A stretch of DNA of 64,000 bases, from contig DATNOU010000095.1 of assembly GCA_035601195.1 (NCBI GenBank), positions 3,002-67,001 of the forward strand. The letters are read 5' to 3'. Shown in pieces: positions 1 through 64,000 of this stretch. Both the position numbers and the translations under genes were made by a program. Each line of letters starts with the position of its first letter. Positions within the stretch are counted from its first letter, which is position 1. The notes beneath the pieces were generated by a model. It saw only the letters and a list, made by a program, of their open reading frames with translations. It ran no database searches and was not told the origin of the DNA. This DNA comes from Gaiellaceae bacterium (GTDB lineage: Bacteria > Actinomycetota > Thermoleophilia > Gaiellales > Gaiellaceae).

Positions 1-920
1 TCGACGGTGTTCGGCTCAAGCACGAGCTCTTCGCCTCTGTCGTCGAGCTCAATACCGGTGTGTGCAGCTCGGTCGAGGACGCGACGCGCGAGCTCGCGAC
101 GCTCCGCACCGTCGCGAGAGAGCTGGCGGCCGAGGCCGGACTGGTCCTCGCCGCTTGCGGGACGTGGCCGACTGCGCTCCCCGAGGAGCAGGCGATCACC
201 GAGGACGAGGGCTTCCGCCGCTTCGTCGAGTACGCCGGACCCTCGGCCCGGCGCCAATACTGCTCCGGGCTGCACATCCACGTCGGGGTGGCGAGCCCCG
301 ACGCCTGCATGGAGGCTCTCGAGGCGGTCGTTCCGTGGCTGCCGGTCGTGCTCGCCGTCTCGGCGAACTCGCCGTACGTCGCCGGACGGGAGACCGGGCT
401 CGCCTCCGCCCGCGCTGAGATCCTCTCCCTGCTGCCCCGCAGCGGGGCGCCGCCCGTCTTCGACTCCTACGCCGAGTGGGAGGCGTTTGCGGAGCGGCTC
501 CTCGCCCTCGGCCTCGCCGACGAATACACGCGCATCTGGTGGGACGTCCGTCCGCACCCGCGCTTCGGGACGCTGGAGGTGCGGATGCCGGATCAACCCA
601 CGCGCCTGGAGGACACAGCGGCGCTGGCTGGGCTCGTGCACGCGCTCGTCCGTTCGTCGGACGCCGGACCCACCGCTGATCGTGGCGCCTACGCCGAGAA
701 CCGCTGGGCTGCTTTCCGCTTCGGTCGCGAGGCGCGTCTGATCCACCCTAACGGGAGACGTCTCGCCGCAGTCCCCGAGCTGCTCGACGAGCTCGCCGGG
801 CGCGTCGGGGCCGCCGCTGTCGATCCCGTGCGGGAGCTCGACCAGGCGGCCGAGCAGCTGCGGCTTGGGCGAAACGAAGGCGTCGATGCGGTGTGCCGAC
901 GCTTGGTGGAGCTCACATAA
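1..920 (+). CDS. ybdK: Carboxylate-amine ligase, YbdK / glutamate-cysteine ligase family 2 (5' end outside window)
   Basis: The frame is open from the window edge (codons from nt 3) to TAA 918-920. Motifs SGLHIHVG, SANSPY and WWDVRPHPRFGTLEVRMPD are typical of GCS2/YbdK enzymes. Confidence 0.8.
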   Translation, partial: DGVRLKHELFASVVELNTGVCSSVEDATRELATLRTVARELAAEAGLVLAACGTWPTALPEEQAITEDEGFRRFVEYAGPSARRQYCSGLHIHVGVASPDACMEALEAVVPWLPVVLAVSANSPYVAGRETGLASARAEILSLLPRSGAPPVFDSYAEWEAFAERLLALGLADEYTRIWWDVRPHPRFGTLEVRMPDQPTRLEDTAALAGLVHALVRSSDAGPTADRGAYAENRWAAFRFGREARLIHPNGRRLAAVPELLDELAGRVGAAAVDPVRELDQAAEQLRLGRNEGVDAVCRRLVELT

Positions 921-929
921 AATCAAGGC

Positions 930-1142
930 ATGGCGGTTCGCTCGGAGACGATCCAGGTGAGCGGCGTGCGCTGCGAGCGTTGCGTCATGCGCCTCGGCGG
1001 CGCCCTGCAGAAGCTCGAGGGGATCGAGTCGGCGACCGCGAATCTCCTGGGAGAGGTGACGCTCGCGTGGGACGAGGAGCGTCTTCCGCGGGAGGAGATC
1101 GTCGCCGCGCTCGCGCGCGCGGGCTTCCAGACCGCTTCCTAG
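930..1142 (+). CDS. Heavy-metal-associated (HMA) domain protein, CopZ-like
   Basis: 70 aa. The N-terminal GVRCERC motif is the CxxC metal-binding motif, and the length fits a single HMA fold. AAGG lies upstream of the ATG. Confidence 0.7.
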   Translation: MAVRSETIQVSGVRCERCVMRLGGALQKLEGIESATANLLGEVTLAWDEERLPREEIVAALARAGFQTAS

Positions 1143-1200
1143 GGGGCAGACCGCTTCCCTGGCGGGAATGAACCGGGTGCCGGTGCCGTTGTGAGGTACG

Positions 1201-1800
1201 GTGCGGGCCGTGAGCGAAAGTAGCACGCCTGAGACCGACGCACGGCGCATCGCCGAAGAATCGCGCGATCGAGCTCGGTTCGAGGAGGAGGTTCTGGAAT
1301 TGGCGGATCAGGTCTACCGGGTGGCCCGGCGGCTTGTCTCGACACGCGAGGAAGCCGAGGACCTGGTTCAGGAGACCTACGCTCGGGCGTTCCGCAGCTG
1401 GCGCTCCTACACCCCGGGCACGAACTTGCGCGCGTGGATCTTTCGCATTCTCACGAACCTCAACATCGATCGTGGTAGACGCGAGCAACGGGCGCCGGCG
1501 ACGCAGCCGATCGAGGAAGGCGACTATTTCCTCTACAACCGGCTCGAGGCCGATTCCGGTGTAGAGGACGAGGAGCGGATCGTCGAGCGCCTTTCCCAGG
1601 ACGGGATCGTGGACGCGCTCTCCGCGGTGCCTCACGATTTCCGCGACGTGATCGTGCTCGTCGACATCGGCGACTTCACGTATCAGGACGCAGCCCAGAT
1701 CCTCGACATCCCGATCGGAACCGTGATGTCGCGACTACACCGTGGCAGGCGTATCCTCAAGCAGCAGCTGGCAGAAGCGGCCGTCGGGGAGGAGGCGTGA
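1201..1800 (+). CDS. ECF-type RNA polymerase sigma factor (SigR/SigH-like)
   Basis: 199 aa. Sigma-70 region 2 (DLVQETYARAFRSW, RAWIFRILTN) and the region 4 HTH (YQDAAQILDIPIGTVMSRLHRGR) are present. The stop overlaps the start of the next gene (ATGA at 1797-1800). Confidence 0.9.
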   Translation: MRAVSESSTPETDARRIAEESRDRARFEEEVLELADQVYRVARRLVSTREEAEDLVQETYARAFRSWRSYTPGTNLRAWIFRILTNLNIDRGRREQRAPATQPIEEGDYFLYNRLEADSGVEDEERIVERLSQDGIVDALSAVPHDFRDVIVLVDIGDFTYQDAAQILDIPIGTVMSRLHRGRRILKQQLAEAAVGEEA

Positions 1801-2030
1801 TGTTCGATCCCTGCGCGAAGTGCGAGGAGGTTCTCCAGCCCTTCCTCGACCGGGAGCTCTCGGACGCCGAGCATGCGCAGGCGGAGGCGCATCTCGACCA
1901 GTGCGCGTACTGCCGAAGGCGCTATCGGTTCGAGGAGAAGCTCCGCATGTACGTGCGGCAAGCGTGCGCCGAGCAGATGCCGCCCGATCTCAAGGCGAAG
2001 TTGGCGGCCCTCAGAACGCCCCTCTACTAG
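1797..2030 (+). CDS. Zinc-associated anti-sigma factor (ZAS, RsrA/RshA-like)
   Basis: 77 aa. HLDQCAYC matches the H-x3-C-x2-C ZAS motif, and there is an N-terminal CAKC. The gene is translationally coupled to the sigma factor gene. Confidence 0.8.
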   Translation: MMFDPCAKCEEVLQPFLDRELSDAEHAQAEAHLDQCAYCRRRYRFEEKLRMYVRQACAEQMPPDLKAKLAALRTPLY

Positions 2031-2039
2031 CTCTTCCTA

Positions 2040-2702
2040 CTAGCTCCTCTGCCCGACGATCACCATGAGGCGGAGCGGGTTGTCTCCGCCGGGAAGAGCC
2101 CGTGTGCCGACGCCGAGCTCGCCGGCCAGGCGCTTGGCGATCCCCTCGCCGCCCGGCGGGTAGTAGACGAGCGTGCGCTGGTAGTTCCTCTGCTTGGCGT
2201 TGGCGACGGTGCCCATCTTGTAGGCGAGGCCGGCAACCTGATTGGCAAGGCCCGCTGCGGCGTTCCCTCTGGTCGTCCCGTTGAAGACGTCTACCTGGAT
2301 CTGCCACCGGGCGGGTAGCAGGACAGCTGCGGGTCGTAAGGGGGCGGAGGCAGCCGCGGCCGATGGCGTCTCGGGGAAGAACTGCGGCCAGGCGACGAAC
2401 CACGCCATCGCCGTGCAGGTAAGCAGGAAAGCGAGCGCGGCGAGCGTGCGGCGCGGCGACCAGGGATCGAGTCGGGACGGCACGGGCAGGCCGGCGAGCC
2501 GACGCGCCTCCCGCTCGTTGATGCCGAGCGAGGCCGCGTAGACGAGCGCCGCAGCCAGCGCGTCGGCGTTCGAGCCGAAGCGGTAGATGCAGTTGTCTTC
2601 GAGGGACTTGATCGCGTCCACGTCCATGTTCGCGCGCGCGGCAGCCTGCTCCAGCGTCAAGCGTCGGCTAAGGCGTGCGGCTCCGAAGGGAGAAGTCCCC
2701 AC
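2040..2702 (-). CDS. HTH domain / LytR_C domain membrane protein
   Basis: 220 aa. There is an N-terminal XRE-like HTH (LTLEQAAARANMDVDAIKSLE), one TM segment, and a C-terminal LytR_C-like segment (VDVFNGTTRGNAAAGLANQVAGLAYKMGTVANA). Confidence 0.65.
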   Translation of the reverse strand: MGTSPFGAARLSRRLTLEQAAARANMDVDAIKSLEDNCIYRFGSNADALAAALVYAASLGINEREARRLAGLPVPSRLDPWSPRRTLAALAFLLTCTAMAWFVAWPQFFPETPSAAAASAPLRPAAVLLPARWQIQVDVFNGTTRGNAAAGLANQVAGLAYKMGTVANAKQRNYQRTLVYYPPGGEGIAKRLAGELGVGTRALPGGDNPLRLMVIVGQRS

Positions 2703-2708
2703 CGGCTG

Positions 2709-3236
2709 TCAGTGTTCGTCGAGCGGCTGTCCCAACCTGCCTATGTCATCGGCAGAGTCGACGTCTCCTGGAGTCCCAAGGTCATCGCAGGGGATGAGCG
2801 TGGCCGGAAGCCCTTTCATCCCCTCGTCCGGAATGCCTTCCCAGACGGCTCGGGCGATCAAGACCGGGTGCCCGCGGTCGCCCGCGTAGCTGGCGGCGAC
2901 GACGCTTCCGGCGCCCGCGCGCCAGGCCGTGAGCACCCGCCGTACGGCGTGGGGAGAGAGGTTAGGGCCGTCTGCGAGGCAGACGACGGCCGCTTCCACA
3001 CCAGGCCCGAGCACGGCGAGGCCGCAGCGAAGCGATGCGCCCGGGCCGCGCTCCCAGTCGAGGCACTCGACGACCTGCACCGAACCGGTGTCCAGGGGAT
3101 AGGCGCCGGCGACGACCACGATGTCGTCGACGGGGCTCTCCGAAAGCCGCCCGAGCACGTGCGGCAGGAGGAGCTCCTGCTTGGGAGCACCGAAGCGGGT
3201 GGCCGCGCCAGCAGCGAGCACGACGGCCGCGATCAC
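2709..3236 (-). CDS. NTP_transf_3 nucleotidyltransferase, MocA-like (molybdenum cofactor cytidylyltransferase family)
   Basis: 175 aa. The N-terminal AAVVLAAGAATRFGAPKQ motif is the nucleotide-binding loop of the MobA/MocA family. There is a 4-nt overlap with the upstream gene. Confidence 0.7.
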   Translation of the reverse strand: MIAAVVLAAGAATRFGAPKQELLLPHVLGRLSESPVDDIVVVAGAYPLDTGSVQVVECLDWERGPGASLRCGLAVLGPGVEAAVVCLADGPNLSPHAVRRVLTAWRAGAGSVVAASYAGDRGHPVLIARAVWEGIPDEGMKGLPATLIPCDDLGTPGDVDSADDIGRLGQPLDEH

Positions 3237-4384
3237 TCGGAGACGGTGACGGCCAGGATGTCGGCCAGGTGGATGAGGCGGAAGGTCAGGCGGCCGAGCC
3301 CCATGCGGTCCGACTCGGACTCCGTCTCGGGGAGCGTCCGCCAGAGATCTCGTGCGCAGGCAAGCAGGTCAGCAATGCGCTCGCGCTCGTCCTCGAAGCC
3401 GTCGCGCTCGCGGCAGGCGTTCAGGGCAAGGCCGAGAACGCCGATCGTGTCCGTCTGCCTCGTCCAGAGGAGTGGGGTGGCCATCGCCAGGTACTGGTGG
3501 ATGCGGGCGAAGGTGATGGGCTGCTCGAGCGTACGGCGTCGGTTCGGTGGCGTCGGCTCGAGCGGCGGCTCGCCGTTCGCTATTCGGGCCGCCGAGCGGC
3601 CGAGCATGTCTCTCACTTGCTCGTCCGAGAGCCCGGAGAGCCTCGCGGTCCGGAGCGTGATCAAGAAGGAACCAGGCTGCTGCCCGTAGGGGTAGTCGGA
3701 GGCATAGAGGACCTGCTCGGGGGAGACCCTCTGGAACATGTCCAGGAGGTCGATCGGGCTCCACACCGAGGTGTCAAAAAAAACGCCCGCGCGACCGCCG
3801 AAGGCCTCCGAGAGGTCGGCGAGGTCGGCGATCCCGCCGTGCGCGATGATCAGCTGCGCCTGCGGGTAGGTGTCCACCAGGCGTTCAAGGTGGTCCGAGA
3901 TGGGAGGCAGGCCGCGACCGCCGTGGATGAGGATCGGGACGCGGCGCTCCGCGGCGAGCGCGAAGACCGGCGCCAGCCGCTCGTCGTTCAAGAGAAAGCC
4001 CTGAGACCTGGGGTGCAGCTTGATCCCGCGGGCACCGAGGTCGAGGCAGCGAATTGCTTCTTCGATCGGCTCCTCCGCGAGATCGAGCCGGACGAAGGGG
4101 ATCAATGCTCCGCCGGACCGCTCGGCGGCCGCAAGCGTGCGGTCGTTGGCTGCGCGGAAGGCGGGCTCGCGGTCGGGCTCGTCCATGCAGAAGGCGAACG
4201 CCCGCCCGACGCCGTAACGCGCGAGGAAGGACATGAGCTCGTCGTACGGCGCGACGAAACCGTCGATGTCGCGGCCCACGTGCACGTGGGCGTCGAAGAG
4301 CTCGGCGCCCTCCGGAATCACCCGCTGGAGCTCCTCGTCGTATCCAGAGAGAAGTTTCCGCGCGCGTTCGACGGCCTCTTCCAC
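3233..4384 (-). CDS. Metal-dependent amidohydrolase family protein
   Basis: 383 aa. The DAHVHVG metal-binding motif near the N-terminus and later HGG/IAH motifs are consistent with the Amidohydro_2 fold. Confidence 0.6.
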   Translation of the reverse strand: MEEAVERARKLLSGYDEELQRVIPEGAELFDAHVHVGRDIDGFVAPYDELMSFLARYGVGRAFAFCMDEPDREPAFRAANDRTLAAAERSGGALIPFVRLDLAEEPIEEAIRCLDLGARGIKLHPRSQGFLLNDERLAPVFALAAERRVPILIHGGRGLPPISDHLERLVDTYPQAQLIIAHGGIADLADLSEAFGGRAGVFFDTSVWSPIDLLDMFQRVSPEQVLYASDYPYGQQPGSFLITLRTARLSGLSDEQVRDMLGRSAARIANGEPPLEPTPPNRRRTLEQPITFARIHQYLAMATPLLWTRQTDTIGVLGLALNACRERDGFEDERERIADLLACARDLWRTLPETESESDRMGLGRLTFRLIHLADILAVTVSE

Positions 4385-4419
4385 GTCTCCCGGAATCTAC
4401 AGCGCTAGGATGCGAAGCC

Positions 4420-5523
4420 GTGGGGGACCTCTTGATTTACGGGGACACCATCCGCTCGCCCGAGCTTCGCCACGAGGTGCCTGTTCCGGTGCCGGACCCC
4501 TTCCTCTATGTCGAGCGGAACGGCTCGCGCTACGCCTTCGTGGGCTCGCTCGAGATCCCGCGGATGCGGGAGCTGGACGGGCTTCAGGCGGTGCCGCTCG
4601 ATGACCTCGGGATGGACGAGCTCATCGCACAGGGACTTGCTTCCGATGAGCTCGACCGCGAGCTCGTCCTGCGGGCGTGCCGGCGCGTTGGAATCGACGA
4701 GGCCGTCGCTCCGCGCACCTTCCCGCTGGACGTCGCCGACCATCTGCGGGCGAACGGCGTCCAGGTGCGGGCGCAGGGCACAGTCTTCGACTCGCGCCGG
4801 CGGGTGAAGACGGAGGCGGAGCGCGAGGGCATCCGCAGGGCCCAGCAGGCCACCGAAGGGGCTATGGACGCGATCCGAGCGCGCCTGCGCGCAGGTGGCA
4901 AGGTCACCTGCGAGGACCTGCGCAGCGAGGCCATGCTCGTGTTCACCGAGGTGGGCATGATCCTGCCCGACATCGTGATCGTCTCGCACGGCGCTCAGAC
5001 CGCCGTCGGTCACGAGCCGGGGTACGGGGAGATCCAGCCTGGCGAGCCGATCGTCGTCGACCTCTATCCGCAGGATCCCGAATCCGGCTGCTACACGGAC
5101 ATGACCCGGACCTTCTGCCTGGGCGAGCCGGACGACGAGCTTGTCCGCTACCACGCTCTCGTCCGGGAGGCGCTCGAGCTCGCGTACGAGGTCATCAAGC
5201 CAGGGGTCAAAGGTGCGGAGGCGCATCGTGCCGTCTGCGAGTTCTTCCAGGAGCACGGTTTCCCGACCCAACTGACGAAGACGCCGGGGCAGGTCCTCGA
5301 CGAGGGCTTCTTCCACTCCCTCGGGCACGGCGTGGGCCTCGAAGTGCACGAGCAGCCGGGTCTCGGCCGCACCGGAGTCGAGATCGTCGCCGGCGACGTT
5401 CTCGCCGTCGAGCCGGGTCTCTACCGCAAGGGCTTCGGCGGCTGCCGCCTCGAAGACACCGTCCTCGTCACTGAGTCCGGCACCGAGCGCTTCGGCGACT
5501 ACCCGTACGACCTGTCCCCTTAA
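4420..5523 (+). CDS. M24 family Xaa-Pro aminopeptidase/dipeptidase
   Basis: 367 aa. The pita-bread motifs DLYPQD...GCYTDMTRTF, HSLGHGVGLEVHEQP and VEPGLY are present. Confidence 0.85.
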   Translation: MGDLLIYGDTIRSPELRHEVPVPVPDPFLYVERNGSRYAFVGSLEIPRMRELDGLQAVPLDDLGMDELIAQGLASDELDRELVLRACRRVGIDEAVAPRTFPLDVADHLRANGVQVRAQGTVFDSRRRVKTEAEREGIRRAQQATEGAMDAIRARLRAGGKVTCEDLRSEAMLVFTEVGMILPDIVIVSHGAQTAVGHEPGYGEIQPGEPIVVDLYPQDPESGCYTDMTRTFCLGEPDDELVRYHALVREALELAYEVIKPGVKGAEAHRAVCEFFQEHGFPTQLTKTPGQVLDEGFFHSLGHGVGLEVHEQPGLGRTGVEIVAGDVLAVEPGLYRKGFGGCRLEDTVLVTESGTERFGDYPYDLSP

Positions 5524-5525
5524 AA

Positions 5526-5546
5526 GCGGGGTCAGACCCCGGTGTC
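5526..5546. repeat. REP-like hairpin repeat copy (core GGGGTCAGACCCC)
   Basis: gcGGGGTCAGACCCCggtgtc lies 3 nt after the pepP-like stop. The same core and GGTGTC arm occur at 24077, 24747, 38764/38800 and 41150/41186. Confidence 0.7.
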
Positions 5547-5638
5547 GGAGCGGGCCTAGTCCAAAATGGCTGGCCAACAAGCGTTCATGCGGTGTGACGA
5601 ACGCCAGCCCATAGACGGGGCGTGACCTAAATGACCAT

Positions 5639-5663
5639 GCCCCGGGATCAGACCCCGATGTCC
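5639..5663. repeat. Degenerate REP-like copy (GGGATCAGACCCC)
   Basis: gccccGGGATCAGACCCCgatgtcc. Its flank (gtccgagcccgcctag) parallels the flank of the 5526 copy (gtcggagcgggcctag). Confidence 0.5.
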
Positions 5664-5671
5664 GAGCCCGC

Positions 5672-6949
5672 CTAGGCCGAAAAGGCCAGGAGCTTCTGGA
5701 AGCGCTCCGCGTCGTCGAACGGCCCGATGAGCGCGAAGTTCAGGCGATCCTCGCGGATGATGTCCTGGGCGACCCGCTGGATGTCCTCGATCGTGACGGC
5801 GTCGAGGCCGGCGAGCACCTCGTCCGGCTCACGGAGGGTCTCTTCGAGCACCTCGTTGCGGAGGCCGAAGAGGATCATCCCCTTCGGGTCCTCGAGGGAG
5901 AGCACGAGCCGTCCCTTGGCGAAGTTGCGTGCTTTTTCCAGCTCGTCCGCCTCGATCGGCTCGGCGGCCATGCGGCCGAACTCCCCGACGACGGTTGAGA
6001 CGGCGTCGTCGATCCGCTGGATGTCCACGCCTCCCTGGGCGAAAAGCGTTCCGGTGTCCGTGTAGCCCTGCTGGTGCCCGTAGATGTAGTAGGCGAGGCC
6101 GCGGCGCTCGCGCACCTCCGTGAACAAGCGCGACGACATTCCGCCTCCGAGCACCGTTGCGAGCAGGCTGAGGGCGTAGCGGTCGGGATGGACGATTGGA
6201 TAGCTGTGGACGCCCACTCTGATGTGCGCCTGATCCGACTGCTTCGTGTGGAGCTTCACCTGCGGCGACTCCTGATGCCACTCGGCCGGAGGCGGATCGC
6301 CGGTCGCGCCGTTCTGCACGTCGCCGAGCAGCTCCTCGAGCCGGGGGATGAGGCCCTCGCCGAGATTTCCCGCCACCCCCGCCACGATGCGTGGCGCCCG
6401 GTACCACTGCCCCAGGTAGTCGATGAAGGTCTCGCGCTTGGCGGCGCGCACGGTCTCCTTGCGGCCGATGATGTCCCAGCCGAGCGGTGTGTCGTCGTAG
6501 AGCAGCTCGTCATAGACGCCGTCCACGTAGTCGCGCGGAGTGTCGTAGTACATGTTCATCTCCTCGACGATGACGCCCTTCTCCCGCTCGATCTCCTCTG
6601 GATCGAACTTGGAGTGGCGGAGCATGTCGATGAGGACGTCGAGGGCGATGTTGCGATGCTCGGCCGCGCACTTGACGTAGTAGCCGGTGTACTCCTTGCC
6701 GGTGAAGGCGTTGAACTCGCCGCCGATCGAGTCGATCTCGCCGGCGATCTCGCGCGCGGTCGGCCGCTTCTCCGTGCCCTTGAAGAACATGTGCTCGGCG
6801 AAGTGGGCGATTCCGTTCGTGTCCTTGGTCTCGTAGCGGGAGCCCGCGGCGAGCATCACGAAGCACGCCACCGACTTGGCCTGCGGCATCGGGGCCGTCA
6901 CGACGCGGAGGCCGTTCGCCAGCTTGGTCTTCTCGAACGCGTTCGGCAT
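5672..6949 (-). CDS. M16 family zinc peptidase (pitrilysin/insulinase-like)
   Basis: The internal Met (MPNAFEKTKLANGLRVV...) at 6949 gives a 425 aa protein with the inverted zinc motif HFAEHMFFKGT. The longer 616-aa ORF prefix is Arg/Pro-rich and overlaps the thioesterase gene. The start overlaps the upstream stop (ATGA). Confidence 0.85.
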   Translation of the reverse strand: MPNAFEKTKLANGLRVVTAPMPQAKSVACFVMLAAGSRYETKDTNGIAHFAEHMFFKGTEKRPTAREIAGEIDSIGGEFNAFTGKEYTGYYVKCAAEHRNIALDVLIDMLRHSKFDPEEIEREKGVIVEEMNMYYDTPRDYVDGVYDELLYDDTPLGWDIIGRKETVRAAKRETFIDYLGQWYRAPRIVAGVAGNLGEGLIPRLEELLGDVQNGATGDPPPAEWHQESPQVKLHTKQSDQAHIRVGVHSYPIVHPDRYALSLLATVLGGGMSSRLFTEVRERRGLAYYIYGHQQGYTDTGTLFAQGGVDIQRIDDAVSTVVGEFGRMAAEPIEADELEKARNFAKGRLVLSLEDPKGMILFGLRNEVLEETLREPDEVLAGLDAVTIEDIQRVAQDIIREDRLNFALIGPFDDAERFQKLLAFSA

Positions 6950-7371
6950 CAGGCTGCCGCGAAGTCCTTCGCTTCGAAGCTCTCGATCCGCTCGCGCCAG
7001 AGATCCGGAACGGGCATGGTCGTGTCGCCGCGGTAGTCGAAGGTCACGAGCGTCGTGGAGGCTACCGCGACCAGCCGCCCGTCGGGGCCGCGGACCTCGT
7101 GGTCGAGGTCGAAGCTCTTCGTTCCGATGCGGGAGACCCCGGCGCCGATCTCGAGCACCTCGCCCAGCGAAGCTCGGCTGCGAAATTCGATTTTCACCTT
7201 GGCCAGGATCACGAGCAGGTCTTCGAGCGACTCGACACCCAGGACCTCGCGCATGTACCCGATCCGCGCGTTCTCGATGTAGGTGAGGTAGACCGCATTG
7301 TTGACGTGGCCGAAGACGTCCAGGTCGCGGAACGTGACCTCCTGGGCGTGCATGAAGCGGAACCCCTCCAT
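6949..7371 (-). CDS. Acyl-CoA thioesterase, 4HBT/YbgC-like hotdog fold
   Basis: 140 aa. The N-terminal RDLDVFGHVNNAVYLTY motif is typical of 4HBT thioesterases. Confidence 0.8.
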   Translation of the reverse strand: MEGFRFMHAQEVTFRDLDVFGHVNNAVYLTYIENARIGYMREVLGVESLEDLLVILAKVKIEFRSRASLGEVLEIGAGVSRIGTKSFDLDHEVRGPDGRLVAVASTTLVTFDYRGDTTMPVPDLWRERIESFEAKDFAAA

Positions 7372-7379
7372 CCGGCCGG

Positions 7380-8267
7380 ATGTTACCTTCGCTCTCCCAG
7401 GTGCCCGGAGAACTGACCATCAAGGCGATCCAGGCGCAGCCGGAATGGCTGCGCGGCGTTCCAGAGCGCGTCGGGGACCGGCGCTTACCGGACGGACGCG
7501 TCGTCTTCACGGGCTGTGGCACCTCGTTTCACGCTGCGCAGACAGGCGGCGAAGCGCTCCAAGCGCTCGAGGCCGTGCTGCGTCCCCCCGAGGCGGACCT
7601 CCTCGTCTGTGTCAGCCACGAGGGTGAGACCCCCCTGACGCTCGAGGCCGCCCAGGCGTTTGGCGGGCCGGTTTGGCTCGTCACCGGCAAACCCGGCGGC
7701 CCCATCGCAGACGTCTCCGAGGAGGTGATCGTGGTCACGCCTGAGGTGGAGGAGAGCTATTGCCATACGGGTTCCTACACCTGTGCCGTCGCGGCGCTCG
7801 ACGCCCTCCACGGCGCGGACGTCCGCTGGCTGCGGCTCGCAGTCGAGCACGCGCTCGCTGATCCGTTCGAAGGAGGCGACTGGGAGCGCGTCGCGGTAGT
7901 CGGCGCGGCTCGCGACTGGCCGACGGCGCAGGAGGCCGTTCTGAAGCTCCGCGAAGGGGCTCACATCCCGGCCGAGGCCCACCAGACCGAGCAGATCCTC
8001 CACGGCCACCTGGCGGCGATCGACGAGCGCGTCCGCGTCTTCGTCCTCGAGGGGGAGGGGCGAGCGGCTGAGCGGGCCGCAGACGTCGTGCGTGCGCTGG
8101 GTGAGATCGGCGCCGACACCACCCTCGTGCCGACGGCTCATCCGGTGGTGGACATCGTCCGCTTCCAGCTCCTGACCGTCGACCTCGCGGAGCGGCGAGG
8201 CGTGAACCCCGACAAGATCCGCCGGGACGACCCGCGCTGGGACGCGGCCCGCCGGTCGTACGGCTAG
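7380..8267 (+). CDS. SIS (sugar isomerase) domain protein
   Basis: 295 aa. VVFTGCGTSFHAA and VCVSHEGETP match the SIS phosphosugar-binding motifs. Confidence 0.6.
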   Translation: MLPSLSQVPGELTIKAIQAQPEWLRGVPERVGDRRLPDGRVVFTGCGTSFHAAQTGGEALQALEAVLRPPEADLLVCVSHEGETPLTLEAAQAFGGPVWLVTGKPGGPIADVSEEVIVVTPEVEESYCHTGSYTCAVAALDALHGADVRWLRLAVEHALADPFEGGDWERVAVVGAARDWPTAQEAVLKLREGAHIPAEAHQTEQILHGHLAAIDERVRVFVLEGEGRAAERAADVVRALGEIGADTTLVPTAHPVVDIVRFQLLTVDLAERRGVNPDKIRRDDPRWDAARRSYG

Positions 8268-8539
8268 CGAACCAGCAGGCCGCCGTTGATCGATGCGCCG
8301 CGCAGGAACGCGAGCCAGTCGTCCCAGAGTTTCCGGTCGGCGAGCGCGATCGGATCCTCCGCTGCGGCCTCGAGGGCGGCGTCGACCTCTGTCGCGGTGA
8401 CATGGACGCCCGGCTCGAGGCGGGGAAGCATCACGCCCTGGAGCACCATTTCCTGCCGAAGCAGCTCGACGTCGGCGGGGTCGAGGAAGACATGGCCGGT
8501 CATGCCGTCGTTCCGCGCCCAGTAGAGGCGGATGCTCAC
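8264..8539 (-). CDS. Hypothetical protein
   Basis: 91 aa. The GTG start overlaps the upstream stop (GTGA). GC3-rich codon usage and its position as the last gene of a coupled minus-strand operon support it. No motif was recognised. Confidence 0.5.
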   Translation of the reverse strand: MSIRLYWARNDGMTGHVFLDPADVELLRQEMVLQGVMLPRLEPGVHVTATEVDAALEAAAEDPIALADRKLWDDWLAFLRGASINGGLLVR

Positions 8540-9702
8540 GCGAGGTCTCGTAGGGCTGCGAGCACGCGATCGACCTCGTCGTGGGTGTTGTAGTGGACGA
8601 AACCGATGCGAAGCGTTCCGTCGGGCAGGCCGAGCCGTTCCATCACCTCGACGGCGTAATAGTTCCCGGGCCAGGTGGCGATGTCGCGCTCGGCCAGGCG
8701 GGCCGCGAGCTCTTCCGGGGACCTGTCGGGATGCGTGAGGGCAAACGTCGGGACGCGCCCCTCCATCGAGGGAAGGCCGTAGAAGCGGTATGGCGAAGGC
8801 AGCCCGTCGAGGAAACGCTGCCCGAGCTCGCTCTCATGCGCCTGGATCGCGTCCCAGCCGAGCGACTCCAGGTACTCGACCGCCGCCGTGAAACCGGCGA
8901 GCGACTCGTGCGACAGCGTGCCCGTCTCGAACCGGTGCGCCACAGGCTCGTCGGCGCTCGGCCGCACTTTGTAGGGCCGCCAGCGATCGACCACCTCACG
9001 GCGGGCGAAGAAGAGGCCGAGGTGCGGGCCGAAGAACTTGTACGGCGAGCAGATGAGGATGTCGGCGCCGACCGCCCCCGCGTCGATCGGCCCGTGGGGT
9101 GCGTAGTGGACGGCGTCGACCCACGCCAGCGCGCCGGCGTCGTGCGCTAGCTCCGCGATCCTCCGAACCGGGCTGATCGAGCCGACCGCATTCGATGCCC
9201 AGGGGAACGCAACGACTCGCGTCCGGGGGGACAGCTGGCGCTGGAGGTCGTCGACGTCGACGGTGCAGTCCTCTTCGTTCAGATCTGCGGAGCGGACGAC
9301 GAGGTCGAGGTCGCGGGCCAACTCGAGCCAGGGCGCGACGTTCCCGTCGTGGTCCAGGCGGGTGACGACGATCTCGTCGCCGGCTTCCAGTTCGCGGCCC
9401 AGGGTGCGCGTGAGCGCGAAGTTGAGGGTCGTCATGTTCTGGCCGAAGCCCACCTCCTCGGGTGAGGCGGCAAGGAAGCGGGCGGCGGCCTCGTGCGCGC
9501 CCTCGACCAGCGCGTCGGCACGGCGACTCGTCTCGAAGGGACCCCCGAGGTTCGCGTTGGCCTCCCGGAGGCAGCTCGCCATCGCTTCGATGACGGAGTC
9601 GGGAACCTGTGTTCCGCCTGGGCCGTCGAGGAACGCGGTCGGGGAATCCAGGGCGGAGAAGCGAGCGCGGACAGCCGCGACGTCGAGCGCGACCGTACTC
9701 AT
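8536..9702 (-). CDS. Class V aminotransferase / cysteine desulfurase-like PLP enzyme
   Basis: Sequence is typical of the cysteine desulfurase-like family (LDGPGGTQVP, ILICSPYKFFGPH, THDEVDRVLAAL). The Met at 9702 overlaps the OsmC stop (ATGA); an alternative upstream Met lies at 9729. Confidence 0.8.
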   Translation of the reverse strand: MSTVALDVAAVRARFSALDSPTAFLDGPGGTQVPDSVIEAMASCLREANANLGGPFETSRRADALVEGAHEAAARFLAASPEEVGFGQNMTTLNFALTRTLGRELEAGDEIVVTRLDHDGNVAPWLELARDLDLVVRSADLNEEDCTVDVDDLQRQLSPRTRVVAFPWASNAVGSISPVRRIAELAHDAGALAWVDAVHYAPHGPIDAGAVGADILICSPYKFFGPHLGLFFARREVVDRWRPYKVRPSADEPVAHRFETGTLSHESLAGFTAAVEYLESLGWDAIQAHESELGQRFLDGLPSPYRFYGLPSMEGRVPTFALTHPDRSPEELAARLAERDIATWPGNYYAVEVMERLGLPDGTLRIGFVHYNTHDEVDRVLAALRDLA

Positions 9703-10082
9703 CCAACTGCCTCGCCGTTGACGCGCCACTCGTAATGCGGCTCGACCGTCAGCGAGGCGCCGATGAAGCAGTCGCGCTCGGCGAGGTCGACGAGCTCGCG
9801 GATCCGACCGGCGTCAGGAGCGGGATCGAGCTGGACGTCGAGGGCGCAGTCGATGTCCGTGAAGGCGTAGCGACCGTCCTCCTCGCGCTTCGTCACGACG
9901 CCTTTTGCGGATGCGCTTCCGCTTACCGCGATCCCGGTCCGCTTGGCGTGGAAGTCGAGGGCCGTGAGCGTGCAGCGAGCGAGCCCGGCGAGGACGAGAT
10001 CCTCGGGAGCCCAGTCCTCTTCGGCATGCGGCGGCTCGCCCCAGTACTCGGTGACCGCGTGTTCGAATCGTCTCGCAGTCAC
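9699..10082 (-). CDS. OsmC/Ohr family protein
   Basis: 127 aa. The two conserved Cys contexts (GLARCTLTAL and AERDCFIGASL) and the length fit the OsmC fold. Confidence 0.7.
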   Translation of the reverse strand: MTARRFEHAVTEYWGEPPHAEEDWAPEDLVLAGLARCTLTALDFHAKRTGIAVSGSASAKGVVTKREEDGRYAFTDIDCALDVQLDPAPDAGRIRELVDLAERDCFIGASLTVEPHYEWRVNGEAVG

Positions 10083-11536
10083 TCGGGCCAGCGCGTGATG
10101 ACGACCTTCTTCTCCGTGTAGAACTCGATTGCGTCACGGCCGTGCGCATGCAGGTCGCCGAAGAACGAATCCTTCCAGCCGGTGAAAGGGAAAAACGACA
10201 TGGGCGCGGCGACACCGATGTTGACGCCGATCATGCCCGCCTGGGCCTCGTAGCGGAACTTGCGCATCGCCCCGCCCGACGTGGTGAAGATGGAGGCGGC
10301 GTTGCCCTTGGGCGAGGCGTTCATGATCTCGAGGGCGTGGTCGAGGTCGCGCGCGCGAATGAAGGTGAGGACGGGGCCGAAGATCTCCTCCTTCGCGATC
10401 TCCGCCTCCGCGTCGGCCTCGATGATCGTCGGCCCGAGGAAGTTGCCGTCATCAGAGCCCTTTCCACGGCCGTCGAGGACGAGCTCTCCGCCTTCGGCGA
10501 TTCCCTTGTCGATCCACTCGAGGATTCGTTCGAGGGCGGATCCCGAGATGATGGGTCCGACCTCGGTGTCCGGATCCGAGCCCTCGCCGACCACCATCGC
10601 CTCCCCCTTCTCTGCGAGGCGGCGCTTGAGCGGCTCGAAGGCGTCGCCCACCGCGACGCAAACCGAGTTGGCCAGGCAGCGCTGGCCGGCGGCGTGGAAG
10701 GCCGACGAGAGGACGCCGTCGACGGCGGACTCGAGCTCCGCGTCCGGCATGACGACGACGTGGTTCTTGGCCCCGCCGAGGGCCTGGACGCGCTTGCCGT
10801 GCTTCGCGGCGGTCTCGTAGATGTGGCGAGCGACCGGGGTGGATCCCACGAAGGAGACACCGTCGATACCCGGATGCTCGAGGATCGCGTTCACCGAGTC
10901 CCGTCCGCCGTTCAGTAGGTTGACGATCCCCGGGGGAAGCCCGATGCGGTCGAGCAGCTCGAACGTGAGCTCCATTGCGAGCGGGTCCTGCTCGGAAGGC
11001 TTGAGGATCATCGGATTCCCGCACGCGATCGAGAACGGCAAGAACCACATGGGCACCATGAAGGGGAAGTTGAACGGCGTGATCGCGGCGAAGACGCCGA
11101 TCGGCTGCCGGATCATGTCCGAGTCGATCCCGCGCGAGACGTCTTCGAGGTTGGCGCCCTGCATGAGCGATGGGATCCCGGTGGCCACCTCGACGCACTC
11201 GATCCCGCGCCGGATCTCGCCGGCCGCGTCCTTCGCGGCCTTGCCATTGTCCTGCGTTACGAGGCGGGCGAGATCGTCCTTGCGCTCCTCGAGGAGATAC
11301 TTGAGCTCGAAGCAGGCGCGGGCCCGCTCGAGCGGCGGGGTGGAGCGCCAGCCGGGAAAGGCCTCGCGCGCCGCGCGGACGGCGCGGTCCACGTCGGCCG
11401 GCCCCGAGAGCGGAACCTGCGCGAGGGTCTCTCCGGTCGCCGGGTTCGTGACGTCGAGGCGCTCGCTCGCCTCGGCATCGGCCCACGTCCCGCCGACGTA
11501 GTTGCGCATCGTCCTCGTCGCCGTCTCGACCGCCAT
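10079..11536 (-). CDS. mmsA: Methylmalonate-semialdehyde dehydrogenase (CoA-acylating), aldehyde dehydrogenase family
   Basis: The Met at 11536 (MAVETATRTMRNYVGGTW) is preceded by GAGGAGGA. The ALDH motifs FPFMVPMW, LKPSEQDP, FVGSTPV and GQRCLA (catalytic Cys) are present. Confidence 0.85.
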   Translation of the reverse strand: MAVETATRTMRNYVGGTWADAEASERLDVTNPATGETLAQVPLSGPADVDRAVRAAREAFPGWRSTPPLERARACFELKYLLEERKDDLARLVTQDNGKAAKDAAGEIRRGIECVEVATGIPSLMQGANLEDVSRGIDSDMIRQPIGVFAAITPFNFPFMVPMWFLPFSIACGNPMILKPSEQDPLAMELTFELLDRIGLPPGIVNLLNGGRDSVNAILEHPGIDGVSFVGSTPVARHIYETAAKHGKRVQALGGAKNHVVVMPDAELESAVDGVLSSAFHAAGQRCLANSVCVAVGDAFEPLKRRLAEKGEAMVVGEGSDPDTEVGPIISGSALERILEWIDKGIAEGGELVLDGRGKGSDDGNFLGPTIIEADAEAEIAKEEIFGPVLTFIRARDLDHALEIMNASPKGNAASIFTTSGGAMRKFRYEAQAGMIGVNIGVAAPMSFFPFTGWKDSFFGDLHAHGRDAIEFYTEKKVVITRWPE

Positions 11537-11572
11537 TGCTTCCTCCTCTTCGCTTGGGCGTAGCGTACCGCC

Positions 11573-12082
11573 GTGCCGTCGGCCGTTCCCGACATCCTCG
11601 CGCCCGGCCTGCGCATTGTCTTCTGCGGGATCAATCCAGGATTCCGCTCCGCGGCCGCGGGCGCTCACTTCGCCAACCCGCGGAACGATTTCTGGCGACT
11701 GCTCGCCGATGCCGGCCTCACGCCCCGCCTGCTCGGGCCCGAAGACCAGTGGGAGCTGCTCGAGCTCGGCTACGGCCTGACGAATGCCGCCTACCGCACG
11801 ACGAAGGGCAGTTCGGACCTTCGCCGGAGCGACTTCGCGGGGTCAGCCGAGCGACTAGGACAGATCGCGCGAGAGCTGCGGCCCCGCACCATCGCTTTCG
11901 TCGGCAAGGCGGCCTACGAGGGAGCGTTCAGAGAGCGGCCCGCCCTGGGCCGGCAAGAGCGGCGGCTCGGGGGCACGATCCTCTTCGTCCTCCCCTCGAC
12001 ATCCCCGGCGAACGCGGCGGTGCCCTACGCGGAGCGCCTGCGGTGGTTCCGCGAGCTCGCGGGAATCAGCAAAGAGCCGTGA
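11573..12082 (+). CDS. mug: G/U mismatch-specific DNA glycosylase (Mug/TDG family)
   Basis: 169 aa. GINPG, NPRNDFWRLL and LPSTSPAN are hallmark Mug motifs. The start is GTG. Confidence 0.85.
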   Translation: MPSAVPDILAPGLRIVFCGINPGFRSAAAGAHFANPRNDFWRLLADAGLTPRLLGPEDQWELLELGYGLTNAAYRTTKGSSDLRRSDFAGSAERLGQIARELRPRTIAFVGKAAYEGAFRERPALGRQERRLGGTILFVLPSTSPANAAVPYAERLRWFRELAGISKEP

Positions 12083-12169
12083 CGTTTCTCTTCGCTTTCC
12101 GCGCACCACTCACGCGGATTTCCGCTCTAGGCTGAAAGCGGGAGGAGGCGAGGGGTGGCCCCGGGCGCT

Positions 12170-13822
12170 TTAACCGCGCCATCGATTGGTGATCGGCACG
12201 CGCCGGTCGCGGCCGAACGCCTTCGGGCGCAGCTTCACGCCTGGCGGCGCCTGGCGACGCTTGTACTCGGCGCGGTCGATCATCCCGACCGCACGGTCGA
12301 CGACGTCGGCGTCGAACCCGTTCGTCGTTAGTTCCTCGCGCGACTCGTCCAGCTGGTCGGCGCGGAGCTCGGCGCTCGGAGCGCGCTCGATCACGCTCCG
12401 CAGGATCAGCTCGCGGCCCGCTCTTTCGTTCAGATATCGGGCCAGGCGAAAGACGTCCGTCTTGTAGACGTCCTTCAGAAGGGCGAACCCGCCCGCCATA
12501 TCGCCGTAGAGGGTCGCGTAGCCGACCGACAGTTCGCTCTTGTTCCCGGTCGCCAGGGGAAGCCAGCCGAACTTGTTCGACAGAGCCATCACGAGGAGGC
12601 CGCGGACTCTCGACTGGATGTTTTCTTCGGCGATGCCCGGCTCGGTTCCGGCGAACGCCTCCGCCAGCGCGGCTTCGACGGTGTCGACGATCGGCTCGAT
12701 CGGAATCTCGATGTAGCGGGCGCCGAGCGTCTCGGCGAGTCGCCGCGCGTCGGCCTGCGTCTCCTCGGACGAGTAGCGGGAAGGCATGGACACGCAGACG
12801 ACGTGCTCCGGCCCGAGAGCCTCGGCCGCGAGCGCCGCGGTCAGCGCCGAGTCGATCCCGCCGGAGACGCCGAGCACGACCTCGCGGAAATCGTTCTTCT
12901 GGACGTAGTCCCGGAGGCCCAGCTCGAGCGCGAGCCGCATCTGCTCGAGCTCGTGGAGCGGAGGAGCGACAACTGGCTTGGGCAGCTCGCCGCGGCTTTC
13001 TCGATCGGGAATGTCGATTACGGGCGGGTTCGGCATCTCCCGACGAGCCCGCGCGAGAGCGCGCCGACGGGCGTCTCGCAGCCGGCGTCCGACCGCGGTG
13101 GTCGAATCGACGTCCACGATCAGGAGCGCCTCCTCGAACGAGGGGGCGCGGGCCACGATGCGGCCCTCCTCGTCGAGAACGAGGCTGTGTCCGTCGAAGA
13201 TCAGCTCGTCCTGCGCGCCCACCGCGTTCACGAAGGCGATCCAGCAAGAGTTGTCGCGCGCCCGGGTTGCGAGCATCTCCTCGCGCTCCGCCCCTTTGCC
13301 AAGGTGGAACGGGGACGCGGAGATGTTGGCGACGATGTGCGCTCCCGCGAGCGCGAGATCGGTAGCGGGCGGCCCAGGCTGCCAAATGTCCTCGCAGACC
13401 GTCGGGCCGACGAGGGTCTCCCCGCAGCGGAGCAGGACGAGCTCGCGCCCGGGCTGGAAGTAGCGGTCCTCGTCGAAGACTCCATAGTTGGGCAGGAACT
13501 GCTTGCGATACATCGCCTTGACCTCGCCGTCGGCGCAAACCGCGCAGGCGTTGAAGAGGTCGCGGTCGAGGTGGGGGGCCCCGACGAGCGCAGCGATGCC
13601 CCTCGTCTCGGCCGCCACCGCGTCGAGCGTCTTGGCGGCCGCTCGGAGGAAACCGGGCCGCAGGAGCAGGTCCTCAGGCGGATAGCCCGTGGTCGCGAGC
13701 TCGGGGAAGAGGACGAGATCCGCGCCGGCCTCCCGCGCCTCCTCAAGGCGCGCGACGATCCGCTCGCGGTTTCCATCGAGGTCGCCAACGACGGTGTTCA
13801 TTTGTGCGAGCGCAAGCCGCAT
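12170..13822 (-). CDS. nadE: Glutamine-dependent NAD+ synthetase
   Basis: 550 aa. An N-terminal nitrilase-like CN hydrolase domain (MRLALAQMN...FPEL...CEDIW) is followed by a C-terminal NAD synthetase domain with the SGGIDS P-loop. Confidence 0.9.
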   Translation of the reverse strand: MRLALAQMNTVVGDLDGNRERIVARLEEAREAGADLVLFPELATTGYPPEDLLLRPGFLRAAAKTLDAVAAETRGIAALVGAPHLDRDLFNACAVCADGEVKAMYRKQFLPNYGVFDEDRYFQPGRELVLLRCGETLVGPTVCEDIWQPGPPATDLALAGAHIVANISASPFHLGKGAEREEMLATRARDNSCWIAFVNAVGAQDELIFDGHSLVLDEEGRIVARAPSFEEALLIVDVDSTTAVGRRLRDARRRALARARREMPNPPVIDIPDRESRGELPKPVVAPPLHELEQMRLALELGLRDYVQKNDFREVVLGVSGGIDSALTAALAAEALGPEHVVCVSMPSRYSSEETQADARRLAETLGARYIEIPIEPIVDTVEAALAEAFAGTEPGIAEENIQSRVRGLLVMALSNKFGWLPLATGNKSELSVGYATLYGDMAGGFALLKDVYKTDVFRLARYLNERAGRELILRSVIERAPSAELRADQLDESREELTTNGFDADVVDRAVGMIDRAEYKRRQAPPGVKLRPKAFGRDRRVPITNRWRG

Positions 13823-13949
13823 CAGGCGTAGTCTACCGGTTTTTGCCTCTCAGTCGAATACCCTCCCTCAAACGAGGGATTCCCTGCCAGAAAAGCGTGA
13901 CGCGGGCTTCCTCTTGTTCACGTCAGTCACTCAAAACGAAGGAGTCAGC

Positions 13950-14783
13950 GTGAACAGGCTACGGATAGTCCTGCTCGTGTCCCTCCTCGCCCTCGCCGCG
14001 GCAAGTGCGGGCCCGGCGTTCGGTCAGACAGCGGGGTTGGGGATCACGGGAGACACGAGCGCAGACGCAACAGTCGCGGATGCAGACGCGAGCGCGACGA
14101 ATGGCGACACCAATGGCACCGTCTCGACAGGCGTCGGAGACGGCAGCGCTCTGACCGCCGGCGGCTCGAGCGGCGGTACCGGCGCCACTGCCGACATCGG
14201 CTGCATCGAGGGATCTGTTACGAGCGGGGTAGCCAGCTCGTCTGCCGGCCTCGGCTTCTGCGGCGCCGGTGCGCCCGCGGGCGGCGGGGCGGACGCGGTT
14301 GCCGGGAGCGGCGACTCGAGCGGTGACGTCGCAGTGGGCTGCTTGGACGCCAACGGCACGAGCAACGGCATTACCGGCGCTGGGAGCCTCGGCTCCTGTG
14401 AGGCCTCGGGCAGCGCCGTGGACGCTGCAGCTGCCAACGGTGATACAAGCGGCAGCGCGTTCGTCGGCTGCTTGGCCGGTAGCGTCTCCGGCACGGACAC
14501 GACCGGCGCCACGAGCGCTGGCGTCTGTCGCGCCGCCGGCACCACTCCGGGGCCTGGCGAAACGCCCGGAGATGACAGCGATGCCGACGACGGCACGGGT
14601 GCCGCGGCCGGAGAGACTGCCGGCGGCAACGCCTCCCCGCAGGGAGTGCTGGGGGCAGTGGCGTCGGGCGAGCTCCCCTACACGGGTCTCCCCGTCTGGG
14701 CGGTGACACTCGCCGGGCTCTTCCTCGCCGGGCTGGGCGTGCTGTTCAGACGGCGCCGCCCGGAAATCGCGGGCGCGCTCTAG
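13950..14783 (+). CDS. Secreted low-complexity surface protein with LPxTG-type sorting signal
   Basis: The GTG start is preceded by GAAGGAG. There is a signal peptide (LLVSLLALAAASAGPAFG). The C-terminus has LPYTG, a hydrophobic span and an RRRRP tail. Confidence 0.7.
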   Translation: MNRLRIVLLVSLLALAAASAGPAFGQTAGLGITGDTSADATVADADASATNGDTNGTVSTGVGDGSALTAGGSSGGTGATADIGCIEGSVTSGVASSSAGLGFCGAGAPAGGGADAVAGSGDSSGDVAVGCLDANGTSNGITGAGSLGSCEASGSAVDAAAANGDTSGSAFVGCLAGSVSGTDTTGATSAGVCRAAGTTPGPGETPGDDSDADDGTGAAAGETAGGNASPQGVLGAVASGELPYTGLPVWAVTLAGLFLAGLGVLFRRRRPEIAGAL

Positions 14784-14790
14784 CCGGAGG

Positions 14791-16695
14791 CTAGGTTCGA
14801 ATGACCCGGAGGCGTTCGACCTCGTCGAGCGCCTCCGGGTTCTCCACCGACGAGAGGTCGCCCGGATCCTGGCCGAGCAGGGCGGCTCGAACGGCGCGGC
14901 GGACGATCTTGGCGCTTCGCGTCTTCGGGAGCGCGGATACGAACACGACGCGCTCCGGCTTGAACGCCTTCCCGAGCTCCCGCGCCGCGCAGTCGGCGAC
15001 CTCGGAGGCGAGGCCGTCACCGGGGTCCTGACCGGGTTTCAGGACGCAGAAGACCCAGGCCACCTCGCCCTTCACCTCGTGGGGCACGCCCACAGCGGCC
15101 GCCTCGGAGACGGACGGATGAGCCACCACCGCCGATTCGATCTCTGCGGGGCCGATTCGTTTGCCCGCGATGTTGAGGGTGTCGTCGCTGCGCCCGTGCA
15201 GGAACCAGTAGCCGTCCTCGTCGACGGAGGCCCAGTCCCCGTGCACCCAGACGCCGGGCAGTCGCCGCCAGTATGTGTCGAGGTAGCGCTCGGGATCGCG
15301 CCAGAAGCCACGTGTCATCCCGGGGAACGGCTTGCGGCAGACGAGCTCGCCGACGTCGCCCGTGCCGACGAGCGACCTGCCTTCCGCATCGACCACGTCC
15401 ATCGCCATGCCGAGGGCCGGGCCTCCGAGCGAACACGTCTTGATCGGGATCGCCGGCGTGGGCGAGAGGAAGCAGGCGCCTACCTCCGTCCCACCGGAGC
15501 AGTTGATGATCGGACAGCGGCCGCCGCCAACCTGCTCGAAGAGCCATCTGTATGGATCCGGGTTCCACGGCTCGCCGGTCGTCACGATCGTGCGCAGGGA
15601 GGAGAGATCGGCCTCGGGGTTGCCATGAGGGAGGAGCGCGCGAATGATGGTCGGTGAACAGCCGAGGATCGTCGCGCGCTCGCGCTCGATCAGCCGCCAG
15701 AGCCGGTCGGCCGGCTGGTCGGGCGCTCCCTCGGAGAAGATGAGGCGGCAGCCCAGCGCGCCCCCGCCGACGACCGTCCAAGGGCCCATGATCCAGCCCA
15801 TGTCCGTGGCGAAGAGGATGACGTCGTCCTCGTGCCCGTCGGCCTGGTAAGCGACCTCGCGGGTGATCGAGACTAGGAAGCCACCCTGCACGTGGACGAC
15901 TCCCTTGGGCTTCCCGGTCGTGCCTGACGTGTAGGTGAGCAGGTAGGGATGCTCGGAGTCGACCTCAAGCGGAGGCAGCGTGCCAGGGCCGAGCTCGGCT
16001 CCGTCCCAGGATCCGTCCGAGCGCGACCAGGTGACGACGTGCTCAACCGAGGGAGCCTCCTTCGCCGCCTCCTCGGCGGTTGTGCGCATGTCCAGCCACT
16101 TGGCACGCCGAAGCGAACGGTCGGCGGTGACGATCACCTTGGCCTCGGAGTCCTGGAGGCGCTGCGCGACTGCGGGAGCCGCAAAGCCCGAGAAGATGGG
16201 TACCTGCACGGCGCCGATGTGGGCGCATGCGTGCGAGGCGACCGCGACCTCGGGGCACATCGGCATGTAGATGGCCACGCGGTCGCCGGGCTCGACGCCA
16301 AGCGCGGTCAGACCCTCGGCGAGACGCGTGACAGCCCGGGAGAGCTCCCTGAACGTCCACTCCCGCCGCTCACCGTCCTCGCCGGCGAAGACCGCGCCTA
16401 CGTCGGCGGGCCGCCGCTCAGCCCAGCGGTGGACGCAATTCCAGGCCAGGTTGAGCTTCCCGCCCACGAACCAGGTAGCCCATTCGGGGCCCTTCGAGAG
16501 ATCGGCGACGCGGTCCCACGGCTGCGAGAACTCGAGCCCCAGGTCCTCGATCGCCGCCGGCCAGAACCAGTCTGGATCCTCCTGCGAGCGGCGCTGCAGC
16601 TCCCAGTAGTCCTCGAATCCGTGCCGGCGCATGAGGCGCACGACGTTGGCCCTTTCGAGCGCTTCCGCAGAGGGTTTCCACACGATTTCGGGCAT
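14791..16695 (-). CDS. AMP-forming acyl-CoA synthetase (acetate-CoA ligase family)
   Basis: 634 aa. AMP-binding motifs YTSGTTGKPKGV, GEPWNP and DEDGYWFLHGRSDD are present, together with an ACS-like N-terminal domain. Confidence 0.85.
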   Translation of the reverse strand: MPEIVWKPSAEALERANVVRLMRRHGFEDYWELQRRSQEDPDWFWPAAIEDLGLEFSQPWDRVADLSKGPEWATWFVGGKLNLAWNCVHRWAERRPADVGAVFAGEDGERREWTFRELSRAVTRLAEGLTALGVEPGDRVAIYMPMCPEVAVASHACAHIGAVQVPIFSGFAAPAVAQRLQDSEAKVIVTADRSLRRAKWLDMRTTAEEAAKEAPSVEHVVTWSRSDGSWDGAELGPGTLPPLEVDSEHPYLLTYTSGTTGKPKGVVHVQGGFLVSITREVAYQADGHEDDVILFATDMGWIMGPWTVVGGGALGCRLIFSEGAPDQPADRLWRLIERERATILGCSPTIIRALLPHGNPEADLSSLRTIVTTGEPWNPDPYRWLFEQVGGGRCPIINCSGGTEVGACFLSPTPAIPIKTCSLGGPALGMAMDVVDAEGRSLVGTGDVGELVCRKPFPGMTRGFWRDPERYLDTYWRRLPGVWVHGDWASVDEDGYWFLHGRSDDTLNIAGKRIGPAEIESAVVAHPSVSEAAAVGVPHEVKGEVAWVFCVLKPGQDPGDGLASEVADCAARELGKAFKPERVVFVSALPKTRSAKIVRRAVRAALLGQDPGDLSSVENPEALDEVERLRVIRT

Positions 16696-16746
16696 GTGGC
16701 TCCAGTCTACGGTTGTGCTAACTTAGCCCGTACTAACTTCTAGGAG

Positions 16747-18186
16747 GTGCTCATGAAGGCGAGGATCCTGGCTCCGGAGAACCGCAAATGGTGGACGCTC
16801 GGCGCAGTCGCGTTCGGGCTCTTCATGATCATGCTCGACAACACGATCGTGAATGTCGCGCTCCCTGCCATCCAGCGCGACCTCCACATCGGCATCTCCG
16901 AGCTCGAGTGGGTCTTCAATGGCTATGCGCTCACCTTCGGCGTGCTCATGCTGACGGGCGGGAAGCTGGCCGATCTTCTGGGCCGCCGCCGGATATTCAT
17001 CGTCGGCCTCGTCGTCTTCACGGCGGCTTCCCTGGCCTGCGGTCTCGCGTCCAGCGCGGGCTTTCTCATCGGAGCGCGCGTCGTGCAGGGCGTGGGATCG
17101 GCGCTGATGAACCCCGCCACGCTTTCCATCATCACCGCCACGTTCCCGCCGCGGCAGCGGGGCATGGCAATCGGGGTCTGGGCTGGAGTCGCCGCCTTGG
17201 CGCTCGCGATCGGCCCGCTCGTTGGTGGCTTGATCACGCAGCACATCAGCTGGAACTGGATCTTCTTCATCAACGTCCCGGTCGGCATCCTCGCGATCAT
17301 CGTCACGAGGGTCGTGGTCGACGAATCCCGCGACACTTCGGCCAACCAGCGGCTCGACCTGCCGGGCTTGCTTTCCTCCGCCGTCGCGCTCTTCGCGCTC
17401 ACGTACGGGCTGATCGAGGCGAACAAGTACGGCTGGACGTCGGGACGGATCCTGGGGCTCTTCGTGGTGGCGGTCGTCGGACTCGTCGTGTTCGTCGCGC
17501 TCGAGCTTCGTCAGCGGGCGCCCATGCTCGACCTTTCCCTGTTCAAGAACGGGACCTTCGCCGGTGCCAACTCCGTCATGTTGCTCGTCGGTCTGGCGAT
17601 GTTCGGCGTCTTCTTCTACAACTCGCTGTTCATCCAGAACATCATGGGGTACTCGGCGGTGCAGACCGGCGCCACGTTCCTGCCCATGACGGGGTTGATC
17701 ATCCTCGTCGCGCCGGTGGCCGGGAGGTTCTCGGATCGCGTGGGCTCCCGGTGGATGATGGGTGGAGGCATGGTGCTGCTCTCGCTCTCGCTCTTCATCT
17801 TCTCGCGCCTCGATGCGAGCTCGAACTTCTGGGACCTCCTCCCAGGGCTGATCGTGGGCGGATTCGGGATGGGCTTGGTGATGACGCCGACGACGGCCGC
17901 CGCGATGGGTTCCGTCGCTGTCGACAAGGCGGGCGTCGGCTCGGCCGTTCTGAACAGCATGCGCCAGGTAGGCGGTTCGCTCGGAATCGCAGTCATGGGG
18001 GCGATCGTCGCTTCCGAGGCTCACGCCCCTCCGGGCACTCCGCAAGCCGCCGCGGAGTTCGTGACCGGCTTCCAGCACGCGCTCGTCGTCGCCTCGCTCA
18101 TCGCGCTTGCCGGCGCGGTCCTCGCCGTGGCCACTGTGCGCAAGTACCGCCACCTAGAGGCGCCCGCCGTGGAGGCTGCTGCTTGA
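16747..18186 (+). CDS. MFS transporter, DHA2 (EmrB/QacA, 14-TMS) family
   Basis: 479 aa and highly hydrophobic. The DHA2 signature LDNTIVNVALPAI and motif GKLADLLGRRRIF are present. Confidence 0.85.
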   Translation: MLMKARILAPENRKWWTLGAVAFGLFMIMLDNTIVNVALPAIQRDLHIGISELEWVFNGYALTFGVLMLTGGKLADLLGRRRIFIVGLVVFTAASLACGLASSAGFLIGARVVQGVGSALMNPATLSIITATFPPRQRGMAIGVWAGVAALALAIGPLVGGLITQHISWNWIFFINVPVGILAIIVTRVVVDESRDTSANQRLDLPGLLSSAVALFALTYGLIEANKYGWTSGRILGLFVVAVVGLVVFVALELRQRAPMLDLSLFKNGTFAGANSVMLLVGLAMFGVFFYNSLFIQNIMGYSAVQTGATFLPMTGLIILVAPVAGRFSDRVGSRWMMGGGMVLLSLSLFIFSRLDASSNFWDLLPGLIVGGFGMGLVMTPTTAAAMGSVAVDKAGVGSAVLNSMRQVGGSLGIAVMGAIVASEAHAPPGTPQAAAEFVTGFQHALVVASLIALAGAVLAVATVRKYRHLEAPAVEAAA

Positions 18187-18794
18187 GCACCACGCGCCTC
18201 CCCGCGGAGGAGCGGCGAGCTGCGCTGCTCGAGACGGCTTGCAGGCTCTTTTCCGAGGGCAGCTACCGCGGGACGACCACGGCCGACATTGCCCGAGAGG
18301 CCGGTGTGACCGAGCCCGTCCTCTACCGCCATTTCGACTCCAAGCGGGACCTCTATCTGGCCTGCCTCGAGGCGACCTGGGCCGGAGTCCGCGCCATGTG
18401 GGAGGAGGCCATCGCCGCGGAGCAGGATCCGTCGCTCTGGGTCGCGACGATGGGTCGCTCCTTCATCGAGTCCGAGGCGGAACGGCCGGTCATCTCCAAC
18501 CTGTGGGTGCAGGCGATAGCCGAAGGGAGCGAGGACGCCGTCATCGGCGCTTACATGAAGGAGCACATGCGGGAGGTGCACGCCTATACCGTGGCTGTGA
18601 TCAGGCGGGCGCAGGAGACGGGCGGGATCGAGGCCGAACGCGATCCCGACGCCGAAGCGTGGATCTTCATTGCTCTCGGGCTCCTGACCATGGCCGATCG
18701 GGTCCTGGACGGAGTCATGCGCGAGAGCTGGCCGGCAATCCGGGCCTCGCGCCTCCGCTGGATGACGGGGCGCGATCCAGGGCCGTTGGTCTGA
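18183..18794 (+). CDS. TetR family transcriptional regulator
   Basis: The TTG start at 18183 overlaps the MFS stop. The N-terminal HTH is GYRGTTTADIAREAGVTEPVLYRHFDSKRDLY. The frame is the 3' part of the long 16788..18794 ORF. Confidence 0.8.
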   Translation: MSTTRLPAEERRAALLETACRLFSEGSYRGTTTADIAREAGVTEPVLYRHFDSKRDLYLACLEATWAGVRAMWEEAIAAEQDPSLWVATMGRSFIESEAERPVISNLWVQAIAEGSEDAVIGAYMKEHMREVHAYTVAVIRRAQETGGIEAERDPDAEAWIFIALGLLTMADRVLDGVMRESWPAIRASRLRWMTGRDPGPLV

Positions 18795-18803
18795 ATTCGG
18801 TAT

Positions 18804-18827
18804 GCGCTTCACCGCCGGGTGAAGCGC
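18804..18827 (+). terminator. Stem-loop after the TetR gene (GCGCTTCACC-gccg-GGTGAAGCGC)
   Basis: A perfect 10-bp stem lies 10 nt after the TetR stop. No clear U-tract follows, so its function as an intrinsic terminator is uncertain. Confidence 0.4.
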
Positions 18828-19051
18828 CGCCCTTTCGGGGGATGACGCGGGCCGCCGACGGGGCAATGCTGCGTCCATGCTTTGCCGCTTAAAGGCGACG
18901 ACCCGGAGACTTCGGCTCTGCGGCCCAGCCGATGCCTCCGGGTTTGGTGTCGCCGCGAATCTGGCGCGCCTCCCGCACCCCTCTGCCTGGCGTCCGGCCG
19001 GAATGCGAGTCAGTCGGACTATAGCCAGTCGGCCCCATAAGTCAAGTGAGC

Positions 19052-19079
19052 TTGTGAAGTAGATATTTCGCCGTATAGT
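19052..19079 (+). promoter_or_regulatory. Candidate sigma-70-type promoter (TTGTGA-16 nt-TATAGT) for the HTH-TPR gene
   Basis: The only AT-rich patch in the 300-nt intergenic region. The -10 box ends 15 nt before ATG 19095 and no SD follows, which implies a very short or leaderless 5' UTR. Confidence 0.35.
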
Positions 19080-19094
19080 TCACCTTACGAAACC

Positions 19095-20437
19095 ATGCGC
19101 GATCAGTTGACCACCACGCCCCGCACCGCCCCGGCCGTCAGAACGACGCTCGGGGATCGCGTGCGCCAGCTGCGGATCGCGAAGGGCCTTACGCAGACGG
19201 AGCTCGCCGGCGAGCGCTTCTCGAAGGAGTACGTGAGCCAGATCGAGCGCGGCAAGACGCGCCCGACGGGCGAGACGATCGAGTGGCTGGCTGCGCAGCT
19301 CGGCGTCGACCAGAGCTTCCTCGAGACGGGCGTCTCCTCGAGCGAGCGCGAGCGTGTCGAAAGCGTCATCGCGCGTGCCGAGGCGGCTCTCGAGTCGAAC
19401 TCGCACCAGGACGCGGTCGACGAGCTTGCGCAGCTCGGCGGAGCACTCGAGTCCGTGGCCGTTCCGGCGTTGCAGCTCCGCGCCCTCCTGGCAGACTCCT
19501 GGGGGCGCATGAACCTCGGCGAGGTGCGAGAAGCGATCGCCCGCCTGGAAGCGGCCCGCCAGCTCGCCGAAGCGCCGACGTTCAGCGACGTCGACCGAGC
19601 CGAGATTCTCTACCGCCTCGGAGTCTGCAGGTACAAGCTTTCCTCCATCTCGACGGCCGTCGCGCTCCTCAGCGAGGCGCTCGACCTCGCCGAGCGCTCG
19701 GGCCTCCCCGCCGACCGTCTGCGCTCGAACGCTCTTGGCTGGCGCTCCCGCTGCTACAGGCGACAGCGTGACTGGGAAGCCGCTCGCGAGGACGTCGAAC
19801 GCGCGCTGAGCTCGCCGAGGGCCTCAACGACCGGCGCACGGTCGCCCACCACTACTTCCAGGTCTCGCTCATCGCCGAGCGCACGGGCCACTGGGTCCTC
19901 GCCCGTTCCTACGCCGAGCGCGCAAAGACCCAGTACGAGGAGCTCGCCGACCAGGCAAACGTCGGAAAGCTCCTGAACAACCTCGGCGGCCTCAACTTCC
20001 AGCTCGGCAAGCCGCAGGAGGCGATCCGTCACCTGAAGGATGCGTACCGCGTCCTCCTGGATGTCGGCAGCGAAGCCGACGCCGGGTACGTCGTCTCCTC
20101 GCTGGCGCAGGTTCACCTTCGCACCGGCGAGCCGAAGCTCGCGGAGGAACAAGCGAGGCACGCGCTCGAGCTCCTCGGTGACCGGGTTGACGTCCTCGAT
20201 GAGATCGGAAACGCCCAGCTCGTGCTCGGGCGCTCACTCCTCGAGCAGGATCGTCTCGACGAGGCGGATGAGCTTTTCAAGGCTGCGGAGGCGAGCTTCG
20301 AGCAGCTCTCCTCGGTCAGCCACCGCGCCGCGGCGTGGGTCGCACAGGGCGACCTGGCTGTGCGCCGCGGCGAAGACAGGCATGCGGCGCACCTCTACCG
20401 GCGCGCGGCAGAGGCTCTACAGGACTTCCGGTTCTAG
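19095..20437 (+). pseudogene. HTH-XRE / TPR transcriptional regulator with frame broken near 19806-19810 (apparent 1-nt deletion)
   Basis: The N-terminal XRE HTH (LRIAKGLTQTELAGERFSKEYVSQIERGKTRP) and TPR-like helices are read in one frame up to ...EDVERAL. The TPR-like sequence then continues without stops in the -1 frame (ELAEGLNDRRTVAHHYFQ...AEALQDFRF*) to 20437. Combined length is about 447 aa, matching the paralog at 32844..34145. Confidence 0.75.
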
Positions 20438-20454
20438 GAAGGGAGGTGACGTAC

Positions 20455-20553
20455 ATGAACGCACGTCAAATTCAGCTTCTCGTTCTACTGACGCTGCTGG
20501 CTTCGTTCCTCGCCAAGGTGCACATGGCGATCGGCTTCTTCGACGGTCACTAG
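20455..20553 (+). CDS. Candidate small hydrophobic peptide (32 aa) directly downstream of the HTH-TPR regulator
   Basis: ATG 20455 is preceded by GGGAGG with an 8-nt spacer, 17 nt after the regulator stop. The product is MNARQIQLLVLLTLLASFLAKVHMAIGFFDGH, signal-peptide-like with a polar/aromatic C-terminus. No homology evidence is available. Confidence 0.4.
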   Translation: MNARQIQLLVLLTLLASFLAKVHMAIGFFDGH

Positions 20554-20730
20554 CGGGGCGGAAGGATCTGGAGTCCTCGCGTCGAATGTTCGACGGCGCG
20601 CGACCTGAGACTTTCGACGATGGAACCACGTCCTTCCCTCCGCCCACTCGCCCCGTTGATCGGAACGCTGGCAGCACTGTGGCTCGTTACGGCCGGCCTG
20701 ATCGCGGCGCAACTGCTGGCGGGTTAGCAG

Positions 20731-21132
20731 CTAGTCGTTCGGGCCTTCGGCCCCGACGTCGACCTGCATTGCCGCCCTCATCAGCTCCCGCAGGCTGACG
20801 ACGCCTATCGTCCTACCCTCTTCGACCACCGGCAGGTGGCGAAAGCCCTGCTCGAGCATCGTTCGCATGGCCTCGTCGGCAGATGTCGCCTCCGTGGCGG
20901 TCATCGGATCCACGGTCATCCATTCACGCACGCGCGCCTCGCTCGTGTGCACGCGCCCGGCGACTGCCCGGAGGAGATCCCGCTCGGTGAGGATGCCGAT
21001 CAGCCGCCCGGAATCGAGCACCACGGCGGACCCCACCCCGTCCTCGGCCATCCGCTCGGCAGCCTCTCCCAGCGTGTCCTCCGGCGCGACGGAAACCACC
21101 GCGCCTGTCATGAGCTCACTCAGACGCGTCAT
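20731..21132 (-). CDS. CBS domain pair protein
   Basis: 133 aa. Two CBS repeats are present (VVSVAPEDTLGEAAERMAEDGVGSAVVLD...GILTERDLL and ...MLEQGFRHLPVVEEGRTIGVVSLRELM). Confidence 0.85.
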   Translation of the reverse strand: MTRLSELMTGAVVSVAPEDTLGEAAERMAEDGVGSAVVLDSGRLIGILTERDLLRAVAGRVHTSEARVREWMTVDPMTATEATSADEAMRTMLEQGFRHLPVVEEGRTIGVVSLRELMRAAMQVDVGAEGPND

Positions 21133-21191
21133 CCGCCGAGCATAGCCCCGCCGTGGCCCGCCCGCCAGACGGGTTTCCTGGATGAATCCGT

Positions 21192-22163
21192 GTGCGGGCC
21201 CCAGCGGTACAGTTGCCTGGAGTGCGTTATGTCCTCATGGCCGCGCTCGCGGTCCTGCTCGCCGCCTGCAGCGGCAGTTCCGGCGACACGGCGAGCTCCC
21301 CCGCCACGCAGAAGGGCGCACAGCTGCCCTCGTGGGTCAAGCAAGCGCTCTCGGCGAAGAGTGGGCCAGACGTGGCGGTGACGATGGGGTCGCAGGATTT
21401 CGCCGTCGGAGACAACCGCGTCGTCTTTCTCGTGGTGCGCGGGAACGGAGCGCTCGTCCAGGCTCCGACGGCGGCGATCGAGTACGCCCGCGACGGCGAC
21501 GTGCCGCAAACCGCGAAGGCGACCCTGCAGCCGCTCGGCGCGCACGAGCATGCGCACGAAAACGAGGTCGAACCCCACGACCACCTCGACGTCACCGACG
21601 TCTACGTGGCTCACGTGCAGACGCCGAAGCCGGGCCGCTACTGGTTCGTGGCCGATCCGGCGGGCGAGAACATCCAGGCTGTCGGGACGCTCGAAGTGCA
21701 AAAGCAGTCTGTTTCGCCCGCGCTCGGCGCCAAGGCACCCGCGTCCGACAACCCCATACTGGCCTCCGCGCCCGCCAAGGACATCACGACCGCCCACCCG
21801 CCCGACACCGAGCTGCTCCGCTACTCGATCGCGGACTCCATCCAGGCGCGTGTGCCGTTCGTTGTCGTGTTCGCGACGCCGGAGTTCTGCGTCAGCCGAG
21901 TCTGCGGACCGACCGTGGAGGTTGTGCAGAAGGTGGCGAAGAGGTTCGACCGCGGCGGCGTCCGCTTCATCCACGTCGAGATCTATAAGGACAATGATCC
22001 GAAGAAGGGCTTCAACAGGTGGGTACAGGAGTGGAATCTGCCGACCGAGCCCTGGGTTTTCCTCGTCGATGGCAGCGGGGTGATCAGGGGCAAGTTCGAG
22101 GGAGCAGTCTCGGTGGCCGAGCTCGAGAGCGCAGTCCGAAAGGACCTTCTCGCCACTTCTTGA
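21192..22163 (+). CDS. Lipoprotein with C-terminal thioredoxin-like (redoxin/TlpA-like) domain
   Basis: The lipobox is LLAAC. The C-terminal FVVVFATPEFCVSRVCGP ... WVFLVDGSGVIRGKFEG resembles thiol-disulfide oxidoreductase folds. The start is uncertain (ATG 21192 or GTG 21222). Confidence 0.6.
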   Translation: MRAPAVQLPGVRYVLMAALAVLLAACSGSSGDTASSPATQKGAQLPSWVKQALSAKSGPDVAVTMGSQDFAVGDNRVVFLVVRGNGALVQAPTAAIEYARDGDVPQTAKATLQPLGAHEHAHENEVEPHDHLDVTDVYVAHVQTPKPGRYWFVADPAGENIQAVGTLEVQKQSVSPALGAKAPASDNPILASAPAKDITTAHPPDTELLRYSIADSIQARVPFVVVFATPEFCVSRVCGPTVEVVQKVAKRFDRGGVRFIHVEIYKDNDPKKGFNRWVQEWNLPTEPWVFLVDGSGVIRGKFEGAVSVAELESAVRKDLLATS

Positions 22164-22217
22164 GAGTGATAGGATCGCCTCACTTCATTTCGTAAAGTAA
22201 CTCTGGGAGGTGTCTGG

Positions 22218-23075
22218 ATGGCCGAGAACGGCTACGCGAAGCCGGTGCTCGTGACGACCGATTGGCTGGCGGAGCACCTGGGCGACGACGGCATCGTCGT
22301 GGCCGAGGTCGACGAGAACCCCGACCTCTACGACGAAGGGCATATTCCCGGCGCGGTCAAGCTTCACTGGCGCGAAGACCTGCAGGATCCGATCGAGCGC
22401 GACGTCGTCGACCGCGAGACCTTCGAGCGCCTGCTCGGCGAGCGCGGGATCGGCAACGACACCGCGATCATTCTCTACGGGGACAAGAACAACTGGTTCG
22501 CGGCCTACGCGTTCTGGTACCTCAAGGTGTACGGCCATTCCGACGTCCGCATCCTCGACGGCGGCCGGCAGAAGTGGATCGACGAAGACCGTGAGCTCTC
22601 CACCGACGTGCCCTCCCCCGAGGCGGAGTCCTACAGCGCGCAGGAGCGCGACGAGTCCATCAGGGCTTACCGCGACCAGGTGCACGGATGGCTCGGCGAG
22701 TCGACCCGAGCGCTTGTCGACGTCCGCTCCCCGGGCGAGTACGCGGGCGACCTGATCGCGCCTCCCGGCTACGAGCAGGAGGGAGCGCAGCGCGGTGGCC
22801 ACATTCCCACCGCAGCATCGATTCCCTGGGCCAGCGCCGTGCGGGACGATGGGACCTTCAAGAGCGCCGACGAGCTGAAGGAGCTCTACGGCGGCAAGGG
22901 CATCACGCCCGACAAGGAGGTCACGGCGTACTGCCGCATCGGCGAGCGCAGCGCGCACACGTGGTTTGTCCTGCGCGAGCTCCTTGGGTACGAGCGGGTG
23001 CGAAACTACGACGGCTCGTGGACGGAATGGGGCAACCTCGTGGACGTGCCCATCGAGAAGGGAGCGGGCTCCTAG
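22218..23075 (+). CDS. Thiosulfate/3-mercaptopyruvate sulfurtransferase (tandem rhodanese)
   Basis: 285 aa. Typical SseA/CysA-like sequence (DWLAEHLGD, GHIPGAV, active-site loop YCRIGERSAHTWF). Confidence 0.85.
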   Translation: MAENGYAKPVLVTTDWLAEHLGDDGIVVAEVDENPDLYDEGHIPGAVKLHWREDLQDPIERDVVDRETFERLLGERGIGNDTAIILYGDKNNWFAAYAFWYLKVYGHSDVRILDGGRQKWIDEDRELSTDVPSPEAESYSAQERDESIRAYRDQVHGWLGESTRALVDVRSPGEYAGDLIAPPGYEQEGAQRGGHIPTAASIPWASAVRDDGTFKSADELKELYGGKGITPDKEVTAYCRIGERSAHTWFVLRELLGYERVRNYDGSWTEWGNLVDVPIEKGAGS

Positions 23076-24049
23076 GCCCGATCCAAGCGGTCGACTATCA
23101 CGCCGCCGGTGAGCCGTTCCGCATAGTCACCGGGGGTGTGTCTCCTCTCGAGGGTCGGACGATTCTCGAAAAGCGGCGCTTCGCGGCCAAGCGCCTGGAT
23201 GAAGTTCGCCGTCTGCTGGTCTATGAGCCGCGCGGCCACGCGGACATGTACGGCTGCCACGTGACCGAGCCCGAGGACGAGGCCGCCGATCTCGGCGTCG
23301 TCTTCTTCCACAATGCGGGCTACTCGACAGCGTGTGGGCACGGGACGATCGCCCTGGTCACATGGGCGCTCGAGTCGGGGCGTCTTGAAGGGGAGGAGCC
23401 GGAGACGCGCGTGGTCGTGGACGTCCCGTCGGGGCGGCTCGAGACTTTCGCGCGGGTGCAGGACGGGCGCGTGACGTCCGTCCGCTTCCGCAACGTGCCC
23501 TCCTTCATCGTGGCACGGGATCTCGCGGCGGCCGGTGTCTCCGCAGACCTCTCCTTCGGTGGAGCTTTCTACGCGTCGGTGGAAGCGCCGTTCCCTGTGG
23601 AGCCGGGAAACCTGCCGCGTTTCATCGAGCTGGGACGTGAGGTCAAGCGTGACCTCGAGGCGCAGCAGGACTTCGTTCATCCGCTGGAGCCCGAGCTTCG
23701 GGACCTCTACGGCGTCATCTTCTGGCAGGCCGAGGGGGTCGGCCCGCCGCTTGTCCAGCGAAACGTGACCGTCTTCGCGGACGGCGAGGTCGACCGCTCC
23801 CCGTGCGGGAGCGGGACCTCGGCTCGGCTGGCGCTCCTGGAGACGGACGGCGCGCTCGCCCGCGGCGAGGAGCTCCTCCACCGGAGCATCATTGGTACCG
23901 AGTTCCGGGCCCGCGTCGTGGGAGACGCCGTGGTGGACGGGATCCCAGCGGTCGTCACGGAGGTCGAAGGGAGCGCCCATTACACGGGTCGCCACGAGTT
24001 CGCACTCGACCCCGCCGACCCGCTCGGAGACGGCTTCCTCCTCCGGTAG
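23027..24049 (+). CDS. Proline racemase family enzyme (proline racemase / hydroxyproline 2-epimerase type, Cys/Cys)
   Basis: Conserved DYHAAGEPFRIV, YSTACGHGTIAL and DRSPCGSGTSARLA motifs are present, so both catalytic positions are Cys. The nearest in-frame ATG (23027) overlaps the rhodanese gene by 49 nt, and the start is uncertain. Confidence 0.8.
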   Translation: MGQPRGRAHREGSGLLGPIQAVDYHAAGEPFRIVTGGVSPLEGRTILEKRRFAAKRLDEVRRLLVYEPRGHADMYGCHVTEPEDEAADLGVVFFHNAGYSTACGHGTIALVTWALESGRLEGEEPETRVVVDVPSGRLETFARVQDGRVTSVRFRNVPSFIVARDLAAAGVSADLSFGGAFYASVEAPFPVEPGNLPRFIELGREVKRDLEAQQDFVHPLEPELRDLYGVIFWQAEGVGPPLVQRNVTVFADGEVDRSPCGSGTSARLALLETDGALARGEELLHRSIIGTEFRARVVGDAVVDGIPAVVTEVEGSAHYTGRHEFALDPADPLGDGFLLR

Positions 24050-24063
24050 CCGCGAACGGGATC

Positions 24064-24095
24064 GGGGTCCGGGATCGGGGTCAGACCCCGGTGTC
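24064..24095. repeat. REP-like copy flanking the 3' end of the RAYT gene
   Basis: ggggtccgggatcGGGGTCAGACCCCggtgtc lies 17 nt from the RAYT stop. Confidence 0.7.
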
Positions 24096-24111
24096 GAAAG
24101 AAGACATGGCC

Positions 24112-24663
24112 CTACTCGACCCTCGCTTCATCCACGAATCGGCCGAATGCCTGGCGCGCTCGGTCTTCATCCGCCCCGAAGAAGGCCAGAACCCTGTCTG
24201 CCGTGTGAAGTGACGAGCGAGGGCCTCGAATCACGTCGCAGAAGCTGCTCCAGCGCCATTCCGCAGGCGATACGCAAAGACCAGCACGGACAGGATTCAT
24301 AGCGATGTAACGCGTGAGCTCCAGGAGGTGCCAGTCGCTTTCGACGAGGACGGCGTGGAACCGGCCTTGAAAGACATGCCCGACGAACCCATAGTCGCGA
24401 TTGAACCACTGCGCGTACTCGCCGTTGATGGTCTGCATGCCTGCGGAGAGGTCGGCCTCAGGGGTCTCGAGCAAGAGGTGGTAGTGGTTCTGCATCAGGC
24501 AGTAGCTATGGATCAACCACCGCCGGCGAGCCGTGACCTTCGTGACGAGTTCTAAGAAGAGGATTCGATCCCCGTCAGAAAGGAAGATCGGTTCCTTCCG
24601 GTTGCCGCGACAGGTGACGTGATAGATCCCGCCGGCGATCAGCCTGCGTCGAGAACGGGCCAT
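24112..24663 (-). mobile_element. REP-associated tyrosine transposase (RAYT; IS200/IS605 Y1 transposase-like)
   Basis: The Met at 24663 (MARSRRRLIAGGIYHVTCRGN...) begins the protein. The HUH motif is NHYHLLLE and the catalytic Tyr context is LTRYIAMNPVRAGL. REP-like hairpins flank the gene on both sides. Confidence 0.8.
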
Positions 24664-24740
24664 GAAATCGAAGGTAGCGCTAGGCAATAGTCCGCCGATC
24701 CTCGACCGCGGTCCCGTTTCACTTGAGTGCGCCTTTTTCA

Positions 24741-24766
24741 ACAGGCGGGGTCAGACCCCGCTGTCC
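24741..24766. repeat. REP-like copy flanking the 5' side of the RAYT gene
   Basis: acaggcGGGGTCAGACCCCgctgtcc lies 78 nt upstream of the RAYT start and 3 nt from the stop of the next gene. Confidence 0.7.
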
Positions 24767-24769
24767 TTT

Positions 24770-25600
24770 TTAGCCGCGCAGGAGCGGGCGCGTCAGGCAC
24801 GTCGGCCCGCCGTCGCCTTTGCGGGAAATCTCGGCGCCGCGGTACACGCGCACGTCGACGCCGGCCTTCTCCATCCGCCGGCGTGTCTCGTCGTTCCCCT
24901 CGAGCGCGAGCGCCACGCGCGGGCCGAGCGCGAGGACGTTCGGCCCCATCGTCTCGAACTCCTCGTCCGGCACCTCGACCAGCTCGATACCGCGCTCCGC
25001 CAGGAGCTCCATGAGCCGGACGGGCATGAGCGGCGGGTAGGCAACCGCCAAGTCCACGTCGAGCGTCGAGAGTAAGGACATGAGGTGGAGCACCTCCCCG
25101 GCGCCGCGGAGGTGGGGCAGGTCAAACGCAGCCACGTCCACGCCCGGCAGAGCCTCCCCTAGCTGTCGGATCCCCTCGTCGTTCGTGCGGTAGCCGCGCC
25201 CCACGAGGAGGGTCCGCTCGTCGAGCCAGAGCGTGTCGCCTCCCTCCGCCATTGCAGGCGCGTCGAGCCTTCCGGCGATGGGCAGGCCGGCCTCGACGAA
25301 GTCCGCCGCCATCACCTCGACCTCTCCGCGGCGGCCCTCCTTGCCCGGCCGTAACATCACCGCGCCGTCGTCGGTCACGAGGGCAGGGTCGTAGACGTAG
25401 ATGGCGTCCGGGTCCAGCGAGTGGGGGGTCGCAGCCACGACCACCTCCGCCCCCGCGTCAGCGAGGAGCGCTCGAAACGCCTCGTGCTCCTCTTCCATGC
25501 GAGCCGGATCCGGCTCACCGCGCCACCCGTAAGGCTTCCACGCCGCCCAGGAGCCGGGGGCAGGCGGCCGGACGAGCACGCGCCGGAGCTGGGCGACCAT
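24770..25600 (-). CDS. Amidinotransferase-fold enzyme (arginine deiminase / dimethylarginine dimethylaminohydrolase-like)
   Basis: Typical family features are present, including the C-terminal GGPTCLTRPLLR with the catalytic Cys. The Met at 25600 (MVAQLRRVLVRPP) is preferred; a longer ORF start lies at 25705. Confidence 0.7.
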   Translation of the reverse strand: MVAQLRRVLVRPPAPGSWAAWKPYGWRGEPDPARMEEEHEAFRALLADAGAEVVVAATPHSLDPDAIYVYDPALVTDDGAVMLRPGKEGRRGEVEVMAADFVEAGLPIAGRLDAPAMAEGGDTLWLDERTLLVGRGYRTNDEGIRQLGEALPGVDVAAFDLPHLRGAGEVLHLMSLLSTLDVDLAVAYPPLMPVRLMELLAERGIELVEVPDEEFETMGPNVLALGPRVALALEGNDETRRRMEKAGVDVRVYRGAEISRKGDGGPTCLTRPLLRG

Positions 25601-25806
25601 GCTCTGACAGCCATACGCATCCCGACCGCCCGCGGCAGTCGGCCCCTGAGCGGCTGCAAAGCTGCGCCCGGCCGCGTCCTCGGCCGCCCGCGTATTTTCT
25701 TTCAATACGCAGGCTCCCTGTGTCCTTGCCGGGCTTGCTTTTCGCGCGCCAGGGGGCCAATGGCGCGAGCGGCCTGGATGCGATGGCGGGCGGTAACCTC
25801 CATCGC

Positions 25807-26838
25807 ATGGAGACTACTGCGCGGCTGACGATGCTCGACGCCGGCGGCGGCTGCGCGGCCAAGTACGCGGCAGGCCGTTTGGAGGAGCTTCTGGCCGGCT
25901 TCGCGCCCGCCTCTTCCGAGAATCTTCTGGTCGGGCTCTCGCCGGCCGACGACGCGGCTGTCTACCGCCTGGACGACGAGCGCGCGCTCGTCTTCACGAC
26001 GGACTTCTTCCCACCCATGGTGGACGACCCGGCGCTCTTTGGAGCAATTGCGGCGGCGAACGCGCTCAACGACATCTTCGCCATGGGCGCGAGGCCGCTG
26101 CTCGCCCTCTCCATCGCCGCCTTCCCCGAAGAGCTGCCCCTGGAGACCGTGCGGGCGATCCTCGACGCCTCGGCGGAAAAAGTCGCGGAGGCCGGCGCGG
26201 TTCTCGCAGGGGGCCACACTATCCGCGACGACACTCCGAAGTACGGCCTCGCGGCGATCGGGACCGTGCACCCGGATGCGATCTGGCGCAAGAGTGAGGC
26301 TCGTCCCGGCGACGCGTTGTTCCTCACCAAGCCGCTCGGAACGGGGCTCGTGCTCACCGCCGCGCACAAGCGGGCGGCCCGGGAGGAAGAGGTTGCGGCG
26401 GCGGTGGAATCCATGACCGAGTTGAACGGGCGTGCCGCCGAGGCGCTGCGACCGTTCGAGCCGAACGCGGTCACGGACGTCACCGGCTTCGGCCTGTTCG
26501 GACACGCCCGTGAGATGGCCGAGCGGAGCGGTGTGAGGATCGTCCTCGACGCGGGAAGCCTTCCCGCCCTCCCCGGCGCGCTGGCGGCCGCCAGGCGCGG
26601 CCTCAAGACCGGTGGCGATCAGCGCAACCGCGAGTACGTCGCCGGCTTCCTCACCCCTGACGGCCTTCCCGACGACCTCGCGACGCTTGCCTTCGACCCC
26701 CAGACGTCGGGGGGCCTGCTCGTTTCGCTCCCACCGGAGCGAAGCGCGGTCCTCGCCGCGAGCTTCCAGGCGGAAGACCTTTTCCTTGCGCTCGTGGGCC
26801 GCGTCGAGGAAGGGAACGGCGTCGAGGTCGTCCTGTGA
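25807..26838 (+). CDS. selD: Selenide, water dikinase (selenophosphate synthetase), Cys-type
   Basis: LDAGGGCAAKY is the N-terminal glycine-rich loop, with a TGC Cys codon rather than TGA. AIR-synthase-like motifs DDAAVY, DFFPPMVDDP and HTIRDDTPKYGLA are present. An alternative ATG lies at 25783. Confidence 0.85.
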   Translation: METTARLTMLDAGGGCAAKYAAGRLEELLAGFAPASSENLLVGLSPADDAAVYRLDDERALVFTTDFFPPMVDDPALFGAIAAANALNDIFAMGARPLLALSIAAFPEELPLETVRAILDASAEKVAEAGAVLAGGHTIRDDTPKYGLAAIGTVHPDAIWRKSEARPGDALFLTKPLGTGLVLTAAHKRAAREEEVAAAVESMTELNGRAAEALRPFEPNAVTDVTGFGLFGHAREMAERSGVRIVLDAGSLPALPGALAAARRGLKTGGDQRNREYVAGFLTPDGLPDDLATLAFDPQTSGGLLVSLPPERSAVLAASFQAEDLFLALVGRVEEGNGVEVVL

Positions 26839-27755
26839 TGGAAGCCGGCGCGAGCCGGCTCTCGCGGCTCAGACTTCGCGCCGCGTCTCCGGCGCTCTTC
26901 TATCGGCTTAGCCTCCTCGCCCTCGCCGCCCTCTTCCTCATCGTCGTCTCGGGCGCGACCGTCCGTCTCACCGGCTCGGGCCTCGGATGCGAGAACTGGC
27001 CACGCTGCGGGAGCACGTTCCTGCCGCAGAAGGACTACCACGCACTGATCGAGTTCGGGAATCGCGGCGTCGGCTTCGTGGTCGGGCTCGTGACCCTGGC
27101 CGCGGCGATCGGGGCGACGCGCGTCGAGCCGCTCCCGCGCTGGCTGCTCGCCGCAGCCTGGGTCCTGCCGGTGACTGTCCTGCTCCAGGGTGTCCTCGGC
27201 GGGATCACCGTCCTTTTCGAGCTGCATCCGCTGATCGTCATGGGGCATTTCCTCCTCTCCCTGCTCGCCCTCGCGGTCGCCGTCGTGGTCGTGATCGGCG
27301 CCTACGACTTCTTGCACGCAGCCAAGGCTCATTCGCCGCTTGCCGCCAACTGGCTCGCGCTTGTGCTCGTGCCCAGCGCCCTCGCGCTCGTGATCACCGG
27401 GACGCTCGTCACCGCCGCGGGCCCTCATTCCGGCGGGGAGAAGATCAGGCGATTCGGGCTGCTTCCCGACGCGCTCCACCTGCACGTCGGGGCCGCGGCG
27501 CTCTTCGGCATCGTCTACCTCGGTGTGGTCGCCTCGCTCTACTACGCGCGGCCGCGGCCTCGCACGGAGCTCCTCCTCGCTGGGGGCGTGCTGGTTGCGC
27601 TCCTCGCCCAGATGGCGATCGGAGACATCCAGTGGCGAACCCATCTGCCGTGGGGCCTCGTGCTGGTGCACGTCGCTCTGGCGACAGCGGTTTGGGCGGG
27701 TGTCGTTGCGCTCGCAGCCAGGCTGATCCTCAGATCGAAGCCTCGGCTGCCCTAA
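26835..27755 (+). CDS. ctaA: Heme A synthase (COX15/CtaA family)
   Basis: 306 aa polytopic membrane protein. GATVRLTGSGLGCENWPRC and the conserved His residues (EFGNR, MGHF, HLH, VHV) are typical of CtaA. The start overlaps the selD stop. Confidence 0.8.
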   Translation: MMEAGASRLSRLRLRAASPALFYRLSLLALAALFLIVVSGATVRLTGSGLGCENWPRCGSTFLPQKDYHALIEFGNRGVGFVVGLVTLAAAIGATRVEPLPRWLLAAAWVLPVTVLLQGVLGGITVLFELHPLIVMGHFLLSLLALAVAVVVVIGAYDFLHAAKAHSPLAANWLALVLVPSALALVITGTLVTAAGPHSGGEKIRRFGLLPDALHLHVGAAALFGIVYLGVVASLYYARPRPRTELLLAGGVLVALLAQMAIGDIQWRTHLPWGLVLVHVALATAVWAGVVALAARLILRSKPRLP

Positions 27756-27812
27756 ACTCCTTCCATCGGCAGACATCTCCGCATCGAGCGCCGCCCCTCT
27801 CTGCGCCGCCCG

Positions 27813-28655
27813 GTGCTCGTCGCCGCCTTCAGGGGTTGGAACGACGGAGCGCAGGGAGCCTCCTTGGCCGCCAGCTTCCTCGCGCAGGCCTGGAAGGCGC
27901 GCCGCTTCGCGGACATCGACCCCGAGGAATTCTTCGACTTCCAGGCAACCAGGCCCCATGTGGCTCTGGAGGAAGGCCTCACGCGCCGGATCGACTGGCC
28001 GGAGACTGCCTTTTACCATGCCTCGATTCCGGGTCTGGAGCGTGACGCCGTTCTCGCGCTCGGCATCGAGCCGAACTTGCGCTGGCGGACCTTCTCGGAC
28101 GAGGTGGTGGAGCTCGCCCGCGACCTCGAAGTCGAGCTTGTCGTCACGCTCGGCGCGCTGCTCGCCGACGTGCCGCACACACGCCCCGCCCCGGTGACGG
28201 GTTCGGCGAGCGACCCCAAGCTCGTAGAGGAGCTGCGGCTCGCCTCGTCGCGCTACGAGGGCCCGACGGGGATCGTCGGCGTCGTCCACGACGCCTGTCG
28301 GCGCGCCGAGCTCCCTTCGGCAAGCCTCTGGGCCGCGGTACCGCACTACGCCTCGCTCGCGGCCAGCCCCAAGGCGGCGCTGGCCCTTTGCCTGCGGCTG
28401 GCCGACCTGCTCGGGACGGAGTTCGACCTCGCCGACCTCGAGCGGGCCTCCGCGGCCTACGAGACCCAGGTGAGCGAGGCGGTGGCCTCCGACGAGGAGA
28501 CCGAGGCGTACGTGCAGCAGCTCGAGGAGCGGCGCGACGCGCTGGGGGAGGAGCTCGACATGCCGTCAGGCGAGACGCTGGCCGCGGAGCTCACGCGCTT
28601 CCTCCGCGAGCACGAGGCCCGGCGCGACGAGGAGAGCTCCGAGGAGGATGCCTAG
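27813..28655 (+). CDS. PAC2 (proteasome assembly chaperone 2-like) family protein
   Basis: 280 aa. The N-terminal AAFRGWNDGAQGAS and GPTGIVGVVHD motifs are typical of actinobacterial PAC2 proteins. The GTG is the first start after an upstream stop. Confidence 0.7.
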   Translation: MLVAAFRGWNDGAQGASLAASFLAQAWKARRFADIDPEEFFDFQATRPHVALEEGLTRRIDWPETAFYHASIPGLERDAVLALGIEPNLRWRTFSDEVVELARDLEVELVVTLGALLADVPHTRPAPVTGSASDPKLVEELRLASSRYEGPTGIVGVVHDACRRAELPSASLWAAVPHYASLAASPKAALALCLRLADLLGTEFDLADLERASAAYETQVSEAVASDEETEAYVQQLEERRDALGEELDMPSGETLAAELTRFLREHEARRDEESSEEDA

Positions 28656-30295
28656 CCGAAGGTGAAGGCGTAGGCCTCGGTTCCGGGCGAGAAGGAGAGG
28701 TCGAGCGTGTGGTTACCAACTTCCCCGGGCAGCTCCGCGAGCGTGTAGAGACGGTCCTCCGTCACCCGCACCGTTTTCAGCGACCGGCCATCGACACTCA
28801 CCTGCACGGTTCCCGTCCGGCCGTCGGCCCCGAGCACGAGAAACACCTTGCGCGCGTGGAACGACAGCCGGAGCCTCGCGTCCCCGCCCGCGACGATGCG
28901 CTCCTTCTCGACCGTCCAGCGGCCGCCGTAGGCGAACGAGCTTTGCGGGACGACCTTGGGGATCGAGTAGTCCGCCTCGCGTCCCGAGACAAGCTGTGAG
29001 CCGACGAAGCGGTCGATGCGAGCCGAGCCGAGATAGGTCTCTGGCGTCAGGAGCTCGGTCGGCGTCTGGTCAGGGATCGAGGCCGACACGGGCTTCGGCA
29101 GCGCCTTCTCGGCGAGGAGCGTGCGGATGACGTCCTCGCTCCGTTGGTACTCGCCCTCTCCGAAGTGCGCGTAGCGGACGCGTCCCTGGCGGTCGACGAG
29201 GTACTTGGCTGGCCAGTACTGGTTGCCCCAGGCGCTCCAGGTCCCGTACCCGTTGTCCAGCGCGACCGGGTAATGGACTCCCAGTGAGCCGACGGCTCGC
29301 TCCACATTCGCGGGCACGCGCTCGAACGCGAACTCCGGCGTGTGCACCCCAACGACGACCAGGCCGGCGTCGCGATACGTATCGGCCCAGCGCCTGACGT
29401 ACGGGAGCGTGCGCAGGCAGTTGATGCAGGAGTACGTCCAGAAGTCGATCAGGACGACCTTGCCACGGAGCGAAGCGAGGGTCAGCGGCTTCGAGTTGAC
29501 CCAGCGGTCTATGTCCTGGAACTCGGGCGCCTGCCCGAAGTCGTGCAACCGGCCCTCGGGGAGGATGTGCCGGCGCCCCGCCACGAGCCGACCGATCTCC
29601 CGCTGCGCGGCCGCGGCTCTCTCGACGCGCTGGAGCGAGCGCGTGTAGCCGGGGACGTAGGTCGCGAGCTTCAGGTCGAGCCCGAAGACCATGAGAACGG
29701 CGGCGCCTGCGATCACCGCACCGAGCGCCTGGCGCACCTGTGGCGCGCGCCGGCGCAGGCTTTGGAGGTTTACCCCACTCTGGCCCGCGAGCGCGAGGAG
29801 CAGGAGGACGGCGCCTGCCCCGAGGGCGTAGGAGAGCGTCACGAGGACCGATTCGACCGAAAACCGGCTCGTCGCGGCGAGCGCGGCGACCGCGGCGATC
29901 ACCGGCCCGGCGCACGGCGTGAACAGAAGCCCCAGGCTCGTTCCGAGGAGAAAGCCGCCGCCCGCGTCGCCCGGCGGACGCCGTCCGAGCGCCTGGAAGG
30001 GCCGCTCGACGAGGCGGCCGAGCGCCGGCACGAGCAGCGAGATCCCCACCAGGAGCACGACCGCGATGGCGATGTTCCGGAGCAGGTCGTCTGGGAGTCC
30101 GAGTGCCGAGAGCAGAGCGGTCGCCGCGAGCGTGAAGGCGGTGAAGCTCACCACCAGGCCTCCGACGATCGCGTACGGACGCCGCCGACCGCCTGTCGCT
30201 CCCCCCGCGAGCACGATCGGTAGCACGGGGAGGACGCAGGGTGAGATCGCTGTGACGACGCCTGCGACGAAGGCGACGCCTACGAGAAGGAGCAC
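28652..30295 (-). CDS. DipZ-like fusion: CcdA/DsbD membrane domain + thioredoxin-like domain + C-terminal beta domain
   Basis: 547 aa. The N-terminal CcdA motifs are AISPCVLPVLP and LFTPCAGPV. The periplasmic redoxin motif is FWTYSCINCLRTLPY. Confidence 0.8.
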   Translation of the reverse strand: MLLLVGVAFVAGVVTAISPCVLPVLPIVLAGGATGGRRRPYAIVGGLVVSFTAFTLAATALLSALGLPDDLLRNIAIAVVLLVGISLLVPALGRLVERPFQALGRRPPGDAGGGFLLGTSLGLLFTPCAGPVIAAVAALAATSRFSVESVLVTLSYALGAGAVLLLLALAGQSGVNLQSLRRRAPQVRQALGAVIAGAAVLMVFGLDLKLATYVPGYTRSLQRVERAAAAQREIGRLVAGRRHILPEGRLHDFGQAPEFQDIDRWVNSKPLTLASLRGKVVLIDFWTYSCINCLRTLPYVRRWADTYRDAGLVVVGVHTPEFAFERVPANVERAVGSLGVHYPVALDNGYGTWSAWGNQYWPAKYLVDRQGRVRYAHFGEGEYQRSEDVIRTLLAEKALPKPVSASIPDQTPTELLTPETYLGSARIDRFVGSQLVSGREADYSIPKVVPQSSFAYGGRWTVEKERIVAGGDARLRLSFHARKVFLVLGADGRTGTVQVSVDGRSLKTVRVTEDRLYTLAELPGEVGNHTLDLSFSPGTEAYAFTFG

Positions 30296-30304
30296 GAGGA
30301 GAAG

Positions 30305-32743
30305 TTAGCCGGAGCCGGCTGCTTCGGGCTGCGCAGCCTTTGGCTTCTGCGCCTGTTTCTGCTCTTGCGTCTTCTGCCCTTGCTGCTTCGGCTGCTGGTC
30401 GCGCTGCTTGCGCCGGCGCCGGCGCCGGCGGGCCTTGCCGGAGTGCTGCTTGGGCGCCGGGAGGTTGTCGGCGAGAGCGTTGGCCACGTCGTTGATCGAG
30501 CCGAGCCGCTCACGCATGCCGTCGATCAGTCGCTGGGCCGTCGGTGTGTAGGCCTCGGCCGAGGCGAGCAGCGCCACCGCGACGTGTAGAGGCTGCTCGA
30601 GAGCGACGTTGACGAGCCGGGCAGCGTTCTCCTCGTGCCGGTGGCCGCGCGAGTTGGTGAGAGCACCGAGCAACCGCTTCGCCTCCGGGAGCTCGGAACT
30701 GGCGCGCCGGTCCTGGAGCTTGCGAGTCGCGCGGGCGAGTCGCCAGGTCCAGCGTGCGACGATGTCAGGCGGGGCGTCCACCTTCCCTTCTCCGATTGCC
30801 CGCAAGAGGATGCGGACGCCCTGGACTCGGTCCTTGTCCCAGGTTGGCGCCGAGGTGACCATCGTGACCAGGTCGTCGAAGTCGGCGCGATCCACCGTGA
30901 CCGCGACGCGGTCGCCGAGCGCCGACAGCCGCAGGCGGCGGTTTGGGTTTTCCGCAGCGCAGCTCATGAGGAACGCCTCGCGGCACTCCCTCGAGGCGCG
31001 TGCGAGCTTTTCGGCGAAATGCTGCCGCTCCTCGAAGCGCACCTGCCGCCCGGCGATGCGGGCCCAGAGAAGCTGCTCGTCCTCGGCGAGCTTGCCCGGA
31101 GCGACGCGCTCCCATTCTCGCGTGATGACGGCTACGCGTCGGCGGATGTCGGGCGTGACCGGCACGAGCCACGGCGCGGGAGAGAGCTTGCGGCGCGCTC
31201 GCCGCTGGACTCGGCGGCGCGGTGCGGGGGTGACGCGTGCTCCGGGGCGGTAGAAGTCGGAGTCAAGAAGACTGTGAAGGGTCACCGTGCGCTCGTTGTG
31301 GGTCGCGGCGTCGGGGACGAAGTCGACCACGACGCCCGCCTCCTTGCGAGGGTGGGTGCGCATGACGCGGCCGATCCGCTGCTGGTAGACGCGACGGCTC
31401 GCAGTCGGCGCGAGGTGCATGCAGACGGTTGCGCGAGGCGAGTTCCAGCCCTCCGCCAGGAGCATGGCATTGATGAGAACGTGGATCTCCCCGCGCTCGT
31501 AGGCGGCCAGCGTTTCCGCGAGCTTTACGGGCGGAGTGCGGCCGCTGACCGCCTCCGCCTTCATCCCGGCCGCCCGGAACTCGCGGGCGAGGTTGTAGGC
31601 GTGCTCTACACCCGCCGCATACACGATCCCAGGTGTCTGGTCGAAGCGGTCGCGGTAGAGGCTCGCCGCCGCCTGGTTGATGACGCTGTGATCGAGGACC
31701 TTGGCCAGGATCTCCTGGTCGTAGTCGCCGCCGACGATCGGAACCGAGGCGACAGCGGCCGCGGGTGGCACGCGTAGGCACCGCAGCGGCGCGATGAGGC
31801 CCCGGCGCGCGGCGTCCCCGAGCGGCAGGTCGTCGACTGAGGCCGGGAAGACGTCCGAGACCTGCTTGGCGATCAACTGCTCGGTCGCAGTCATCCCGAT
31901 GTAGATCGGCTCGGGGAAGCTGCGAATGGCGCTGCTCGTCTTTTCACCGAGCGCCGTGTGGGCCTCGTCGCAGATGACGAGCTGGTAGGCATTCCTGGAG
32001 ATCGACCCGACGTGGCGCGCGAACCACGCGTACGTCTGGATCGTGATCGGATTCCCGCGGAGCGGTTCCTGGCCTTTCTCGATCGCGGGCCGGAAGCGGT
32101 CCCCGTAGCCCTCGGTCGTGAGGTCGGTCGTGAACTGCTGCACGAGCAGGCGCCGATGGGTGAGGATCAGGATGCCCATCGTCCGGGCGGCCTCGACGAA
32201 ACCGCCGGCCGCGATCGTCTTCCCGGATGCGGTGGGATGGCGGAAGCGGAAGCGGCGAATCGCTCCGGGATCCTTCTCGGGGGGAAGCTCGGTTACCTCG
32301 CCGTCGTCGGGAGCGGGCTCCTCGAACTCCTCTTCCTCTTCATCCTCCTCGACGGCCGGGTGGCCGTTGCCGTTCTCGGGCGCTTCCTCGTGCCGGGAGA
32401 TCAGCTCGGTCAGCATCCCGGCGAGCGCGTCGATCTGGTGCCTCCGGAGCTCCGTCCCCGAAGCGAGGCGCGGCGGAAGGTCGGCGAGAACGCGCTCGAG
32501 ACCGAGCATGAGCGAGTAGCGGATCTTCCACTCGGGCGAGGGAGTCCGCCGGCCGGCTTCCATCTCGGCGAGCGCGTCGTCGAGCGCGCGGCGGCGCGCC
32601 CGTCCCTCGGCGAGGGCTTCCGCGGGATCTTCGTCCACATGCAGGAAGGGCTCACCCGCCCAGGCTTCCGCCCGGCGGGCGGCGGCTGCCAAGCCGTCCG
32701 CCTCTACCGCAGCAACGGTCGAGTGCTCTATCGCTTCTTGCAT
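30305..32743 (-). CDS. Superfamily-2 DEAH-type helicase (ResIII + Helicase_C core) with unassigned N- and C-terminal regions
   Basis: 812 aa. Walker A is HPTASGKT, motif II is ICDEAH, followed by MTAT and helicase C motifs (QRIGRVMR). There is an acidic insert (EEDEEEEEFEE) and a C-terminal K/Q/R-rich tail. Confidence 0.8.
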   Translation of the reverse strand: MQEAIEHSTVAAVEADGLAAAARRAEAWAGEPFLHVDEDPAEALAEGRARRRALDDALAEMEAGRRTPSPEWKIRYSLMLGLERVLADLPPRLASGTELRRHQIDALAGMLTELISRHEEAPENGNGHPAVEEDEEEEEFEEPAPDDGEVTELPPEKDPGAIRRFRFRHPTASGKTIAAGGFVEAARTMGILILTHRRLLVQQFTTDLTTEGYGDRFRPAIEKGQEPLRGNPITIQTYAWFARHVGSISRNAYQLVICDEAHTALGEKTSSAIRSFPEPIYIGMTATEQLIAKQVSDVFPASVDDLPLGDAARRGLIAPLRCLRVPPAAAVASVPIVGGDYDQEILAKVLDHSVINQAAASLYRDRFDQTPGIVYAAGVEHAYNLAREFRAAGMKAEAVSGRTPPVKLAETLAAYERGEIHVLINAMLLAEGWNSPRATVCMHLAPTASRRVYQQRIGRVMRTHPRKEAGVVVDFVPDAATHNERTVTLHSLLDSDFYRPGARVTPAPRRRVQRRARRKLSPAPWLVPVTPDIRRRVAVITREWERVAPGKLAEDEQLLWARIAGRQVRFEERQHFAEKLARASRECREAFLMSCAAENPNRRLRLSALGDRVAVTVDRADFDDLVTMVTSAPTWDKDRVQGVRILLRAIGEGKVDAPPDIVARWTWRLARATRKLQDRRASSELPEAKRLLGALTNSRGHRHEENAARLVNVALEQPLHVAVALLASAEAYTPTAQRLIDGMRERLGSINDVANALADNLPAPKQHSGKARRRRRRRKQRDQQPKQQGQKTQEQKQAQKPKAAQPEAAGSG

Positions 32744-32843
32744 AGGAGCAGCGCGCCTGCGCTGCCGGGAAACGAGGACTCCTGCGCGCGATCTTGGCGC
32801 GCGGGCCTGGTCGAACTATATCGCAGGCGAGAGCCGTTCGGGG

Positions 32844-34145
32844 CTAGTAAACGAGGCTTTCGGTAACCGCCCGCTGCTGGCGGACGGCCTTCTTCATGTA
32901 ATCGTAGGCCTCTTCCTTCCGACCCTCGGCCTCCGCCAGGTCGGCGAGCTTGGAGTAGACCTCGATGAGGAAGCGGTTCGGGTTGCGAGGCTCGAGCAGC
33001 TCGGCGGCGAGCTCGTAGACCTCGCGGGCGCGAGAGCTCTCACCGAGCTCTTCGTAGACGTTGCCGAGAACCGTGTAGCTCCGCGCGGCGTCTTCGGGAG
33101 CCGCGTCGGAGATGAGCCCGGAAACTTGCATGGCGAGCGCAGCCGCCTCTTCGCTCCGTTCGAGCATGGCGAGGGCTCTCGCCTCCTCGAGCCTGTACTG
33201 AGCCCGCTCGAGCTTGTTCCCGCTCCGCTCGAGGAGAGGCCAGCCCCGCTCGAGCAGAACCAGCGCCTCGTCGGCGTTGCCACGGTCGAGCTCGATGTGG
33301 GCGAGCAGCTGGTGGCCGCGAGCCGTCCGGTACGTGTCCTCGGTCAGCAGGAGGATCTCGAGCGCCCGGCGAGCATAGTCGGCCGCCGTGTCCTGATCGC
33401 TGCGCTCGGCGTGGAGGCGCGACTGCGACCAGTAAAGCCTCGCGCGGACGAGCGGATCCTGGGATTTGTCCCCCAGCGCCAGGGCTCGGCCGAGGAGCTC
33501 CTCCGCCCGCCCGAGGTTCCCGCTGTCGATCAGCGCGGAGGCGAGGAGTACCGCGAACCGCATCGTCTCGATGTCGTCCTCGCGCGCATCCGCCTCGTCG
33601 AGGGCGGCCTGGAAGACGCCGATCGCGGACTCGAGCTCACCAACCATGGCGTACGCCCGCCCCAGGGCTTCGGCGACAGCGGCCCGCATCATCCGGTCGG
33701 TCATCCCGCGGGCCCGCTCGAGGAACTTGATTGCCTCGCGCGGATTGCCCCGGCGGGAGGCGAGCTGTCCGAGGCCGGCGTGCGCCTCCGCCTTCTCCGC
33801 ATCTGTCACCGCCGAGACCAGAATCTGTTCGAACAGCTCTTCCGCGGCGTCCAGCTCATCGAGTCTGAGGGCGACCTCGGCCTGGGCGAGCTCGGCGCCG
33901 CGGACCCCGCGGTCCGCCGCGCCTGTCGCGAGATAGTCCTCGGACACGCCCAGGCGTTTTCCGAGCTCGCGCAGGAGCTGAAGGGAGGGGATCCGGTCGC
34001 CCGATTCGATGCGCGAGATGTAGGCCGGGGAGCAGCCCGAAAAGGAAAGCTGGCGCTGGCTGAGGCCGGCCCGTTCGCGCGCGTCCTTCAACCGCTCGCC
34101 GACGGCGGCGGCACTGTCGACATGAGTTGACTTTTGTCGTGGCAT
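32844..34145 (-). CDS. HTH-XRE / TPR transcriptional regulator (intact paralog of 19095..20437)
   Basis: The XRE HTH is ERAGLSQRQLSFSGCSPAYISRIESGDRIPS, followed by about 350 aa of TPR-like helices. ATG 34145 gives the same N-terminal spacing as the paralog; an upstream TTG lies at 34175. Confidence 0.8.
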   Translation of the reverse strand: MPRQKSTHVDSAAAVGERLKDARERAGLSQRQLSFSGCSPAYISRIESGDRIPSLQLLRELGKRLGVSEDYLATGAADRGVRGAELAQAEVALRLDELDAAEELFEQILVSAVTDAEKAEAHAGLGQLASRRGNPREAIKFLERARGMTDRMMRAAVAEALGRAYAMVGELESAIGVFQAALDEADAREDDIETMRFAVLLASALIDSGNLGRAEELLGRALALGDKSQDPLVRARLYWSQSRLHAERSDQDTAADYARRALEILLLTEDTYRTARGHQLLAHIELDRGNADEALVLLERGWPLLERSGNKLERAQYRLEEARALAMLERSEEAAALAMQVSGLISDAAPEDAARSYTVLGNVYEELGESSRAREVYELAAELLEPRNPNRFLIEVYSKLADLAEAEGRKEEAYDYMKKAVRQQRAVTESLVY

Positions 34146-34167
34146 CCGAAACCTGTTATAAAGTCGA

Positions 34168-34197
34168 GCTGTCAATCCTGGGCCCAGGAGCTGTCAA
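34168..34197. promoter_or_regulatory. Candidate operator: GCTGTCAA-TCCTGGGCCCAGGA-GCTGTCAA
   Basis: A perfect 14-bp palindrome is flanked by two identical 8-mers. It lies between the divergent HTH-TPR gene and the small ORF at 34217. Confidence 0.35.
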
Positions 34198-34216
34198 CGT
34201 CGGAAAGGACGGCTCC

Positions 34217-34294
34217 ATGAGACTCAAGCTGGCGTTCGTTTGCGCTGCGCTTGGGACTGTTGCGGCCTTTGTGGCCGGCACTCCCTGGTGGTAG
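34217..34294 (+). CDS. Candidate small hydrophobic peptide (25 aa), divergent from the HTH-TPR regulator
   Basis: The ATG is preceded by AAGGA. The product is MRLKLAFVCAALGTVAAFVAGTPWW. A strong intrinsic-terminator-like hairpin follows 30 nt downstream. No homology evidence is available. Confidence 0.4.
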   Translation: MRLKLAFVCAALGTVAAFVAGTPWW

Positions 34295-34324
34295 CAGCTC
34301 GTCGGTGTCATTGATTCGTTGGGG

Positions 34325-34363
34325 GTGGCGGGCCGGGTGGCCCGCCACTCTCTTTCTCTGTTT
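34325..34363 (+). terminator. Intrinsic terminator-like hairpin (GTGGCGGGCC-gggt-GGCCCGCCAC) followed by a T-rich tract
   Basis: A perfect 10-bp GC stem with a 4-nt loop is followed by tctctttctctgttt. The T-rich tail occurs only on the + strand. Confidence 0.6.
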
Positions 34364-34606
34364 ACGTCCATTTTGCCTTTTGGCGTGAACCCTCGATCGG
34401 GGTACTGGTTCGAAGCGCCGCGCATTCTGACCACTTTCTGACCCGTAACGCAAGAGCGAAGTCGTTTCGGCTCCAGAAAGAGGAAGGGAGCCCGCCTGCG
34501 GTGGCGGACTCCCCTGGAGCGTCAACGGCAATGACAATTGTCGTCGAAACGGTGTTGACGAGCATCCCCCAGACGGGGGCTGTCGAGCCGAATAGGCTCC
34601 AGTGCC

Positions 34607-35251
34607 ATGGATTGGGACGCCCACGCGGAGCGCGAGGAGGGCCGCTACAGCGACGGGCTGGCCCGTTTGCCTGAGGATCTCGACGGGAGGCAGAAGCAGC
34701 TCGTACGCGTGGCCATGGCCGCCGGAGGAGCGGGGCTTGCCCGTCTCATGCAGGGTCGGTCGGCCGAAGCAGCCGGCTGGCTCTCACGTTCCGCCGAGCG
34801 CTATCGCCAGAGCTGGGACGGCGCCCCGGCCGGCAGCTGGGGGCGCCTCATCGGGGCGGTCAAGTCGCGCATCCTGGCCGGGGACTGGGAGGGAGCCGTC
34901 CAGGACGCCCGCTGGGCCCTCGAGCAGCGCCCACAGGAATCGGACTCGCCGATCGGCGCCTACGCGGCCGTGCTGGCATTGCTGACGCTCGCCGAGGACG
35001 AGCAAGCGGCCGCACTCGCGCCGGCCCTTCGCCACGAGGCGTTTCCCGAGGCCGTGGGCGACGCGCTCGCGTCCTTGTCCGCGCACGACCGCGACGCCTA
35101 TGCGACTTCGGTCGCGCGAGTGCTCGAGTCCTTCGAGATCCGCGGGGACTACCTGGAGGACATCCCTGTCGCAGACACGGTGCTCGTGCTCGAGGCCCTG
35201 GCCGCGCGCCGTAGCTTGGCCGCCGGCCTCAAATCGGCACTTCTGCCTTAG
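34607..35251 (+). CDS. Hypothetical protein
   Basis: 214 aa ORF with GC3-rich usage. No motif was recognised. Confidence 0.5.
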   Translation: MDWDAHAEREEGRYSDGLARLPEDLDGRQKQLVRVAMAAGGAGLARLMQGRSAEAAGWLSRSAERYRQSWDGAPAGSWGRLIGAVKSRILAGDWEGAVQDARWALEQRPQESDSPIGAYAAVLALLTLAEDEQAAALAPALRHEAFPEAVGDALASLSAHDRDAYATSVARVLESFEIRGDYLEDIPVADTVLVLEALAARRSLAAGLKSALLP

Positions 35252-35258
35252 AGGACGT

Positions 35259-36413
35259 CTAGAGCTCTTCGACGTCGACGGAGACGATCGTGTCCGGCTT
35301 GAGGAACCGGCCGTTCACGAAGGGCCAGTCGTCGCTGTCCGTCGACCCGAGTTGCTTGGTCAGTGCCTTGGCGTAGCCTTTCGCCTCGCCGATGTCCTCG
35401 CACTCGGCCACGGTCATGCGCTCACCCAATGTGAGCCGGATGGAAACGCGATAGGCCGCCGCGGGTGCGGCGGCCGGAGGGGGAGTGTCGTCCTCGAAAT
35501 CTTCGTGCATCTGCCCGTTCGACTGCGGGAGGCTCTGCGGCACGAACGGCTCCGTGGCGAGCGGCGCCAACTCGGGCTCGGGCTCCGGCTCGGGAGCAGG
35601 CGCCGGCGCCTCGAACGCGGGCGCCTCGAACGCGGGCGCCTCGAACGCGGGCGCTGGCAGCTCAGGCGCTGCCTCCATAACAGGCTCGGGCAGAGCTTCG
35701 GGCTCCGGCTCGCGCTCGAACGCGGGCTCCGGCTCGGGCACAGACTCAGACTCAGCAGGCGCGTCGAAGCTGTACTCCGAGGCGTCGAAGTGCGGCGCCG
35801 CTTCCTGCTCGGGCGCAGCTTCGATTGTCCGGTCGGCCTCGAACGCCGGCTCCGGCCCGGCTTCGAACTCGGCGGCCGGGAGCTCAGGCTCGGCGGCAGG
35901 AACACTCGTGTCGACCCGCGGCGGCTGAGGCTCAGGCTCAGGGGCCGCGGCGGCAGCCTCGTAGGTGCCGCCGAAGATCTCGCCGATAACGTCGTTCAGC
36001 TCGCTGCGCGCGACCACGATGAACCGAGCTTCCTGTCCGAGCGCCTCGCGGATGTTGCGGTTCAGGACGTCGTTCGTCGGGTCGGCAACGGCGACGATCG
36101 GAGTCCCTTCCTCGAACCCGATCGGCAGCGCCGTGAACAGGCGTGCCTGGTCTTCGGACAGCAGGCGGGCCGCGTCGGGCTCGATGCCCCGCTCGCGCAG
36201 GCTGACGAAGGGTAGGCCCTTCTGCCCGGCGAGAAGCCGCGTCAGGTCCTCTTCCTTGATCAGGTTGCGCTCGACGAGGATCTCGCCGAGCCGGCGTCCG
36301 GTCTTGACGCCCTCCTCGAGGGCGTTCTCGATCGTCTCCGCGGGCAGGAGTCCTGCCCTGAAGATCAGGGTTCCAAGGGGTGCGTCGGGACGCTCTCTCA
36401 ACGGGGTGCTCAT
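35259..36413 (-). CDS. MshEN / T2SSE_N domain protein with Pro/Glu/Ala-rich repeat linker
   Basis: The N-terminus carries two tandem copies of the RLGxx(L/V)(L/V)xxGL(I/L)xxxxLxxxL-type motif (LGTLIFRAGLLPAETIENAL and RLGEILVERNLIKEEDLTRLLAGQ), followed by a GspE_N-like region. No ATPase domain is present. Confidence 0.65.
   Translation of the reverse strand: MSTPLRERPDAPLGTLIFRAGLLPAETIENALEEGVKTGRRLGEILVERNLIKEEDLTRLLAGQKGLPFVSLRERGIEPDAARLLSEDQARLFTALPIGFEEGTPIVAVADPTNDVLNRNIREALGQEARFIVVARSELNDVIGEIFGGTYEAAAAAPEPEPQPPRVDTSVPAAEPELPAAEFEAGPEPAFEADRTIEAAPEQEAAPHFDASEYSFDAPAESESVPEPEPAFEREPEPEALPEPVMEAAPELPAPAFEAPAFEAPAFEAPAPAPEPEPEPELAPLATEPFVPQSLPQSNGQMHEDFEDDTPPPAAAPAAAYRVSIRLTLGERMTVAECEDIGEAKGYAKALTKQLGSTDSDDWPFVNGRFLKPDTIVSVDVEEL
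35606..35650. repeat. Perfect 15-bp tandem repeat x3 (gcgcctcgaacgcgg) inside the CDS
   Basis: Three identical adjacent copies encode APAFE x3 on the minus strand. Confidence 0.9.
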
Positions 36414-36575
36414 ATGCCGCAGATCTCAGTTGCCGCAGTGCTCGGGCGGGTTTTTCGCCCTGTCTTCGACTATCGGTGAGGGAACGGTGGGAGGTATCAC
36501 CCTTTCGAGGGGTTGCTCACCGTTCAGCCCGGATTCTCACTAAGATTTCGCCGCGACGAAAAATAGGTTTCGCCA

Positions 36576-37913
36576 ATGAACAAGGCCAGACAGGCAACCA
36601 GCGACAGATGGACGACTGACGGACGCCGGGCGACGGTCGAGGTCGGGGACGTCCTTCCCGGCGAGGCGGCGACCCTCCGGGCGGCTCACGAGACACTGCG
36701 CGGCGAGCGCCGGGGCCTCCGCGGGCTCTGGCCCTTCCTCGGGCCCGCGTTCGTCGCCGCAGTTGCGTACATCGATCCGGGCAACTTCGCCACGAACATC
36801 GCAGGCGGCGCGAAGTACGGGTACCTGCTCCTCTGGGTGGTGCTCTCGGCCAACCTCATGGCGATGCTCGTGCAGACCCTGTCGGCCAAGCTCGGGATCG
36901 CCACAGGCAAGAACCTGCCCGAAACCTGCCGCGACCATTTCCCCAAGCCAGTGTCCATTGTCCTCTGGCTCCAGGCGGAGGGGATCGCGATGGCAACAGA
37001 TCTCGCCGAAGTGATCGGCGCTGCGCTGGGCCTCCACCTCCTCTTCGGAATGCCTCTCTTCCTCGCGGGCCTGCTGGCCGGCGCAGGGGCGTTCGGGATC
37101 CTTGCGCTCCAGCGCTACGGATTCCGCCGGCTCGAGGCCGCAGTCGCCTCCCTTGTCGGCGTCATCGTCGTGTCGTTTGCGCTCGAAGTGCTTATCGCGA
37201 AACCGGACGGCAAGGAAGTCGCGAAGCATCTTGTCCTTCCCAGGTTCGAGGGGACGGAGTCCGTGCTGCTCGCCGTCGGAATCCTCGGCGCCACGGTCAT
37301 GCCGCACGTCGTCTATCTGCACTCCGCCCTGACGCAGAACCGCATCGAAGGCCGTGACGAGGAGGAAAAAAAGAAGATCCAGCGGTTCGAGCGAATCGAC
37401 GTGATCATCGCGATGACGATCGCCGGGCTCGTGAACATCTCGATGCTGGCGATCGCGGCGGCTGTGTTCTTTGGCATCGGCATCGAGTCGATCGAGGATG
37501 CCTACGCGAACTTCGAGCTCGAGCTGGGCTCCGGGGCGGCCATCCTCTTCGGAATCGCGCTGCTCGCCTCAGGCTTCTCCTCTTCGTCCGTCGGGACGAT
37601 GGCCGGGCAAGTGGTCATGCAGGGCTTCATCAACCGCCGGATCCCGCTGTTTCTGCGGCGCGCGATCACGCTTACCCCGGCGCTCGTGATTCTCGGCATC
37701 GGGGTCGATCCGAGCCGCTCGCTCGTCATCAGTCAGGTCGTCCTCTCCTTTGGGATCCCGTTCGCGCTCGTCCCGCTGGTGATCTTCACGAGCCGGCGCA
37801 ATTTGATGGGGTCGCTCGTGAACACGCGCCTGACCACGGGCGCAGCGTGCGGGGTCGCGACGCTCATCATCCTCCTGAACCTCTTTCTCCTCTACGAGAC
37901 CTTCGTCGGCTAG
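36576..37913 (+). CDS. mntH: Nramp family divalent metal (Mn2+/Fe2+) transporter
   Basis: 445 aa polytopic protein. The hallmark motifs are AYIDPGNFATNI and GATVMPHVVYLHS. Confidence 0.9.
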   Translation: MNKARQATSDRWTTDGRRATVEVGDVLPGEAATLRAAHETLRGERRGLRGLWPFLGPAFVAAVAYIDPGNFATNIAGGAKYGYLLLWVVLSANLMAMLVQTLSAKLGIATGKNLPETCRDHFPKPVSIVLWLQAEGIAMATDLAEVIGAALGLHLLFGMPLFLAGLLAGAGAFGILALQRYGFRRLEAAVASLVGVIVVSFALEVLIAKPDGKEVAKHLVLPRFEGTESVLLAVGILGATVMPHVVYLHSALTQNRIEGRDEEEKKKIQRFERIDVIIAMTIAGLVNISMLAIAAAVFFGIGIESIEDAYANFELELGSGAAILFGIALLASGFSSSSVGTMAGQVVMQGFINRRIPLFLRRAITLTPALVILGIGVDPSRSLVISQVVLSFGIPFALVPLVIFTSRRNLMGSLVNTRLTTGAACGVATLIILLNLFLLYETFVG

Positions 37914-37960
37914 CGCTCGGGGATAGCGTTCACCTCGACCGGCCTAGCAAAGGGGAGACG

Positions 37961-38746
37961 ATGAGAGACGACCTTGTAGTCGGGAACGAGTTCCCCGACA
38001 TCAGCCTGCCCGAGCACACGGGCAAGGAGCTTTCGCTTGAGGTGATCGCGCCACAGCAGCCGCTCGTACTCGCGTTCGTGCGCGGTTGGTGGTGCCCGAA
38101 GGAGCAGATCCGGCTCAGGAAGCTCGTCGACGCCCAGGACGAGCTCCAGCGGGAGTACGGGCGCATCGCCGCGGTGACCGTCGACGAGCCCTACGTCAAC
38201 GGAGCTTTTCGCGCCGGCATCGGCGCCGACTTCCCGTTTCTCTCGGACGAGGAGCGGCGGATCGCCGGTGAGCTCGATCTGCTGGAGCTGACGGACGAGC
38301 TGCACCGGCCGTTTCTCCCGTATACGTTCGTCCTGGACTCCAACCGCATCATCCGCAACATCTGGTGCGGATTCTGGTACTGGGGTAACCCGACGATCGA
38401 AGAGCTCCGGCTCGCTCTCCGCGAGATCACTCGCGCGGAACAGCCAACTTACGACCCGCAGCGTGTCTGGGCTGCGGGTGGCGCCGCCCCGGCGGACGCC
38501 GGGATCGAAGGCGAGGTCGTCTGGATCCGGGAGAACAGCCAGGGGCAGGAGCTCTGGCGGGGAGTGCACGAGGGTGAGGTGCCGGAGGTCGGCGACGAGC
38601 TCGGCCGCTCGATGGTGGACGGCCGTCCCTGGGTCGTGCGGGCAATCGAGCGCAAGGACGGCCGGGTGGGCATCCACCTCAGCAAGGAAGGGAAGAGCAG
38701 CGCCGATCCCCACGAGGTCGGCCACCACATCACCGTGCCGCGCTAG
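37961..38746 (+). CDS. Thioredoxin-fold (AhpC/TSA/redoxin-like) protein with C-terminal extension
   Basis: ATG 37961 is preceded by AAAGGGGAG. LVLAFVRGWWCPKEQ resembles the peroxiredoxin-like Cys context. Confidence 0.55.
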   Translation: MRDDLVVGNEFPDISLPEHTGKELSLEVIAPQQPLVLAFVRGWWCPKEQIRLRKLVDAQDELQREYGRIAAVTVDEPYVNGAFRAGIGADFPFLSDEERRIAGELDLLELTDELHRPFLPYTFVLDSNRIIRNIWCGFWYWGNPTIEELRLALREITRAEQPTYDPQRVWAAGGAAPADAGIEGEVVWIRENSQGQELWRGVHEGEVPEVGDELGRSMVDGRPWVVRAIERKDGRVGIHLSKEGKSSADPHEVGHHITVPR

Positions 38747-38820
38747 TCGCTTTTGGACCTGCCCGGGGTCTGACCCCGGGCAGGTCCGATATGGACACCG
38801 GGGTCTGACCCCGGTGTCCC
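38716..38820 (+). repeat. Direct repeat copy A (~105 bp): last ~30 nt of the CDS + REP doublet
   Basis: Near-identical to 41104..41206, with 2 substitutions and a 2-nt indel by eye. It contains hairpins GGACCTGCCCGGGG-tctga-CCCCGGGCAGGTCC (38755-38787) and GGACACCGGGG-tctga-CCCCGGTGTCC (38793-38819). Confidence 0.85.
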
Positions 38821-38836
38821 GACTCGGCTGACGCCG

Positions 38837-40051
38837 TCAGGCGACCAGAAGGCCCGTGGCGTACATCACGGCGATCCCGGTCAGGAAACCGCCGATGACG
38901 TACCCGGAGGCAAGACCGCCCGGCGCTCGGCGAGCGACGAAGCGACCGACCTCGACGATGACCTCGAAGGCGGCGCCTGCACCCGCGGCGAAGAAGAGCA
39001 CACCGAGGAAGTCGTCGGTGAGGAACCCGCCGACCCACGCGCCGACGATTGCGGGCCCGCCCGCTACGAGCGCGAGCAGCGCGAGCCGGCCGATGCTTGC
39101 TTTCTTCTCCTCGGCCGCTGGAGCGGCGATTCCGAGCCCCTCGGTGATGTTGTGGACCATGAAGCCGACGACCAGGAAGGTTCCCAAAGTGAGCTCCCCC
39201 AGTGCGAAGGACGAGCCGATCGCAAGCCCTTCGCCGAGGTTGTGAAGCCCGATCCCGACTGCGACGAGCGTCGCAAGTGCGAGGCCCCCGAGCTCGGTGT
39301 TGCGGCGCGCCCCTCCTCCTGCGCCAAGCCGCTGGGCGAGGAACGTGAGGGCAAGGTAGCTGGTCGCCACGCCGATCAGGACGAGACCAGGACCGCCTAG
39401 GGCTCCAGGGAGTGCCGCCTGGCGCTGGAGTGCCTCGGCGAGCGCCTCGAGGGCAAGGAAGGCGAGCAGGCCCCCCGTTAGGGCCATGAAAGCGGCCAGC
39501 CACTGCGGAGCCGCGCGCCGGAGGGACGGCAGCCACAGGAGCCCGAGCGCCACCGGAACGATGCCGACGAGGAAGCCGACGAGTGCGTAACCGAAGAAGC
39601 CCTTCGGCGAGGCGCTGGGCGTCTCGACCGCGGCTGCGATCTCCTCCGTCGTCTCGATTCCGGTCGAGCTCGTCACACCGACCGCGATGGGATCCTCCTC
39701 GACCCAGTCGAAGGGGATGACGATCGTCGCGGAGCGAAGCCGCTCGAGCCGCTGCGGGCCATCGACCGAGAAGGGAACGATCGCGTCGTCGACCGAGACC
39801 AAGGCGATCGTAAGGTCGTCACGCTGAGGGTTCGTGACTCGGATCCTGATCTCGCCGGGCTGGAACTCGACCCGGCGGATCTTGAACTCGTCGACCGGCG
39901 GCGGGTTGCGCCCGAGCAGCCCCAGAACGGAATCGCCGGCGGCTGCGAAGACCGAGACTGCACCGACGAGCAGAAGGATCGGAACCAACGCCCAGAGGCG
40001 CCAGCCGAGATCGCCCGCCCTACGCTTCTCCGCCGCCGAGCTCGACTCCAT
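38837..40051 (-). CDS. ZIP family metal transporter with N-terminal extracytoplasmic domain
   Basis: 404 aa. The ZIP signatures are GIGLHNLGEGLAIG and FMVHNITEGLG. The start overlaps the stop of the multicopper oxidase gene (ATGA at 40051). Confidence 0.75.
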   Translation of the reverse strand: MESSSAAEKRRAGDLGWRLWALVPILLLVGAVSVFAAAGDSVLGLLGRNPPPVDEFKIRRVEFQPGEIRIRVTNPQRDDLTIALVSVDDAIVPFSVDGPQRLERLRSATIVIPFDWVEEDPIAVGVTSSTGIETTEEIAAAVETPSASPKGFFGYALVGFLVGIVPVALGLLWLPSLRRAAPQWLAAFMALTGGLLAFLALEALAEALQRQAALPGALGGPGLVLIGVATSYLALTFLAQRLGAGGGARRNTELGGLALATLVAVGIGLHNLGEGLAIGSSFALGELTLGTFLVVGFMVHNITEGLGIAAPAAEEKKASIGRLALLALVAGGPAIVGAWVGGFLTDDFLGVLFFAAGAGAAFEVIVEVGRFVARRAPGGLASGYVIGGFLTGIAVMYATGLLVA

Positions 40052-41052
40052 CAGTCGACGACGTCGAAGAAGCCCATCCAGCCCAGCTCCGCGAACTCGG
40101 ATTGGTGTGCGTGAAACATGAACTTCCCGGTGTTTGAGAAGTCGATCTCGAGGATGCAGCGCTCGCCCTGGCAGAGCATGACGGTGTCCGTGTACTCGAA
40201 CTGCTCGGTCGAGCCGGTGCGGTAAAGCCGGAAGAACTCGCCGTGCAGGTGCAAAGAGTTGATGAGGTCGAACTCCGTCAGGTTGGCGAGGTAGATCCGC
40301 ACGGTCTGCGAGCGGCTGACCCTGATCGGATACTTCGCGTAGTAGAACGTGAGCCCGTTGACGGTGTAGAAGTTGTTGTTCCCGTCACCGTCGGTGTCGT
40401 AGCCGTTCATCACCATGACGAGCTCCTGGGCGGGCGGGCGAGGCTTTTGGGGATCGACGATGAAGGCGCCGTAGAGGCCCTTGTGAATGTGCTTCTTGAG
40501 CGGTGTCGCGTGGCAGTGGTAAAGGTGCATCCCGTAGGGGCGAGCGGGAAACTCGTACGCGAAGCTTTCGTCCGGCTCGACCACTTCGAAGACGCCGTCC
40601 ATGTTTGCCGGGTGAATCCCGTGAAAATGGATCGTGTGCGGGTGCGAGCCGGCGTTCACCAAGTGGACGCGCAGAAGGTCGTCCTCGGTCGCCCGGATGA
40701 TCGGCCCCGGAACGGTGCCGTTGTACGTCCACGCGTTGAACGTCACTCCCTTGGCGACCTCGATCTGCTTGTCGGATGCGACAAGGGTGTATTCGCGCAC
40801 GCGGCCCGGCTCGTGCGGCAAGGCCTGTGCCGGGAAAAGAAGTTCGTCGAGGTCGTGGGGTCCACCCGGCGCTGGCGCGGCGTCGCCAATCATCGCGGCA
40901 TGCCCGCTGGCGGCATGCTCATGCCCGAGATGCGTCGCCTCCCGGTTGCTGGCCAGGAGGGGTGAGGACGCGAGGCTGCACAGGGGCCCAACCGTCACGA
41001 TCGGCGCGGCTCCGGCTAGGAGCCGACGGCGAGTGAATTTTGAATTAGACAC
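40051..41052 (-). CDS. Multicopper oxidase (two-domain, small-laccase/NirK-like) with Tat signal
   Basis: The GTG start is followed by the twin-arginine motif TRRRLLAG. The copper ligand motifs are HTIHFHG, LYHCHATP...H and FMFHAHQSEF. Confidence 0.8.
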   Translation of the reverse strand: MSNSKFTRRRLLAGAAPIVTVGPLCSLASSPLLASNREATHLGHEHAASGHAAMIGDAAPAPGGPHDLDELLFPAQALPHEPGRVREYTLVASDKQIEVAKGVTFNAWTYNGTVPGPIIRATEDDLLRVHLVNAGSHPHTIHFHGIHPANMDGVFEVVEPDESFAYEFPARPYGMHLYHCHATPLKKHIHKGLYGAFIVDPQKPRPPAQELVMVMNGYDTDGDGNNNFYTVNGLTFYYAKYPIRVSRSQTVRIYLANLTEFDLINSLHLHGEFFRLYRTGSTEQFEYTDTVMLCQGERCILEIDFSNTGKFMFHAHQSEFAELGWMGFFDVVD

Positions 41053-41103
41053 ATCTAAATCCTAGTTTCGCTGGTGCGAGACAGCAAGTCGTTGCCCGCA
41101 GGC

Positions 41104-41206
41104 GGTCGGCCACCACATCATCGCCGCGCTAGTCGCTTTCGGACCTGCCCGGGGTCTGACCCCGGGCAGGTCCGATATGGACACCGGGGTCTGACCCCGG
41201 TGTCCC
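41104..41206 (+). repeat. Direct repeat copy B (~103 bp): remnant of the 3' end of gene 37961..38746 + REP doublet
   Basis: ggtcggccaccacatcatcgccgcgctagtcgctttc + the same two hairpins (41141-41173 and 41179-41205) as copy A. Confidence 0.85.
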
Positions 41207-41208
41207 TT

Positions 41209-42447
41209 TTAGCCGGCGAGCTTCTCGATCGTCTTCGACGCGAGGCGGTCGAGTGCCTGGACGGCAAGCTCGAGGTGCTCCGGCTTCGTGTCCTCGAGCT
41301 TCGTGTGCGAGAGGCCGCGGAGGCTCTGGACGAAGAGCATGACCGTGGGGACGCCCGCGCGGGAAACCTCGGCCGCATCGTGTAGAGGGCCGCTCGGAAG
41401 GCGGTGCGACTGCCCGGCGACCTCGTTGACGGCCTCGTCGGCCAACGCGATTAGCTCCTCGTCGAAGAGGATCGGCTCGATCGCCCAGACCCGCTCCCAT
41501 TCGACGTCGACGTCCTCCTCGTTTGCGAACCGCCGGCTCGCGTCGTTTGCCTCGGCGAGCATGGAAGCGAGCTTCCCGGCGTCCAGATGGCGTTGGTCGA
41601 GGAGCACAGTGCAGGTCTCGACCACCGAGGTGACGATGCCGGGCTTCGTGACGCAGCTTCCCACCGTGCAGACCGCTCCATCGCCCGTTCGTTTGGCGAT
41701 CTCGCGGATCTCGAGCGCGAGTTTGGCAGCGCCGCCGAGGGCGTCTCGTCGCTTGTCCATCGGGGTCGAGCCGGCGTGGGCCGCCTGGCCGCGGAACGTG
41801 ATCTGGTGGCGTTCCACGCCGAACGTGCCCAGCACGACACCCAGCGGGAGGTCGAGTGCCTCCAGCACCGGGCCTTGTTCGATGTGGAGCTCGAGATAGG
41901 CGGCCGCGCCGTGGAGGCGGCTGCGCGCCTCGAGCGCGCGGTCGAGGTCGACGCCATGCGCAGCGAGCACCTCGGGAAGCGCCTGGCCGCCTGCGTCCCG
42001 GCGCGAACGCAGCTCGTCCTGGTCGACCATGGAGCCCGCGGCTGCGCTCGACCCGAAGAGGCTCCGGCCGAAACGAGCGCCCTCCTCGTCGGCCCAGTTG
42101 ACCAGGCGTACGGTGACGGGCGGCTCCCCCTCCTCCGCGATTCGTCGCAGGACCTCTGCGCCGGCGACGACGTTGAGCGCGCCGTCGAGCCAGCCGCCGT
42201 TGGGCACGGAGTCGATGTGGCCGCCGATGAGGAGAGCGCGTTCGGAGCTCCCGCGGGCCGTGAACCACTGGTTGCCCGCTTGGTCGATCTCCTCTTCGGC
42301 CGCCAGGGGCTCGAGCTTGGACGCCAGCCATTTCTTGGCCTCGACCCACGTGTCCGTCCAGGCAACGCGCTGTGCGCCCTCCTCGTTGCCCGTCAGCTCT
42401 CGGAGCTCGCGTAGCTCTGCCACCGTGCGGCCTGGGTCAAGCGCCAC
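41209..42447 (-). CDS. M20 family amidase (allantoate amidohydrolase / N-carbamoyl-L-amino-acid hydrolase type)
   Basis: Typical motifs are LIGGHIDSVPNGGWLDGALNV, NWADEEGARFG and FRGQAAHAG. GTG 42447 gives about 412 aa; a longer ORF runs to 42591. Confidence 0.8.
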   Translation of the reverse strand: MALDPGRTVAELRELRELTGNEEGAQRVAWTDTWVEAKKWLASKLEPLAAEEEIDQAGNQWFTARGSSERALLIGGHIDSVPNGGWLDGALNVVAGAEVLRRIAEEGEPPVTVRLVNWADEEGARFGRSLFGSSAAAGSMVDQDELRSRRDAGGQALPEVLAAHGVDLDRALEARSRLHGAAAYLELHIEQGPVLEALDLPLGVVLGTFGVERHQITFRGQAAHAGSTPMDKRRDALGGAAKLALEIREIAKRTGDGAVCTVGSCVTKPGIVTSVVETCTVLLDQRHLDAGKLASMLAEANDASRRFANEEDVDVEWERVWAIEPILFDEELIALADEAVNEVAGQSHRLPSGPLHDAAEVSRAGVPTVMLFVQSLRGLSHTKLEDTKPEHLELAVQALDRLASKTIEKLAG

Positions 42448-42577
42448 GGCCGAGGAGCTTATAAAGTCGCTGCATGGGACGCGGATCGAGGGCGATTCGA
42501 CGGTGGAAGAACGACCGCCAGCGCAAGAAGAAGGAACGCAGCAAGCGCAAGGCGACTGCTCGGCCGGCGAAGTAGCC

Positions 42578-42967
42578 ATGAGTGTCGTCACGGCCGTTCA
42601 CCTGTACGTCACCGACCTCGATCGCTCGGTCGACTTCTACTCGCGGCTGCTCGGCTACGGGCCGGCGGCCGCCTATGACGAGGGCGAGAACGCTCATAGC
42701 GCTTTCTTCGTGCTCGAGCAGCAGACGTTCCTCGTGCTGACGTGGGACACGGACCGTGGGAGGGAAGTGGGCGGGGCGGTTCGGCTGGAGCTGGCCGCCG
42801 AAGATCTCCAGCGGGAGGTCGACCGGCTCGAGGCGCACGGAGTCGGAAGCGGGACCATCACCCGAACGCGCTTCGGCACCGAGGTCTATGACCTGACCGA
42901 CCCGGACGGGCACCTCGTCCGCGTCGGTCCGGCCTGGACACTGCACGCCATCGAAGGCGCTGTCTAA
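42578..42967 (+). CDS. VOC / glyoxalase-bleomycin resistance family protein
   Basis: 129 aa. HLYVTDLDRSVDFYSRLLGY and DPDGHLVRV are typical VOC motifs. Confidence 0.75.
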   Translation: MSVVTAVHLYVTDLDRSVDFYSRLLGYGPAAAYDEGENAHSAFFVLEQQTFLVLTWDTDRGREVGGAVRLELAAEDLQREVDRLEAHGVGSGTITRTRFGTEVYDLTDPDGHLVRVGPAWTLHAIEGAV

Positions 42968-43060
42968 GTCTCAGTCTCAGGCTTCCTCCTGATCAACCCG
43001 CGGTCGGGAGATCAGCGGCCCTCGCCGGAAGAGCTCGCCGAGGAAGCTCGTCGCCTTGGG

Positions 43061-43867
43061 GTGGACGTCCACGTCCTCGGCGAGGACGACGACGCGACCG
43101 AGGTTGCCCGCCGAGCGGCCGAGTCCGGAGCGGAATCCCTGGGAATGGCCGGTGGAGACGGCTCGCTCGCGGCCGTCGCGGCGGTCGCCCTCGAGCGCGA
43201 CCTTCCGTTCGTCTGCATTCCGTTCGGGACGCGGAACCACTTTGCCCGAGACCTCGGCATCGACAGGGACGACCCGGTCGGAACCCTCGCGGCCTTCCAG
43301 GGCCGCGAGCGGCGGATCGACGTCGGCGCGGTCGGCGAGCGCCTCTCTCTCAACAACGTCTCGCTGGGGCTCTACGCGAGCTTCGTGCACGACCCGGCAC
43401 GGAAGACACGCAACCGGCTCATGGCCTTCCTGCGCATGGCTCCCGCGGCCCTCGGGCGAGGCCGGAGCCCCCTGGACGTCTCATTCGAGTTCGAAGGGAG
43501 GCGCGAGCGACGCGCGGCCCTGGTCGTGCTGGTGGCGAACAACGACTACCGCATCGAGACCCTGGCCGACCTCGGCGAGCGCGCCTGCCTCGACGAGAGC
43601 CTTCTGCACGCGTATGTGATCGAGGCTGTCAGCCGCCGCGCGCTGCTCGCACTGCTCGCGCGGGCCGCCGTCGGAAACGTCGGCGAGGCCAAGGGCCTGG
43701 TGGAATGGGCCGCGGAGCGCTTCTCCGTGGAGTCCTCTCGTGCGCGGCTCCACGCCGCGATCGACGGCGAGCCCGTTGTGCTCGAGACTCCGCTTGCGTT
43801 CGAGGTCGAGCCGCGCGCGCTACGGGTCCTGGTGCCGCCGTCCGGTGCGCAGAGCGGCGTGGAGTAG
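43061..43867 (+). CDS. Diacylglycerol/lipid kinase family (DAGK_cat) protein; true N-terminus probably upstream (open frame from 42968)
   Basis: The GGDGS motif and a C-terminal YegS-like domain are present. The conserved N-terminal LLINPRSG motif is encoded at 42986-43009, upstream of the first canonical start (GTG 43061). See findings. Confidence 0.7.
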   Translation: MDVHVLGEDDDATEVARRAAESGAESLGMAGGDGSLAAVAAVALERDLPFVCIPFGTRNHFARDLGIDRDDPVGTLAAFQGRERRIDVGAVGERLSLNNVSLGLYASFVHDPARKTRNRLMAFLRMAPAALGRGRSPLDVSFEFEGRRERRAALVVLVANNDYRIETLADLGERACLDESLLHAYVIEAVSRRALLALLARAAVGNVGEAKGLVEWAAERFSVESSRARLHAAIDGEPVVLETPLAFEVEPRALRVLVPPSGAQSGVE

Positions 43868-44830
43868 CCACCAGGCTGCGAACGCGTAGGCGCAGCCCAC
43901 GACGGCGTCGACCAGGTAGTGCTCACCGGTGTACACGATCGCGAACACGACTCCGAGGACGAGCAGCGCCTGCGAGACGAAGAGCCAGCGTGGGAGCCGG
44001 TGCTTGCGGATTACCAGGAGGCCGATGACCGGCCAGGCCGCATGGAGAGAGGGCAGTGCTGCCACGATGTTGTAGCTCCCGGGTGCGTCCTTGCGCGCCG
44101 CGAGGTCGGTGAGGCCGATGTCGTAGAGCCCCTGCTTGATCACGTGGTGCACGGGCGGGATGAGCCCGTGGTCAGCCGCTAGCCACGGGGGCGCGGTGGG
44201 CGCCAGCACGAACGTGATCTCGCCGAGGAGCGAGACGATGAGAATCCCGTAGAGGAGATCGGTAAAACCGCGTCCGCGCCAGAAGGCCCAGATGAGGAAG
44301 GCGAGCAGCAGCGGGGCGAGAAAATGCGAGATGTACATCGCGATGGAGAAGACCTCCAGCACCCCTGTCTTGCCGTGATAGAGGTGCTCCTGGAGCCAGA
44401 TCGTGGGCAGGGAGCCAAGGCTCAGCACGCGCTCCGCCTCGATCTGGGGCGTGTAGTGGACTCCAACCCCAAGATCCGGCACGGCGCGAGCGGTCACGAT
44501 GTACGCGACAAACACAAGCGCGACCGGTACCCAGTCGCGCAAGAAGCGCCCGCCCCGGTTCGTGTAGAGCGCGAAGGCGAGCATCGCGAGGACGAAACCG
44601 ACCGGCGAGAGCTTCTTGTGGAGCACGCCTTGCACGAGCACGAGCCCCGCGAACACCATGAGGAGGAGCGCAGAGCCCTGGCGAAGCCTGAGGGCTCCGG
44701 CGTTGCTCGGCTCGTCGAGGGTGACTACCAGACCGTCCAACGCGGCGACCATGCGTCGGACCGGCGCCAGCGCGCGGCCCGTTCGCGAGGCGGTCTCCGC
44801 GTGCCGATTCGAGGGCGCGTGCGTCGTCAC
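43820..44830 (-). CDS. PAP2_C-type membrane phosphotransferase/phosphatase (IPC-synthase/sphingomyelin-synthase-like H-H-D motifs)
   Basis: 336 aa polytopic protein. PSLH and GEHYLVD (HxxxD) motifs are present. There is a convergent 48-nt overlap with the kinase gene. Confidence 0.65.
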   Translation of the reverse strand: MTTHAPSNRHAETASRTGRALAPVRRMVAALDGLVVTLDEPSNAGALRLRQGSALLLMVFAGLVLVQGVLHKKLSPVGFVLAMLAFALYTNRGGRFLRDWVPVALVFVAYIVTARAVPDLGVGVHYTPQIEAERVLSLGSLPTIWLQEHLYHGKTGVLEVFSIAMYISHFLAPLLLAFLIWAFWRGRGFTDLLYGILIVSLLGEITFVLAPTAPPWLAADHGLIPPVHHVIKQGLYDIGLTDLAARKDAPGSYNIVAALPSLHAAWPVIGLLVIRKHRLPRWLFVSQALLVLGVVFAIVYTGEHYLVDAVVGCAYAFAAWWLLHAALRTGRRHQDP

Positions 44831-44868
44831 CGAGAGAGCATCGGCGGGCAGATCACGCGCCTGAACCC

Positions 44869-45222
44869 CTAGTTCCTATCGCGCAGGAAGAGCTGCTCGC
44901 CGGGGCGGATGCCGCGGCGGCCGGCCTCGCCGGCGGGGAGCTCGACGACGCCCTTGGCTCCCTTGCAGGCAGCCACCCTCCAGGGCGCCACGACGGGCGA
45001 CACCTTCAGCACGTTGAGGTCGCGGTCGAGCCACACAGCGTCGATCGGGAAGCGCATGAAGAGCATGTGGATGGACGAAGCCGGGCGGAGGAAAAGACCT
45101 TCTCCACCAGGAAGCTCACGTCGTCCGAGAAGGCCCTTCAGACGTGTGAGCGGTGTCTCCGCCAGAAGACACCGCTCACATACCGGGCTGCCGTCCTGGC
45201 GCTCCAGGCGCAGCTCCTTCAT
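44869..45222 (-). CDS. DUF192 (COG1430) family protein
   Basis: 117 aa. GLLGRRELP...GLFLRP..SIHMLFMRFPIDAVWLD matches the DUF192 pattern. Confidence 0.65.
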   Translation of the reverse strand: MKELRLERQDGSPVCERCLLAETPLTRLKGLLGRRELPGGEGLFLRPASSIHMLFMRFPIDAVWLDRDLNVLKVSPVVAPWRVAACKGAKGVVELPAGEAGRRGIRPGEQLFLRDRN

Positions 45223-45225
45223 CGT

Positions 45226-46728
45226 CTAGTAGCCGACGTGGATGTGGTCGTAGTGGTCGGCCAGCGGGAACGACGGGCCGCCCAGCCCGAGCAGAGAGAT
45301 GACCTGCTTCGGGCGGAGCCCCACGGGCAGGAGGAGGATGTTGCGCACCGCCCGCTCTGTGATGCTGCCGACCTGCTGATGGCCGAGGATCGACTCTCCG
45401 CCCAGCGCGGCAATGTCGACCGCGAGCCCGTACTTGTGGGCCGAGATGACGCCCGGGCGCGAGTACAGCCGGTGCCCGCTGTCGAGGCTCGACACAGTGA
45501 TGGAGCCGTGTGCCTCCGCCATGTACAGCATCAGCACGAGGACGCGGACGTTGATCCGGTGGTTGGCGACGTCGTCGCGACCACCCGCGTAGATGCTGAG
45601 CCGCGAATCGTGCAGCACCCGCCGCTCGAGCGCCGGGGTCTGGGCCTTGAGGCCGCGAACGAGGCCACGCAGTCGGACGGCGCGGTTGTAGTTGGCAAGC
45701 GCTACCGAGCGGTCCGCGAAGGCGGTTCGTCCGCTGAAGGCCAGAACTGCCCTCCACTCATTCGCATTGGCGCGGAACGCGCGGAGCTGCGAAGCAAGGG
45801 AGCGAAGCTGCCTGAAGCTCGCCGGCCGGGAGCTCTTGTGCCCCTGCGCCCGGAGCACGCCGAGAACCAGCGCCCAGTCGACGTGACTTGCCCTTGACGC
45901 GCGCACAAGCTGCCGGGCAAACGCGGGGGCGAGCCGCTTCGCGGGCGGGGTCGGATCGCCGAGTTCCCGGTGGAGCCAGACGACGCCGTAGCCGCTCTCG
46001 TTGTCGAACTCGAGATCGGCGGGGGAATCGTCCTCCGACGTCACGCCGACGTCGCTGTTGGACTGCGACTCGTCACCCGCATGCGCGGGGGAGCCGGGAC
46101 CGGCCTCGGGCTCGTCGCTCTGATCGTCCGCGCCTGAGCCGTCGTCGCCTGCTGCGCCGGGATCGGAGGGCTCGCCGGAACCGGCGGAACCCGAACCGTC
46201 GCCGGTTGGCTCGCCGCTCTGCTCGTCTGCGGGCTGCTCTTCGGCCGGAGCCGCAGAACCGTCGTCCGCGGGCTCGCCGGACTGGTCGTCTCCGCTCGGC
46301 GCCGGCTCGAGAGCTGGGTCGGGCGCCTCGTCGGCGGGTGCCGGATCCTCGGCTTGGCCGTCCTCAGCGGCTGCGGGGTCGCTCGACTCCTCAGGCGCCG
46401 CCTCGGTGGACGTCGCTGCGGTGTCGGTCGTGTCCTCGAGCGCGCCTACGACGAGATCGCCCGCCCCGGCCGAGAAGGCCGCGCCGGCGAAGAAGAGCGT
46501 CGTGAACGCAAGGGTCGTGGCGAGGCGGCGCTTGCTGAAGCCGCGCTTGTTGAAGCCGCTCGCCTTTGCGCGCGTGGGCTTGTGGCCGTCCTCAACCGCC
46601 GTCGTGACGATCTCAGGCTCGGCGCCCGTGAGCGCGCTGTTCTTGCCGAGGGCCCAGAGGAGCCACCCGGCGATAGTGAAGAGAACGAGGCGGAGGACGA
46701 GCCGCCGCGAGGAATTCCTTTGTGGCAT
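45226..46728 (-). CDS. Membrane-anchored protein with acidic disordered region and C-terminal LAS/M15-type zinc peptidase-like domain
   Basis: 500 aa. There is an N-terminal TM segment and a D/E/G/S-rich region with QSGEP repeats. The C-terminal HKYGLAVD (H-x6-D) and DHIH (HxH) motifs are typical of VanY/M15 DD-peptidases. Confidence 0.6.
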   Translation of the reverse strand: MPQRNSSRRLVLRLVLFTIAGWLLWALGKNSALTGAEPEIVTTAVEDGHKPTRAKASGFNKRGFSKRRLATTLAFTTLFFAGAAFSAGAGDLVVGALEDTTDTAATSTEAAPEESSDPAAAEDGQAEDPAPADEAPDPALEPAPSGDDQSGEPADDGSAAPAEEQPADEQSGEPTGDGSGSAGSGEPSDPGAAGDDGSGADDQSDEPEAGPGSPAHAGDESQSNSDVGVTSEDDSPADLEFDNESGYGVVWLHRELGDPTPPAKRLAPAFARQLVRASRASHVDWALVLGVLRAQGHKSSRPASFRQLRSLASQLRAFRANANEWRAVLAFSGRTAFADRSVALANYNRAVRLRGLVRGLKAQTPALERRVLHDSRLSIYAGGRDDVANHRINVRVLVLMLYMAEAHGSITVSSLDSGHRLYSRPGVISAHKYGLAVDIAALGGESILGHQQVGSITERAVRNILLLPVGLRPKQVISLLGLGGPSFPLADHYDHIHVGY

Positions 46729-46844
46729 TGCCTTTGCTCCCGTATTCGGGCGCCGAGGCCGCCACTTCGGCGCGGATCAATTGCAAACAGTCCGTTTCCG
46801 CAGACGGACGTGACGCAGAGAAGCGGCGATTCGAACGCCGGTCA

Positions 46845-46905
46845 TCCCCCAACAGGAGGGTTGAGGGTCAAATCTCCCCCAACAGGAGGGTTGGGGTTCG
46901 AATCC
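46845..46905 (+). repeat. 30-nt tandem direct repeat x2 upstream of flp
   Basis: tcccccaacaggagggttgagggtcaaatc / tcccccaacaggagggttggggttcgaatc, 27/30 identical. They are flanked by the palindromes GGCGATTCGAACGCC (46825-46839) and AATCCCtatggagGGGGATT (46901-46920). Confidence 0.8.
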
Positions 46906-47144
46906 CTATGGAGGGGGATTCCTTGCGGTCCTGACTTGGACGATGCTCGGAGCAGTTTGTCGGAGTCGTTGCGCGGCGGAGCGGTCACGCCGAGTACAGG
47001 GAGGTCTCACGTCGTGACCATAGTCGCTTGCCATATCCAGTCGGCTTTCGACTGCCCGAGAAGTTTCACCTTCGACTCTGAATTTTCCGTTTCTCCGCGC
47101 GCTCCTAGGCGTGCCCGGGATGACGAAGGGAGGTGAATCCGCAA

Positions 47145-47324
47145 ATGAAGTACTACGGTTATCTCACTGAGCTGATCGCCGCGATTCGCCGGCATGAAGA
47201 GGGTCAGACCATGGCTGAGTACGGCGTGATCCTCGCCGTCATCACGGTCGCCATCATCGCCGCGCTCGTGCTGCTTGCCACCGGCATTCTCGACAACATC
47301 AACAACGTGGTGAGCGTCCTCTAG
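47145..47324 (+). CDS. flp: Flp/Fap family type IVb pilin
   Basis: ATG 47145 lies downstream of GGGAGG. The prepilin motif is EEG|QTMAEYGVILAVITVAII (G-xxxx-EY) and the length is 59 aa. Confidence 0.85.
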   Translation: MKYYGYLTELIAAIRRHEEGQTMAEYGVILAVITVAIIAALVLLATGILDNINNVVSVL

Positions 47325-47347
47325 CTAGACGCGCAACGCAGTTTGGC

Positions 47348-47387
47348 GAGGGGCGGGCTCTTCCAAGCGACGAAGAGCTCGCCCCTC
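47348..47387 (+). terminator. Long stem-loop after flp (16-bp stem, one G-U pair); candidate attenuator/terminator
   Basis: GAGGGGCGGGCTCTTC-caagcgac-GAAGAGCTCGCCCCTC lies 24 nt after the flp stop. No U-tract follows. Confidence 0.45.
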
Positions 47388-47439
47388 ACCAACAGAAGAA
47401 CTAAGCAAGTCGACAGTAATCCCGAAGAGAAAAAGAGCA

Positions 47440-47847
47440 ATGGCTTTCAAAAAGTTTCGGCGAAAAAGAGAGCAGGGGCAGACGATGGCGGAGTTCACGC
47501 TGGTCCTCCCGGTGCTCGCGATCCTGCTCTTCGGAATCATCCAGTTCGGGATCGTTTTCAACAATTATCTCGCGGTCACGGACGCGGTCAGAGCCGGCGC
47601 CCGCCAGGCGGCGGTCGCCCGCTTCCTGCCCGCGGCCGACCGCGAGGCGAAGGTCGAGGAGAAGGTGCGAGCCTCGGCCGAGAATCTCGACCAGGACATC
47701 CTGGAAGTCAGCGTCGAGCCCTCGGACGACTGGGAGCCCGGCTCGGACGTCACCGTCACGGCCACGTACGAGTACTCGATCAACCTGCTCGGAAAGGTCG
47801 TCAAGGACGGCCTGCTCACGAGCAAGACGACGGAGCGTGTGGAATGA
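47440..47847 (+). CDS. tadE: TadE-like pseudopilin
   Basis: 135 aa. The N-terminal EQGQTMAEFTLVLPVLAILLFGIIQFG is the TadE/G-like N-terminal domain. Confidence 0.8.
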   Translation: MAFKKFRRKREQGQTMAEFTLVLPVLAILLFGIIQFGIVFNNYLAVTDAVRAGARQAAVARFLPAADREAKVEEKVRASAENLDQDILEVSVEPSDDWEPGSDVTVTATYEYSINLLGKVVKDGLLTSKTTERVE

Positions 47848-48782
47848 CCAGGCACAAGCAGAACTGCGGCCAGGCATACGTCCTCACCGTCCTCTTCCTC
47901 GTGGTGCTGCTGGGCATGGCCGCAGCGGTGCTCGACGCCGGTTCCTGGTATCGCGCAGACCGCGCGCTGCAGGCCACCGTCGACGCAGCCGCATTGGCGG
48001 GTGCGCAGGCGCTCCCGGAGGATTCCGGTGAGGCTAGTGCGCTGGCCAATGAGTACGCCACCAAGAACGGCGGCGGCTCGATCGCTGTCTCCTTCGACTC
48101 AGAGGTCTTCGATGACGACACGATCATCGTCGAGGGAAGTCGCCCCGCGCCTGGCTTCTTCGCCAAGGTCTTCGGGGTCGACTCTGTGACCGTGAATGCG
48201 CGTGCGAAGGCCCGCGCCGGTTTACCGGCGGCCGCCAAATGGGTCGCTCCGATCGTCGTCAACGAAAAACACGAGATGCTCCAGAACTGCCCGGACGACC
48301 CGCCGTGCAAGGGAGATACCAAGCTCGACTACTACCACCTCAAGAACAAGGGTGAACAGAATGACGGCGCCGGCTCCTTCGGCTTCATCAACCTGACCGG
48401 CGACAACGGCGTGGGATCCAACGAGCTCGGCAAATGGATTTCGGAAGGCTTCGACCAGTTGCTCGAAGTGAACCAGGATTATCTCGTCTCAACGGGTAAT
48501 CCCTTCAGCTCCACCAACATCAAGGGCGCCCTCGACGAGAAAGTGAAAGAGGGCGACATTCTCCTCTTCCCGGTATACGACACGCTCACGGGGGCGGGAA
48601 ACAACGCGAAGTACCACATCGTCGGGTTCGCGGCGTTCGTCATCACGTCGATGGACCTGACGGGCAACAACGAGAAGTTTTACGGGCATTTCGTGAGTGT
48701 CACCTGGGAAGCAGTCCAGGCCGGCACGGTGAGCTCGGCCCCTCCGAACTTCGGAGTGAAGAACGTCTCGCTGATCGATTAA
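47844..48782 (+). CDS. TadG-like / Tad N-terminal domain pilus assembly protein
   Basis: The ATG overlaps the tadE stop (ATGA). The N-terminal GQAYVLTVLFLVVLLGMAAAVLDAGSWY is typical of TadG-like pseudopilins. Confidence 0.7.
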   Translation: MTRHKQNCGQAYVLTVLFLVVLLGMAAAVLDAGSWYRADRALQATVDAAALAGAQALPEDSGEASALANEYATKNGGGSIAVSFDSEVFDDDTIIVEGSRPAPGFFAKVFGVDSVTVNARAKARAGLPAAAKWVAPIVVNEKHEMLQNCPDDPPCKGDTKLDYYHLKNKGEQNDGAGSFGFINLTGDNGVGSNELGKWISEGFDQLLEVNQDYLVSTGNPFSSTNIKGALDEKVKEGDILLFPVYDTLTGAGNNAKYHIVGFAAFVITSMDLTGNNEKFYGHFVSVTWEAVQAGTVSSAPPNFGVKNVSLID

Positions 48783-48816
48783 CGGCAAGTAACCGAACTG
48801 AGAAAGACGTGGTGCA

Positions 48817-49599
48817 ATGACTTACCGCCTTCGTAATATCGCGATCGCCGCCGCGCTTGCCGTTCTCGCGGCCGTGATCGTCAGCTTCTACGTGAAGCAG
48901 CAGAAGCAGGACCTCCAGAGAGGCCAGACGCTGACGGCTGTCTTCGTGGCCAAGGAGGACATTCCCGCCGGTACGCCGGGCTCCGAGATCGCGGGCAAGG
49001 TCGAGCGGGTCGAGGTGGCCAAGGACGCCGCGGCGCCCGGCGCGATCGTCGGGCCCGAAGACCTCGAAGGCAAGGTCTCCACAGAGCAGATCTATGCGAA
49101 CGAGCAGGTCAGCCTGCTGCGCCTCGCGAATCCGACGGAGCAGGGGATCCGATCCAAGATTTCCGGCAACCTGCGGGCGATCCAGATCCCGGGAGACTCG
49201 AACCAGCTCCTGCTCGGGACAATCCAGACGGGCGACCACGTGGACGTGATCGGCGCATGGAAGCTCCAAGGGGACGGGGACCAGAAGATCGCCCGCATGA
49301 TCCTGCGCGACATCCTCGTGCTCGAGGCGCCTGGGACCACCGGGGACACGAACCGTCTCTCGTCCAGCAAGGGCGACAACGCGATCATGCTTGCGGTCAC
49401 CGACGCACAGGCCCAGAAGCTGTTCTGGATCTTCACGAACGGCGAGTGGGCGCTCGGTCTCAGGCCCACCAAGGATCCTGCCGATAGTCCTGAAGGGCTC
49501 GAATGGTCGGGCACGGTGCTCGCCGACGGGCTTACGAAGGAGCAGCTCCAGAAGCTTCTGTTCGACCCGTTCTCGGCTGAAAGGACGGGCTCGCCATGA
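48817..49599 (+). CDS. cpaB: Flp pilus assembly protein CpaB/RcpC
   Basis: 260 aa. There is an N-terminal TM segment, a SAF-like segment (VFVAKEDIPAGTP) and an RcpC-like C-terminal region (GDHVDVIG...). Confidence 0.75.
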   Translation: MTYRLRNIAIAAALAVLAAVIVSFYVKQQKQDLQRGQTLTAVFVAKEDIPAGTPGSEIAGKVERVEVAKDAAAPGAIVGPEDLEGKVSTEQIYANEQVSLLRLANPTEQGIRSKISGNLRAIQIPGDSNQLLLGTIQTGDHVDVIGAWKLQGDGDQKIARMILRDILVLEAPGTTGDTNRLSSSKGDNAIMLAVTDAQAQKLFWIFTNGEWALGLRPTKDPADSPEGLEWSGTVLADGLTKEQLQKLLFDPFSAERTGSP

Positions 49600-50783
49600 C
49601 GCTCGAGACACAAGTAACCACTCGCGAGAAGGTGCGCGTCTTCGTCACGGGCAGCTGTGACGGGCTCGCCGAGCTTCGCGACGCCCTGGAACGCCACGGC
49701 GAGGTCGAGATCGTGGGCTGGAGCGACAGCGTCCTCGATTCCGCCTCGACGCTCACGGGCGGGCACCTGCAGGTCGTCCTCCACGGGACGCGCAGCTCCA
49801 CGCTGCCGAGCGACGAGCTGGCGGCCATCCGCGAGCACTCCCCGGCGCCTGTGATCCTCCTCGCGTCCGGCGAGTCGTCCGTCCTCCTGGACGAGGCGCT
49901 CGACGCCGACGTATCGGACGTCCTTCTCCTTCCCCAGATGACAGAGAACGTCATCTTCGCGATTCGGAAGGCGAGCCACTCCGGCCGCAAAGCCGGAGGG
50001 GGGCACGGCCGTCGAGGCCGCGTCGTGACCGTGTTCTCACCAAAAGGCGGCACGGGCAAGACGGTCACTGCGACGAACCTGGCGTCGAGCTTCGCGAAGT
50101 ATGAGGGCAAGAAGGCCCTTCTACTCGACCTCGACCTCCAGTTCGGCGACGCCGCGATCATGCTCGGGATCGAGCCGGAGAAGACGATCTACGATCTGGT
50201 CGTCGCCCCCGGCGAGCTCGACTCCGAGAAGCTCGCGGGCTACACGACGCGCCATACGTCCGGCCTCGACATCCTTCCGGCGCCGTTGCGGCCGGAGGAC
50301 GCCGAGCTCGTGACCGAGGCCAAGCTCGCCCGGCTTCTCGAAGTCGCCCGCGAGTCATACGACGTCATCGTTGTGGATACCTCGCCGTTCTTCCACGGCC
50401 CGATGCTCGCCACGCTCGACCGCACCGACGAGCTCCTGCTCGTCTGCGGCCTCGACGTGCCCACGCTGAAAAACGTGCGCCTGAGCCTGCAAACGCTCGA
50501 GCTGCTCGCTTTCCCGTCCAACCGGATTCGCGTCGTCCTGAACCGCGCGAACTCCAAGGTCGGGATGAAGCCGGGCGAAGTCGAAGGCGCCCTCGACGTG
50601 AAGGTTCGCTTCGAGCTGCCGAGCGACGGCAAGGTGCCTCTCGCCGTCAACCGGGGCACGCCACTGGTTCTCGCCGATGACAAGGCCGACTTCTCCCGCT
50701 CCGTGCGGGCGATGGCCAAGGCCCTTCTCCCTGTGGAGGCGGTGAAGGCTGGGCAGAAGCGGAAGCTCTTCGGCCGGGCATAG
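49596..50783 (+). CDS. cpaE: CpaE/TadZ: atypical receiver domain + MinD/ParA-type ATPase
   Basis: 395 aa. The deviant Walker A is FSPKGGTGKTVTATNLA, preceded by a REC-like N-terminal domain. Confidence 0.85.
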   Translation: MTLETQVTTREKVRVFVTGSCDGLAELRDALERHGEVEIVGWSDSVLDSASTLTGGHLQVVLHGTRSSTLPSDELAAIREHSPAPVILLASGESSVLLDEALDADVSDVLLLPQMTENVIFAIRKASHSGRKAGGGHGRRGRVVTVFSPKGGTGKTVTATNLASSFAKYEGKKALLLDLDLQFGDAAIMLGIEPEKTIYDLVVAPGELDSEKLAGYTTRHTSGLDILPAPLRPEDAELVTEAKLARLLEVARESYDVIVVDTSPFFHGPMLATLDRTDELLLVCGLDVPTLKNVRLSLQTLELLAFPSNRIRVVLNRANSKVGMKPGEVEGALDVKVRFELPSDGKVPLAVNRGTPLVLADDKADFSRSVRAMAKALLPVEAVKAGQKRKLFGRA

Positions 50784-50785
50784 CC

Positions 50786-52228
50786 ATGGGACTCCACGAT
50801 CGCCTCAAAGGTGGGTCCGGGAACGGCGATGGGCTCGGGCCCGAGGAGATTCTCGGTCAGCGGGCCGAGCCCTCCGTCAGCGTGCAGGCCGAGCGCACAG
50901 CTGTCGATCCTTACGCGGAGCTCAAGACCCGCGTCCATCACGCGTGCATCGCCAAGCTCGGACCCGAGCTCTTCGCGGCCGAAACGACCGGCGACCTCTC
51001 GGAGCGCGTTCTCCGGGCGGTTACCGAGCAGCTCGCCCTCGACCGGACGCCGCTGACCCGCGAAGAGCGGCGCCAGCTCGTCCGGGAGATCACAGACGAC
51101 ATCCTCGGCTACGGACCGCTCGAGCCGCTGCTCCGCGACGACTCCGTCACAGAAGTCATGGTCAACGGATCGGACCGGATCTACATCGAGCGGAACGGCA
51201 AGATCCAGCAGGCCGGCGTCACGTTCGTCGACGACGCGCACCTCCTGCGCATCATCGACAAGATCGTCTCGCAAGTCGGTCGCCGCATCGACGAGGCCTC
51301 TCCGATGGTGGACGCGCGCCTGCCAGACGGCAGCCGCGTGAACGCGATCATCCCGCCGCTTTCGCTTCGCGGGCCGACGCTCACCATCCGGAAGTTCTCG
51401 CGCGACCCGTACACGATGGACGACCTGATCAACTTCGGCACGCTGACGCCGAAGGCCGCGCACTTCCTGGCCGCCTGCGTGCAGGGCAAGCTGAACATGC
51501 TGATCTCGGGAGGTACGGGTACCGGTAAGACGACGACCCTGAACGCCCTCTCGGCCTACGTTCCCGGCGACGAGCGCATCGTTACGATCGAGGACGCAGC
51601 CGAGCTCCAGCTCCAGCAGGAGCACGTGATCACGCTGGAGGCCCGGCCCGCGAACATCGAGGGTCAGGGCGAGGTCAAGATCCGTGAGCTCGTCAGGAAC
51701 GCACTGCGAATGCGTCCCGACCGGATCATCGTGGGCGAGGTCCGCGGCCCGGAGACCCTGGACATGCTCCAGGCGATGAACACGGGCCACGAGGGTTCCC
51801 TGACGACGATCCACGCCAACGCTCCGCGCGACGCTCTCGCAAGGCTGGAAACGCTCGTCCTCACGGCCGGCGTCGACCTGCCTCTGCGCGCGATCCGCGA
51901 GCAGGTAGCGAGCGCGTTCGACATCCTCGTGCAGATCTCGCGCCTTGTTGACGGCTCGCGCCGCATCAGCCACGTCACCGAGGTCCTGCGCATGGAATCG
52001 GATGTCATCACGCTCCAAGACATCTTTCTCGCACGGCCTCCTGACGAGGAGGCGGCCTCGGCCCAGATCACACGGCTGCTCTCCCCTCTGTCCTGCACCG
52101 GCCTCAAGCCGCACTTCCTCGAGAAGATGGCCGCGAACGGTGTCACCCTGCCGGCGACGTTCTTCCAGCAGGAGGACCCGAACTTCCGGCCGAGCTTCAC
52201 CGCGGCGAGCTACGGCGGATTCAAGTGA
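50786..52228 (+). CDS. cpaF: CpaF/TadA secretion ATPase (type II/IV secretion system protein E family)
   Basis: 480 aa. Walker A is [16 protein letters not shown], with the Asp box, Walker B IVGEVRG and His box TIHAN. Confidence 0.9.
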
Positions 52229-54096
52229 GACGGGTTGCCTGCGCAGTCCTGCTCGCGGCTCTTGTCCTCCCGGCGGCCGCTCTAGGCGCCGGGGAGGTCA
52301 AGCACGCCAATGCGACGAACTTTCCGCACGTCGAGCTGACGGTCGTCGCGCCCTCGTCGACTCAGACCCCGCCGAAGATTCGGGAGAACGGCCGGCCCGT
52401 CGCCGGGCTCGAGGCCACGAACCTCGGCTCCTCGAAGAGCGTCGTGGTCTGTATCGACCGCTCACACTCCATGGCGGGACAGGCGATCGCAGACGCGACG
52501 AGCGGTGCCCGCGCCTTTCTCGCCGCGAAGTCTCCCTCCGATCGGATCTCGATCTGCGCCTTCGGCAGCGAAGCTGAATCGTTGACCCGGTTCTCGACGT
52601 CGACCATCGACTCCGACACCGTTCTCCGGACGATGTACGTGGACACGGTCAAGGGCACGGCGCTCTACGACGCAGTCGTTCAGTCCGCCCATCAGTTGGC
52701 CACGGAGCCGAGCGGGGCGCGGGTCCTCGTTCTGCTGTCTGACGGGGCGAACTTCTCCGAGGGCGGGGCCACGATCGACGGCGCCATCCGGGCTGCGAAG
52801 AACAACGGCGTCGCCGTCTACGCAATTGGCATCGAGGCCGGGGGTTTCAGGCCCGAACCGCTCCAGAGGCTCGCGGATGCGACCGACGGCAACTACTACG
52901 GAGCCGCCTCGACAGAGGCGCTCGCAGACGTTTACACGTCGATCGCGGAGGACCTGCGCCGCACCTGGCAGCTCGACTACGTCACTTCGGCGCGGCCCGG
53001 CGATCTGCTCGACCTGGTCGTCAAGCTCCCCGGCGGCGGCCAGCTCACCGCTCACGTGACCGCCCCCGGGGACGCGCCCGCGGTGGCCGCCAAGCCCTCT
53101 CCGCTCCTGCCCGACTTCTTCTACACGAGTGACTGGGGTCTCCCGGTGCTCGCGGGTGTGGTCGCTCTGCTCGCGCTGATCGCGGCCGCGTTCGCGCTCG
53201 CATCGCCGAAGGGAACCTGGCTGCGCGGGCGGCTCGATCCCCACGTCGCGGCGACCCGGACGAAGGCCCTGAAGCGGGAGCGCGAAGGAAAGCGCTTCGC
53301 AATGTTCTCGGGTCTCTTCAAGGCAACCGAGAGCGTCTTCGGCAACCTCAAGCAATGGAAGAAGATCGACACGCTGCTCCAGCGCGCCGACGTGCCTCTC
53401 AGAACGCCTGAGTTTGCCTACATCATGCTCGGCTTCGGCCTGCTCTTTGGGTTCTTCTCGGCCGCGTTGAACCCGCAGCTCTGGTTCATGGCCGTCAGCT
53501 TCGCCGTTGGGGCCTTCCTCCCGTACGCGTTCCTCTCCTACAAGGCGCGCAAGCGGCTGAAGACATTCGACGAGCAGCTTCCCGACATGCTCGTGACGAT
53601 GGCCGCCTCCCTGAAGGCGGGCCACAGCTTCCGCCAGGGCGTCCAGAGCGTGGTGGACGAGGGGGTCGATCCGGCAGCCAAGGAGTTCACGCGCGTGCTC
53701 AACGAGACGCGGCTCGGGCGGCCCATGGACGACGCACTCGCCGAAATGGCGGCACGTGTCGGCTCGAAGAACTTCGAGTTCGTGATGAGCGCCGTGACAA
53801 TCCAGCGCCAGGTCGGAGGCTCGCTCGCCGGGCTCTTCGACATGGTCGCCGACACCGTGCGCCAGCGGCAGCAGTTCCACCGCAAGATCCGCGGCCTCAC
53901 GGCGATGGGACGCATGTCGGCGTACACGCTGGTCGGCCTTCCGTTCTTCGTCGGGCTGGCGATCTATGTGATCAACCGCGAGTACATGAAGCCGCTTCTC
54001 ACGACTTCCACCGGCCACAAGCTGATCATCCTGATGTTCGTGATGATGACGATCGGCTCGCTAATGCTGAAGAAGATCGTCTCGTTCAAAGGCTAG
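52225..54096 (+). CDS. tadB: Fusion protein: signal peptide + vWA domain + TadB (T2SSF) membrane domain
   Basis: 623 aa. The MIDAS motif is CIDRSHSM (DxSxS) with a vWA beta-strand LLSDGANFS. The C-terminal half has the T2SSF pattern (LPDMLVTMAASLKAGHSFRQG...). The GTG overlaps the cpaF stop. Confidence 0.75.
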   Translation: MRRVACAVLLAALVLPAAALGAGEVKHANATNFPHVELTVVAPSSTQTPPKIRENGRPVAGLEATNLGSSKSVVVCIDRSHSMAGQAIADATSGARAFLAAKSPSDRISICAFGSEAESLTRFSTSTIDSDTVLRTMYVDTVKGTALYDAVVQSAHQLATEPSGARVLVLLSDGANFSEGGATIDGAIRAAKNNGVAVYAIGIEAGGFRPEPLQRLADATDGNYYGAASTEALADVYTSIAEDLRRTWQLDYVTSARPGDLLDLVVKLPGGGQLTAHVTAPGDAPAVAAKPSPLLPDFFYTSDWGLPVLAGVVALLALIAAAFALASPKGTWLRGRLDPHVAATRTKALKREREGKRFAMFSGLFKATESVFGNLKQWKKIDTLLQRADVPLRTPEFAYIMLGFGLLFGFFSAALNPQLWFMAVSFAVGAFLPYAFLSYKARKRLKTFDEQLPDMLVTMAASLKAGHSFRQGVQSVVDEGVDPAAKEFTRVLNETRLGRPMDDALAEMAARVGSKNFEFVMSAVTIQRQVGGSLAGLFDMVADTVRQRQQFHRKIRGLTAMGRMSAYTLVGLPFFVGLAIYVINREYMKPLLTTSTGHKLIILMFVMMTIGSLMLKKIVSFKG

Positions 54097-54102
54097 GAGC
54101 TC

Positions 54103-55017
54103 ATGATCTTCCTACTCGTATTCGGTCTCGCTTCTCTCGGTCTCGCCGCTTACCTGATCGGCGAAGTGGCAACTCTCCCCGCGCGCCAGCGCGAGGGCAG
54201 CCTCCGCCGGGCCGCGACCTACGGCCATCGGCGCCGGGCCGCTCCGGGTCAGAGCCAGGAAGGCTTCCGCGAGCGGGCCGTGGAGCCAATGAAGATGGGC
54301 CTCGCGCACGCAGTCCTCAAGCTCAGCCCGCGCATGACTGTCGACAAGGTGAGCCGTCGGCTGATGGGGGCGGGCGTCGGTCGCGCATTCTCTCCGACGA
54401 GCTTCCTGGCGAGCAAGGCCGTCTTTGCCATTCTTGGCTTCCTCGGAGGCACGCTCCTCGGTGGCGTCGCGGGCAAAGGCTCGCTCGGCATCCTGCTGGC
54501 GCTCCTCTTTCTCTTCGTCGGCTTCATGCTCCCGGACATGTTCGTCTCGTTCAAGGCGCGGGGGCGCCGCGATGAGATCCGCGCGGGGCTTCCCGATGCG
54601 CTAGACCTACTCGCCGTCAGCGTCGAGGCCGGGCTCGGATTCGACGCTGCCATCGCGAAGCTGACGGAGCACATGGAAGGTCCGCTCGTCGACGAATTCG
54701 CGCTCTCCCTGGGCGAGATGCGCATCGGCGAGACGCGCCAGCACGCTCTCGAGAAGATGGTCCAACGCGTGCAGGCTCCGGAACTCGCCTCTTTCGTGCG
54801 GGCGATCATCCAGGCCGACCAGCTTGGTATCTCCCTCGGACGCATCCTGCGCGTGCAGGCGACCGACACGCGCAACAAGCGTCAGGCCGCGGCCGAAGAG
54901 AAGGCCATGAAGGCGCCGATCAAGATGCTCTTTCCGACGGCGCTCTTCATCTTCCCGTCCATGTTCCTGATCATCCTCGGACCGGCGTTCCTCAACTTCA
55001 AGGGCATCTTCTTCTAG
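54103..55017 (+). CDS. tadC: TadC (T2SSF domain) pilus assembly membrane protein
   Basis: 304 aa. LPDALDLLAVSVEAGLGFDAAI is the typical T2SSF motif. AGGAG lies upstream of the ATG. Confidence 0.8.
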   Translation: MIFLLVFGLASLGLAAYLIGEVATLPARQREGSLRRAATYGHRRRAAPGQSQEGFRERAVEPMKMGLAHAVLKLSPRMTVDKVSRRLMGAGVGRAFSPTSFLASKAVFAILGFLGGTLLGGVAGKGSLGILLALLFLFVGFMLPDMFVSFKARGRRDEIRAGLPDALDLLAVSVEAGLGFDAAIAKLTEHMEGPLVDEFALSLGEMRIGETRQHALEKMVQRVQAPELASFVRAIIQADQLGISLGRILRVQATDTRNKRQAAAEEKAMKAPIKMLFPTALFIFPSMFLIILGPAFLNFKGIFF

Positions 55018-55031
55018 GCCGGCGAGCGTCG

Positions 55032-56450
55032 ATGTCCGAAGACGACCAGCCTCGCAGCGACACCGAGACCGGGTTCGGGACTGGCCTCCGGGCCAAGCTC
55101 GTGGGCCGGCCTGACCACAACCGAGCAGGCGACAAGGCTGTGGCCACGGCGCCCCTCCAGGAAGTGGGAGCTCCGGCGGCGTACGGCGAGTCGAACGGCG
55201 ACACGGAGGCCCTCAGGGCCGAGCTGGCCGCCGCGCTCGAGCGTGAGCGCGAACTGCGCACCGAGCTCGCGACCCAGAGCGTTCTCCCAACCACCGACCT
55301 GAGCCCCCTCGAGGCCGAGCTAAACACCCGTTCGGCGGAACTCGACGCCTGGGCCGCCCGGCTGGCGGCCTCGGAGACCGAGCTCGAGGAGCGCGAGCGG
55401 CGTATTTCCGAGCAGGTCACGATGGTGCGAACCGAGAAGGAGCGCCTCTCCGAGATCGAGAACCGCGTGGTTGGGCAGGACGCTCTCAGCGCCGAGCGCG
55501 AGGCGCAGGTGGAGGCGAAGCTCCGCGAGCTGAGGGACGCCGAGCGCGAACACGAGCGGCTTCAGAGCCAGGTGCAGAAGCAGGCATCGAGCCTGGGCGG
55601 CCAGGAAACCAAGCTCGCCAAGCGCGAAGCCGCGGTCGAGGCCCGCGAGGCGGAGCTGACGGCCCGGCAGGACGCGCGCGAGCGGTCGCTCGCGGCGCGT
55701 GAGGCCGCCGTCCGCGAGCAGGAAAAGGGTTACTCGGCCGCGGAGGCCAAGATCGCGCACAGGGAGCGGGAGCTGGCCAAGCAGCTCGCCGCAGTGACCG
55801 CCAAGCAGGAGGCGCTCGAGGAGCGCGAGGCAGACCTCTTGAAGAAGCAAGAGCGGCTTCGCAACGACGCCACGCGTCTCGAGACCGAGCTTTCCGGCCA
55901 GGGCAAGGCGACCCAGGATGCGCTGGCTCGCCTTAAGGAGATGGAGACCCGCGAGCTGGAGATCGCCGCGCGCGAGGCCGAGCTCGGTCGTCGAGAGGCC
56001 TCGCTCGGGCGCGTCGAGAAGGACTCCGCCCGTGGTCGGGATCTCGAGGAGTACGAGGAGCGCCTGCGCGAGCGCGAGAAGGAGCTGGCCGAGCGCGAGG
56101 CCGAGCTCCAGAACGGCGAGCAGCTCACCGACTCCCAGAAGAGTCGCCTCGAGCGCAAGGAAAAGCGTCTCGCAGAGATGGAGGAGACGATCCGCGACCG
56201 CCTACGGGAGCTCGACGACCGCGAGGAGCAGGTCGAGCATCGCGAAGCCGGCGTCGAGGCCGACCACGACATTCGCGAAGACAAGCTCGAGCGGCGCGAG
56301 CAGGAGCTGGCCGAGCTCGAGGTGCGCCTCGCCACCAAGGAGAGCGAGCTCGCCTCCTACGTCCAGCAGATCCAGAGCCAGCTGAAAGACCGCGAAGCGA
56401 CCTGGTGGAACAAGGTCACCGGCGACGACGCGCCTGAAGAAGCCGCCTGA
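55032..56450 (+). CDS. Long coiled-coil protein (E/R/A/L-rich), last gene of the tad gene string
   Basis: 472 aa. After residue ~60 the sequence is almost entirely heptad-like ERE/AEL repeats. It starts 14 nt after tadC. Confidence 0.6.
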   Translation: MSEDDQPRSDTETGFGTGLRAKLVGRPDHNRAGDKAVATAPLQEVGAPAAYGESNGDTEALRAELAAALERERELRTELATQSVLPTTDLSPLEAELNTRSAELDAWAARLAASETELEERERRISEQVTMVRTEKERLSEIENRVVGQDALSAEREAQVEAKLRELRDAEREHERLQSQVQKQASSLGGQETKLAKREAAVEAREAELTARQDARERSLAAREAAVREQEKGYSAAEAKIAHRERELAKQLAAVTAKQEALEEREADLLKKQERLRNDATRLETELSGQGKATQDALARLKEMETRELEIAAREAELGRREASLGRVEKDSARGRDLEEYEERLREREKELAEREAELQNGEQLTDSQKSRLERKEKRLAEMEETIRDRLRELDDREEQVEHREAGVEADHDIREDKLERREQELAELEVRLATKESELASYVQQIQSQLKDREATWWNKVTGDDAPEEAA

Positions 56451-56619
56451 GAGTCCTCGACGGCGGCCGCTCTAGCCGGGCGGAGCCTGGCTCCGCGGGC
56501 CGCCTGACGCCGCTGACCGCAAGATGCTTCGCCCTCGGGACTCGGCCGTGCTATTTGCACTGTCCGTCGTCCCTCGGGCTTGCCTCTCTTGTCAGCGGCG
56601 CCCCAGAACCCTCAGGAAT

Positions 56620-57303
56620 CTAAGCTGCTGCCCCGTGGCGGAGAGCTTCCCGCCAGCGCTCGAGCGCTTCCCAGCAAGCCACGGTGTCGCCTGACACCTG
56701 CGCCCCTAGCTCTGCGGGACTCCCGGCCCAGTGCAGCTCGGCGACCTTCTTCTCGTCGGGGTCGGGCTCGGCGTGCGGCAAGAGGCGGGCGTGGTAGACG
56801 ACGAGCGCTGAGCCCGAGTCGTCGTTGACGCACACAGCAACCGGGCGGAAGCCCTCGAGGTCGTCTTCCTCGAGCCCGATCTCCTCGGCCGCGTCCTCGA
56901 GGACCGCGGTTCGGGGTTGCTCGCTCGGTGTGAGCCCTCCGGAGGCTGATGCCGTCCAGAGGAGGGGGTCCCGGCCGATCGAAGGTCCGCGGAGCTGGAA
57001 GAGAACTGGCCCCTCCGCCCGCTCGACGAAGAGCTGGACGCCGAGCGCGAAGCCGAGCCGAAAGGCAAGCGTGGGCTCCTCGAAGACGACCATCGCCTCC
57101 GCATAGCGTCCCGCGCGGCGCAGGATCGCGCCGTCGGCCGACACCCCGTGGCAGAAGGCGATCGGCCCGTCGAAGCGGCTCGGTGTCCTGGAGAGGAGGC
57201 GTTCTGCGTTCCGAAGCGCCTGGCCGACCGCTGGGTCGGCCGGAAGCGAGAAGGGGAAGGGACGGAAGCGAGGCTCGCCGTCGAGCAGGACGATTGCACG
57301 CAT
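56620..57303 (-). CDS. NUDIX hydrolase family protein
   Basis: 227 aa. GGLTPSEQPRTAVLEDAAEEIGL approximates the Nudix box G-x5-E-x7-REuxEExGu, with RE replaced by ED. Confidence 0.6.
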   Translation of the reverse strand: MRAIVLLDGEPRFRPFPFSLPADPAVGQALRNAERLLSRTPSRFDGPIAFCHGVSADGAILRRAGRYAEAMVVFEEPTLAFRLGFALGVQLFVERAEGPVLFQLRGPSIGRDPLLWTASASGGLTPSEQPRTAVLEDAAEEIGLEEDDLEGFRPVAVCVNDDSGSALVVYHARLLPHAEPDPDEKKVAELHWAGSPAELGAQVSGDTVACWEALERWREALRHGAAA

Positions 57304-57356
57304 ACGGGCGCAACCAAGTGTGACTGGACCATCGGCTTGGAGGGAAGGACGCGGGG

Positions 57357-58400
57357 GTGGCGAGGCTGAGGAGAGTCGATTGCTCAGGACCTGGGATCGA
57401 GCGTCGCCGGCGCGGCCGGGGTTTCGAGTACTTCGCGAACGGCGAGCGGATCGAAGACACTGAGATCCTCCAGCGCATCCGCGAGCTCGTCCTCCCGCCC
57501 GCCTGGGAGAACGTCTGGATCTGCCCGTACCCCATGGGCCACATCCAGGCTGTCGGCACGGACGCGGCCGGGCGCCGGCAGTACGTCTATCACCAGCGCT
57601 GGCGCGAGCGACGCGACCAGGAGAAGTTCGACGAGATGATCCGCTTCGCTCGGGCGCTTCCGCGCGTGCGTAAGACCGCCGCCGGCCACCTCGGCCAGAA
57701 GAAGGTGACGAGGGAGCGTGTGCTCGCCGGCGCGGTGCGCCTGCTCGACCGCGGATTCTTCCGGATCGGGACGGAGGGCTACGCAGAGCAGAACCAGACG
57801 TATGGCCTCGCCACGATGCAAAGGCGGCACGTGACGCTCCAGGAGGACGGCGTCCTGAGATTCGACTACGTCGCCAAGGGCGGCAAGCGGCGCGTCCAGT
57901 CGATTGTTGATCCGGAGGTGTACGCCCTCGTCAAGGTTCTGAAGCGCCGCCGGGGAGGAACCGGGCTACTCGCCTACCGGAACGGGCGCAGCTGGGTCGA
58001 CGTCCGCTCCGACGACATCAACGACTACATCAAGGAGATCACTGGAGAGGACTTCTCGGCGAAGGACTTCCGCACCTGGAATGCGACCGTCATCGCCGCC
58101 GTCGCGCTCGCCGTCTCCGGTCGCGCGGCCGCCACCAAGACAGCGCGGAAGCGGGCGGTCGCGCGGGCTATCAAGGAGGTCGCCCACTATCTCGGGAACA
58201 CTCCGGCCGTCTGTCGCGCGTCCTATATCGACCCGCGCGTCTTCGACCGCTATCACGACGGATTCACCATCGGCGGCGCGCTCGACGGGCTCGGGGAAGC
58301 CGTGGCTCTCGGCCAACCTTCCTTCCAGGGCGCGGTCGAGGAAGCTGTGCTCGACCTGCTGGAGGAGGAGCGAACGTCCGCGATCGAGAAGGTCGCCTAA
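57357..58400 (+). CDS. DNA topoisomerase IB (poxvirus-like bacterial TopIB)
   Basis: 347 aa. Motifs GFEYF, ILPPAWENVWICP, GTDAAGRRQYVYH, AKDFRTWNATV and the C-terminal LGNTPAVCRASYIDP (catalytic Tyr context) are present. Confidence 0.85.
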   Translation: MARLRRVDCSGPGIERRRRGRGFEYFANGERIEDTEILQRIRELVLPPAWENVWICPYPMGHIQAVGTDAAGRRQYVYHQRWRERRDQEKFDEMIRFARALPRVRKTAAGHLGQKKVTRERVLAGAVRLLDRGFFRIGTEGYAEQNQTYGLATMQRRHVTLQEDGVLRFDYVAKGGKRRVQSIVDPEVYALVKVLKRRRGGTGLLAYRNGRSWVDVRSDDINDYIKEITGEDFSAKDFRTWNATVIAAVALAVSGRAAATKTARKRAVARAIKEVAHYLGNTPAVCRASYIDPRVFDRYHDGFTIGGALDGLGEAVALGQPSFQGAVEEAVLDLLEEERTSAIEKVA

Positions 58401-58451
58401 AGGTCGCGAGTCCTGGCCACGGCGTTCCCGTCACGTGTAGCGTCCAGGCCT

Positions 58452-59234
58452 ATGGCCAAGCTGGCGCCGGAGGAGATGTGGAGACAGATGCTGACGGGCA
58501 ACTACCCCCGTCTGCACGGCATGCGGCGAATGTGGGGCGCGCTCCCCTCCCCGCCGCGCTGCAAGCTCTGCAACGCCCCTTTCCGGGGGCCTGGTGGCGT
58601 CCTGATGCGGGCCATTCGTTACGGCCCCTCGACGTTGAACCGACGGCTCTGCAAGTGGTGCATACGGGCGGTTCACAAGCATCCCGGGGGCGCTGAGGTC
58701 GAGATCTCAGTGCTGTTTGCGGACGTCCGCGGGTCGACGGCAATCGCGGAGCGCATGCTGCCTGAGGAGTTCTCACGCTTGATGTCACGCTTCTATGGGG
58801 CGGCGGCCGAGGTGATCGACGAACGGGATGGCATCGTCGACAAGTTCGTCGGAGACAGCGCAGTGGCGCTCTTCATTCCCGGCTTCGCCGGGAGCGACCA
58901 TGCGGCGGACGCGATCGCGGCCGCGCGGGGCCTACTCGAGCAGATCGGCAACGAGGGGTCAGAGCCATGGATTCCGGTCGGCGCCGGCGTGCACACCGGC
59001 CAGTCCTTCGTGGGCACCGTCGGGGAAGGCGATGCCCGAGACTTCACGGCCCTCGGCGACACGGTCAATATCACCGCGCGGATCACGGCCCTGGCCGGGG
59101 CGGGTGAGATTCTCATCAGCGCCAAGGCAGCCACGGCCGGCGGACTCGATACAACCGGGCTCGAACGACGGACGCTGGAGCTACGTGGCAAGGACCAGAC
59201 CGTCGACGCGTGGGTTGTCAACGGCTCGAGTTGA
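58452..59234 (+). CDS. Class III adenylate/guanylate cyclase with N-terminal CxxC...CxxC zinc-ribbon-like segment
   Basis: 260 aa. The cyclase motifs are VLFADVRGST, KFVGDSAVALF and GDTVNITARI. The N-terminal segment has CKLC...CKWC. Confidence 0.8.
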   Translation: MAKLAPEEMWRQMLTGNYPRLHGMRRMWGALPSPPRCKLCNAPFRGPGGVLMRAIRYGPSTLNRRLCKWCIRAVHKHPGGAEVEISVLFADVRGSTAIAERMLPEEFSRLMSRFYGAAAEVIDERDGIVDKFVGDSAVALFIPGFAGSDHAADAIAAARGLLEQIGNEGSEPWIPVGAGVHTGQSFVGTVGEGDARDFTALGDTVNITARITALAGAGEILISAKAATAGGLDTTGLERRTLELRGKDQTVDAWVVNGSS

Positions 59235-59505
59235 GAGCCGTCGTTTATTCAGAGGCGGGTAGGCCGGAGGTGCTCCGCGTGGTCGAGCGGCCTGTTCCGG
59301 AGCCGGGACCGGTGAGGTTCGTGTTGCAGTGCACGTCTCGGGCGTCAACCCCACCGATTGGAAGGCTCGCCGTGGCAGGGGCAGGGATGGGCAGCTTCCG
59401 TTTCCCGAGGTCGTGCCGAATCAGGATGGGGCTGGAACCGGCCGGTTAGTTCGTGATCGTTTTCCCGCGGCCACATCGTCGCCGGCACCTTCAGGTTCTG
59501 GAGCT
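59231..59505 (+). pseudogene. N-terminal fragment of a zinc-type alcohol dehydrogenase / NADPH:quinone oxidoreductase, frameshifted and truncated
   Basis: The TTG start gives LRAVVYSEAGRPEVLRVVERPVPEPGP. After a missing G near 59311-59313, the -1 frame reads GEVRVAVHVSGVNPTDWKARRG...PFPEVVPNQDGAG. Similarity is lost after about 70 codons. Confidence 0.6.
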
Positions 59506-59530
59506 TGAAACCGCCGCGGGGACGGCGGCG

Positions 59531-60478
59531 TCAGTCGAGCTCGGTCGGGAGCTTGAACACTGTGAACAGCTCCGGATCGCCGGCGAAGCCGGTGATGCCC
59601 GCGATGCGCTCGCCGGCTATCGCGAAAACCATGATCCCGTAGGCGCGGGGCGGTTCCGCAGGGGACTCCTGAACGTACGCGGCAAGCACCGGCTGCCTGT
59701 TCGCGCGGGCGGGCAGCAGCCGGATCAGGTCGAGGCGACCGCCCAGCGGCACCGTGGCGAAGAAGCCGCCGATCGCTGCGGGTCCGGCGACGCGCATTTG
59801 CTCGGGCGGCATTGTCATCAGCGCGTCGCCTGCCAGCAGGGATGTCAAGCGCTCGATGTCGACCGCCTCCCACGCGTCGATGAAGCTGCGCATGAGCGCC
59901 GCCTCCGCGCGTGCGTCGGCCGGCGTGTGCACGCGTGCGAGCGTGCCCTCCCGACGCTCGCGCTCGACTCGGTCGCGTGCGCGCTGCAGCGCGCTGGTCG
60001 TCGCCGCGACGCTGATGCCGAGGGTCTCCGCGGCCTCGCGCGCCGACCAGCCCAGTACGTCCCGCAGGACGAGCGCCGCCCGTTGTCGCGGGGGCAGGAG
60101 CTGCATCGCTGCCACGAAAGCGAGGCCGATCGTCTCGCGGCGCTCGGCCTCGCGCTCGGGCGTCTGCGGCTCGAGCAGTACGTCGGGATACGGCTGCAGG
60201 TGCGCGTCCACCGTCGCCGACCGGCGGTCGCGCTGGTCGATCATCCGCAGGCAGACGTTCGTCGCGATCCGGTAAAGCCACGACGAGAGCTCCGCGCGCG
60301 GCTCGAAGCGCTCGATGCCGCGCCAAGCGCGCAGCATCGTCTCCTGGAGCGCGTCGTCGGCGTCGTGCACGGATCCGAGCATCCGGTAGCAATGCGCGTG
60401 CAGCCGGCGGCGCAGAGGCGCCGTCAGCTGGACGAACGCCTGCTCGTCGCCGGCCGCGGCCGCGGTCAGCAGCTCCAT
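59531..60478 (-). CDS. ECF sigma factor with SnoaL-like C-terminal extension (ECF41 / SigJ-like type)
   Basis: 315 aa. Sigma region 2 (DALQETMLRAWRG, SWLYRIATN), the region 4 HTH (SAREAAETLGISVAATTSALQRAR) and a C-terminal domain of about 120 aa are present. Confidence 0.85.
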   Translation of the reverse strand: MELLTAAAAGDEQAFVQLTAPLRRRLHAHCYRMLGSVHDADDALQETMLRAWRGIERFEPRAELSSWLYRIATNVCLRMIDQRDRRSATVDAHLQPYPDVLLEPQTPEREAERRETIGLAFVAAMQLLPPRQRAALVLRDVLGWSAREAAETLGISVAATTSALQRARDRVERERREGTLARVHTPADARAEAALMRSFIDAWEAVDIERLTSLLAGDALMTMPPEQMRVAGPAAIGGFFATVPLGGRLDLIRLLPARANRQPVLAAYVQESPAEPPRAYGIMVFAIAGERIAGITGFAGDPELFTVFKLPTELD

Positions 60479-60487
60479 GCGCGGACG

Positions 60488-60901
60488 TTACGCCGGCATC
60501 GGCGGTGGCGCGCCGAGCTCCGTCCACGTGGGTGCATCGAACGCTCCCGGCCTCCCGCCGAGTGCGATGAACCGGATGCCCTCAGGCCCAGGCACGATCC
60601 GCCGCTCTTGTTCCGGGCCGACGCGCGCCATCATCCCTGGCGCGAGCTCGAACCGCTCGTCCCCTGCGACGAGCGTCGCCGACCCGGAGAGGGGGATGTA
60701 GACCTCTTCCTGGTTCGGGTCGAACGCAGTCGCGCTGTGGGAGTGTTCCGGGTAGCCGTCCCAATCCGGGGGCAGCGTCAGCACTTGCATGCCCCAGGCC
60801 GAGACCCCGAGCGTCGCCCGTGCCCGGCGCGCGAGTCCGCCGTGGATCGGCTCCATCTCGTCGATCGCCGCCACCTTCACGTCCGTCGTCGCCACCTTCA
60901 T
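60488..60901 (-). CDS. Cupin domain protein
   Basis: The Met at 60901 is preceded by GAAGGAGG. 137 aa, with the cupin motifs PEHSHS...EEVYIPLSG. Confidence 0.7.
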   Translation of the reverse strand: MKVATTDVKVAAIDEMEPIHGGLARRARATLGVSAWGMQVLTLPPDWDGYPEHSHSATAFDPNQEEVYIPLSGSATLVAGDERFELAPGMMARVGPEQERRIVPGPEGIRFIALGGRPGAFDAPTWTELGAPPPMPA

Positions 60902-61219
60902 CACCTGGGCCTCCTTCGCAGCGGGGCCCGGCTGGCCCCATCGCCAAGTAAAACCCGCGGCACGGCCGAAACTCATCGCTCCGGCTGCGCCCGCTAGGCC
61001 GCAGCTGGGAGGCGGAGAGCATTCGCAGAGTTTTTGCGGGAGCGACCGGATCATCGAGCAGGGCCTCGTCGATGAGTTTCGGCTGATGATCGACCCTGTC
61101 ATGTTGCGACGTACGCTCCGGCCGAGGCCTGACAACTCGCTCCATACAGGGAGTAGCTACTCACGCCGGGTTAGGCTGGGTTTGCGAGGTCCAATCGGTG
61201 TGGGGAGGGGAGGCTACCC

Positions 61220-61780
61220 ATGGCCAAGCTGATCTACTCGGCGATCACGTCGCTCGACGGCTACGTAGCGGACGAGAACGGCAACTTCGACTGGGCTGCG
61301 CCGGACGAGGAGGTGCACAGGTTCGTCAACGACCTCGAGCGACCGATCGGCACTTATCTCTATGGGCGCCGGATCTACGAGACGATGGTCTACTGGGAGA
61401 CCGCGCACACCCTCCCGGACCAGCCGCCCTTCATCCAGGACTTCGCCGGGATCTGGCAGGCGGCCGACAAGATCGTCTACTCGAAGGCGCTGGAGACGCC
61501 CTCCAGCGCCAGGACGCGAATCGAACGAGACTTCGACCCCGAAGCGGTCCGGCAGATGAAAGCGGCGGCGGAACGCGACATCACCGTGGGTGGTCCCGAC
61601 CTTGCCGCCCAGGCGATCAAGGCCGGGTTGGTCGACGAATACCACTTGTTCCTCACGCCCATCATCGTTGGAGGCGGAAAACAGTCGCTCCCCGACAATG
61701 TCCGCCTGGAGCTCGAACTGCTGGACGAACGCCGTTTCGGCAACGGGGCGGTTCACCTCCACTACCGCACCAAGCCGTGA
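61220..61780 (+). CDS. Dihydrofolate reductase-like (RibD C-terminal domain) family protein
   Basis: 186 aa. SLDGYVAD, YLYGRRIYE, VGGPDLAAQ and VDEYHLFLTPIIVGGG are typical of the RibD_C family. Confidence 0.8.
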   Translation: MAKLIYSAITSLDGYVADENGNFDWAAPDEEVHRFVNDLERPIGTYLYGRRIYETMVYWETAHTLPDQPPFIQDFAGIWQAADKIVYSKALETPSSARTRIERDFDPEAVRQMKAAAERDITVGGPDLAAQAIKAGLVDEYHLFLTPIIVGGGKQSLPDNVRLELELLDERRFGNGAVHLHYRTKP

Positions 61781-61932
61781 GGCGACGGCGACGTCAGTCA
61801 GCGGACGGTGCTCACGGCGTCCAGTCGGGGAACAGGGGGAGGCTGACGTCGACGGGGAGGCGTCGAGCAAGGCGGATGTAAGGGTTCCCGGAGGGGGGAA
61901 GACCGGCGGGATCAGGGTCGAACTCCGGGGTC

Positions 61933-62151
61933 GTGGAGCGTTCGCCCATCATCACGCGTAGCGACGTCTTGTGGGTGGTCTTCATTCTCGAAGGGATCGC
62001 CTTCATCGTCGGCGTCGCCGTCTTGATCGGCTCGGCACTGACGGCACTTCCATTCATCTGGGGGATGGTCGTCGCGTTCGCCGTGCTCGTGCTCGTAGCC
62101 GCGTTGGTCACGGTGGAGCTACGACGCTTCTGGGCGCGGCTGCCGCGATAG
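61933..62151 (+). CDS. Possible small two-TM membrane protein
   Basis: 72-aa ORF with a GTG start, two hydrophobic spans and mostly GC3 codons. There is no SD or homology evidence. Confidence 0.3.
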   Translation: MERSPIITRSDVLWVVFILEGIAFIVGVAVLIGSALTALPFIWGMVVAFAVLVLVAALVTVELRRFWARLPR

Positions 62152-62676
62152 GAGCGTTCATTTCGACGACTTCGACGACGGATCTGCTCGCCGCGCCGTC
62201 TGCTCGTGGCGGTCGTCCGAAAGCTCGTTGCCGTGCTGAAGCCAGCGAGCGCCCGACCCGCTCCCTCCGGGCCTCCATCTCGCGGAGCCGCTCACCGAAG
62301 GAAGCTCGGTCGCGACGCAACAAGCAGGTGGCCGTCCGCTCCGCGCAGCCCCACGGCGGATCTAGGCGCGCGGGCGGGAACGCGAAGGCCCTCCTCGTCT
62401 CGTTCTCTCGGTGGTGGGTCAGCCAGGCCTGCTGGGCCGGGTAGCCGTTTGGGCCACGAGTGGGCCACGGAATGTTGTCAGCCGAGAACTACTTAGTGGG
62501 CCGGGCACGGCCTGCCTGCTGCCCGAACCTGACTGCGGTGTGGATGCGCACCCGCCGGCTACTAGAAGCGGAGTATCTCAGTCGGCAGAGATCTGACCAC
62601 TCGAGGGCACCGGCCCTGTGGAGGAAGCTTGACGCAGCGGGGCGCACGCACTAGACAGGTGCCGAGGTAAACGAAA

Positions 62677-63274
62677 ATGTCAATAACCGAGCTTCCGAGC
62701 GGCACCGTCACCTTCCTCTTCACGGACATCGAGGGGTCGACGCTGCTGATCAAGCAGCTGCGGGATCGCTACGGGGACGCTCTGGCCGATCAGCAGCGGA
62801 TCCTGCGCGGAGCCTTCGACGAGTTCGGCGGCCGCGAGATCGACACCCAGGGATTCGTTCTTCGTTGCCTTCCGCCGGGCCAAGGACGCCGTCGCCGCAG
62901 CGGTCCAGGCCCAGAGAGCCATTGCCGAGAACGCCTGGCCCGACGGCGTCGAGTTACGCGTGCGGATGGGCATTCACACCGCGGAGCCCACCGTCGGCGA
63001 GGAACGCTACGTCGGGCTCGGCGTGCACCGCGCGGCCCGCATCTGCGCAGCCGGCCACGGTGGGCAAGTACTCGTCTCGCAGACGAGCCGGGAATTGCTG
63101 AGGGCCGACCCGCTGTCCGAGGTCTCGCTCCGCGACCTGGGCGCGCACCAGCTAAAGGACCTTGATGAGCCGGAGCAGCTCTACCAGCTCGTAGCGCCGG
63201 GCCTCGCCGAGAGCTTCCCGGGGTTGAAGGCCGCCGGTCCGACCCCGTTTGCCGGCCGGGAGGGCGAGCTCGCC
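62677..63274 (+). pseudogene. Class III cyclase domain of a cyclase-ATPase-type regulator, frameshifted near 62851 and truncated at ~63274
   Basis: The sequence reads LFTDIEGSTLL...GGREIDTQG in one frame. It continues as DSFFVAFRRAKDAV...RMGIHTAEP...YVGLGVHRAARI...LKDLDEPEQLYQL...FAGREGELA in the +1 frame. The expected downstream ATPase and HTH domains are absent and are replaced by repeat DNA. Confidence 0.7.
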
Positions 63275-63293
63275 GATTACCATGGAACTTCTC

Positions 63294-63554
63294 AGGCAAC
63301 CGGTGGCAACCCACGGCAACGGATTTCGCATGTTTTGGCGCGTTCCGCGCCGATCGGATTTGCCACTGATTGCCACCGGTTGCAACCACGGGGCTCCATA
63401 AAGGCTCCATCCTCTGTTGTCGGCATTGGCTACGTCGCGGCCGAAGAGCGCATTGGACCACGTGCCGCGGCGCACCGATTGGCGACCGGTTGCCACCGGT
63501 TGCAACCGCGGGGCTCCATAGAGGCTCTAGCCTTTGTTGTCTGGTTTGGATACG
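63294..63554. repeat. Cluster of a second repeat family (core TTGCCACCGGTTGCAACC...GGGGCTCCATA.AGGCTC)
   Basis: Two direct copies of about 65-85 nt (63350-63434 and 63474-63554, 120-nt period, roughly 85-90 percent identical by eye) are present. An inverted partial copy (63294-63325) contains GCAACCGGTGGCAA. Confidence 0.75.
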
Positions 63555-63807
63555 CAGGTGGCCCCGGGACGTGCTGCGCCCGGGCTCACGCCGGATGCGC
63601 GGCAACGATGCCCCAGCGAGTCTGTCGGCGTAGACTTTGGCTGTGCCTGGTTGACGCTAGAGCTCGTTCGAGTTCTCGGCCTTCACGCCCACGCGGACGC
63701 TGCCGTCACGGCAAGCGCTCGCACCAGAGCGCCTCGGCGGCGGTGCTCGTGCGCCTCCTTGCGCGGCTACTAATCCGCGGGTGATCTGTTGACGCTAAGG
63801 AGGAGCA

Positions 63808-64000
63808 ATGCCAAGCATCGGCCAAGAGAACCTCGAGGCGGTCATGATCGACTTCTTCGGCGCCCTTCGGCGCGGTGATTTCGAAGCCGCGGCGGAGTTG
63901 CTCGATCCCGATGTCAGCTGGCAGGGGTTGCGCGAGGAGTGGGTCTGTCACCGCCGCGAGGAGGTGATCGACACCTTCCGTTGGGGGCTCGAGCAGCGCC
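63808..64000 (+). CDS. SnoaL-like / NTF2-fold family protein (3' end outside window)
   Basis: ATG 63808 is preceded by TAAGGAGGAG. The frame is open to the window end and reads MPSIGQENLEAVMIDFFGALRRGDFEAAAELLDPDVSWQGL..., typical of SnoaL-like N-termini. Confidence 0.6.
   Translation, partial: MPSIGQENLEAVMIDFFGALRRGDFEAAAELLDPDVSWQGLREEWVCHRREEVIDTFRWGLEQR

Follow-up and report, generated by a model that had tools for sequence, protein, structure and literature searches.

A tryptophan-tailed mini-gene beside an HTH-TPR regulator of Gaiellales as a candidate peptide-receptor module

Peptide signalling through cytoplasmic TPR receptors has been described only in Firmicutes and their phages, and the signals of Actinomycetota are described as small molecules such as butyrolactones (PMC10075063). 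A short open reading frame (ORF) lying divergently beside the gene for an HTH-TPR regulator in an uncultured, Gaiellales-like soil actinobacterium raises the question of whether a peptide-receptor pair might also operate in this phylum. The locus was analysed in a window of 64,000 nucleotides from a Gaiellaceae bacterium, the term 'window' denoting this whole stretch of DNA. The original prediction had placed here an HTH-XRE and TPR protein of 433 amino acids on the minus strand with its ATG at 34145, and both coordinates and domains are borne out by translation and Pfam searches. The short plus-strand ORF that it described at 34217-34294 is present as well, and its SD-like element proves to be GAAAGGA at 34203-34209. 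The features of the locus are listed below with the evidence for each.

32844..34145, minus strand: gene for the 433-aa regulator (translation; Pfam HTH_3, HTH_31, TPR_12 and TPR_MalT; AF2 model)
34159..34164, plus strand: -10-like box TAAAGT, proposed promoter of the small ORF (conservation in alignment A2)
34177..34188, no strand assigned: palindrome P1, CCTGGGCCCAGG (consensus CCYCGGGCCCGRGG), candidate operator (unique in the window; co-occurrence with the ORF)
34203..34209, plus strand: Shine-Dalgarno sequence GAAAGGA, 7 nt before the ATG (A2 columns G58-A64 invariant)
34217..34294, plus strand: small gene encoding MRLKLAFVCAALGTVAAFVAGTPWW, stop codon included (conservation, dN/dS)
34280..34291, plus strand: tail codons T-P-W-W, proposed mature or recognised peptide (position-specific conservation; tail repeated in multi-copy forms)
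34321..34362, plus strand: hairpin 1 with T-rich tail, probable intrinsic terminator of the small-ORF transcript (terminator scan, covariation)
34484..34515, no strand assigned: hairpin 2, GGGAGCCCGCCTGCGGTGGCGGACTCCC, conserved stem-loop (conservation, covarying outer stems)
34532..34542, no strand assigned: palindrome P2, TGACAATTGTC, second candidate operator (sole exact match in the window; conserved A2 block)
34593..34598, plus strand: -10-like box TAGGCT of the 214-aa gene (A2 conservation)
34607..35251, plus strand: gene for a 214-aa, all-alpha, weakly TPR-like protein (homologs, AF2 model)

The two start codons are divergent neighbours as proposed, with a gap of 71 nt (34146-34216). 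The GC hairpin with its T-rich tail is also found, with a stem slightly longer than the 10-bp core originally reported: the terminator scan puts a stem of 14 pairs (11 of them G-C) at 34321-34352, closed by a 4-nt loop and trailed by TTTCTCTGTT, and this terminator follows the ORF after 26 nt. The non-coding DNA that follows, estimated at ~240 nt, extends for ~244 nt from the hairpin 1 tail to the next gene at 34607, but it is not featureless: another conserved stem-loop lies in it, together with a palindrome and a -10-like box. With its own SD, -10-like box and structurally conserved hairpin, the ORF fits the description of a stand-alone transcription unit. No known RNA family was matched in an Rfam scan of positions 32000-36000 at E<=1. 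The regulator and the 25-codon ORF are best explained as a two-gene regulatory module common to Gaiellales/Thermoleophilia, in which a cytoplasmic transcription factor of the XRE-HTH/TPR type has as its partner a divergent and self-contained mini-gene for a pre-peptide of ~25 amino acids.

Conservation beside orthologous regulators had been named as a check on whether the ORF is a gene, and the ORF indeed occupies the same relative position in 88 of 110 distinct Gaiellaceae/Thermoleophilia loci. The other proposed measure, dN/dS, has a median of 0.25 among 26 distinct 25-codon alleles (pooled pN/pS 0.40). Pairwise differences between these alleles amount to 0.26, 0.19 and 0.43 at the three codon positions, the third being the most variable, and no allele pair leaves both other same-strand frames free of stop codons. 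Within the 64-kb window, exactly one ORF fits the pattern of basic N-terminus, apolar run and Trp tail, for which 0.02 are expected per shuffle, or 0.01 when an SD is added to the pattern. The SD GAAAGGA is invariant in A2, an alignment of 20 loci; an SD-like motif precedes the ORF in 95 of 95 ORF-bearing loci because the search required one. Judged by this conservation and coding signal, the 25-codon ORF is a real, unannotated gene under purifying selection. The original caveat that it might have arisen by chance is excluded because the ORF is conserved, and also by the coding signal and the shuffle test. The family comprises more than 70 distinct unannotated proteins of 24-36 amino acids, and an exact look-up of eight of its peptides in a collection of 15 billion proteins found none of them.

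The encoded peptides share a common plan: a basic N-terminus leads into an apolar stretch, which is followed by a Gly-Gly hinge and then by a tail whose Trp never varies, most often in the form x-Pro-Trp-x. The net charge of the N-terminus is +1 to +2, and the apolar run spans 13-22 residues with a mean of 17.8. The window peptide, MRLKLAFVCAALGTVAAFVAGTPWW, starts with a basic N-terminus, runs through 17 apolar residues to an A-G hinge and ends in the tail TPWW. Among 73 distinct peptides the Trp is present in all 73, with zero to two residues after it in 71 and four in the other two; Pro stands at -1 or -2 in 69, G(-3) is found in 57 and G(-4) in 50. The last five residues are far more conserved than the apolar core, where most positions show 1.9-2.9 bits of entropy, the exception being Ala at -8 (66/73). 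Small residues at -3/-1 precede the tail, and V-A-G of the window peptide obeys the -3/-1 small-residue rule. The C-terminal WW, originally regarded as a ComS-like feature, is not conserved, as WH, WS, WG and WGP are common; the analogy is superficial because only one Trp is conserved. The possibility that the peptide is a lipoprotein modified at Cys9 was rejected, since the preceding residues (A/L-L/F-V/L) do not make up a lipobox and distant clades lack this Cys.

Three loci (L045, L055 and P0241) encode peptides with no hydrophobic segment and four GLPWGH units each, and their single-copy relatives share the tail end xPWGH. The 12 units are written in 9 DNA versions whose differences are synonymous only: 201 of 212 pairwise differences fall at codon position 3, 11 are synonymous changes at position 1 of Leu codons and 0 affect position 2. 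Because the copies differ only synonymously, the tail is the selected unit. Tail-only mini-ORFs are also found 3' of the main ORF in four loci (L026, L043, L036 and L038). A homology search with the 54-aa multi-copy peptide returned a single cluster, P0241. Comparison across the family shows that selection in the mini-gene targets the very end of the peptide, G-G-x-P-W-x, whose C-terminus is free. The greater conservation of the tail than of the core, combined with the multi-copy tail-only variants, argues for a short C-terminal peptide as the functional product. The multi-copy variants are devoid of any export signal, which is a point against an export model.

The regulator carries an N-terminal XRE-type HTH (residues ~12-74) followed by ~9 TPR-like helix pairs, and ~9 helix pairs are likewise seen in its AF2 model (pLDDT 87.7). 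Pfam matches include HTH_3 at residues 19-72 (E 8e-14), TPR_12 (E 6e-24), TPR_MalT (67 bits against a cutoff of 45), TPR_2, TPR_7 and TPR_8. In a profile search, PlcR aligned co-linearly with the HTH and first TPRs of the regulator (E 2.8e-8, query 14-244) and RapI was retrieved at E 3e-4. The HTH of PlcR also aligned at E 3e-5. Foldseek searches with the regulator model recovered NprR, Rap and PlcR over 268-429 columns at E values of about 1e-7 to 1e-6, including NprR at E 2.4e-7 with TM 0.52/0.62. However, designed consensus TPR proteins, LGN and OGT outrank these RRNPP proteins as matches. No RRNPP-specific Pfam or NCBIfam model matched the regulator at E<=0.01, and a Foldseek search of viral structures for AimR-like relatives returned only generic TPR and Sel1 proteins of giant viruses. 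The TPR similarity is generic, being no better to PlcR, NprR and Rap than to TPR proteins at large, and no special closeness of the regulator to RRNPP receptors can be detected. Its best named NCBIfam match is NsdA_fam_reg (NF053720), at 52.4 bits against a cutoff of 75 and over residues 280-426 only; membership in the NsdA family was rejected on the grounds of this score under the curated cutoff and the partial coverage.

Orthologs of the regulator were found in 133 loci at 39-95% identity, and metagenome assemblies from JGI and ENA yielded homologous proteins by the hundreds. All 53 genome loci derive from Gaiellaceae, Thermoleophilia or Actinomycetota MAGs. In the scan of species-representative genomes it appeared as one copy per bin, and it is conserved throughout the clade; it is a single-copy, vertically inherited core gene. 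The ORF and the HTH-TPR regulator co-occur across an order-level clade irrespective of the other neighbour and of orientation. For example, the ORF persists at loci without the 214-aa gene and with other genes downstream, and in the most distant orthologs (L053 and L120) the cassette of P1-like palindrome, SD, ORF and terminator is inverted and still adjacent. On the evidence of these arrangements, the ORF tracks the regulator and not the downstream gene.

The ORF is absent beside an intact regulator in ~19 distinct loci, at ~10 or more places on the regulator tree, and it was lost repeatedly, about ten or more times. The tails follow the regulator phylogeny. Three tail switches, two of them from WW to WS and one from WW to WH, gave no convincing sign of receptor-tail covariation; only regulator position 82 recurred among the 16-58 fixed differences per comparison, which is uninformative. 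The core single-copy status of the regulator, the ORF losses and the agreement of tails with phylogeny are points against an RRNPP-type circuit.

The DNA between and beyond the two genes also carries conserved elements. In the -10-like box of the small ORF, T14 and T19 are invariant across the 20 loci of A2 and A15 is found in at least 90%, with the three positions between them variable. We infer a box of the actinobacterial TAnnnT type and a start site near 34171. A sigma-70 consensus scan found no canonical promoter, so the promoter calls are based on the conserved TAnnnT boxes only. The palindrome P1, which is centred on GGGCCC and unique in the window, lies between the -10-like box and the SD. 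Of the 88 ORF-bearing loci that offer 450 nt or more of upstream sequence, 51 match its strict pattern and others hold near-variants at the same position; of 24 ORF-less loci, only 3 match. P1 also survives where the 214-aa gene is missing and, in L053, where the cassette is inverted. From this distribution we infer that P1, although short and GC-rich, is a candidate operator of the HTH regulator.

A strong hairpin lies 3' of the ORF in most loci. In A2, 82% of the cells of hairpin 1 are paired (84% in the comparison with slid controls, which have 47-62%), and seven pairs are changed on both sides; the hairpin is kept because compensatory changes preserve pairing. Hairpin 2 has an almost invariant CTGCGG in or near its loop, has 86% of its cells paired in A2 with four pairs changed on both sides, and is terminator-like on the minus strand in the scan. 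It is found in distant clades and in loci without the 214-aa gene, with covarying outer stems, and may be a transcript end, an insulator or a protein-binding site. Each hairpin is unique in the window, and a REP-like repeated element was rejected for both on this basis. The second palindrome, P2, precedes the -10-like box TAGGCT by ~50 nt and is found in 48 of 81 loci with the 214-aa gene, making it a second candidate operator.

The 214-aa gene adjoins in 43 of 53 genome loci and is thus a frequent but not obligate neighbour. In the window its -10-like box, TAGGCT, sits 8 nt before the start codon, and most A2 rows have TAGGCT, TAGTCT or TACGCT 6-8 nt before an ATG or GTG. A box so near the start codon suggests a separate promoter for this gene and an mRNA with little or no leader. 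The protein has no Pfam, NCBIfam or PDB sequence match, and every one of its 4620 homologs is labelled 'hypothetical'. Its AF2 model (pLDDT 90.9) consists of 10 helices and yields weak TPR fold matches only (E 4e-3). The gene is a possible member of the regulon.

We propose that an exported and processed peptide with a Trp tail is sensed by the TPR domain of the regulator in an RRNPP-like circuit, a reading that falls a little short of an even chance. The basic N-terminus and apolar stretch would serve as an export or signal sequence, and cleavage after small residues at -3/-1 (V-A-G or V-G-G) would release a Trp peptide of four to six residues, predicted to be TPWW here and TPWH, TPWS, xPWGP or xPWGH elsewhere. 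This peptide, re-imported or otherwise, would be held by its C-terminus in the concave groove of the TPR domain, and binding would change the occupancy of P1 by the regulator. The location of P1 between the -10 box and the SD of the mini-gene suggests repression that is relieved by the peptide, which would close an autoregulatory loop, and this loop possibly extends to the 214-aa TPR-like gene. The receptor/peptide pair of the original prediction is upheld in part: layout, ORF conservation, co-occurrence with the regulator and selection on the tail speak for it, and the failure of the receptor to resemble RRNPP proteins more than generic TPR proteins speaks against it.

The conserved plan of the peptides would also suit a small membrane protein that crosses the membrane once (N-in, C-out) and places its Trp at the interface. 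Such a protein would have an envelope role, such as modulating a transporter or sensor, and would be a mere regulated target or co-inherited neighbour without peptide-receptor signalling. This explanation is the main rival, though on balance unlikely. An N-terminal charge of +1 to +2 ahead of 13-22 apolar residues is consistent with it, C-terminal Trp and Pro are typical of interfacial anchoring, and the core does retain Ala at -8 (66/73) and small-xxx-small spacing; moreover, no export or processing genes lie nearby and the regulator persists without the ORF in ~19 loci. However, three lineages drop the hydrophobic segment and quadruplicate the tail under strict purifying selection, tail-only mini-ORFs exist, and the core is far less conserved than the last five residues. 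Adjacency to a regulator with a peptide-binding fold (TPR) that survives inversion of the cassette also argues against a membrane protein. Those same signal-less multi-copy variants would be cytoplasmic, which favours an intracellular co- or anti-regulator whose tail binds the TPR domain before or without export and which could titrate the regulator, or report membrane-insertion or secretion stress, rather than acting between cells. TPR domains commonly clamp free C-termini, as in Hop, PEX5 and similar proteins, and a regulator and peptide that are core, single-copy and slowly diverging are as expected of a housekeeping rather than a social circuit. Against an intracellular role, the positive-inside rule puts the tail outside the cell in the common form, and the signal-like architecture with small -3/-1 residues would be left unexplained; we judge this role quite improbable.

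It is very unlikely that the ORF encodes the precursor of a peptide or cofactor modified on its C-terminal Trp (compare ComX, streptide, PqqA and MftA), with the regulator controlling the pathway. No modifying enzyme such as a radical SAM protein, prenyltransferase, P450 or YcaO is conserved in the neighbourhood, and the hydrophobic, signal-like leader is atypical of RiPP leaders, even though the tiny size, invariant C-terminal aromatic motif and multi-core variants would suit such a precursor. The adjoining 214-aa protein, having no known function, also speaks for this reading, but it is a helical repeat protein and is missing from many ORF-bearing loci. Least probable of all, with hardly any chance of being correct, is that the ORF acts in cis as a leader peptide (whether as an attenuator of the trp type or by arrest, in control of the 214-aa gene), encodes a type I toxin or arose by chance; these readings were rejected as largely refuted by the comparative data. 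The two Trp codons at the end of the window ORF and the terminator 26 nt later recall a leader peptide, but WW gives way to WH, WS, WG or WGP in many loci, the ORF persists without the 214-aa gene and with different or convergent genes on its 3' side, a separate -10-like box serves the 214-aa gene at 6-8 nt from its start codon, and no alternative antiterminator is conserved. A trp-type attenuator is further contradicted by a downstream gene that is variable or absent. Although its small size and hydrophobicity recall Ibs- or Sho-type toxins, selection acts on the amino-acid sequence of the tail, and multi-copy non-hydrophobic variants are incompatible with a membrane toxin. Conservation excludes a chance ORF.

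If the RRNPP-like circuit holds, it would be the first such peptide-signal/receptor pair in the phylum and would widen the phylogenetic range of this signalling logic. It would also open a way into the physiology of Gaiellales, an almost uncultured soil lineage, and perhaps help to cultivate them, and it would introduce a new minimal pheromone chemistry, x-P-W-x-COOH. The broadest version of this proposal, which we hold to be rather doubtful, is that the locus represents the first peptide-pheromone/cytoplasmic-receptor (RRNPP-like) system in Actinomycetota, ancient and vertically inherited throughout Gaiellales/Thermoleophilia, in which a very short Pro-Trp peptide is recognised by its free C-terminus, precursors range from a 25-mer resembling a signal peptide to leaderless four-copy forms, and the whole either is deeply related to the Firmicute systems or arrived at the same logic independently. 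Whatever the mechanism, a family of more than 70 distinct unannotated small proteins is newly defined.

Several known systems share parts of this arrangement. KdpF, MgrB and AcrZ are small membrane proteins of similar size with a single apolar helix and an interfacial aromatic residue, and they too are often unannotated, but their TM helix is functional whereas lineages here discard the helix and keep or multiply the tail. The NsdA family and the AfsR/SARP-TPR and MalT/LAL-type proteins are likewise high-GC Gram-positive regulators with TPR sensor domains. NsdA, AfsR and MalT differ in architecture and are not known to carry an XRE-type HTH N-terminal to the TPRs, and we know of no partner peptide gene for these families. 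RopB/SIP-LCP and the PptAB-exported SHP-type systems also have very small ORFs beside an HTH/TPR-like receptor; their signals lack a canonical Sec signal, and the tail-only and multi-copy forms (L045, L055 and L038) resemble them in this respect. However, LCPs are single 8-aa hydrophobic streptococcal peptides, and the leaderless forms here are basic-spaced GLPWGH repeats.

The closest comparison is with RRNPP(A) systems such as PlcR/PapR, NprR/NprX, Rgg/SHP and ComR/ComS, for which an operational signature of five points is available (PMC10075063); the locus displays this signature, with the exception of secretion, which is judged by heuristic only. In these systems the propeptide leaves the cell by a Sec signal or a PptAB-type route and is trimmed to a short C-terminal pheromone, which is imported via Opp and switches the receptor by binding the TPR groove. 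Receptors of this type have 250-500 amino acids and a TPR superhelix, and the regulator has TPRs and 433 amino acids; the XRE-type HTH of PlcR, NprR, Rgg, ComR, PrgX and AimR is present as well. The adjacent small ORF, expected to be plausibly translated and of 10-100 amino acids, here has 25 codons and lies 71 nt from the receptor ATG. Like SHP and ComS, it is short and divergent, as these ORFs often are, with a basic N-terminus, a hydrophobic stretch and a C-terminal part that is probably the active one, and it has a proposed promoter and a probable terminator of its own. Multi-copy precursors are a further shared trait, as tandem pheromone copies are known in RRNPP propeptides, including some Phr (PMC11343458). 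In contrast to RRNPP systems, which range over Bacillota, their plasmids and phages, the present locus belongs to Actinomycetota (Thermoleophilia/Gaiellales). Its regulator is core, single-copy and vertically inherited, whereas RRNPP systems are mobile or accessory and diversify fast. Finally, the mature peptide is predicted to be very short, at 4-6 aa, with an invariant Trp around which it is built, and some of the precursors are leaderless four-repeat forms.

The window has a G+C content of ~68%. The original prediction described a regulator with a divergent short ORF led by a Shine-Dalgarno (SD) element and followed by a hairpin. All four elements were found as described, and its coordinates and description are therefore correct. 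This small-ORF architecture occurs once in the 64-kb window, versus 0.02 occurrences expected per shuffle. Some of the features below were also followed in A2, an alignment of the region between the regulator and the downstream gene from 20 loci.

Features of the locus (window positions)
32844-34145 (-): regulator; translation of 433 aa with an XRE-type HTH and TPRs
34159-34164: -10-like TAnnnT box (TAAAGT in the window)
34177-34188: P1, a GGGCCC-centred palindrome, CCTGGGCCCAGG (consensus CCYCGGGCCCGRGG)
34203-34209 (+): SD GAAAGGA, 7 nt 5' of the small-ORF ATG
34217-34294 (+): small ORF, encoding MRLKLAFVCAALGTVAAFVAGTPWW, 71 nt from the regulator ATG
34321-34352: hairpin 1, a 14-pair stem (11 G-C) followed by TTTCTCTGTT, 26 nt past the small-ORF stop
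34484-34515: hairpin 2, GGGAGCCCGCCTGCGGTGGCGGACTCCC, with a near-invariant CTGCGG in or near the loop
34532-34542: P2, a perfect palindrome, TGACAATTGTC, ~50 nt 5' of the TAGGCT box
34593-34598: TAGGCT-type -10-like box of the 214-aa gene, 8 nt from its start codon (6-8 nt in A2)
34607-35251: 214-aa gene, the next gene downstream of the small ORF

Regulator orthologs were collected from species-representative genomes (53 loci, 42-95% identity, all from Gaiellaceae, Thermoleophilia or Actinomycetota MAGs) and, with a distant ortholog as the query, from metagenomes (80 loci). Of the 110 distinct loci in which 200 nt or more precede the regulator, 88 carry, at the same position and on the strand opposite the regulator, an SD-led ORF with a Trp-containing C-terminus. 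Its start lies no more than 220 nt from the regulator ATG in all 88, and typically 64-138 nt. In A2 the flanks vary around an invariant SD (GAAAGGA) and ATG. Comparison of 26 distinct 25-codon alleles gave mean pairwise differences of 0.26, 0.19 and 0.43 at the three codon positions, a pooled pN/pS of 0.40 and a median dN/dS of 0.25; no pair of these alleles had both of the remaining same-strand frames stop-free. Judged from this pattern of sequence change, the small ORF is a real gene. An exact look-up of eight family peptides in a collection of 15 billion proteins found none of them, and thus the gene is unannotated.

The encoded peptides were compared as 73 distinct single-copy forms of 24-36 aa. 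Their first six residues have a net charge of +1 to +2, and an apolar run spans 13-22 residues (mean 17.8). The C-terminal WW stressed in the original prediction is not conserved; a single Trp is invariant, followed by 0-2 residues in 71 peptides and by four in the other two. Relative to this Trp, Gly is found at -4 in 50 and at -3 in 57 of the 73, and Pro at -1 in 48 and at -2 in 21. The apolar core is far less conserved, with 1.9-2.9 bits of entropy at most positions, Ala(-8) being the exception. Small residues occupy the positions three and one before the tail (mostly V, G or A, then mostly G). Type I signal peptidase needs small residues at these two positions, and cleavage after them would release TPWW, TPWH, TPWS, APWGP, LPWGH and similar peptides.

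Three lineages (loci L045 and L055 and the cluster P0241) encode four GLPWGH copies with basic spacers and no hydrophobic segment. The L045 peptide is MSNTASSPSAVTVETTAARAGLPWGHRAQRGLPWGHQRRGLPWGHQRHGLPWGH, the L055 peptide is MENTRLHGLPWGHRSFGLPWGHRSLGLPWGHRHGLPWGH, and the P0241 form was found on three further contigs. These multi-copy ORFs share their place, P1-type palindrome and SD with the single-copy form, and the downstream hairpin is present at L045 and L055, where it was checked. The 12 GLPWGH units are written in 9 DNA versions, and the 212 pairwise nucleotide differences among units comprise 201 at third positions, 11 synonymous first-position changes in Leu and none at second positions. 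L045 and P0241 differ by six amino-acid changes, five within the N-terminal 20 residues and one in a spacer. The xPWGH ending is common to single-copy relatives (L056, L059, L091 and L093). At four other loci a second mini-ORF overlaps or abuts the first stop (GTGA or TGATG overlaps): L026 (~150-186), L043 (~150-183), L036 (166-225) and L038 (184-231), the coordinates being those of the upstream region read in the direction of the window plus strand. These carry the tail of the main ORF (GGLPWS, APWGP), the copies differ mainly at synonymous sites, and they may represent additional leaderless copies of the peptide, made by translational coupling. Selection is evidently acting on the tail.

The T, A and T of the -10-like box are invariant or nearly so in A2 and its middle three positions vary; actinobacterial -10 elements usually take the TAnnnT form. 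P1, which follows this box, is unique in the window. At loci with at least 450 nt upstream, its strict pattern occurs in 51 of the 88 that bear the ORF, with near-variants in others, and in only 3 of the 24 that lack it, all three being recent decays or deletions. A strong hairpin lies 3' of the small-ORF stop in most loci, with a different sequence in distant clades. For hairpins 1 and 2, 84% of A2 cells are paired, versus 47-62% when the 3' partners are slid, and eleven pairs have changed on both sides. On account of its promoter box, P1 and conserved hairpin, the small ORF looks like a stand-alone transcription unit of ~180-190 nt, counted from a putative start site.

In L001, the closest relative of the window (regulator 95% identical), the 5' arm of hairpin 1 is lost (upstream region ~150-190) and the ORF is kept; either the terminator can thus be dispensed with, or hairpin 2 is able to take its place. 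Hairpin 2 lies ~100-190 nt past the small ORF, also in distant clades and at loci without the 214-aa gene, with covariation in the outer stems (GGGAG/CTCCC, GGAGC/GCTCC, GAAGG/CCTTC and others). The window holds no second copy of it, Rfam has no match to it, and on the minus strand it scores as terminator-like. A conserved CCCCCnnnnGGGGG hairpin stands between P2 and the TAGGCT box. The regulator N-terminus MPRQKSTHVD (34116-34145) is identical in 52 of 53 genome loci (MPRQKSTHVP in L046), a uniformity to which ascertainment contributes, MPRQKSTH having been among the search patterns. The plus-strand reading of these codons, TTGACTTTTGTCG, may include promoter or operator elements that serve the divergent small ORF.

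The position of the TAGGCT box suggests that the 214-aa gene has a leaderless mRNA, and P2 together with this box suggests an upstream activator or operator site. The 214-aa protein has 4620 metagenome homologs, all labelled 'hypothetical', and its gene is usually divergent from the regulator. It matched no Pfam or NCBIfam family, and its confident AlphaFold2 model (pLDDT 90.9, 10 helices) gives only weak fold matches to TPR-like proteins. The minus-strand gene convergent with it (35259-36413) encodes 384 aa; this protein begins with a cyclic-di-GMP-binding domain of the MshEN type (Pfam MshEN E 1e-14; NCBIfam c-di-GMP motif), and no output domain was recognised in it. The regulator is immediately followed, on its own strand, by 30305-32743 (-), which encodes an 812-aa ResIII/Helicase_C helicase with a long, highly basic, low-complexity C-terminal tail (…KARRRRRRRKQRDQQPKQQGQKTQEQKQAQKPK…). 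An IS200-like Y1 transposase homolog is encoded at 24112-24741 (-). Redox and metal genes flank the locus (28652-30295 and 36576-41052: a CcdA/DsbD-thioredoxin fusion, Nramp, AhpC/TSA and a multicopper oxidase). The His and Trp of some tails (TPWH; GLPWGH x4) loosely recall copper-binding repeats, but the His is not conserved family-wide.

In the regulator, Pfam detects HTH_3 at residues 19-72 (E 8e-14) and TPRs (TPR_12, E 6e-24; TPR_MalT, 67 bits against a cutoff of 45). The AlphaFold2 model (pLDDT 87.7, pTM 0.71) places a five-helix HTH before 18 helices, or about nine TPR-like pairs, and this architecture therefore matches that of the HTH-bearing receptors among the RRNPP systems, the peptide/receptor quorum-sensing systems of Firmicutes. 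Generic TPR proteins nevertheless score above those receptors, to which the regulator may or may not be specifically homologous. In Foldseek searches of the PDB the top matches are CTPR designs, LGN/Pins and OGT (E ~1e-9), and RRNPP receptors rank lower: NprR (E 2.4e-7, TM 0.52/0.62, 422 columns), RapI, the Rap protein 4gyo and pLS20 Rap (423-429 columns), and PlcR with PapR7 and DNA (268 columns). Single-sequence phmmer matched PlcR through the HTH only. With a 35-sequence profile, PlcR (E 2.8e-8) aligned co-linearly with residues 14-244 of the query, and RapI (E 3e-4) aligned with residues 128-323; consensus TPR proteins outscored both. RRNPP-specific Pfam and NCBIfam models did not match the regulator, and the best named NCBIfam model, NsdA_fam_reg, scored below its cutoff.

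In a neighbour-joining tree built from 86 full-length regulators, the tail types TPWW, TPWH, TPWS, GPWH, xPWGP, xPWGH and others cluster as clades, TPWW being polyphyletic or ancestral. A comparison aimed at regulator positions changing in step with the tail gave nothing informative. Loci without the ORF occur at about ten or more separate points of the tree, with the regulator intact in all. The L052 ORF has an in-frame stop codon, and at L008 both the stop codon and the hairpin have been lost. Loss of the signal gene with the receptor kept is compatible with signalling, and equally with a dispensable target gene.

Of the 53 genome loci, 43 have the 214-aa gene as a neighbour. Five loci (L035, L037, L038, L039 and L044) lack it and keep the small ORF beside unrelated or convergent genes; conversely, several keep the gene and have lost the ORF by intergenic deletions. 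L053 and L120, whose regulators are the most divergent (~41-42% identity), have the whole cassette inverted: it still adjoins the regulator gene, now on its strand and 5' of it, and consists of a P1-like CCCCGGCCGGGG, SD GAAAGGA, an ORF that starts with GTG and encodes VKARLLLIGVVLGALVLALVVADGGGWPGP, and a hairpin plus T-run. Together with the co-occurrence of P1 and the separate -10-like box of the 214-aa gene, these arrangements argue against a leader peptide or attenuator and for a functional link to the regulator, to which the small ORF is coupled. An attenuator, a toxin and a chance ORF, even taken together, are barely credible.

We tentatively favour, with somewhat less than even confidence, a signalling role. 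The Trp-tail peptide would be exported and then cleaved, and the neighbouring regulator would bind the processed tail through its TPR domain. P1 would be the site at which the regulator acts, and its location, 3' of the -10 box and 5' of the SD, suggests repression; P2, ahead of the 214-aa gene, may be a second such site. It is rather unlikely that the product is a small membrane protein that is merely a target or neighbour of the regulator: if the product worked purely within the membrane, it would be hard to see why its hydrophobic part can be discarded while the five or six C-terminal residues are multiplied. An intracellular peptide that serves as a co-regulator seems improbable, and we see only a slim chance of a RiPP or cofactor precursor.

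In the literature searched, RRNPP systems are described only in Firmicutes and their mobile elements, and Actinomycetota signals are described as small molecules; one study contrasts Firmicutes RRNPP with Actinomycetota signalling (PMC10075063). A search combining Gaiellales with quorum sensing returned community surveys only, as judged by title. If the signalling reading holds, what is new here would be RRNPP-like logic and layout in a new phylum, a minimal Trp-centred peptide and leaderless multi-copy precursors. The multi-copy GLPWGH precursors recall the multi-pheromone Phr precursors known from RRNPPA systems (PMC11343458). Unlike the accessory, rapidly diversifying systems of Firmicutes, the regulator occurs once per genome bin in the species-representative genomes scanned, and its pairing with the 214-aa gene is retained in most loci.

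What the first reader, a model, noticed from the sequence alone, without database searches (positions are those of the whole stretch)
38716..41206. 2.3-kb multicopper oxidase + ZIP transporter cassette bracketed by ~105-bp direct repeats that include a gene 3' end and a REP doublet
Seen in sequence:
- 38716-38820 and 41104-41206 are near-identical direct repeats, with 2 substitutions and one 2-nt indel by eye.
- Each contains ggtcggccaccacatca.cg..ccgcgctag. In copy A this is the last ~10 codons plus the stop of gene 37961..38746. In copy B it is non-coding.
- Each then carries two tandem hairpins, with 14-bp and 11-bp stems around GGGG-tctga-CCCC.
- Between the repeats lie only the translationally coupled Tat-dependent multicopper oxidase and ZIP-type transporter genes, with their own AT-richer upstream patch (41053-41103).
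Inference: the cassette looks inserted between two convergent genes. One route is Campbell-type single crossover of a circular intermediate carrying the ~105-bp homology. Another is REP-mediated recombination. Recombination between the repeats would excise it precisely, which makes this a candidate for REP-associated gene mobility.
Basis: partly seen in the sequence, partly recalled or inferred. Interest (0 to 1): 0.65.

Follow-up and report, generated by a model that had tools for sequence, protein, structure and literature searches.

The report
Recombination scar around a metal-uptake cassette
The two 105-base repeats around a copper-oxidase/metal-transporter gene pair in a soil actinobacterium are what is left of a duplicated neighbouring gene end plus its REP hairpins, made when two alternative versions of this locus were joined head to tail; they are not the ends of a free-moving element.

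Summary
Copy A (38716-38820) and copy B (41104-41206) differ by 2 substitutions and one 2-nt indel. Each holds the last 31 nt of the redoxin gene plus two strong hairpins.

The hairpins are true REPs. There are 8 cores in the window, and a cognate REP-associated tyrosine transposase (RAYT, 24112-24741) is flanked by them.

About 120 related Gaiellaceae loci show three alleles:
- **E (empty):** Nramp-Redox-M20.
- **U/D:** ZIP-MCO sits upstream of Redox.
- **W (window type):** Nramp-Redox-R-ZIP-MCO-stump-R-M20.

The cassette is native. It has diverged in step with its flanks, has the same codon usage, and always lies in this neighbourhood. The window's left half carries the old E-allele deletion scar. 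The cassette's right edge is U-allele intergenic DNA fused to the redoxin tail. So copy B is the stump of a second redoxin copy: the locus is an E+U allele fusion followed by an ~815-bp deletion.

The copies evolve in concert (gene conversion). No excised form was seen among near-identical strains. The one novel join lies at a C|T one base past REP hairpin 2, which is the known RAYT cut motif. That is suggestive but unproven.

Verdict: an ordinary kind of event, unusually well documented.

The parts
36414..36541 (.). 'int': the MshEN-side intergenic region shared by E and U alleles. Homology with the U allele (L056) ends at ...GGATTCTCACT (36541).
   Evidence: blastn breakpoints; junction read-out
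36542..36575 (.). E-allele scar upstream of Nramp. It is a remnant of the MCO-start/MCO-Nramp intergenic region, left by an old deletion of ZIP and nearly all of MCO.
   Evidence: Shared by all E-type loci, including ones at 75-80% identity. Aligns with the D-type MCO-start/intergenic region.
36576..37913 (+). Nramp (MntH-type) metal transporter gene. It belongs to the E-allele half.
   Evidence: Pfam PF01566, E 7e-124; absent from U-type L056/L012/L120
37961..38746 (+). Redoxin gene (AhpC/TSA domain plus a C-terminal extension), the intact copy.
   Evidence: Pfam PF00578; orthologues at 66-100% identity in about 110 loci
38716..38820 (+). Repeat copy A. It holds the redoxin tail (38716-38746), REP hairpin 1 (38753-38789) and REP hairpin 2 (38793-38819), plus 1 C.
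38820..38821 (.). Novel illegitimate junction, R|cassette (...GGTGTCCC|GACTCGG...). The break lies at the C|T that follows hairpin 2 in the ancestral context (...GGTGTCCC|TTTTAG).
   Evidence: No detectable homology between the joined partners. The C|T cleavage rule for RAYTs is from PMC3333891.
38837..40051 (-). ZIP-like metal permease: an N-terminal TM helix and extracytoplasmic domain, then a ZIP core at residues ~124-394.
   Evidence: BbZIP 5tsa E 4e-6; ZupT NCBIfam 5e-8; Pfam Zip is below its cut-off
40051..41052 (-). Two-domain multicopper oxidase with a twin-arginine signal. Its stop codon overlaps the ZIP start by 1 nt.
   Evidence: PF07732 and PF07731; PDB 3gdc E 2e-98 and 7rab 5e-93
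41045..41058 (.). Operator-like palindrome TTAGAC-NN-(G/A)TCTAA overlapping the MCO start codon.
   Evidence: One mismatch in the window. A perfect copy occurs exactly once, at the MCO start, in 23 cassette-bearing loci.
41053..41103 (.). U-allele MCO-upstream (MCO-Redox divergent) intergenic DNA, truncated at ...GCAGGC.
   Evidence: Collinear with L056 up to its position 7935. Homologous in L120 and L070.
41103..41104 (.). Deletion junction GCAGGC|GGTCGGCC. About 62 bp of redoxin leader and about 755 bp of redoxin body are missing relative to the U allele.
   Evidence: The same junction is in L047, so it was a single event.
41104..41206 (+). Repeat copy B. It holds the decaying 29-nt stump of a second redoxin copy (41104-41132), REP hairpin 1 (41139-41175) and REP hairpin 2 (41179-41205), plus 1 C. 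It sits in its original right-hand context (TTTTAG, the M20 stop).
41209..42423 (-). M20-family amidohydrolase (hydantoinase/carbamoylase type), convergent with the redoxin gene in empty-site relatives.
24077..24759 (-). REPtron: the RAYT gene (24112..24741) flanked on both sides by REP cores of the same family (24077-24089 and 24747-24759).
   Evidence: PF01797, 46.4 bits against GA 23. NCBIfam NF047646 'REP-associated tyrosine transposase', 83.1 bits against cut-off 80. PDB 4er8 TnpA_REP, E 1.5e-5. Sequence.

Best explanation
The locus is a chimera of two long-standing alternative alleles of one Gaiellaceae chromosomal neighbourhood.

**The alleles**
- The ancestral order was MshEN - ZIP - MCO - Nramp - Redox - M20 (D type).
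- The E allele lost ZIP and MCO, giving MshEN-[scar]-Nramp-Redox-R-M20.
- The U allele lost Nramp, giving MshEN-ZIP-MCO-Redox-R-M20.
- R is the redoxin tail plus a REP hairpin doublet that acts as a bidirectional terminator.

**The event**
- In the ancestor of the window's lineage, U-allele DNA (ZIP-MCO-intergenic-Redox-R) was joined behind the R of an E allele.
- The right-hand join was homologous, within Redox-R-M20.
- The left-hand join was illegitimate. It falls exactly at the C|T one base past the foot of REP hairpin 2.
- This gave Nramp-Redox-R-ZIP-MCO-Redox-R-M20, with two direct redoxin copies.
- An ~815-bp deletion then removed the leader and body of the second redoxin copy. That left a 31-nt stump plus R, which is copy B.

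**What followed**
- The two 105-nt repeats are therefore a duplication scar.
- They have since exchanged sequence by gene conversion.
- In principle they can recombine to delete the cassette and restore an E allele.

**What it does now**
- The event reunites the Nramp module and the MCO/ZIP module in a new gene order.
- The MCO/ZIP module is probably a metal oxidase-permease uptake pair with its own operator-like palindrome.
- Each R copy serves as a terminator between convergent or tandem transcription units.

**Shown:** the allele types, the breakpoints, the stump, concerted evolution, the native origin of the cassette, and the REP/RAYT identity.

**Inferred:** the order of events, the two-redoxin intermediate, the cause of the left-hand break, and the physiological role.
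For: 1. **Three arrangements, with clean breakpoints.**
   - W 34000-36541 matches L056 3153-5655.
   - W 37958-38819 matches L056 7998-8857.
   - W 38821-41103 matches L056 5652-7935.
   - W 41096 onward matches L056 8748 onward.
   - For the empty site, W 34000-38779 and W 41184 onward match L050 contiguously.
2. **Copy B's left edge is a deletion junction.** The 51 bp upstream of MCO are collinear with the U-type MCO-Redox intergenic region, then jump to the last 31 nt of Redox. L047 has the same junction with an intact 31-nt tail. In the window the stump has two substitutions and a 2-nt deletion, which is pseudogene decay.
3. **The window's MshEN|Nramp junction is the E-allele scar.** Every E-type locus shares it, down to 75-80% identity.
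4. **The cassette is native.**
   - W-L056 DNA identity is ZIP 94.1% and MCO 90.5%, against Redox 90.8% and M20 93.8%.
   - The ZIP tree mirrors the flank trees.
   - GC3 is 0.835-0.847, against 0.838-0.92 in neighbouring genes.
   - The cassette lies in the same neighbourhood in every locus.
5. **Both alleles recur at several distances.** E: L050, L117-119, L121, L053, L013, L014 and others. U: L056/L012, L120, L070.
6. **Concerted evolution.** Three derived hairpin-1 states are present in both W_A and W_B but not in L047_A/B, L056 or L050. L046 copy A also carries the copy-B flank TTTTAGC.
7. **Each copy keeps one original flank.** A is contiguous with Redox, and B with the TTTTAG-M20 stop.
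8. **REP identity.** There are 8 cores against 0.16 expected. The family occurs at non-homologous intergenic sites in relatives. The RAYT is flanked by REPs.
Against: - No intermediate with two full redoxin copies was found among about 120 loci.
- Sliding-window identity of the flanks shows no donor/recipient mosaic. The fusion is therefore inferred from the scars only.
- The left join shows no homology or microhomology beyond chance, so its mechanism is open.
- A tandem duplication in a U-type genome, followed by allelic replacement of the first cassette copy by E-type DNA, would give the same end product.
- All sequences are metagenome or MAG assemblies.
- Rare excision or circular forms could not be tested, because only k=31 Logan contigs were available and they break inside the 70-nt identical stretch.
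Confidence: 0.72

Rival explanations
1. Intragenomic tandem duplication with loss. A U- or D-type ancestor duplicated the block ZIP-MCO-(Nramp)-Redox-R in tandem, with the join point at the foot of REP hairpin 2. The first cassette copy and the second redoxin (and Nramp) copy were then lost.
For: - Gene orientation is preserved and adjacent blocks are swapped.
- REPs are known join points of tandem duplications (Shyamala et al. 1990, PMC551756, cited in PMC7661048).
- The A and B copies are nearly identical.
Against: - The window's MshEN|Nramp junction is base-for-base the old E-allele scar, shared with loci at 75-80% identity. Loss of the first cassette copy would have to recreate that scar, or be achieved by allelic replacement with E-type DNA. 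The second option again makes the locus an E+U chimera.
- No D-type close relative was seen in the tight cluster.
Confidence: 0.13
2. Campbell-type integration. A circular molecule carrying the cassette plus about 105 bp of homology integrated by a single crossover at the redoxin tail/REP doublet, and can excise the same way.
For: - Direct repeats bracket the cassette and empty sites exist.
- The repeats interact.
- A circle excised from a U-type genome and carrying the whole Redox-R would give the inferred two-redoxin intermediate.
Against: - A circle with only the 105-nt homology presupposes the W arrangement already exists.
- Copy B's left end is a deletion junction inside U-type intergenic DNA, not the edge of a recombination site.
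- There is no recombinase in or beside the cassette.
- No excised form was seen in 15 near-identical contigs, and depth is equal across the cassette.
- The cassette is never seen elsewhere.
Confidence: 0.07
3. RAYT/Y1-transposase mobilisation. The segment between REP hairpins in direct orientation behaves like an IS200/IS605-type 'peel and paste' unit, moved in trans by the RAYT at 24112-24741.
For: - A cognate RAYT is in the window.
- The hairpins at both ends are in the same orientation.
- The novel junction is at a C|T just 3' of a REP. This is the cleavage motif of E. coli TnpA_REP (PMC3333891).
Against: - Y1 transposition makes no target duplication, whereas here 31 nt of a gene tail are duplicated.
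- The cassette-side end of the junction (T|GACT in the U allele) is not a C|T and has no REP.
- The second boundary is a plain deletion inside a gene.
- The cassette is never found at another site.
- RAYTs are regarded as domesticated and are not known to move genes (PMC8266576).
Confidence: 0.05
4. Assembly artefact. The 105-nt repeat caused a chimeric contig.
For: Some contigs end inside the repeat (L009, L010). Logan k=31 contigs also break there.
Against: - The arrangement is identical in independent assemblies from different samples and assemblers, including k=141, which is longer than the repeat.
- A 93%-identical variant, L047, has the same junctions but its own substitutions.
- Depth is even across the junctions.
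Confidence: 0.01

Closest known systems
Homology-facilitated illegitimate recombination and 'displacement' arrays (V. cholerae T6SS effector-immunity arrays; Rhs C-terminal displacement), PMC5361080, PMC3240628
   Same: - An incoming allelic module is anchored by homology on one side and joined illegitimately on the other.
- The resident module is kept rather than replaced.
- Orphaned 3' gene remnants are left between the modules.
- Alternative alleles circulate among close relatives.
   Different: - Here the modules are housekeeping metal-handling genes, not toxin/immunity pairs.
- The remnant is only 31 nt and includes a REP terminator doublet.
- The illegitimate join sits at a REP foot.
- The process is inferred from comparative data only.
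REP sequences at join points of tandem chromosomal duplications in Salmonella (Shyamala, Schneider & Ames 1990, PMC551756; seen in the reference list of PMC7661048)
   Same: A REP hairpin lies exactly at the novel junction of a duplicative rearrangement.
   Different: - In Salmonella both partners of the join were REPs.
- Here the partner sequence is not REP-like (score 6-9, against 147 of 6396 background windows scoring 10 or more).
- The duplication here is mostly erased.
REPtrons: REP families with their RAYT/TnpA_REP (PMC2817692, PMC3333891, PMC8266576)
   Same: - Short GC-rich extragenic hairpins with a conserved core, in many copies.
- A Y1 HUH transposase gene flanked by them. It meets NCBIfam NF047646, and its best solved relative is 4er8.
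- REP occupancy of a given spacer varies among strains (0, 1 or 2).
   Different: - The host is a Thermoleophilia (Gaiellaceae) actinobacterium.
- There is no GTAG guide tetranucleotide. The conserved 5' arm is GGACAYC.
- The doublet here is in direct, not inverted (BIME/REPIN), orientation.
- Cleavage specificity is unknown.
IS200/IS605-family elements
   Same: A DNA segment bounded by sub-terminal hairpins in the same orientation. A Y1 transposase that cuts near hairpin feet.
   Different: - There is no transposase inside the segment.
- A 31-nt gene tail is duplicated.
- One boundary is a deletion junction.
- There is a single genomic location.
Multicopper oxidase + ZIP permease gene pairs of ammonia-oxidising archaea, proposed to act in metal (Cu) uptake (PMC7785015)
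   Same: A directly linked MCO and ZIP-family permease. The logic is an oxidase-permease pair.
   Different: - Here the pair is bacterial, with a 2-domain MCO close to PDB 3gdc.
- The two genes are translationally coupled.
- A conserved palindrome overlaps the start codon.
- The pair is ancestrally divergent from an Nramp gene.
- Function is untested in both systems.

Membership tests
REP (repetitive extragenic palindromic) element family | Short GC-rich imperfect palindrome that folds into a stable hairpin | tested here: met
   Stems of 17 and 12 bp, dG -66 to -69 kcal/mol for the doublet, z -8 to -10
REP (repetitive extragenic palindromic) element family | Many dispersed copies, all extragenic | tested here: met
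   - There are 8 cores at 5 intergenic sites in 64 kb, against 0.16 expected.
- About 20 more occur at non-homologous intergenic sites in relatives.
- A whole-genome count was not possible.
REP (repetitive extragenic palindromic) element family | Cognate RAYT (Y1 transposase) gene flanked by REPs of the family | tested here: met
   The ORF 24112..24741 hits PF01797 (46.4 bits, GA 23), NF047646 (83.1 bits, cut-off 80) and 4er8. REP cores lie at 24077 and 24747.
REP (repetitive extragenic palindromic) element family | BIME/REPIN organisation (paired REPs in inverted orientation) | tested here: not met
   Both hairpins of each doublet have the loop TCTGA on the + strand, so they are in direct orientation. 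An inverted pair was seen only in L040.
Site-specific mobile cassette (integron cassette / integrative element) | Recombinase gene in or next to the unit, and defined att/attC sites | tested here: not met
   Only the MCO and ZIP genes lie between the repeats. The neighbours are the redoxin, M20, Nramp and glyoxalase genes.
Site-specific mobile cassette (integron cassette / integrative element) | The same unit found in different genomic contexts | tested here: not met
   In every cassette-bearing locus (about 45 of about 120) the pair lies between the MshEN and Redox/M20 genes.
Transposon with target-site duplication | Terminal inverted repeats, a transposase, and a short fixed-length TSD | tested here: not met
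   There are no TIRs. The repeat is 105 nt. Its left edge in copy B is a deletion junction.
Duplication/HFIR-type recombination scar | The repeated segment is the very sequence that flanks the inserted block in the alternative allele | tested here: met
   In U alleles (L056, L012, L120, L070) the cassette is followed by intergenic DNA, Redox and R.
Duplication/HFIR-type recombination scar | One homologous and one illegitimate junction; the redundant copy decays | tested here: met
   The junction R|GACT has no homology. The stump carries a 2-nt deletion and substitutions in W, and is intact in L047.
Duplication/HFIR-type recombination scar | An intermediate with two full copies of the duplicated gene | tested here: not met
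   No locus among about 120 has two redoxin genes. Absence from the sample is not proof of absence.
Multicopper oxidase (2-domain type) | Cu-oxidase_3 and Cu-oxidase_2 domains above Pfam cut-offs, and a close solved relative | tested here: met
   91.1 and 87.9 bits against cut-offs of 21 and 20.4. PDB 3gdc, E 2e-98.
ZIP metal transporter family | ZIP domain above the curated cut-off | tested here: inconclusive
   Pfam Zip scores 19.5 bits against a cut-off of 35.1. However, BbZIP structures align over residues 124-394 at E 4e-6, and ZupT gives 5e-8.

The most novel reading that the evidence does not exclude
The left-hand join was initiated by the genome's own RAYT. A cut at the C|T one base 3' of REP hairpin 2 created the break that captured allelic DNA. 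That motif is the cleavage site known for E. coli TnpA_REP.

If so, REP/RAYT systems in these actinobacteria would act as built-in hot spots for shuffling neighbouring gene modules. The REP-containing repeats they leave behind would then allow later conversion or deletion, giving a reversible presence/absence switch for the cassette.
Probability: 0.15. Interest if true: 0.65.

Novelty: new member of a known kind. Interest (0 to 1): 0.36.

Why it matters
The locus is a compact, base-resolved natural example of how gene order changes in uncultured soil bacteria.
- Alternative alleles of one neighbourhood (module present or absent) persist across a family.
- They can be fused into a new order.
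- A short, readable scar is left: a gene-tail stump plus a terminator/REP doublet.
- That scar goes on recombining.

It also shows how not to read such scars. Direct repeats around a gene pair need not mean a mobile element.

The locus also documents a REP/RAYT ("REPtron") system in Thermoleophilia. It supplies one concrete junction, a C|T at a REP foot, on which the idea of RAYT-induced rearrangement could be tested.

The functional outcome is testable by ordinary genetics. The event reunites an Nramp importer with a multicopper-oxidase/ZIP pair that carries a conserved operator-like palindrome.

Tried and rejected
1. **[quoted passage not shown]** Rejected. Local alignment to the REP unit scores 6-9, while 147 of 6396 background windows score 10 or more.
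2. **Cut-and-paste of the cassette within one genome.** Rejected. The window holds both the E scar (a remnant of the MCO start and intergenic DNA, 36542-36575) and the full MCO start with its intergenic region, so that DNA is present twice.
3. **Foreign origin of the cassette.** Rejected on co-divergence, trees and codon usage.
4. **Searching for excised or empty forms in public runs.** Only Logan k=31 contigs were available and they break in the repeat. The listed joints have 20-30-nt sides and none links 38820 to 41207. This has no power for rare forms.
5. **Donor/recipient mosaic in the flanks.** No signal.
6. **The second REP pair at 5528/5644 as a parallel case of "REP + gene tail" duplication.** Only about 43 nt are similar. 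Beyond that the score equals shuffled sequence.
7. **Known RNA families for the hairpins.** None reaches its gathering score. The best is SorX-like, at 24 bits against 46.6.
8. **Sigma-70 promoter and U-tract terminator consensus scans.** Nothing was found at the repeats. Copy B keeps a TTTT after hairpin 2 and copy A does not.

Full report
**The observation**

Copy A is 38716-38820 and copy B is 41104-41206. They differ by two substitutions (38733, 38750) and one 2-nt deletion in B, and the last 70 nt are identical. The 17-nt gene-tail motif occurs only at these two places (0.02 expected).

In copy A it is the end of a redoxin gene, 37961..38746 (AhpC/TSA domain). In copy B it is non-coding. 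Each copy folds into two very stable hairpins of 17 and 12 bp (z about -8 to -10).

Only two genes lie between the repeats.
- One is a two-domain multicopper oxidase with a twin-arginine signal. Its closest solved relatives are 3gdc (E 2e-98) and 7rab.
- The other is a distant ZIP-family permease. BbZIP aligns at E 4e-6 over residues 124-394, though the Pfam Zip hit is below its cut-off.
- The permease start codon overlaps the oxidase stop codon by one base.

The arrangement is not an assembly artefact. It recurs in independent NCBI, ENA (k=141) and JGI assemblies, and in a 93%-identical variant with the same junctions.

**The hairpins**

The core GGGGTCWGACCCC occurs 8 times in the window at five intergenic sites, against 0.16 expected. 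It also occurs at non-homologous intergenic sites in many relatives. One lies directly behind the ZIP stop codon in L038. The redoxin-M20 spacer holds 0, 1 or 2 copies depending on the strain.

Two of the window's cores (24077, 24747) flank a 209-aa ORF. That ORF meets Pfam Y1_Tnp (46.4 bits, cut-off 23). It also meets NCBIfam's equivalog model for REP-associated tyrosine transposases (83.1 bits, cut-off 80). Its only solved relative is E. coli TnpA_REP, 4er8. The hairpins are therefore genuine REPs with their cognate RAYT, a "REPtron". No Rfam family reaches its threshold.

**Relatives**

The redoxin protein identifies the organism as a Gaiellaceae (Thermoleophilia) soil bacterium. About 120 related loci were mapped with the window's proteins. 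Four arrangements appear.

| Type | Gene order | Examples |
|---|---|---|
| W (window; at least 93% identity) | MshEN- Nramp+ Redox+ R ZIP- MCO- stump-R M20- | L001-8, L045-47 |
| E (empty site) | MshEN- Nramp+ Redox+ (R) M20- | L050 at 91-94% identity; L117-119, L121, L051-54, L013, L057, L011, L014, L025, L031, L069 |
| U | MshEN- ZIP- MCO- Redox+ R M20- | L056/L012 at 90-94%; L120; L070 |
| D | MshEN- ZIP- MCO- (Nramp+) ... Redox+ ... M20- | most distant relatives; L030 and L033 include Nramp |

**Breakpoints**

Against U-type L056 the window splits into four collinear blocks.
- 34000-36541 matches L056 3153-5655.
- 37958-38819 (Redox plus R) matches 7998-8857.
- 38821-41103 (the cassette plus 51 bp upstream of MCO) matches 5652-7935.
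- 41096 onward (redoxin tail plus R plus M20) matches 8748 onward.

Nramp (36542-37957) is absent from L056. Against E-type L050 the window is collinear from 34000 to 38779 and again from 41184 onward.

The sequence upstream of MCO (41053-41103) is the U-type MCO-Redox divergent intergenic region. It is also recognisable in L120 and L070. In L056 it runs on for 62 bp to the redoxin ATG. In the window it stops at ...GCAGGC and is joined directly to GGTCGGCC..., the last 31 nt of redoxin.

Copy B is therefore the stump of a second redoxin gene whose leader and body, about 815 bp, were deleted. L047 has the same junction with an undamaged 31-nt tail. In the window the stump has since gained two substitutions and a 2-nt deletion. 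Each copy keeps one original flank: A is contiguous with the redoxin gene, and B with TTTTAG, the M20 stop.

**The left half is an old E allele**

The MshEN|Nramp junction (...GGATTCYGWCT|AAGATTT...) is shared by every E-type locus, including ones only 75-80% identical. The 34 nt before the Nramp start align with the D-type MCO-start/intergenic region. E alleles are therefore old deletion derivatives that lost ZIP and nearly all of MCO.

The window carries that scar (36542-36575) and also a complete MCO start with its intergenic region. This has two consequences.
- It excludes a simple cut-and-paste.
- It makes an intragenomic duplication-loss route unparsimonious, because that route would have to recreate the old scar.

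**The cassette is native**

Within the tight cluster (window, L047, L050, L056) the cassette has diverged as much as its flanks. W-L056 identity is ZIP 94.1% and MCO 90.5%, against Redox 90.8%, M20 93.8% and glyoxalase 95.9%. W-L047 is about 95% throughout.

In the M20 tree this cluster is nested among E-type loci. In the ZIP tree its cassette is a long branch sister to the whole D clade. So both alleles have persisted, or been exchanged, for a long time. GC3 and codon usage of the two genes fall within the range of their neighbours.

**Best explanation**

The W arrangement is a head-to-tail fusion of an E allele (Nramp-Redox-R) with a U allele (ZIP-MCO-intergenic-Redox-R-M20).
- The right-hand join is homologous.
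- The left-hand join is illegitimate.
- The redundant redoxin copy was then deleted.
- The 105-nt repeats are what is left of the homologous Redox-R segment that both alleles contained.

This is the logic of homology-facilitated illegitimate recombination and of "displacement" arrays, which leave orphaned 3' remnants (PMC5361080; PMC3240628). A tandem duplication in a U-type genome followed by allelic replacement with E-type DNA would give the same product and cannot be excluded. Sliding-window comparisons show no donor/recipient mosaic that would decide between them. No two-redoxin intermediate was found.

**Do the repeats still recombine?**

Yes, at least without crossing over. Three derived states of hairpin 1 (one substitution and one extra base in each stem arm) are present in both copies of the window. 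They are absent from both copies of L047 and from L056 and L050. In L046, copy A has also acquired the copy-B flank TTTTAGC. That is gene conversion between sites 2.4 kb apart.

A crossover would delete the cassette and regenerate an E allele, but none was seen. All 8 informative contigs encoding the exact redoxin protein, and all 7 encoding the exact M20 protein, carry the cassette. Depth over the cassette equals the flanks, about 38-40x in runs X1 and X3. Rare excision could not be tested, because only k=31 Logan contigs were available and they break inside the repeat.

**The REP connection**

The one novel junction, 38820|38821, lies one base past the foot of REP hairpin 2. The ancestral ...GGTGTCCC|TTTTAG became ...GGTGTCCC|GACTCGG. 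The break is thus at a C|T immediately 3' of a REP. That is the motif at which E. coli TnpA_REP cleaves single-stranded REP substrates (PMC3333891; PMC8266576). REPs are also known join points of duplications (Shyamala et al. 1990, cited in PMC7661048).

Three points count against direct RAYT catalysis.
- The cassette-side partner is not REP-like.
- The cassette-side end is not a C|T.
- Few positions in this 77-nt spacer could accept an insertion without damaging a gene or a hairpin, so the coincidence is modest.

I rate a RAYT-initiated break as possible, about 0.15. I rate true RAYT-mediated mobilisation of the cassette as unlikely.

**Function**

MCO plus ZIP-permease pairs are known from ammonia-oxidising archaea and are proposed to act in metal uptake (PMC7785015). 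Here the pair carries a palindrome, TTAGAC-NN-GTCTAA, overlapping the MCO start codon. A perfect copy occurs exactly once, at that position, in 23 cassette-bearing loci, and the window's copy has one mismatch.

In D-type loci this palindrome sits in the very short divergent region shared with Nramp. The fusion therefore brings back together two metal modules that E and U alleles had separated.

In the new order, copy B separates M20 from the MCO promoter, and copy A separates the convergent ZIP and redoxin genes. A terminator role for the REP doublets is plausible but untested.

**Verdict**

It is wrong on the main point: this is a recombination scar of a native, locally rearranged module, not a mobile cassette. 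The kind of event is known. The case is unusually well resolved, and it adds a REP/RAYT system in Thermoleophilia and a testable C|T junction.

Noticed in passing
window 24077-24759: A complete 'REPtron'. The RAYT gene (24112..24741, minus strand) meets NF047646 and PF01797, has an HYH motif, and has 4er8 as its best solved relative. It is flanked on both sides by REP cores in the same orientation as the gene. It lies between a proline racemase gene and a DDAH/amidinotransferase-like gene. REP/RAYT systems in Thermoleophilia did not turn up in the paper search.
   Followed up: partly
window 41045-41058, and the MCO start in 23 loci (e.g. L030 6006-6019, L033 5996-6009, L070 4814-4827): A perfect 6-2-6 palindrome, TTAGAC-NN-GTCTAA, overlaps the MCO start codon and occurs exactly once per locus. 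A second conserved motif (TCTAAAnnnTAGTTTCG) follows it, and a related version persists upstream of Nramp in E alleles. This is probably the operator of a metal-responsive repressor shared by the MCO/ZIP and Nramp genes.
   Followed up: partly
window 5528-5575 and 5644-5691: Two REP copies lie 116 bp apart between the convergent M24 and M16 peptidase genes. They share about 43 nt (the hairpin plus about 30 nt spanning the M16 stop codon, about 77% identity). Beyond that the similarity is at shuffle level. This may be an older, smaller 'REP + gene tail' duplication, or an extended REP variant.
   Followed up: partly
Redox-M20 spacer in relatives: L050 7010-7050, L121 8785-8930, L014 ~8800-8860, L051-54, L117: REP occupancy of the same spacer varies among strains. 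Some have none, with the two stop codons abutting. L050 and L014 have one hairpin. The window and L056 have a doublet. L121 has two different REPs 100 bp apart. This is consistent with ongoing REP gain and loss.
   Followed up: partly
L046 7449-7490: In this W-type variant, copy A is followed by TTTTAGCCGGC (the M20-stop flank of copy B) instead of GACT. So a gene-conversion tract ran 7-11 nt past the repeat and ended in a CGGC microhomology.
   Followed up: yes
window 35480-35900 (inside the MshEN-domain gene 35259..36413, minus strand): A low-complexity Pro/Glu/Ala-rich repeat region (APAFEAPAFE...) is a local hot spot of divergence. Identity to close relatives drops to 70-80% there, against 92-98% around it.
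   Followed up: no
L050 ~8306-8472, versus window 42462: The empty-site relative L050 has an extra ~165 bp between the M20 and glyoxalase genes that the window, L047 and L056 lack.
   Followed up: no
window 36480-36510, and the same site in all E, U and D loci: A conserved element, GGTATCACCC-N4-6-GGG(T)G..., lies upstream of the MshEN-domain gene. In the D clade it forms a perfect hairpin (GTTATCACCC-TCAC-GGGTGATAC). It may be a leader or terminator structure.
   Followed up: no
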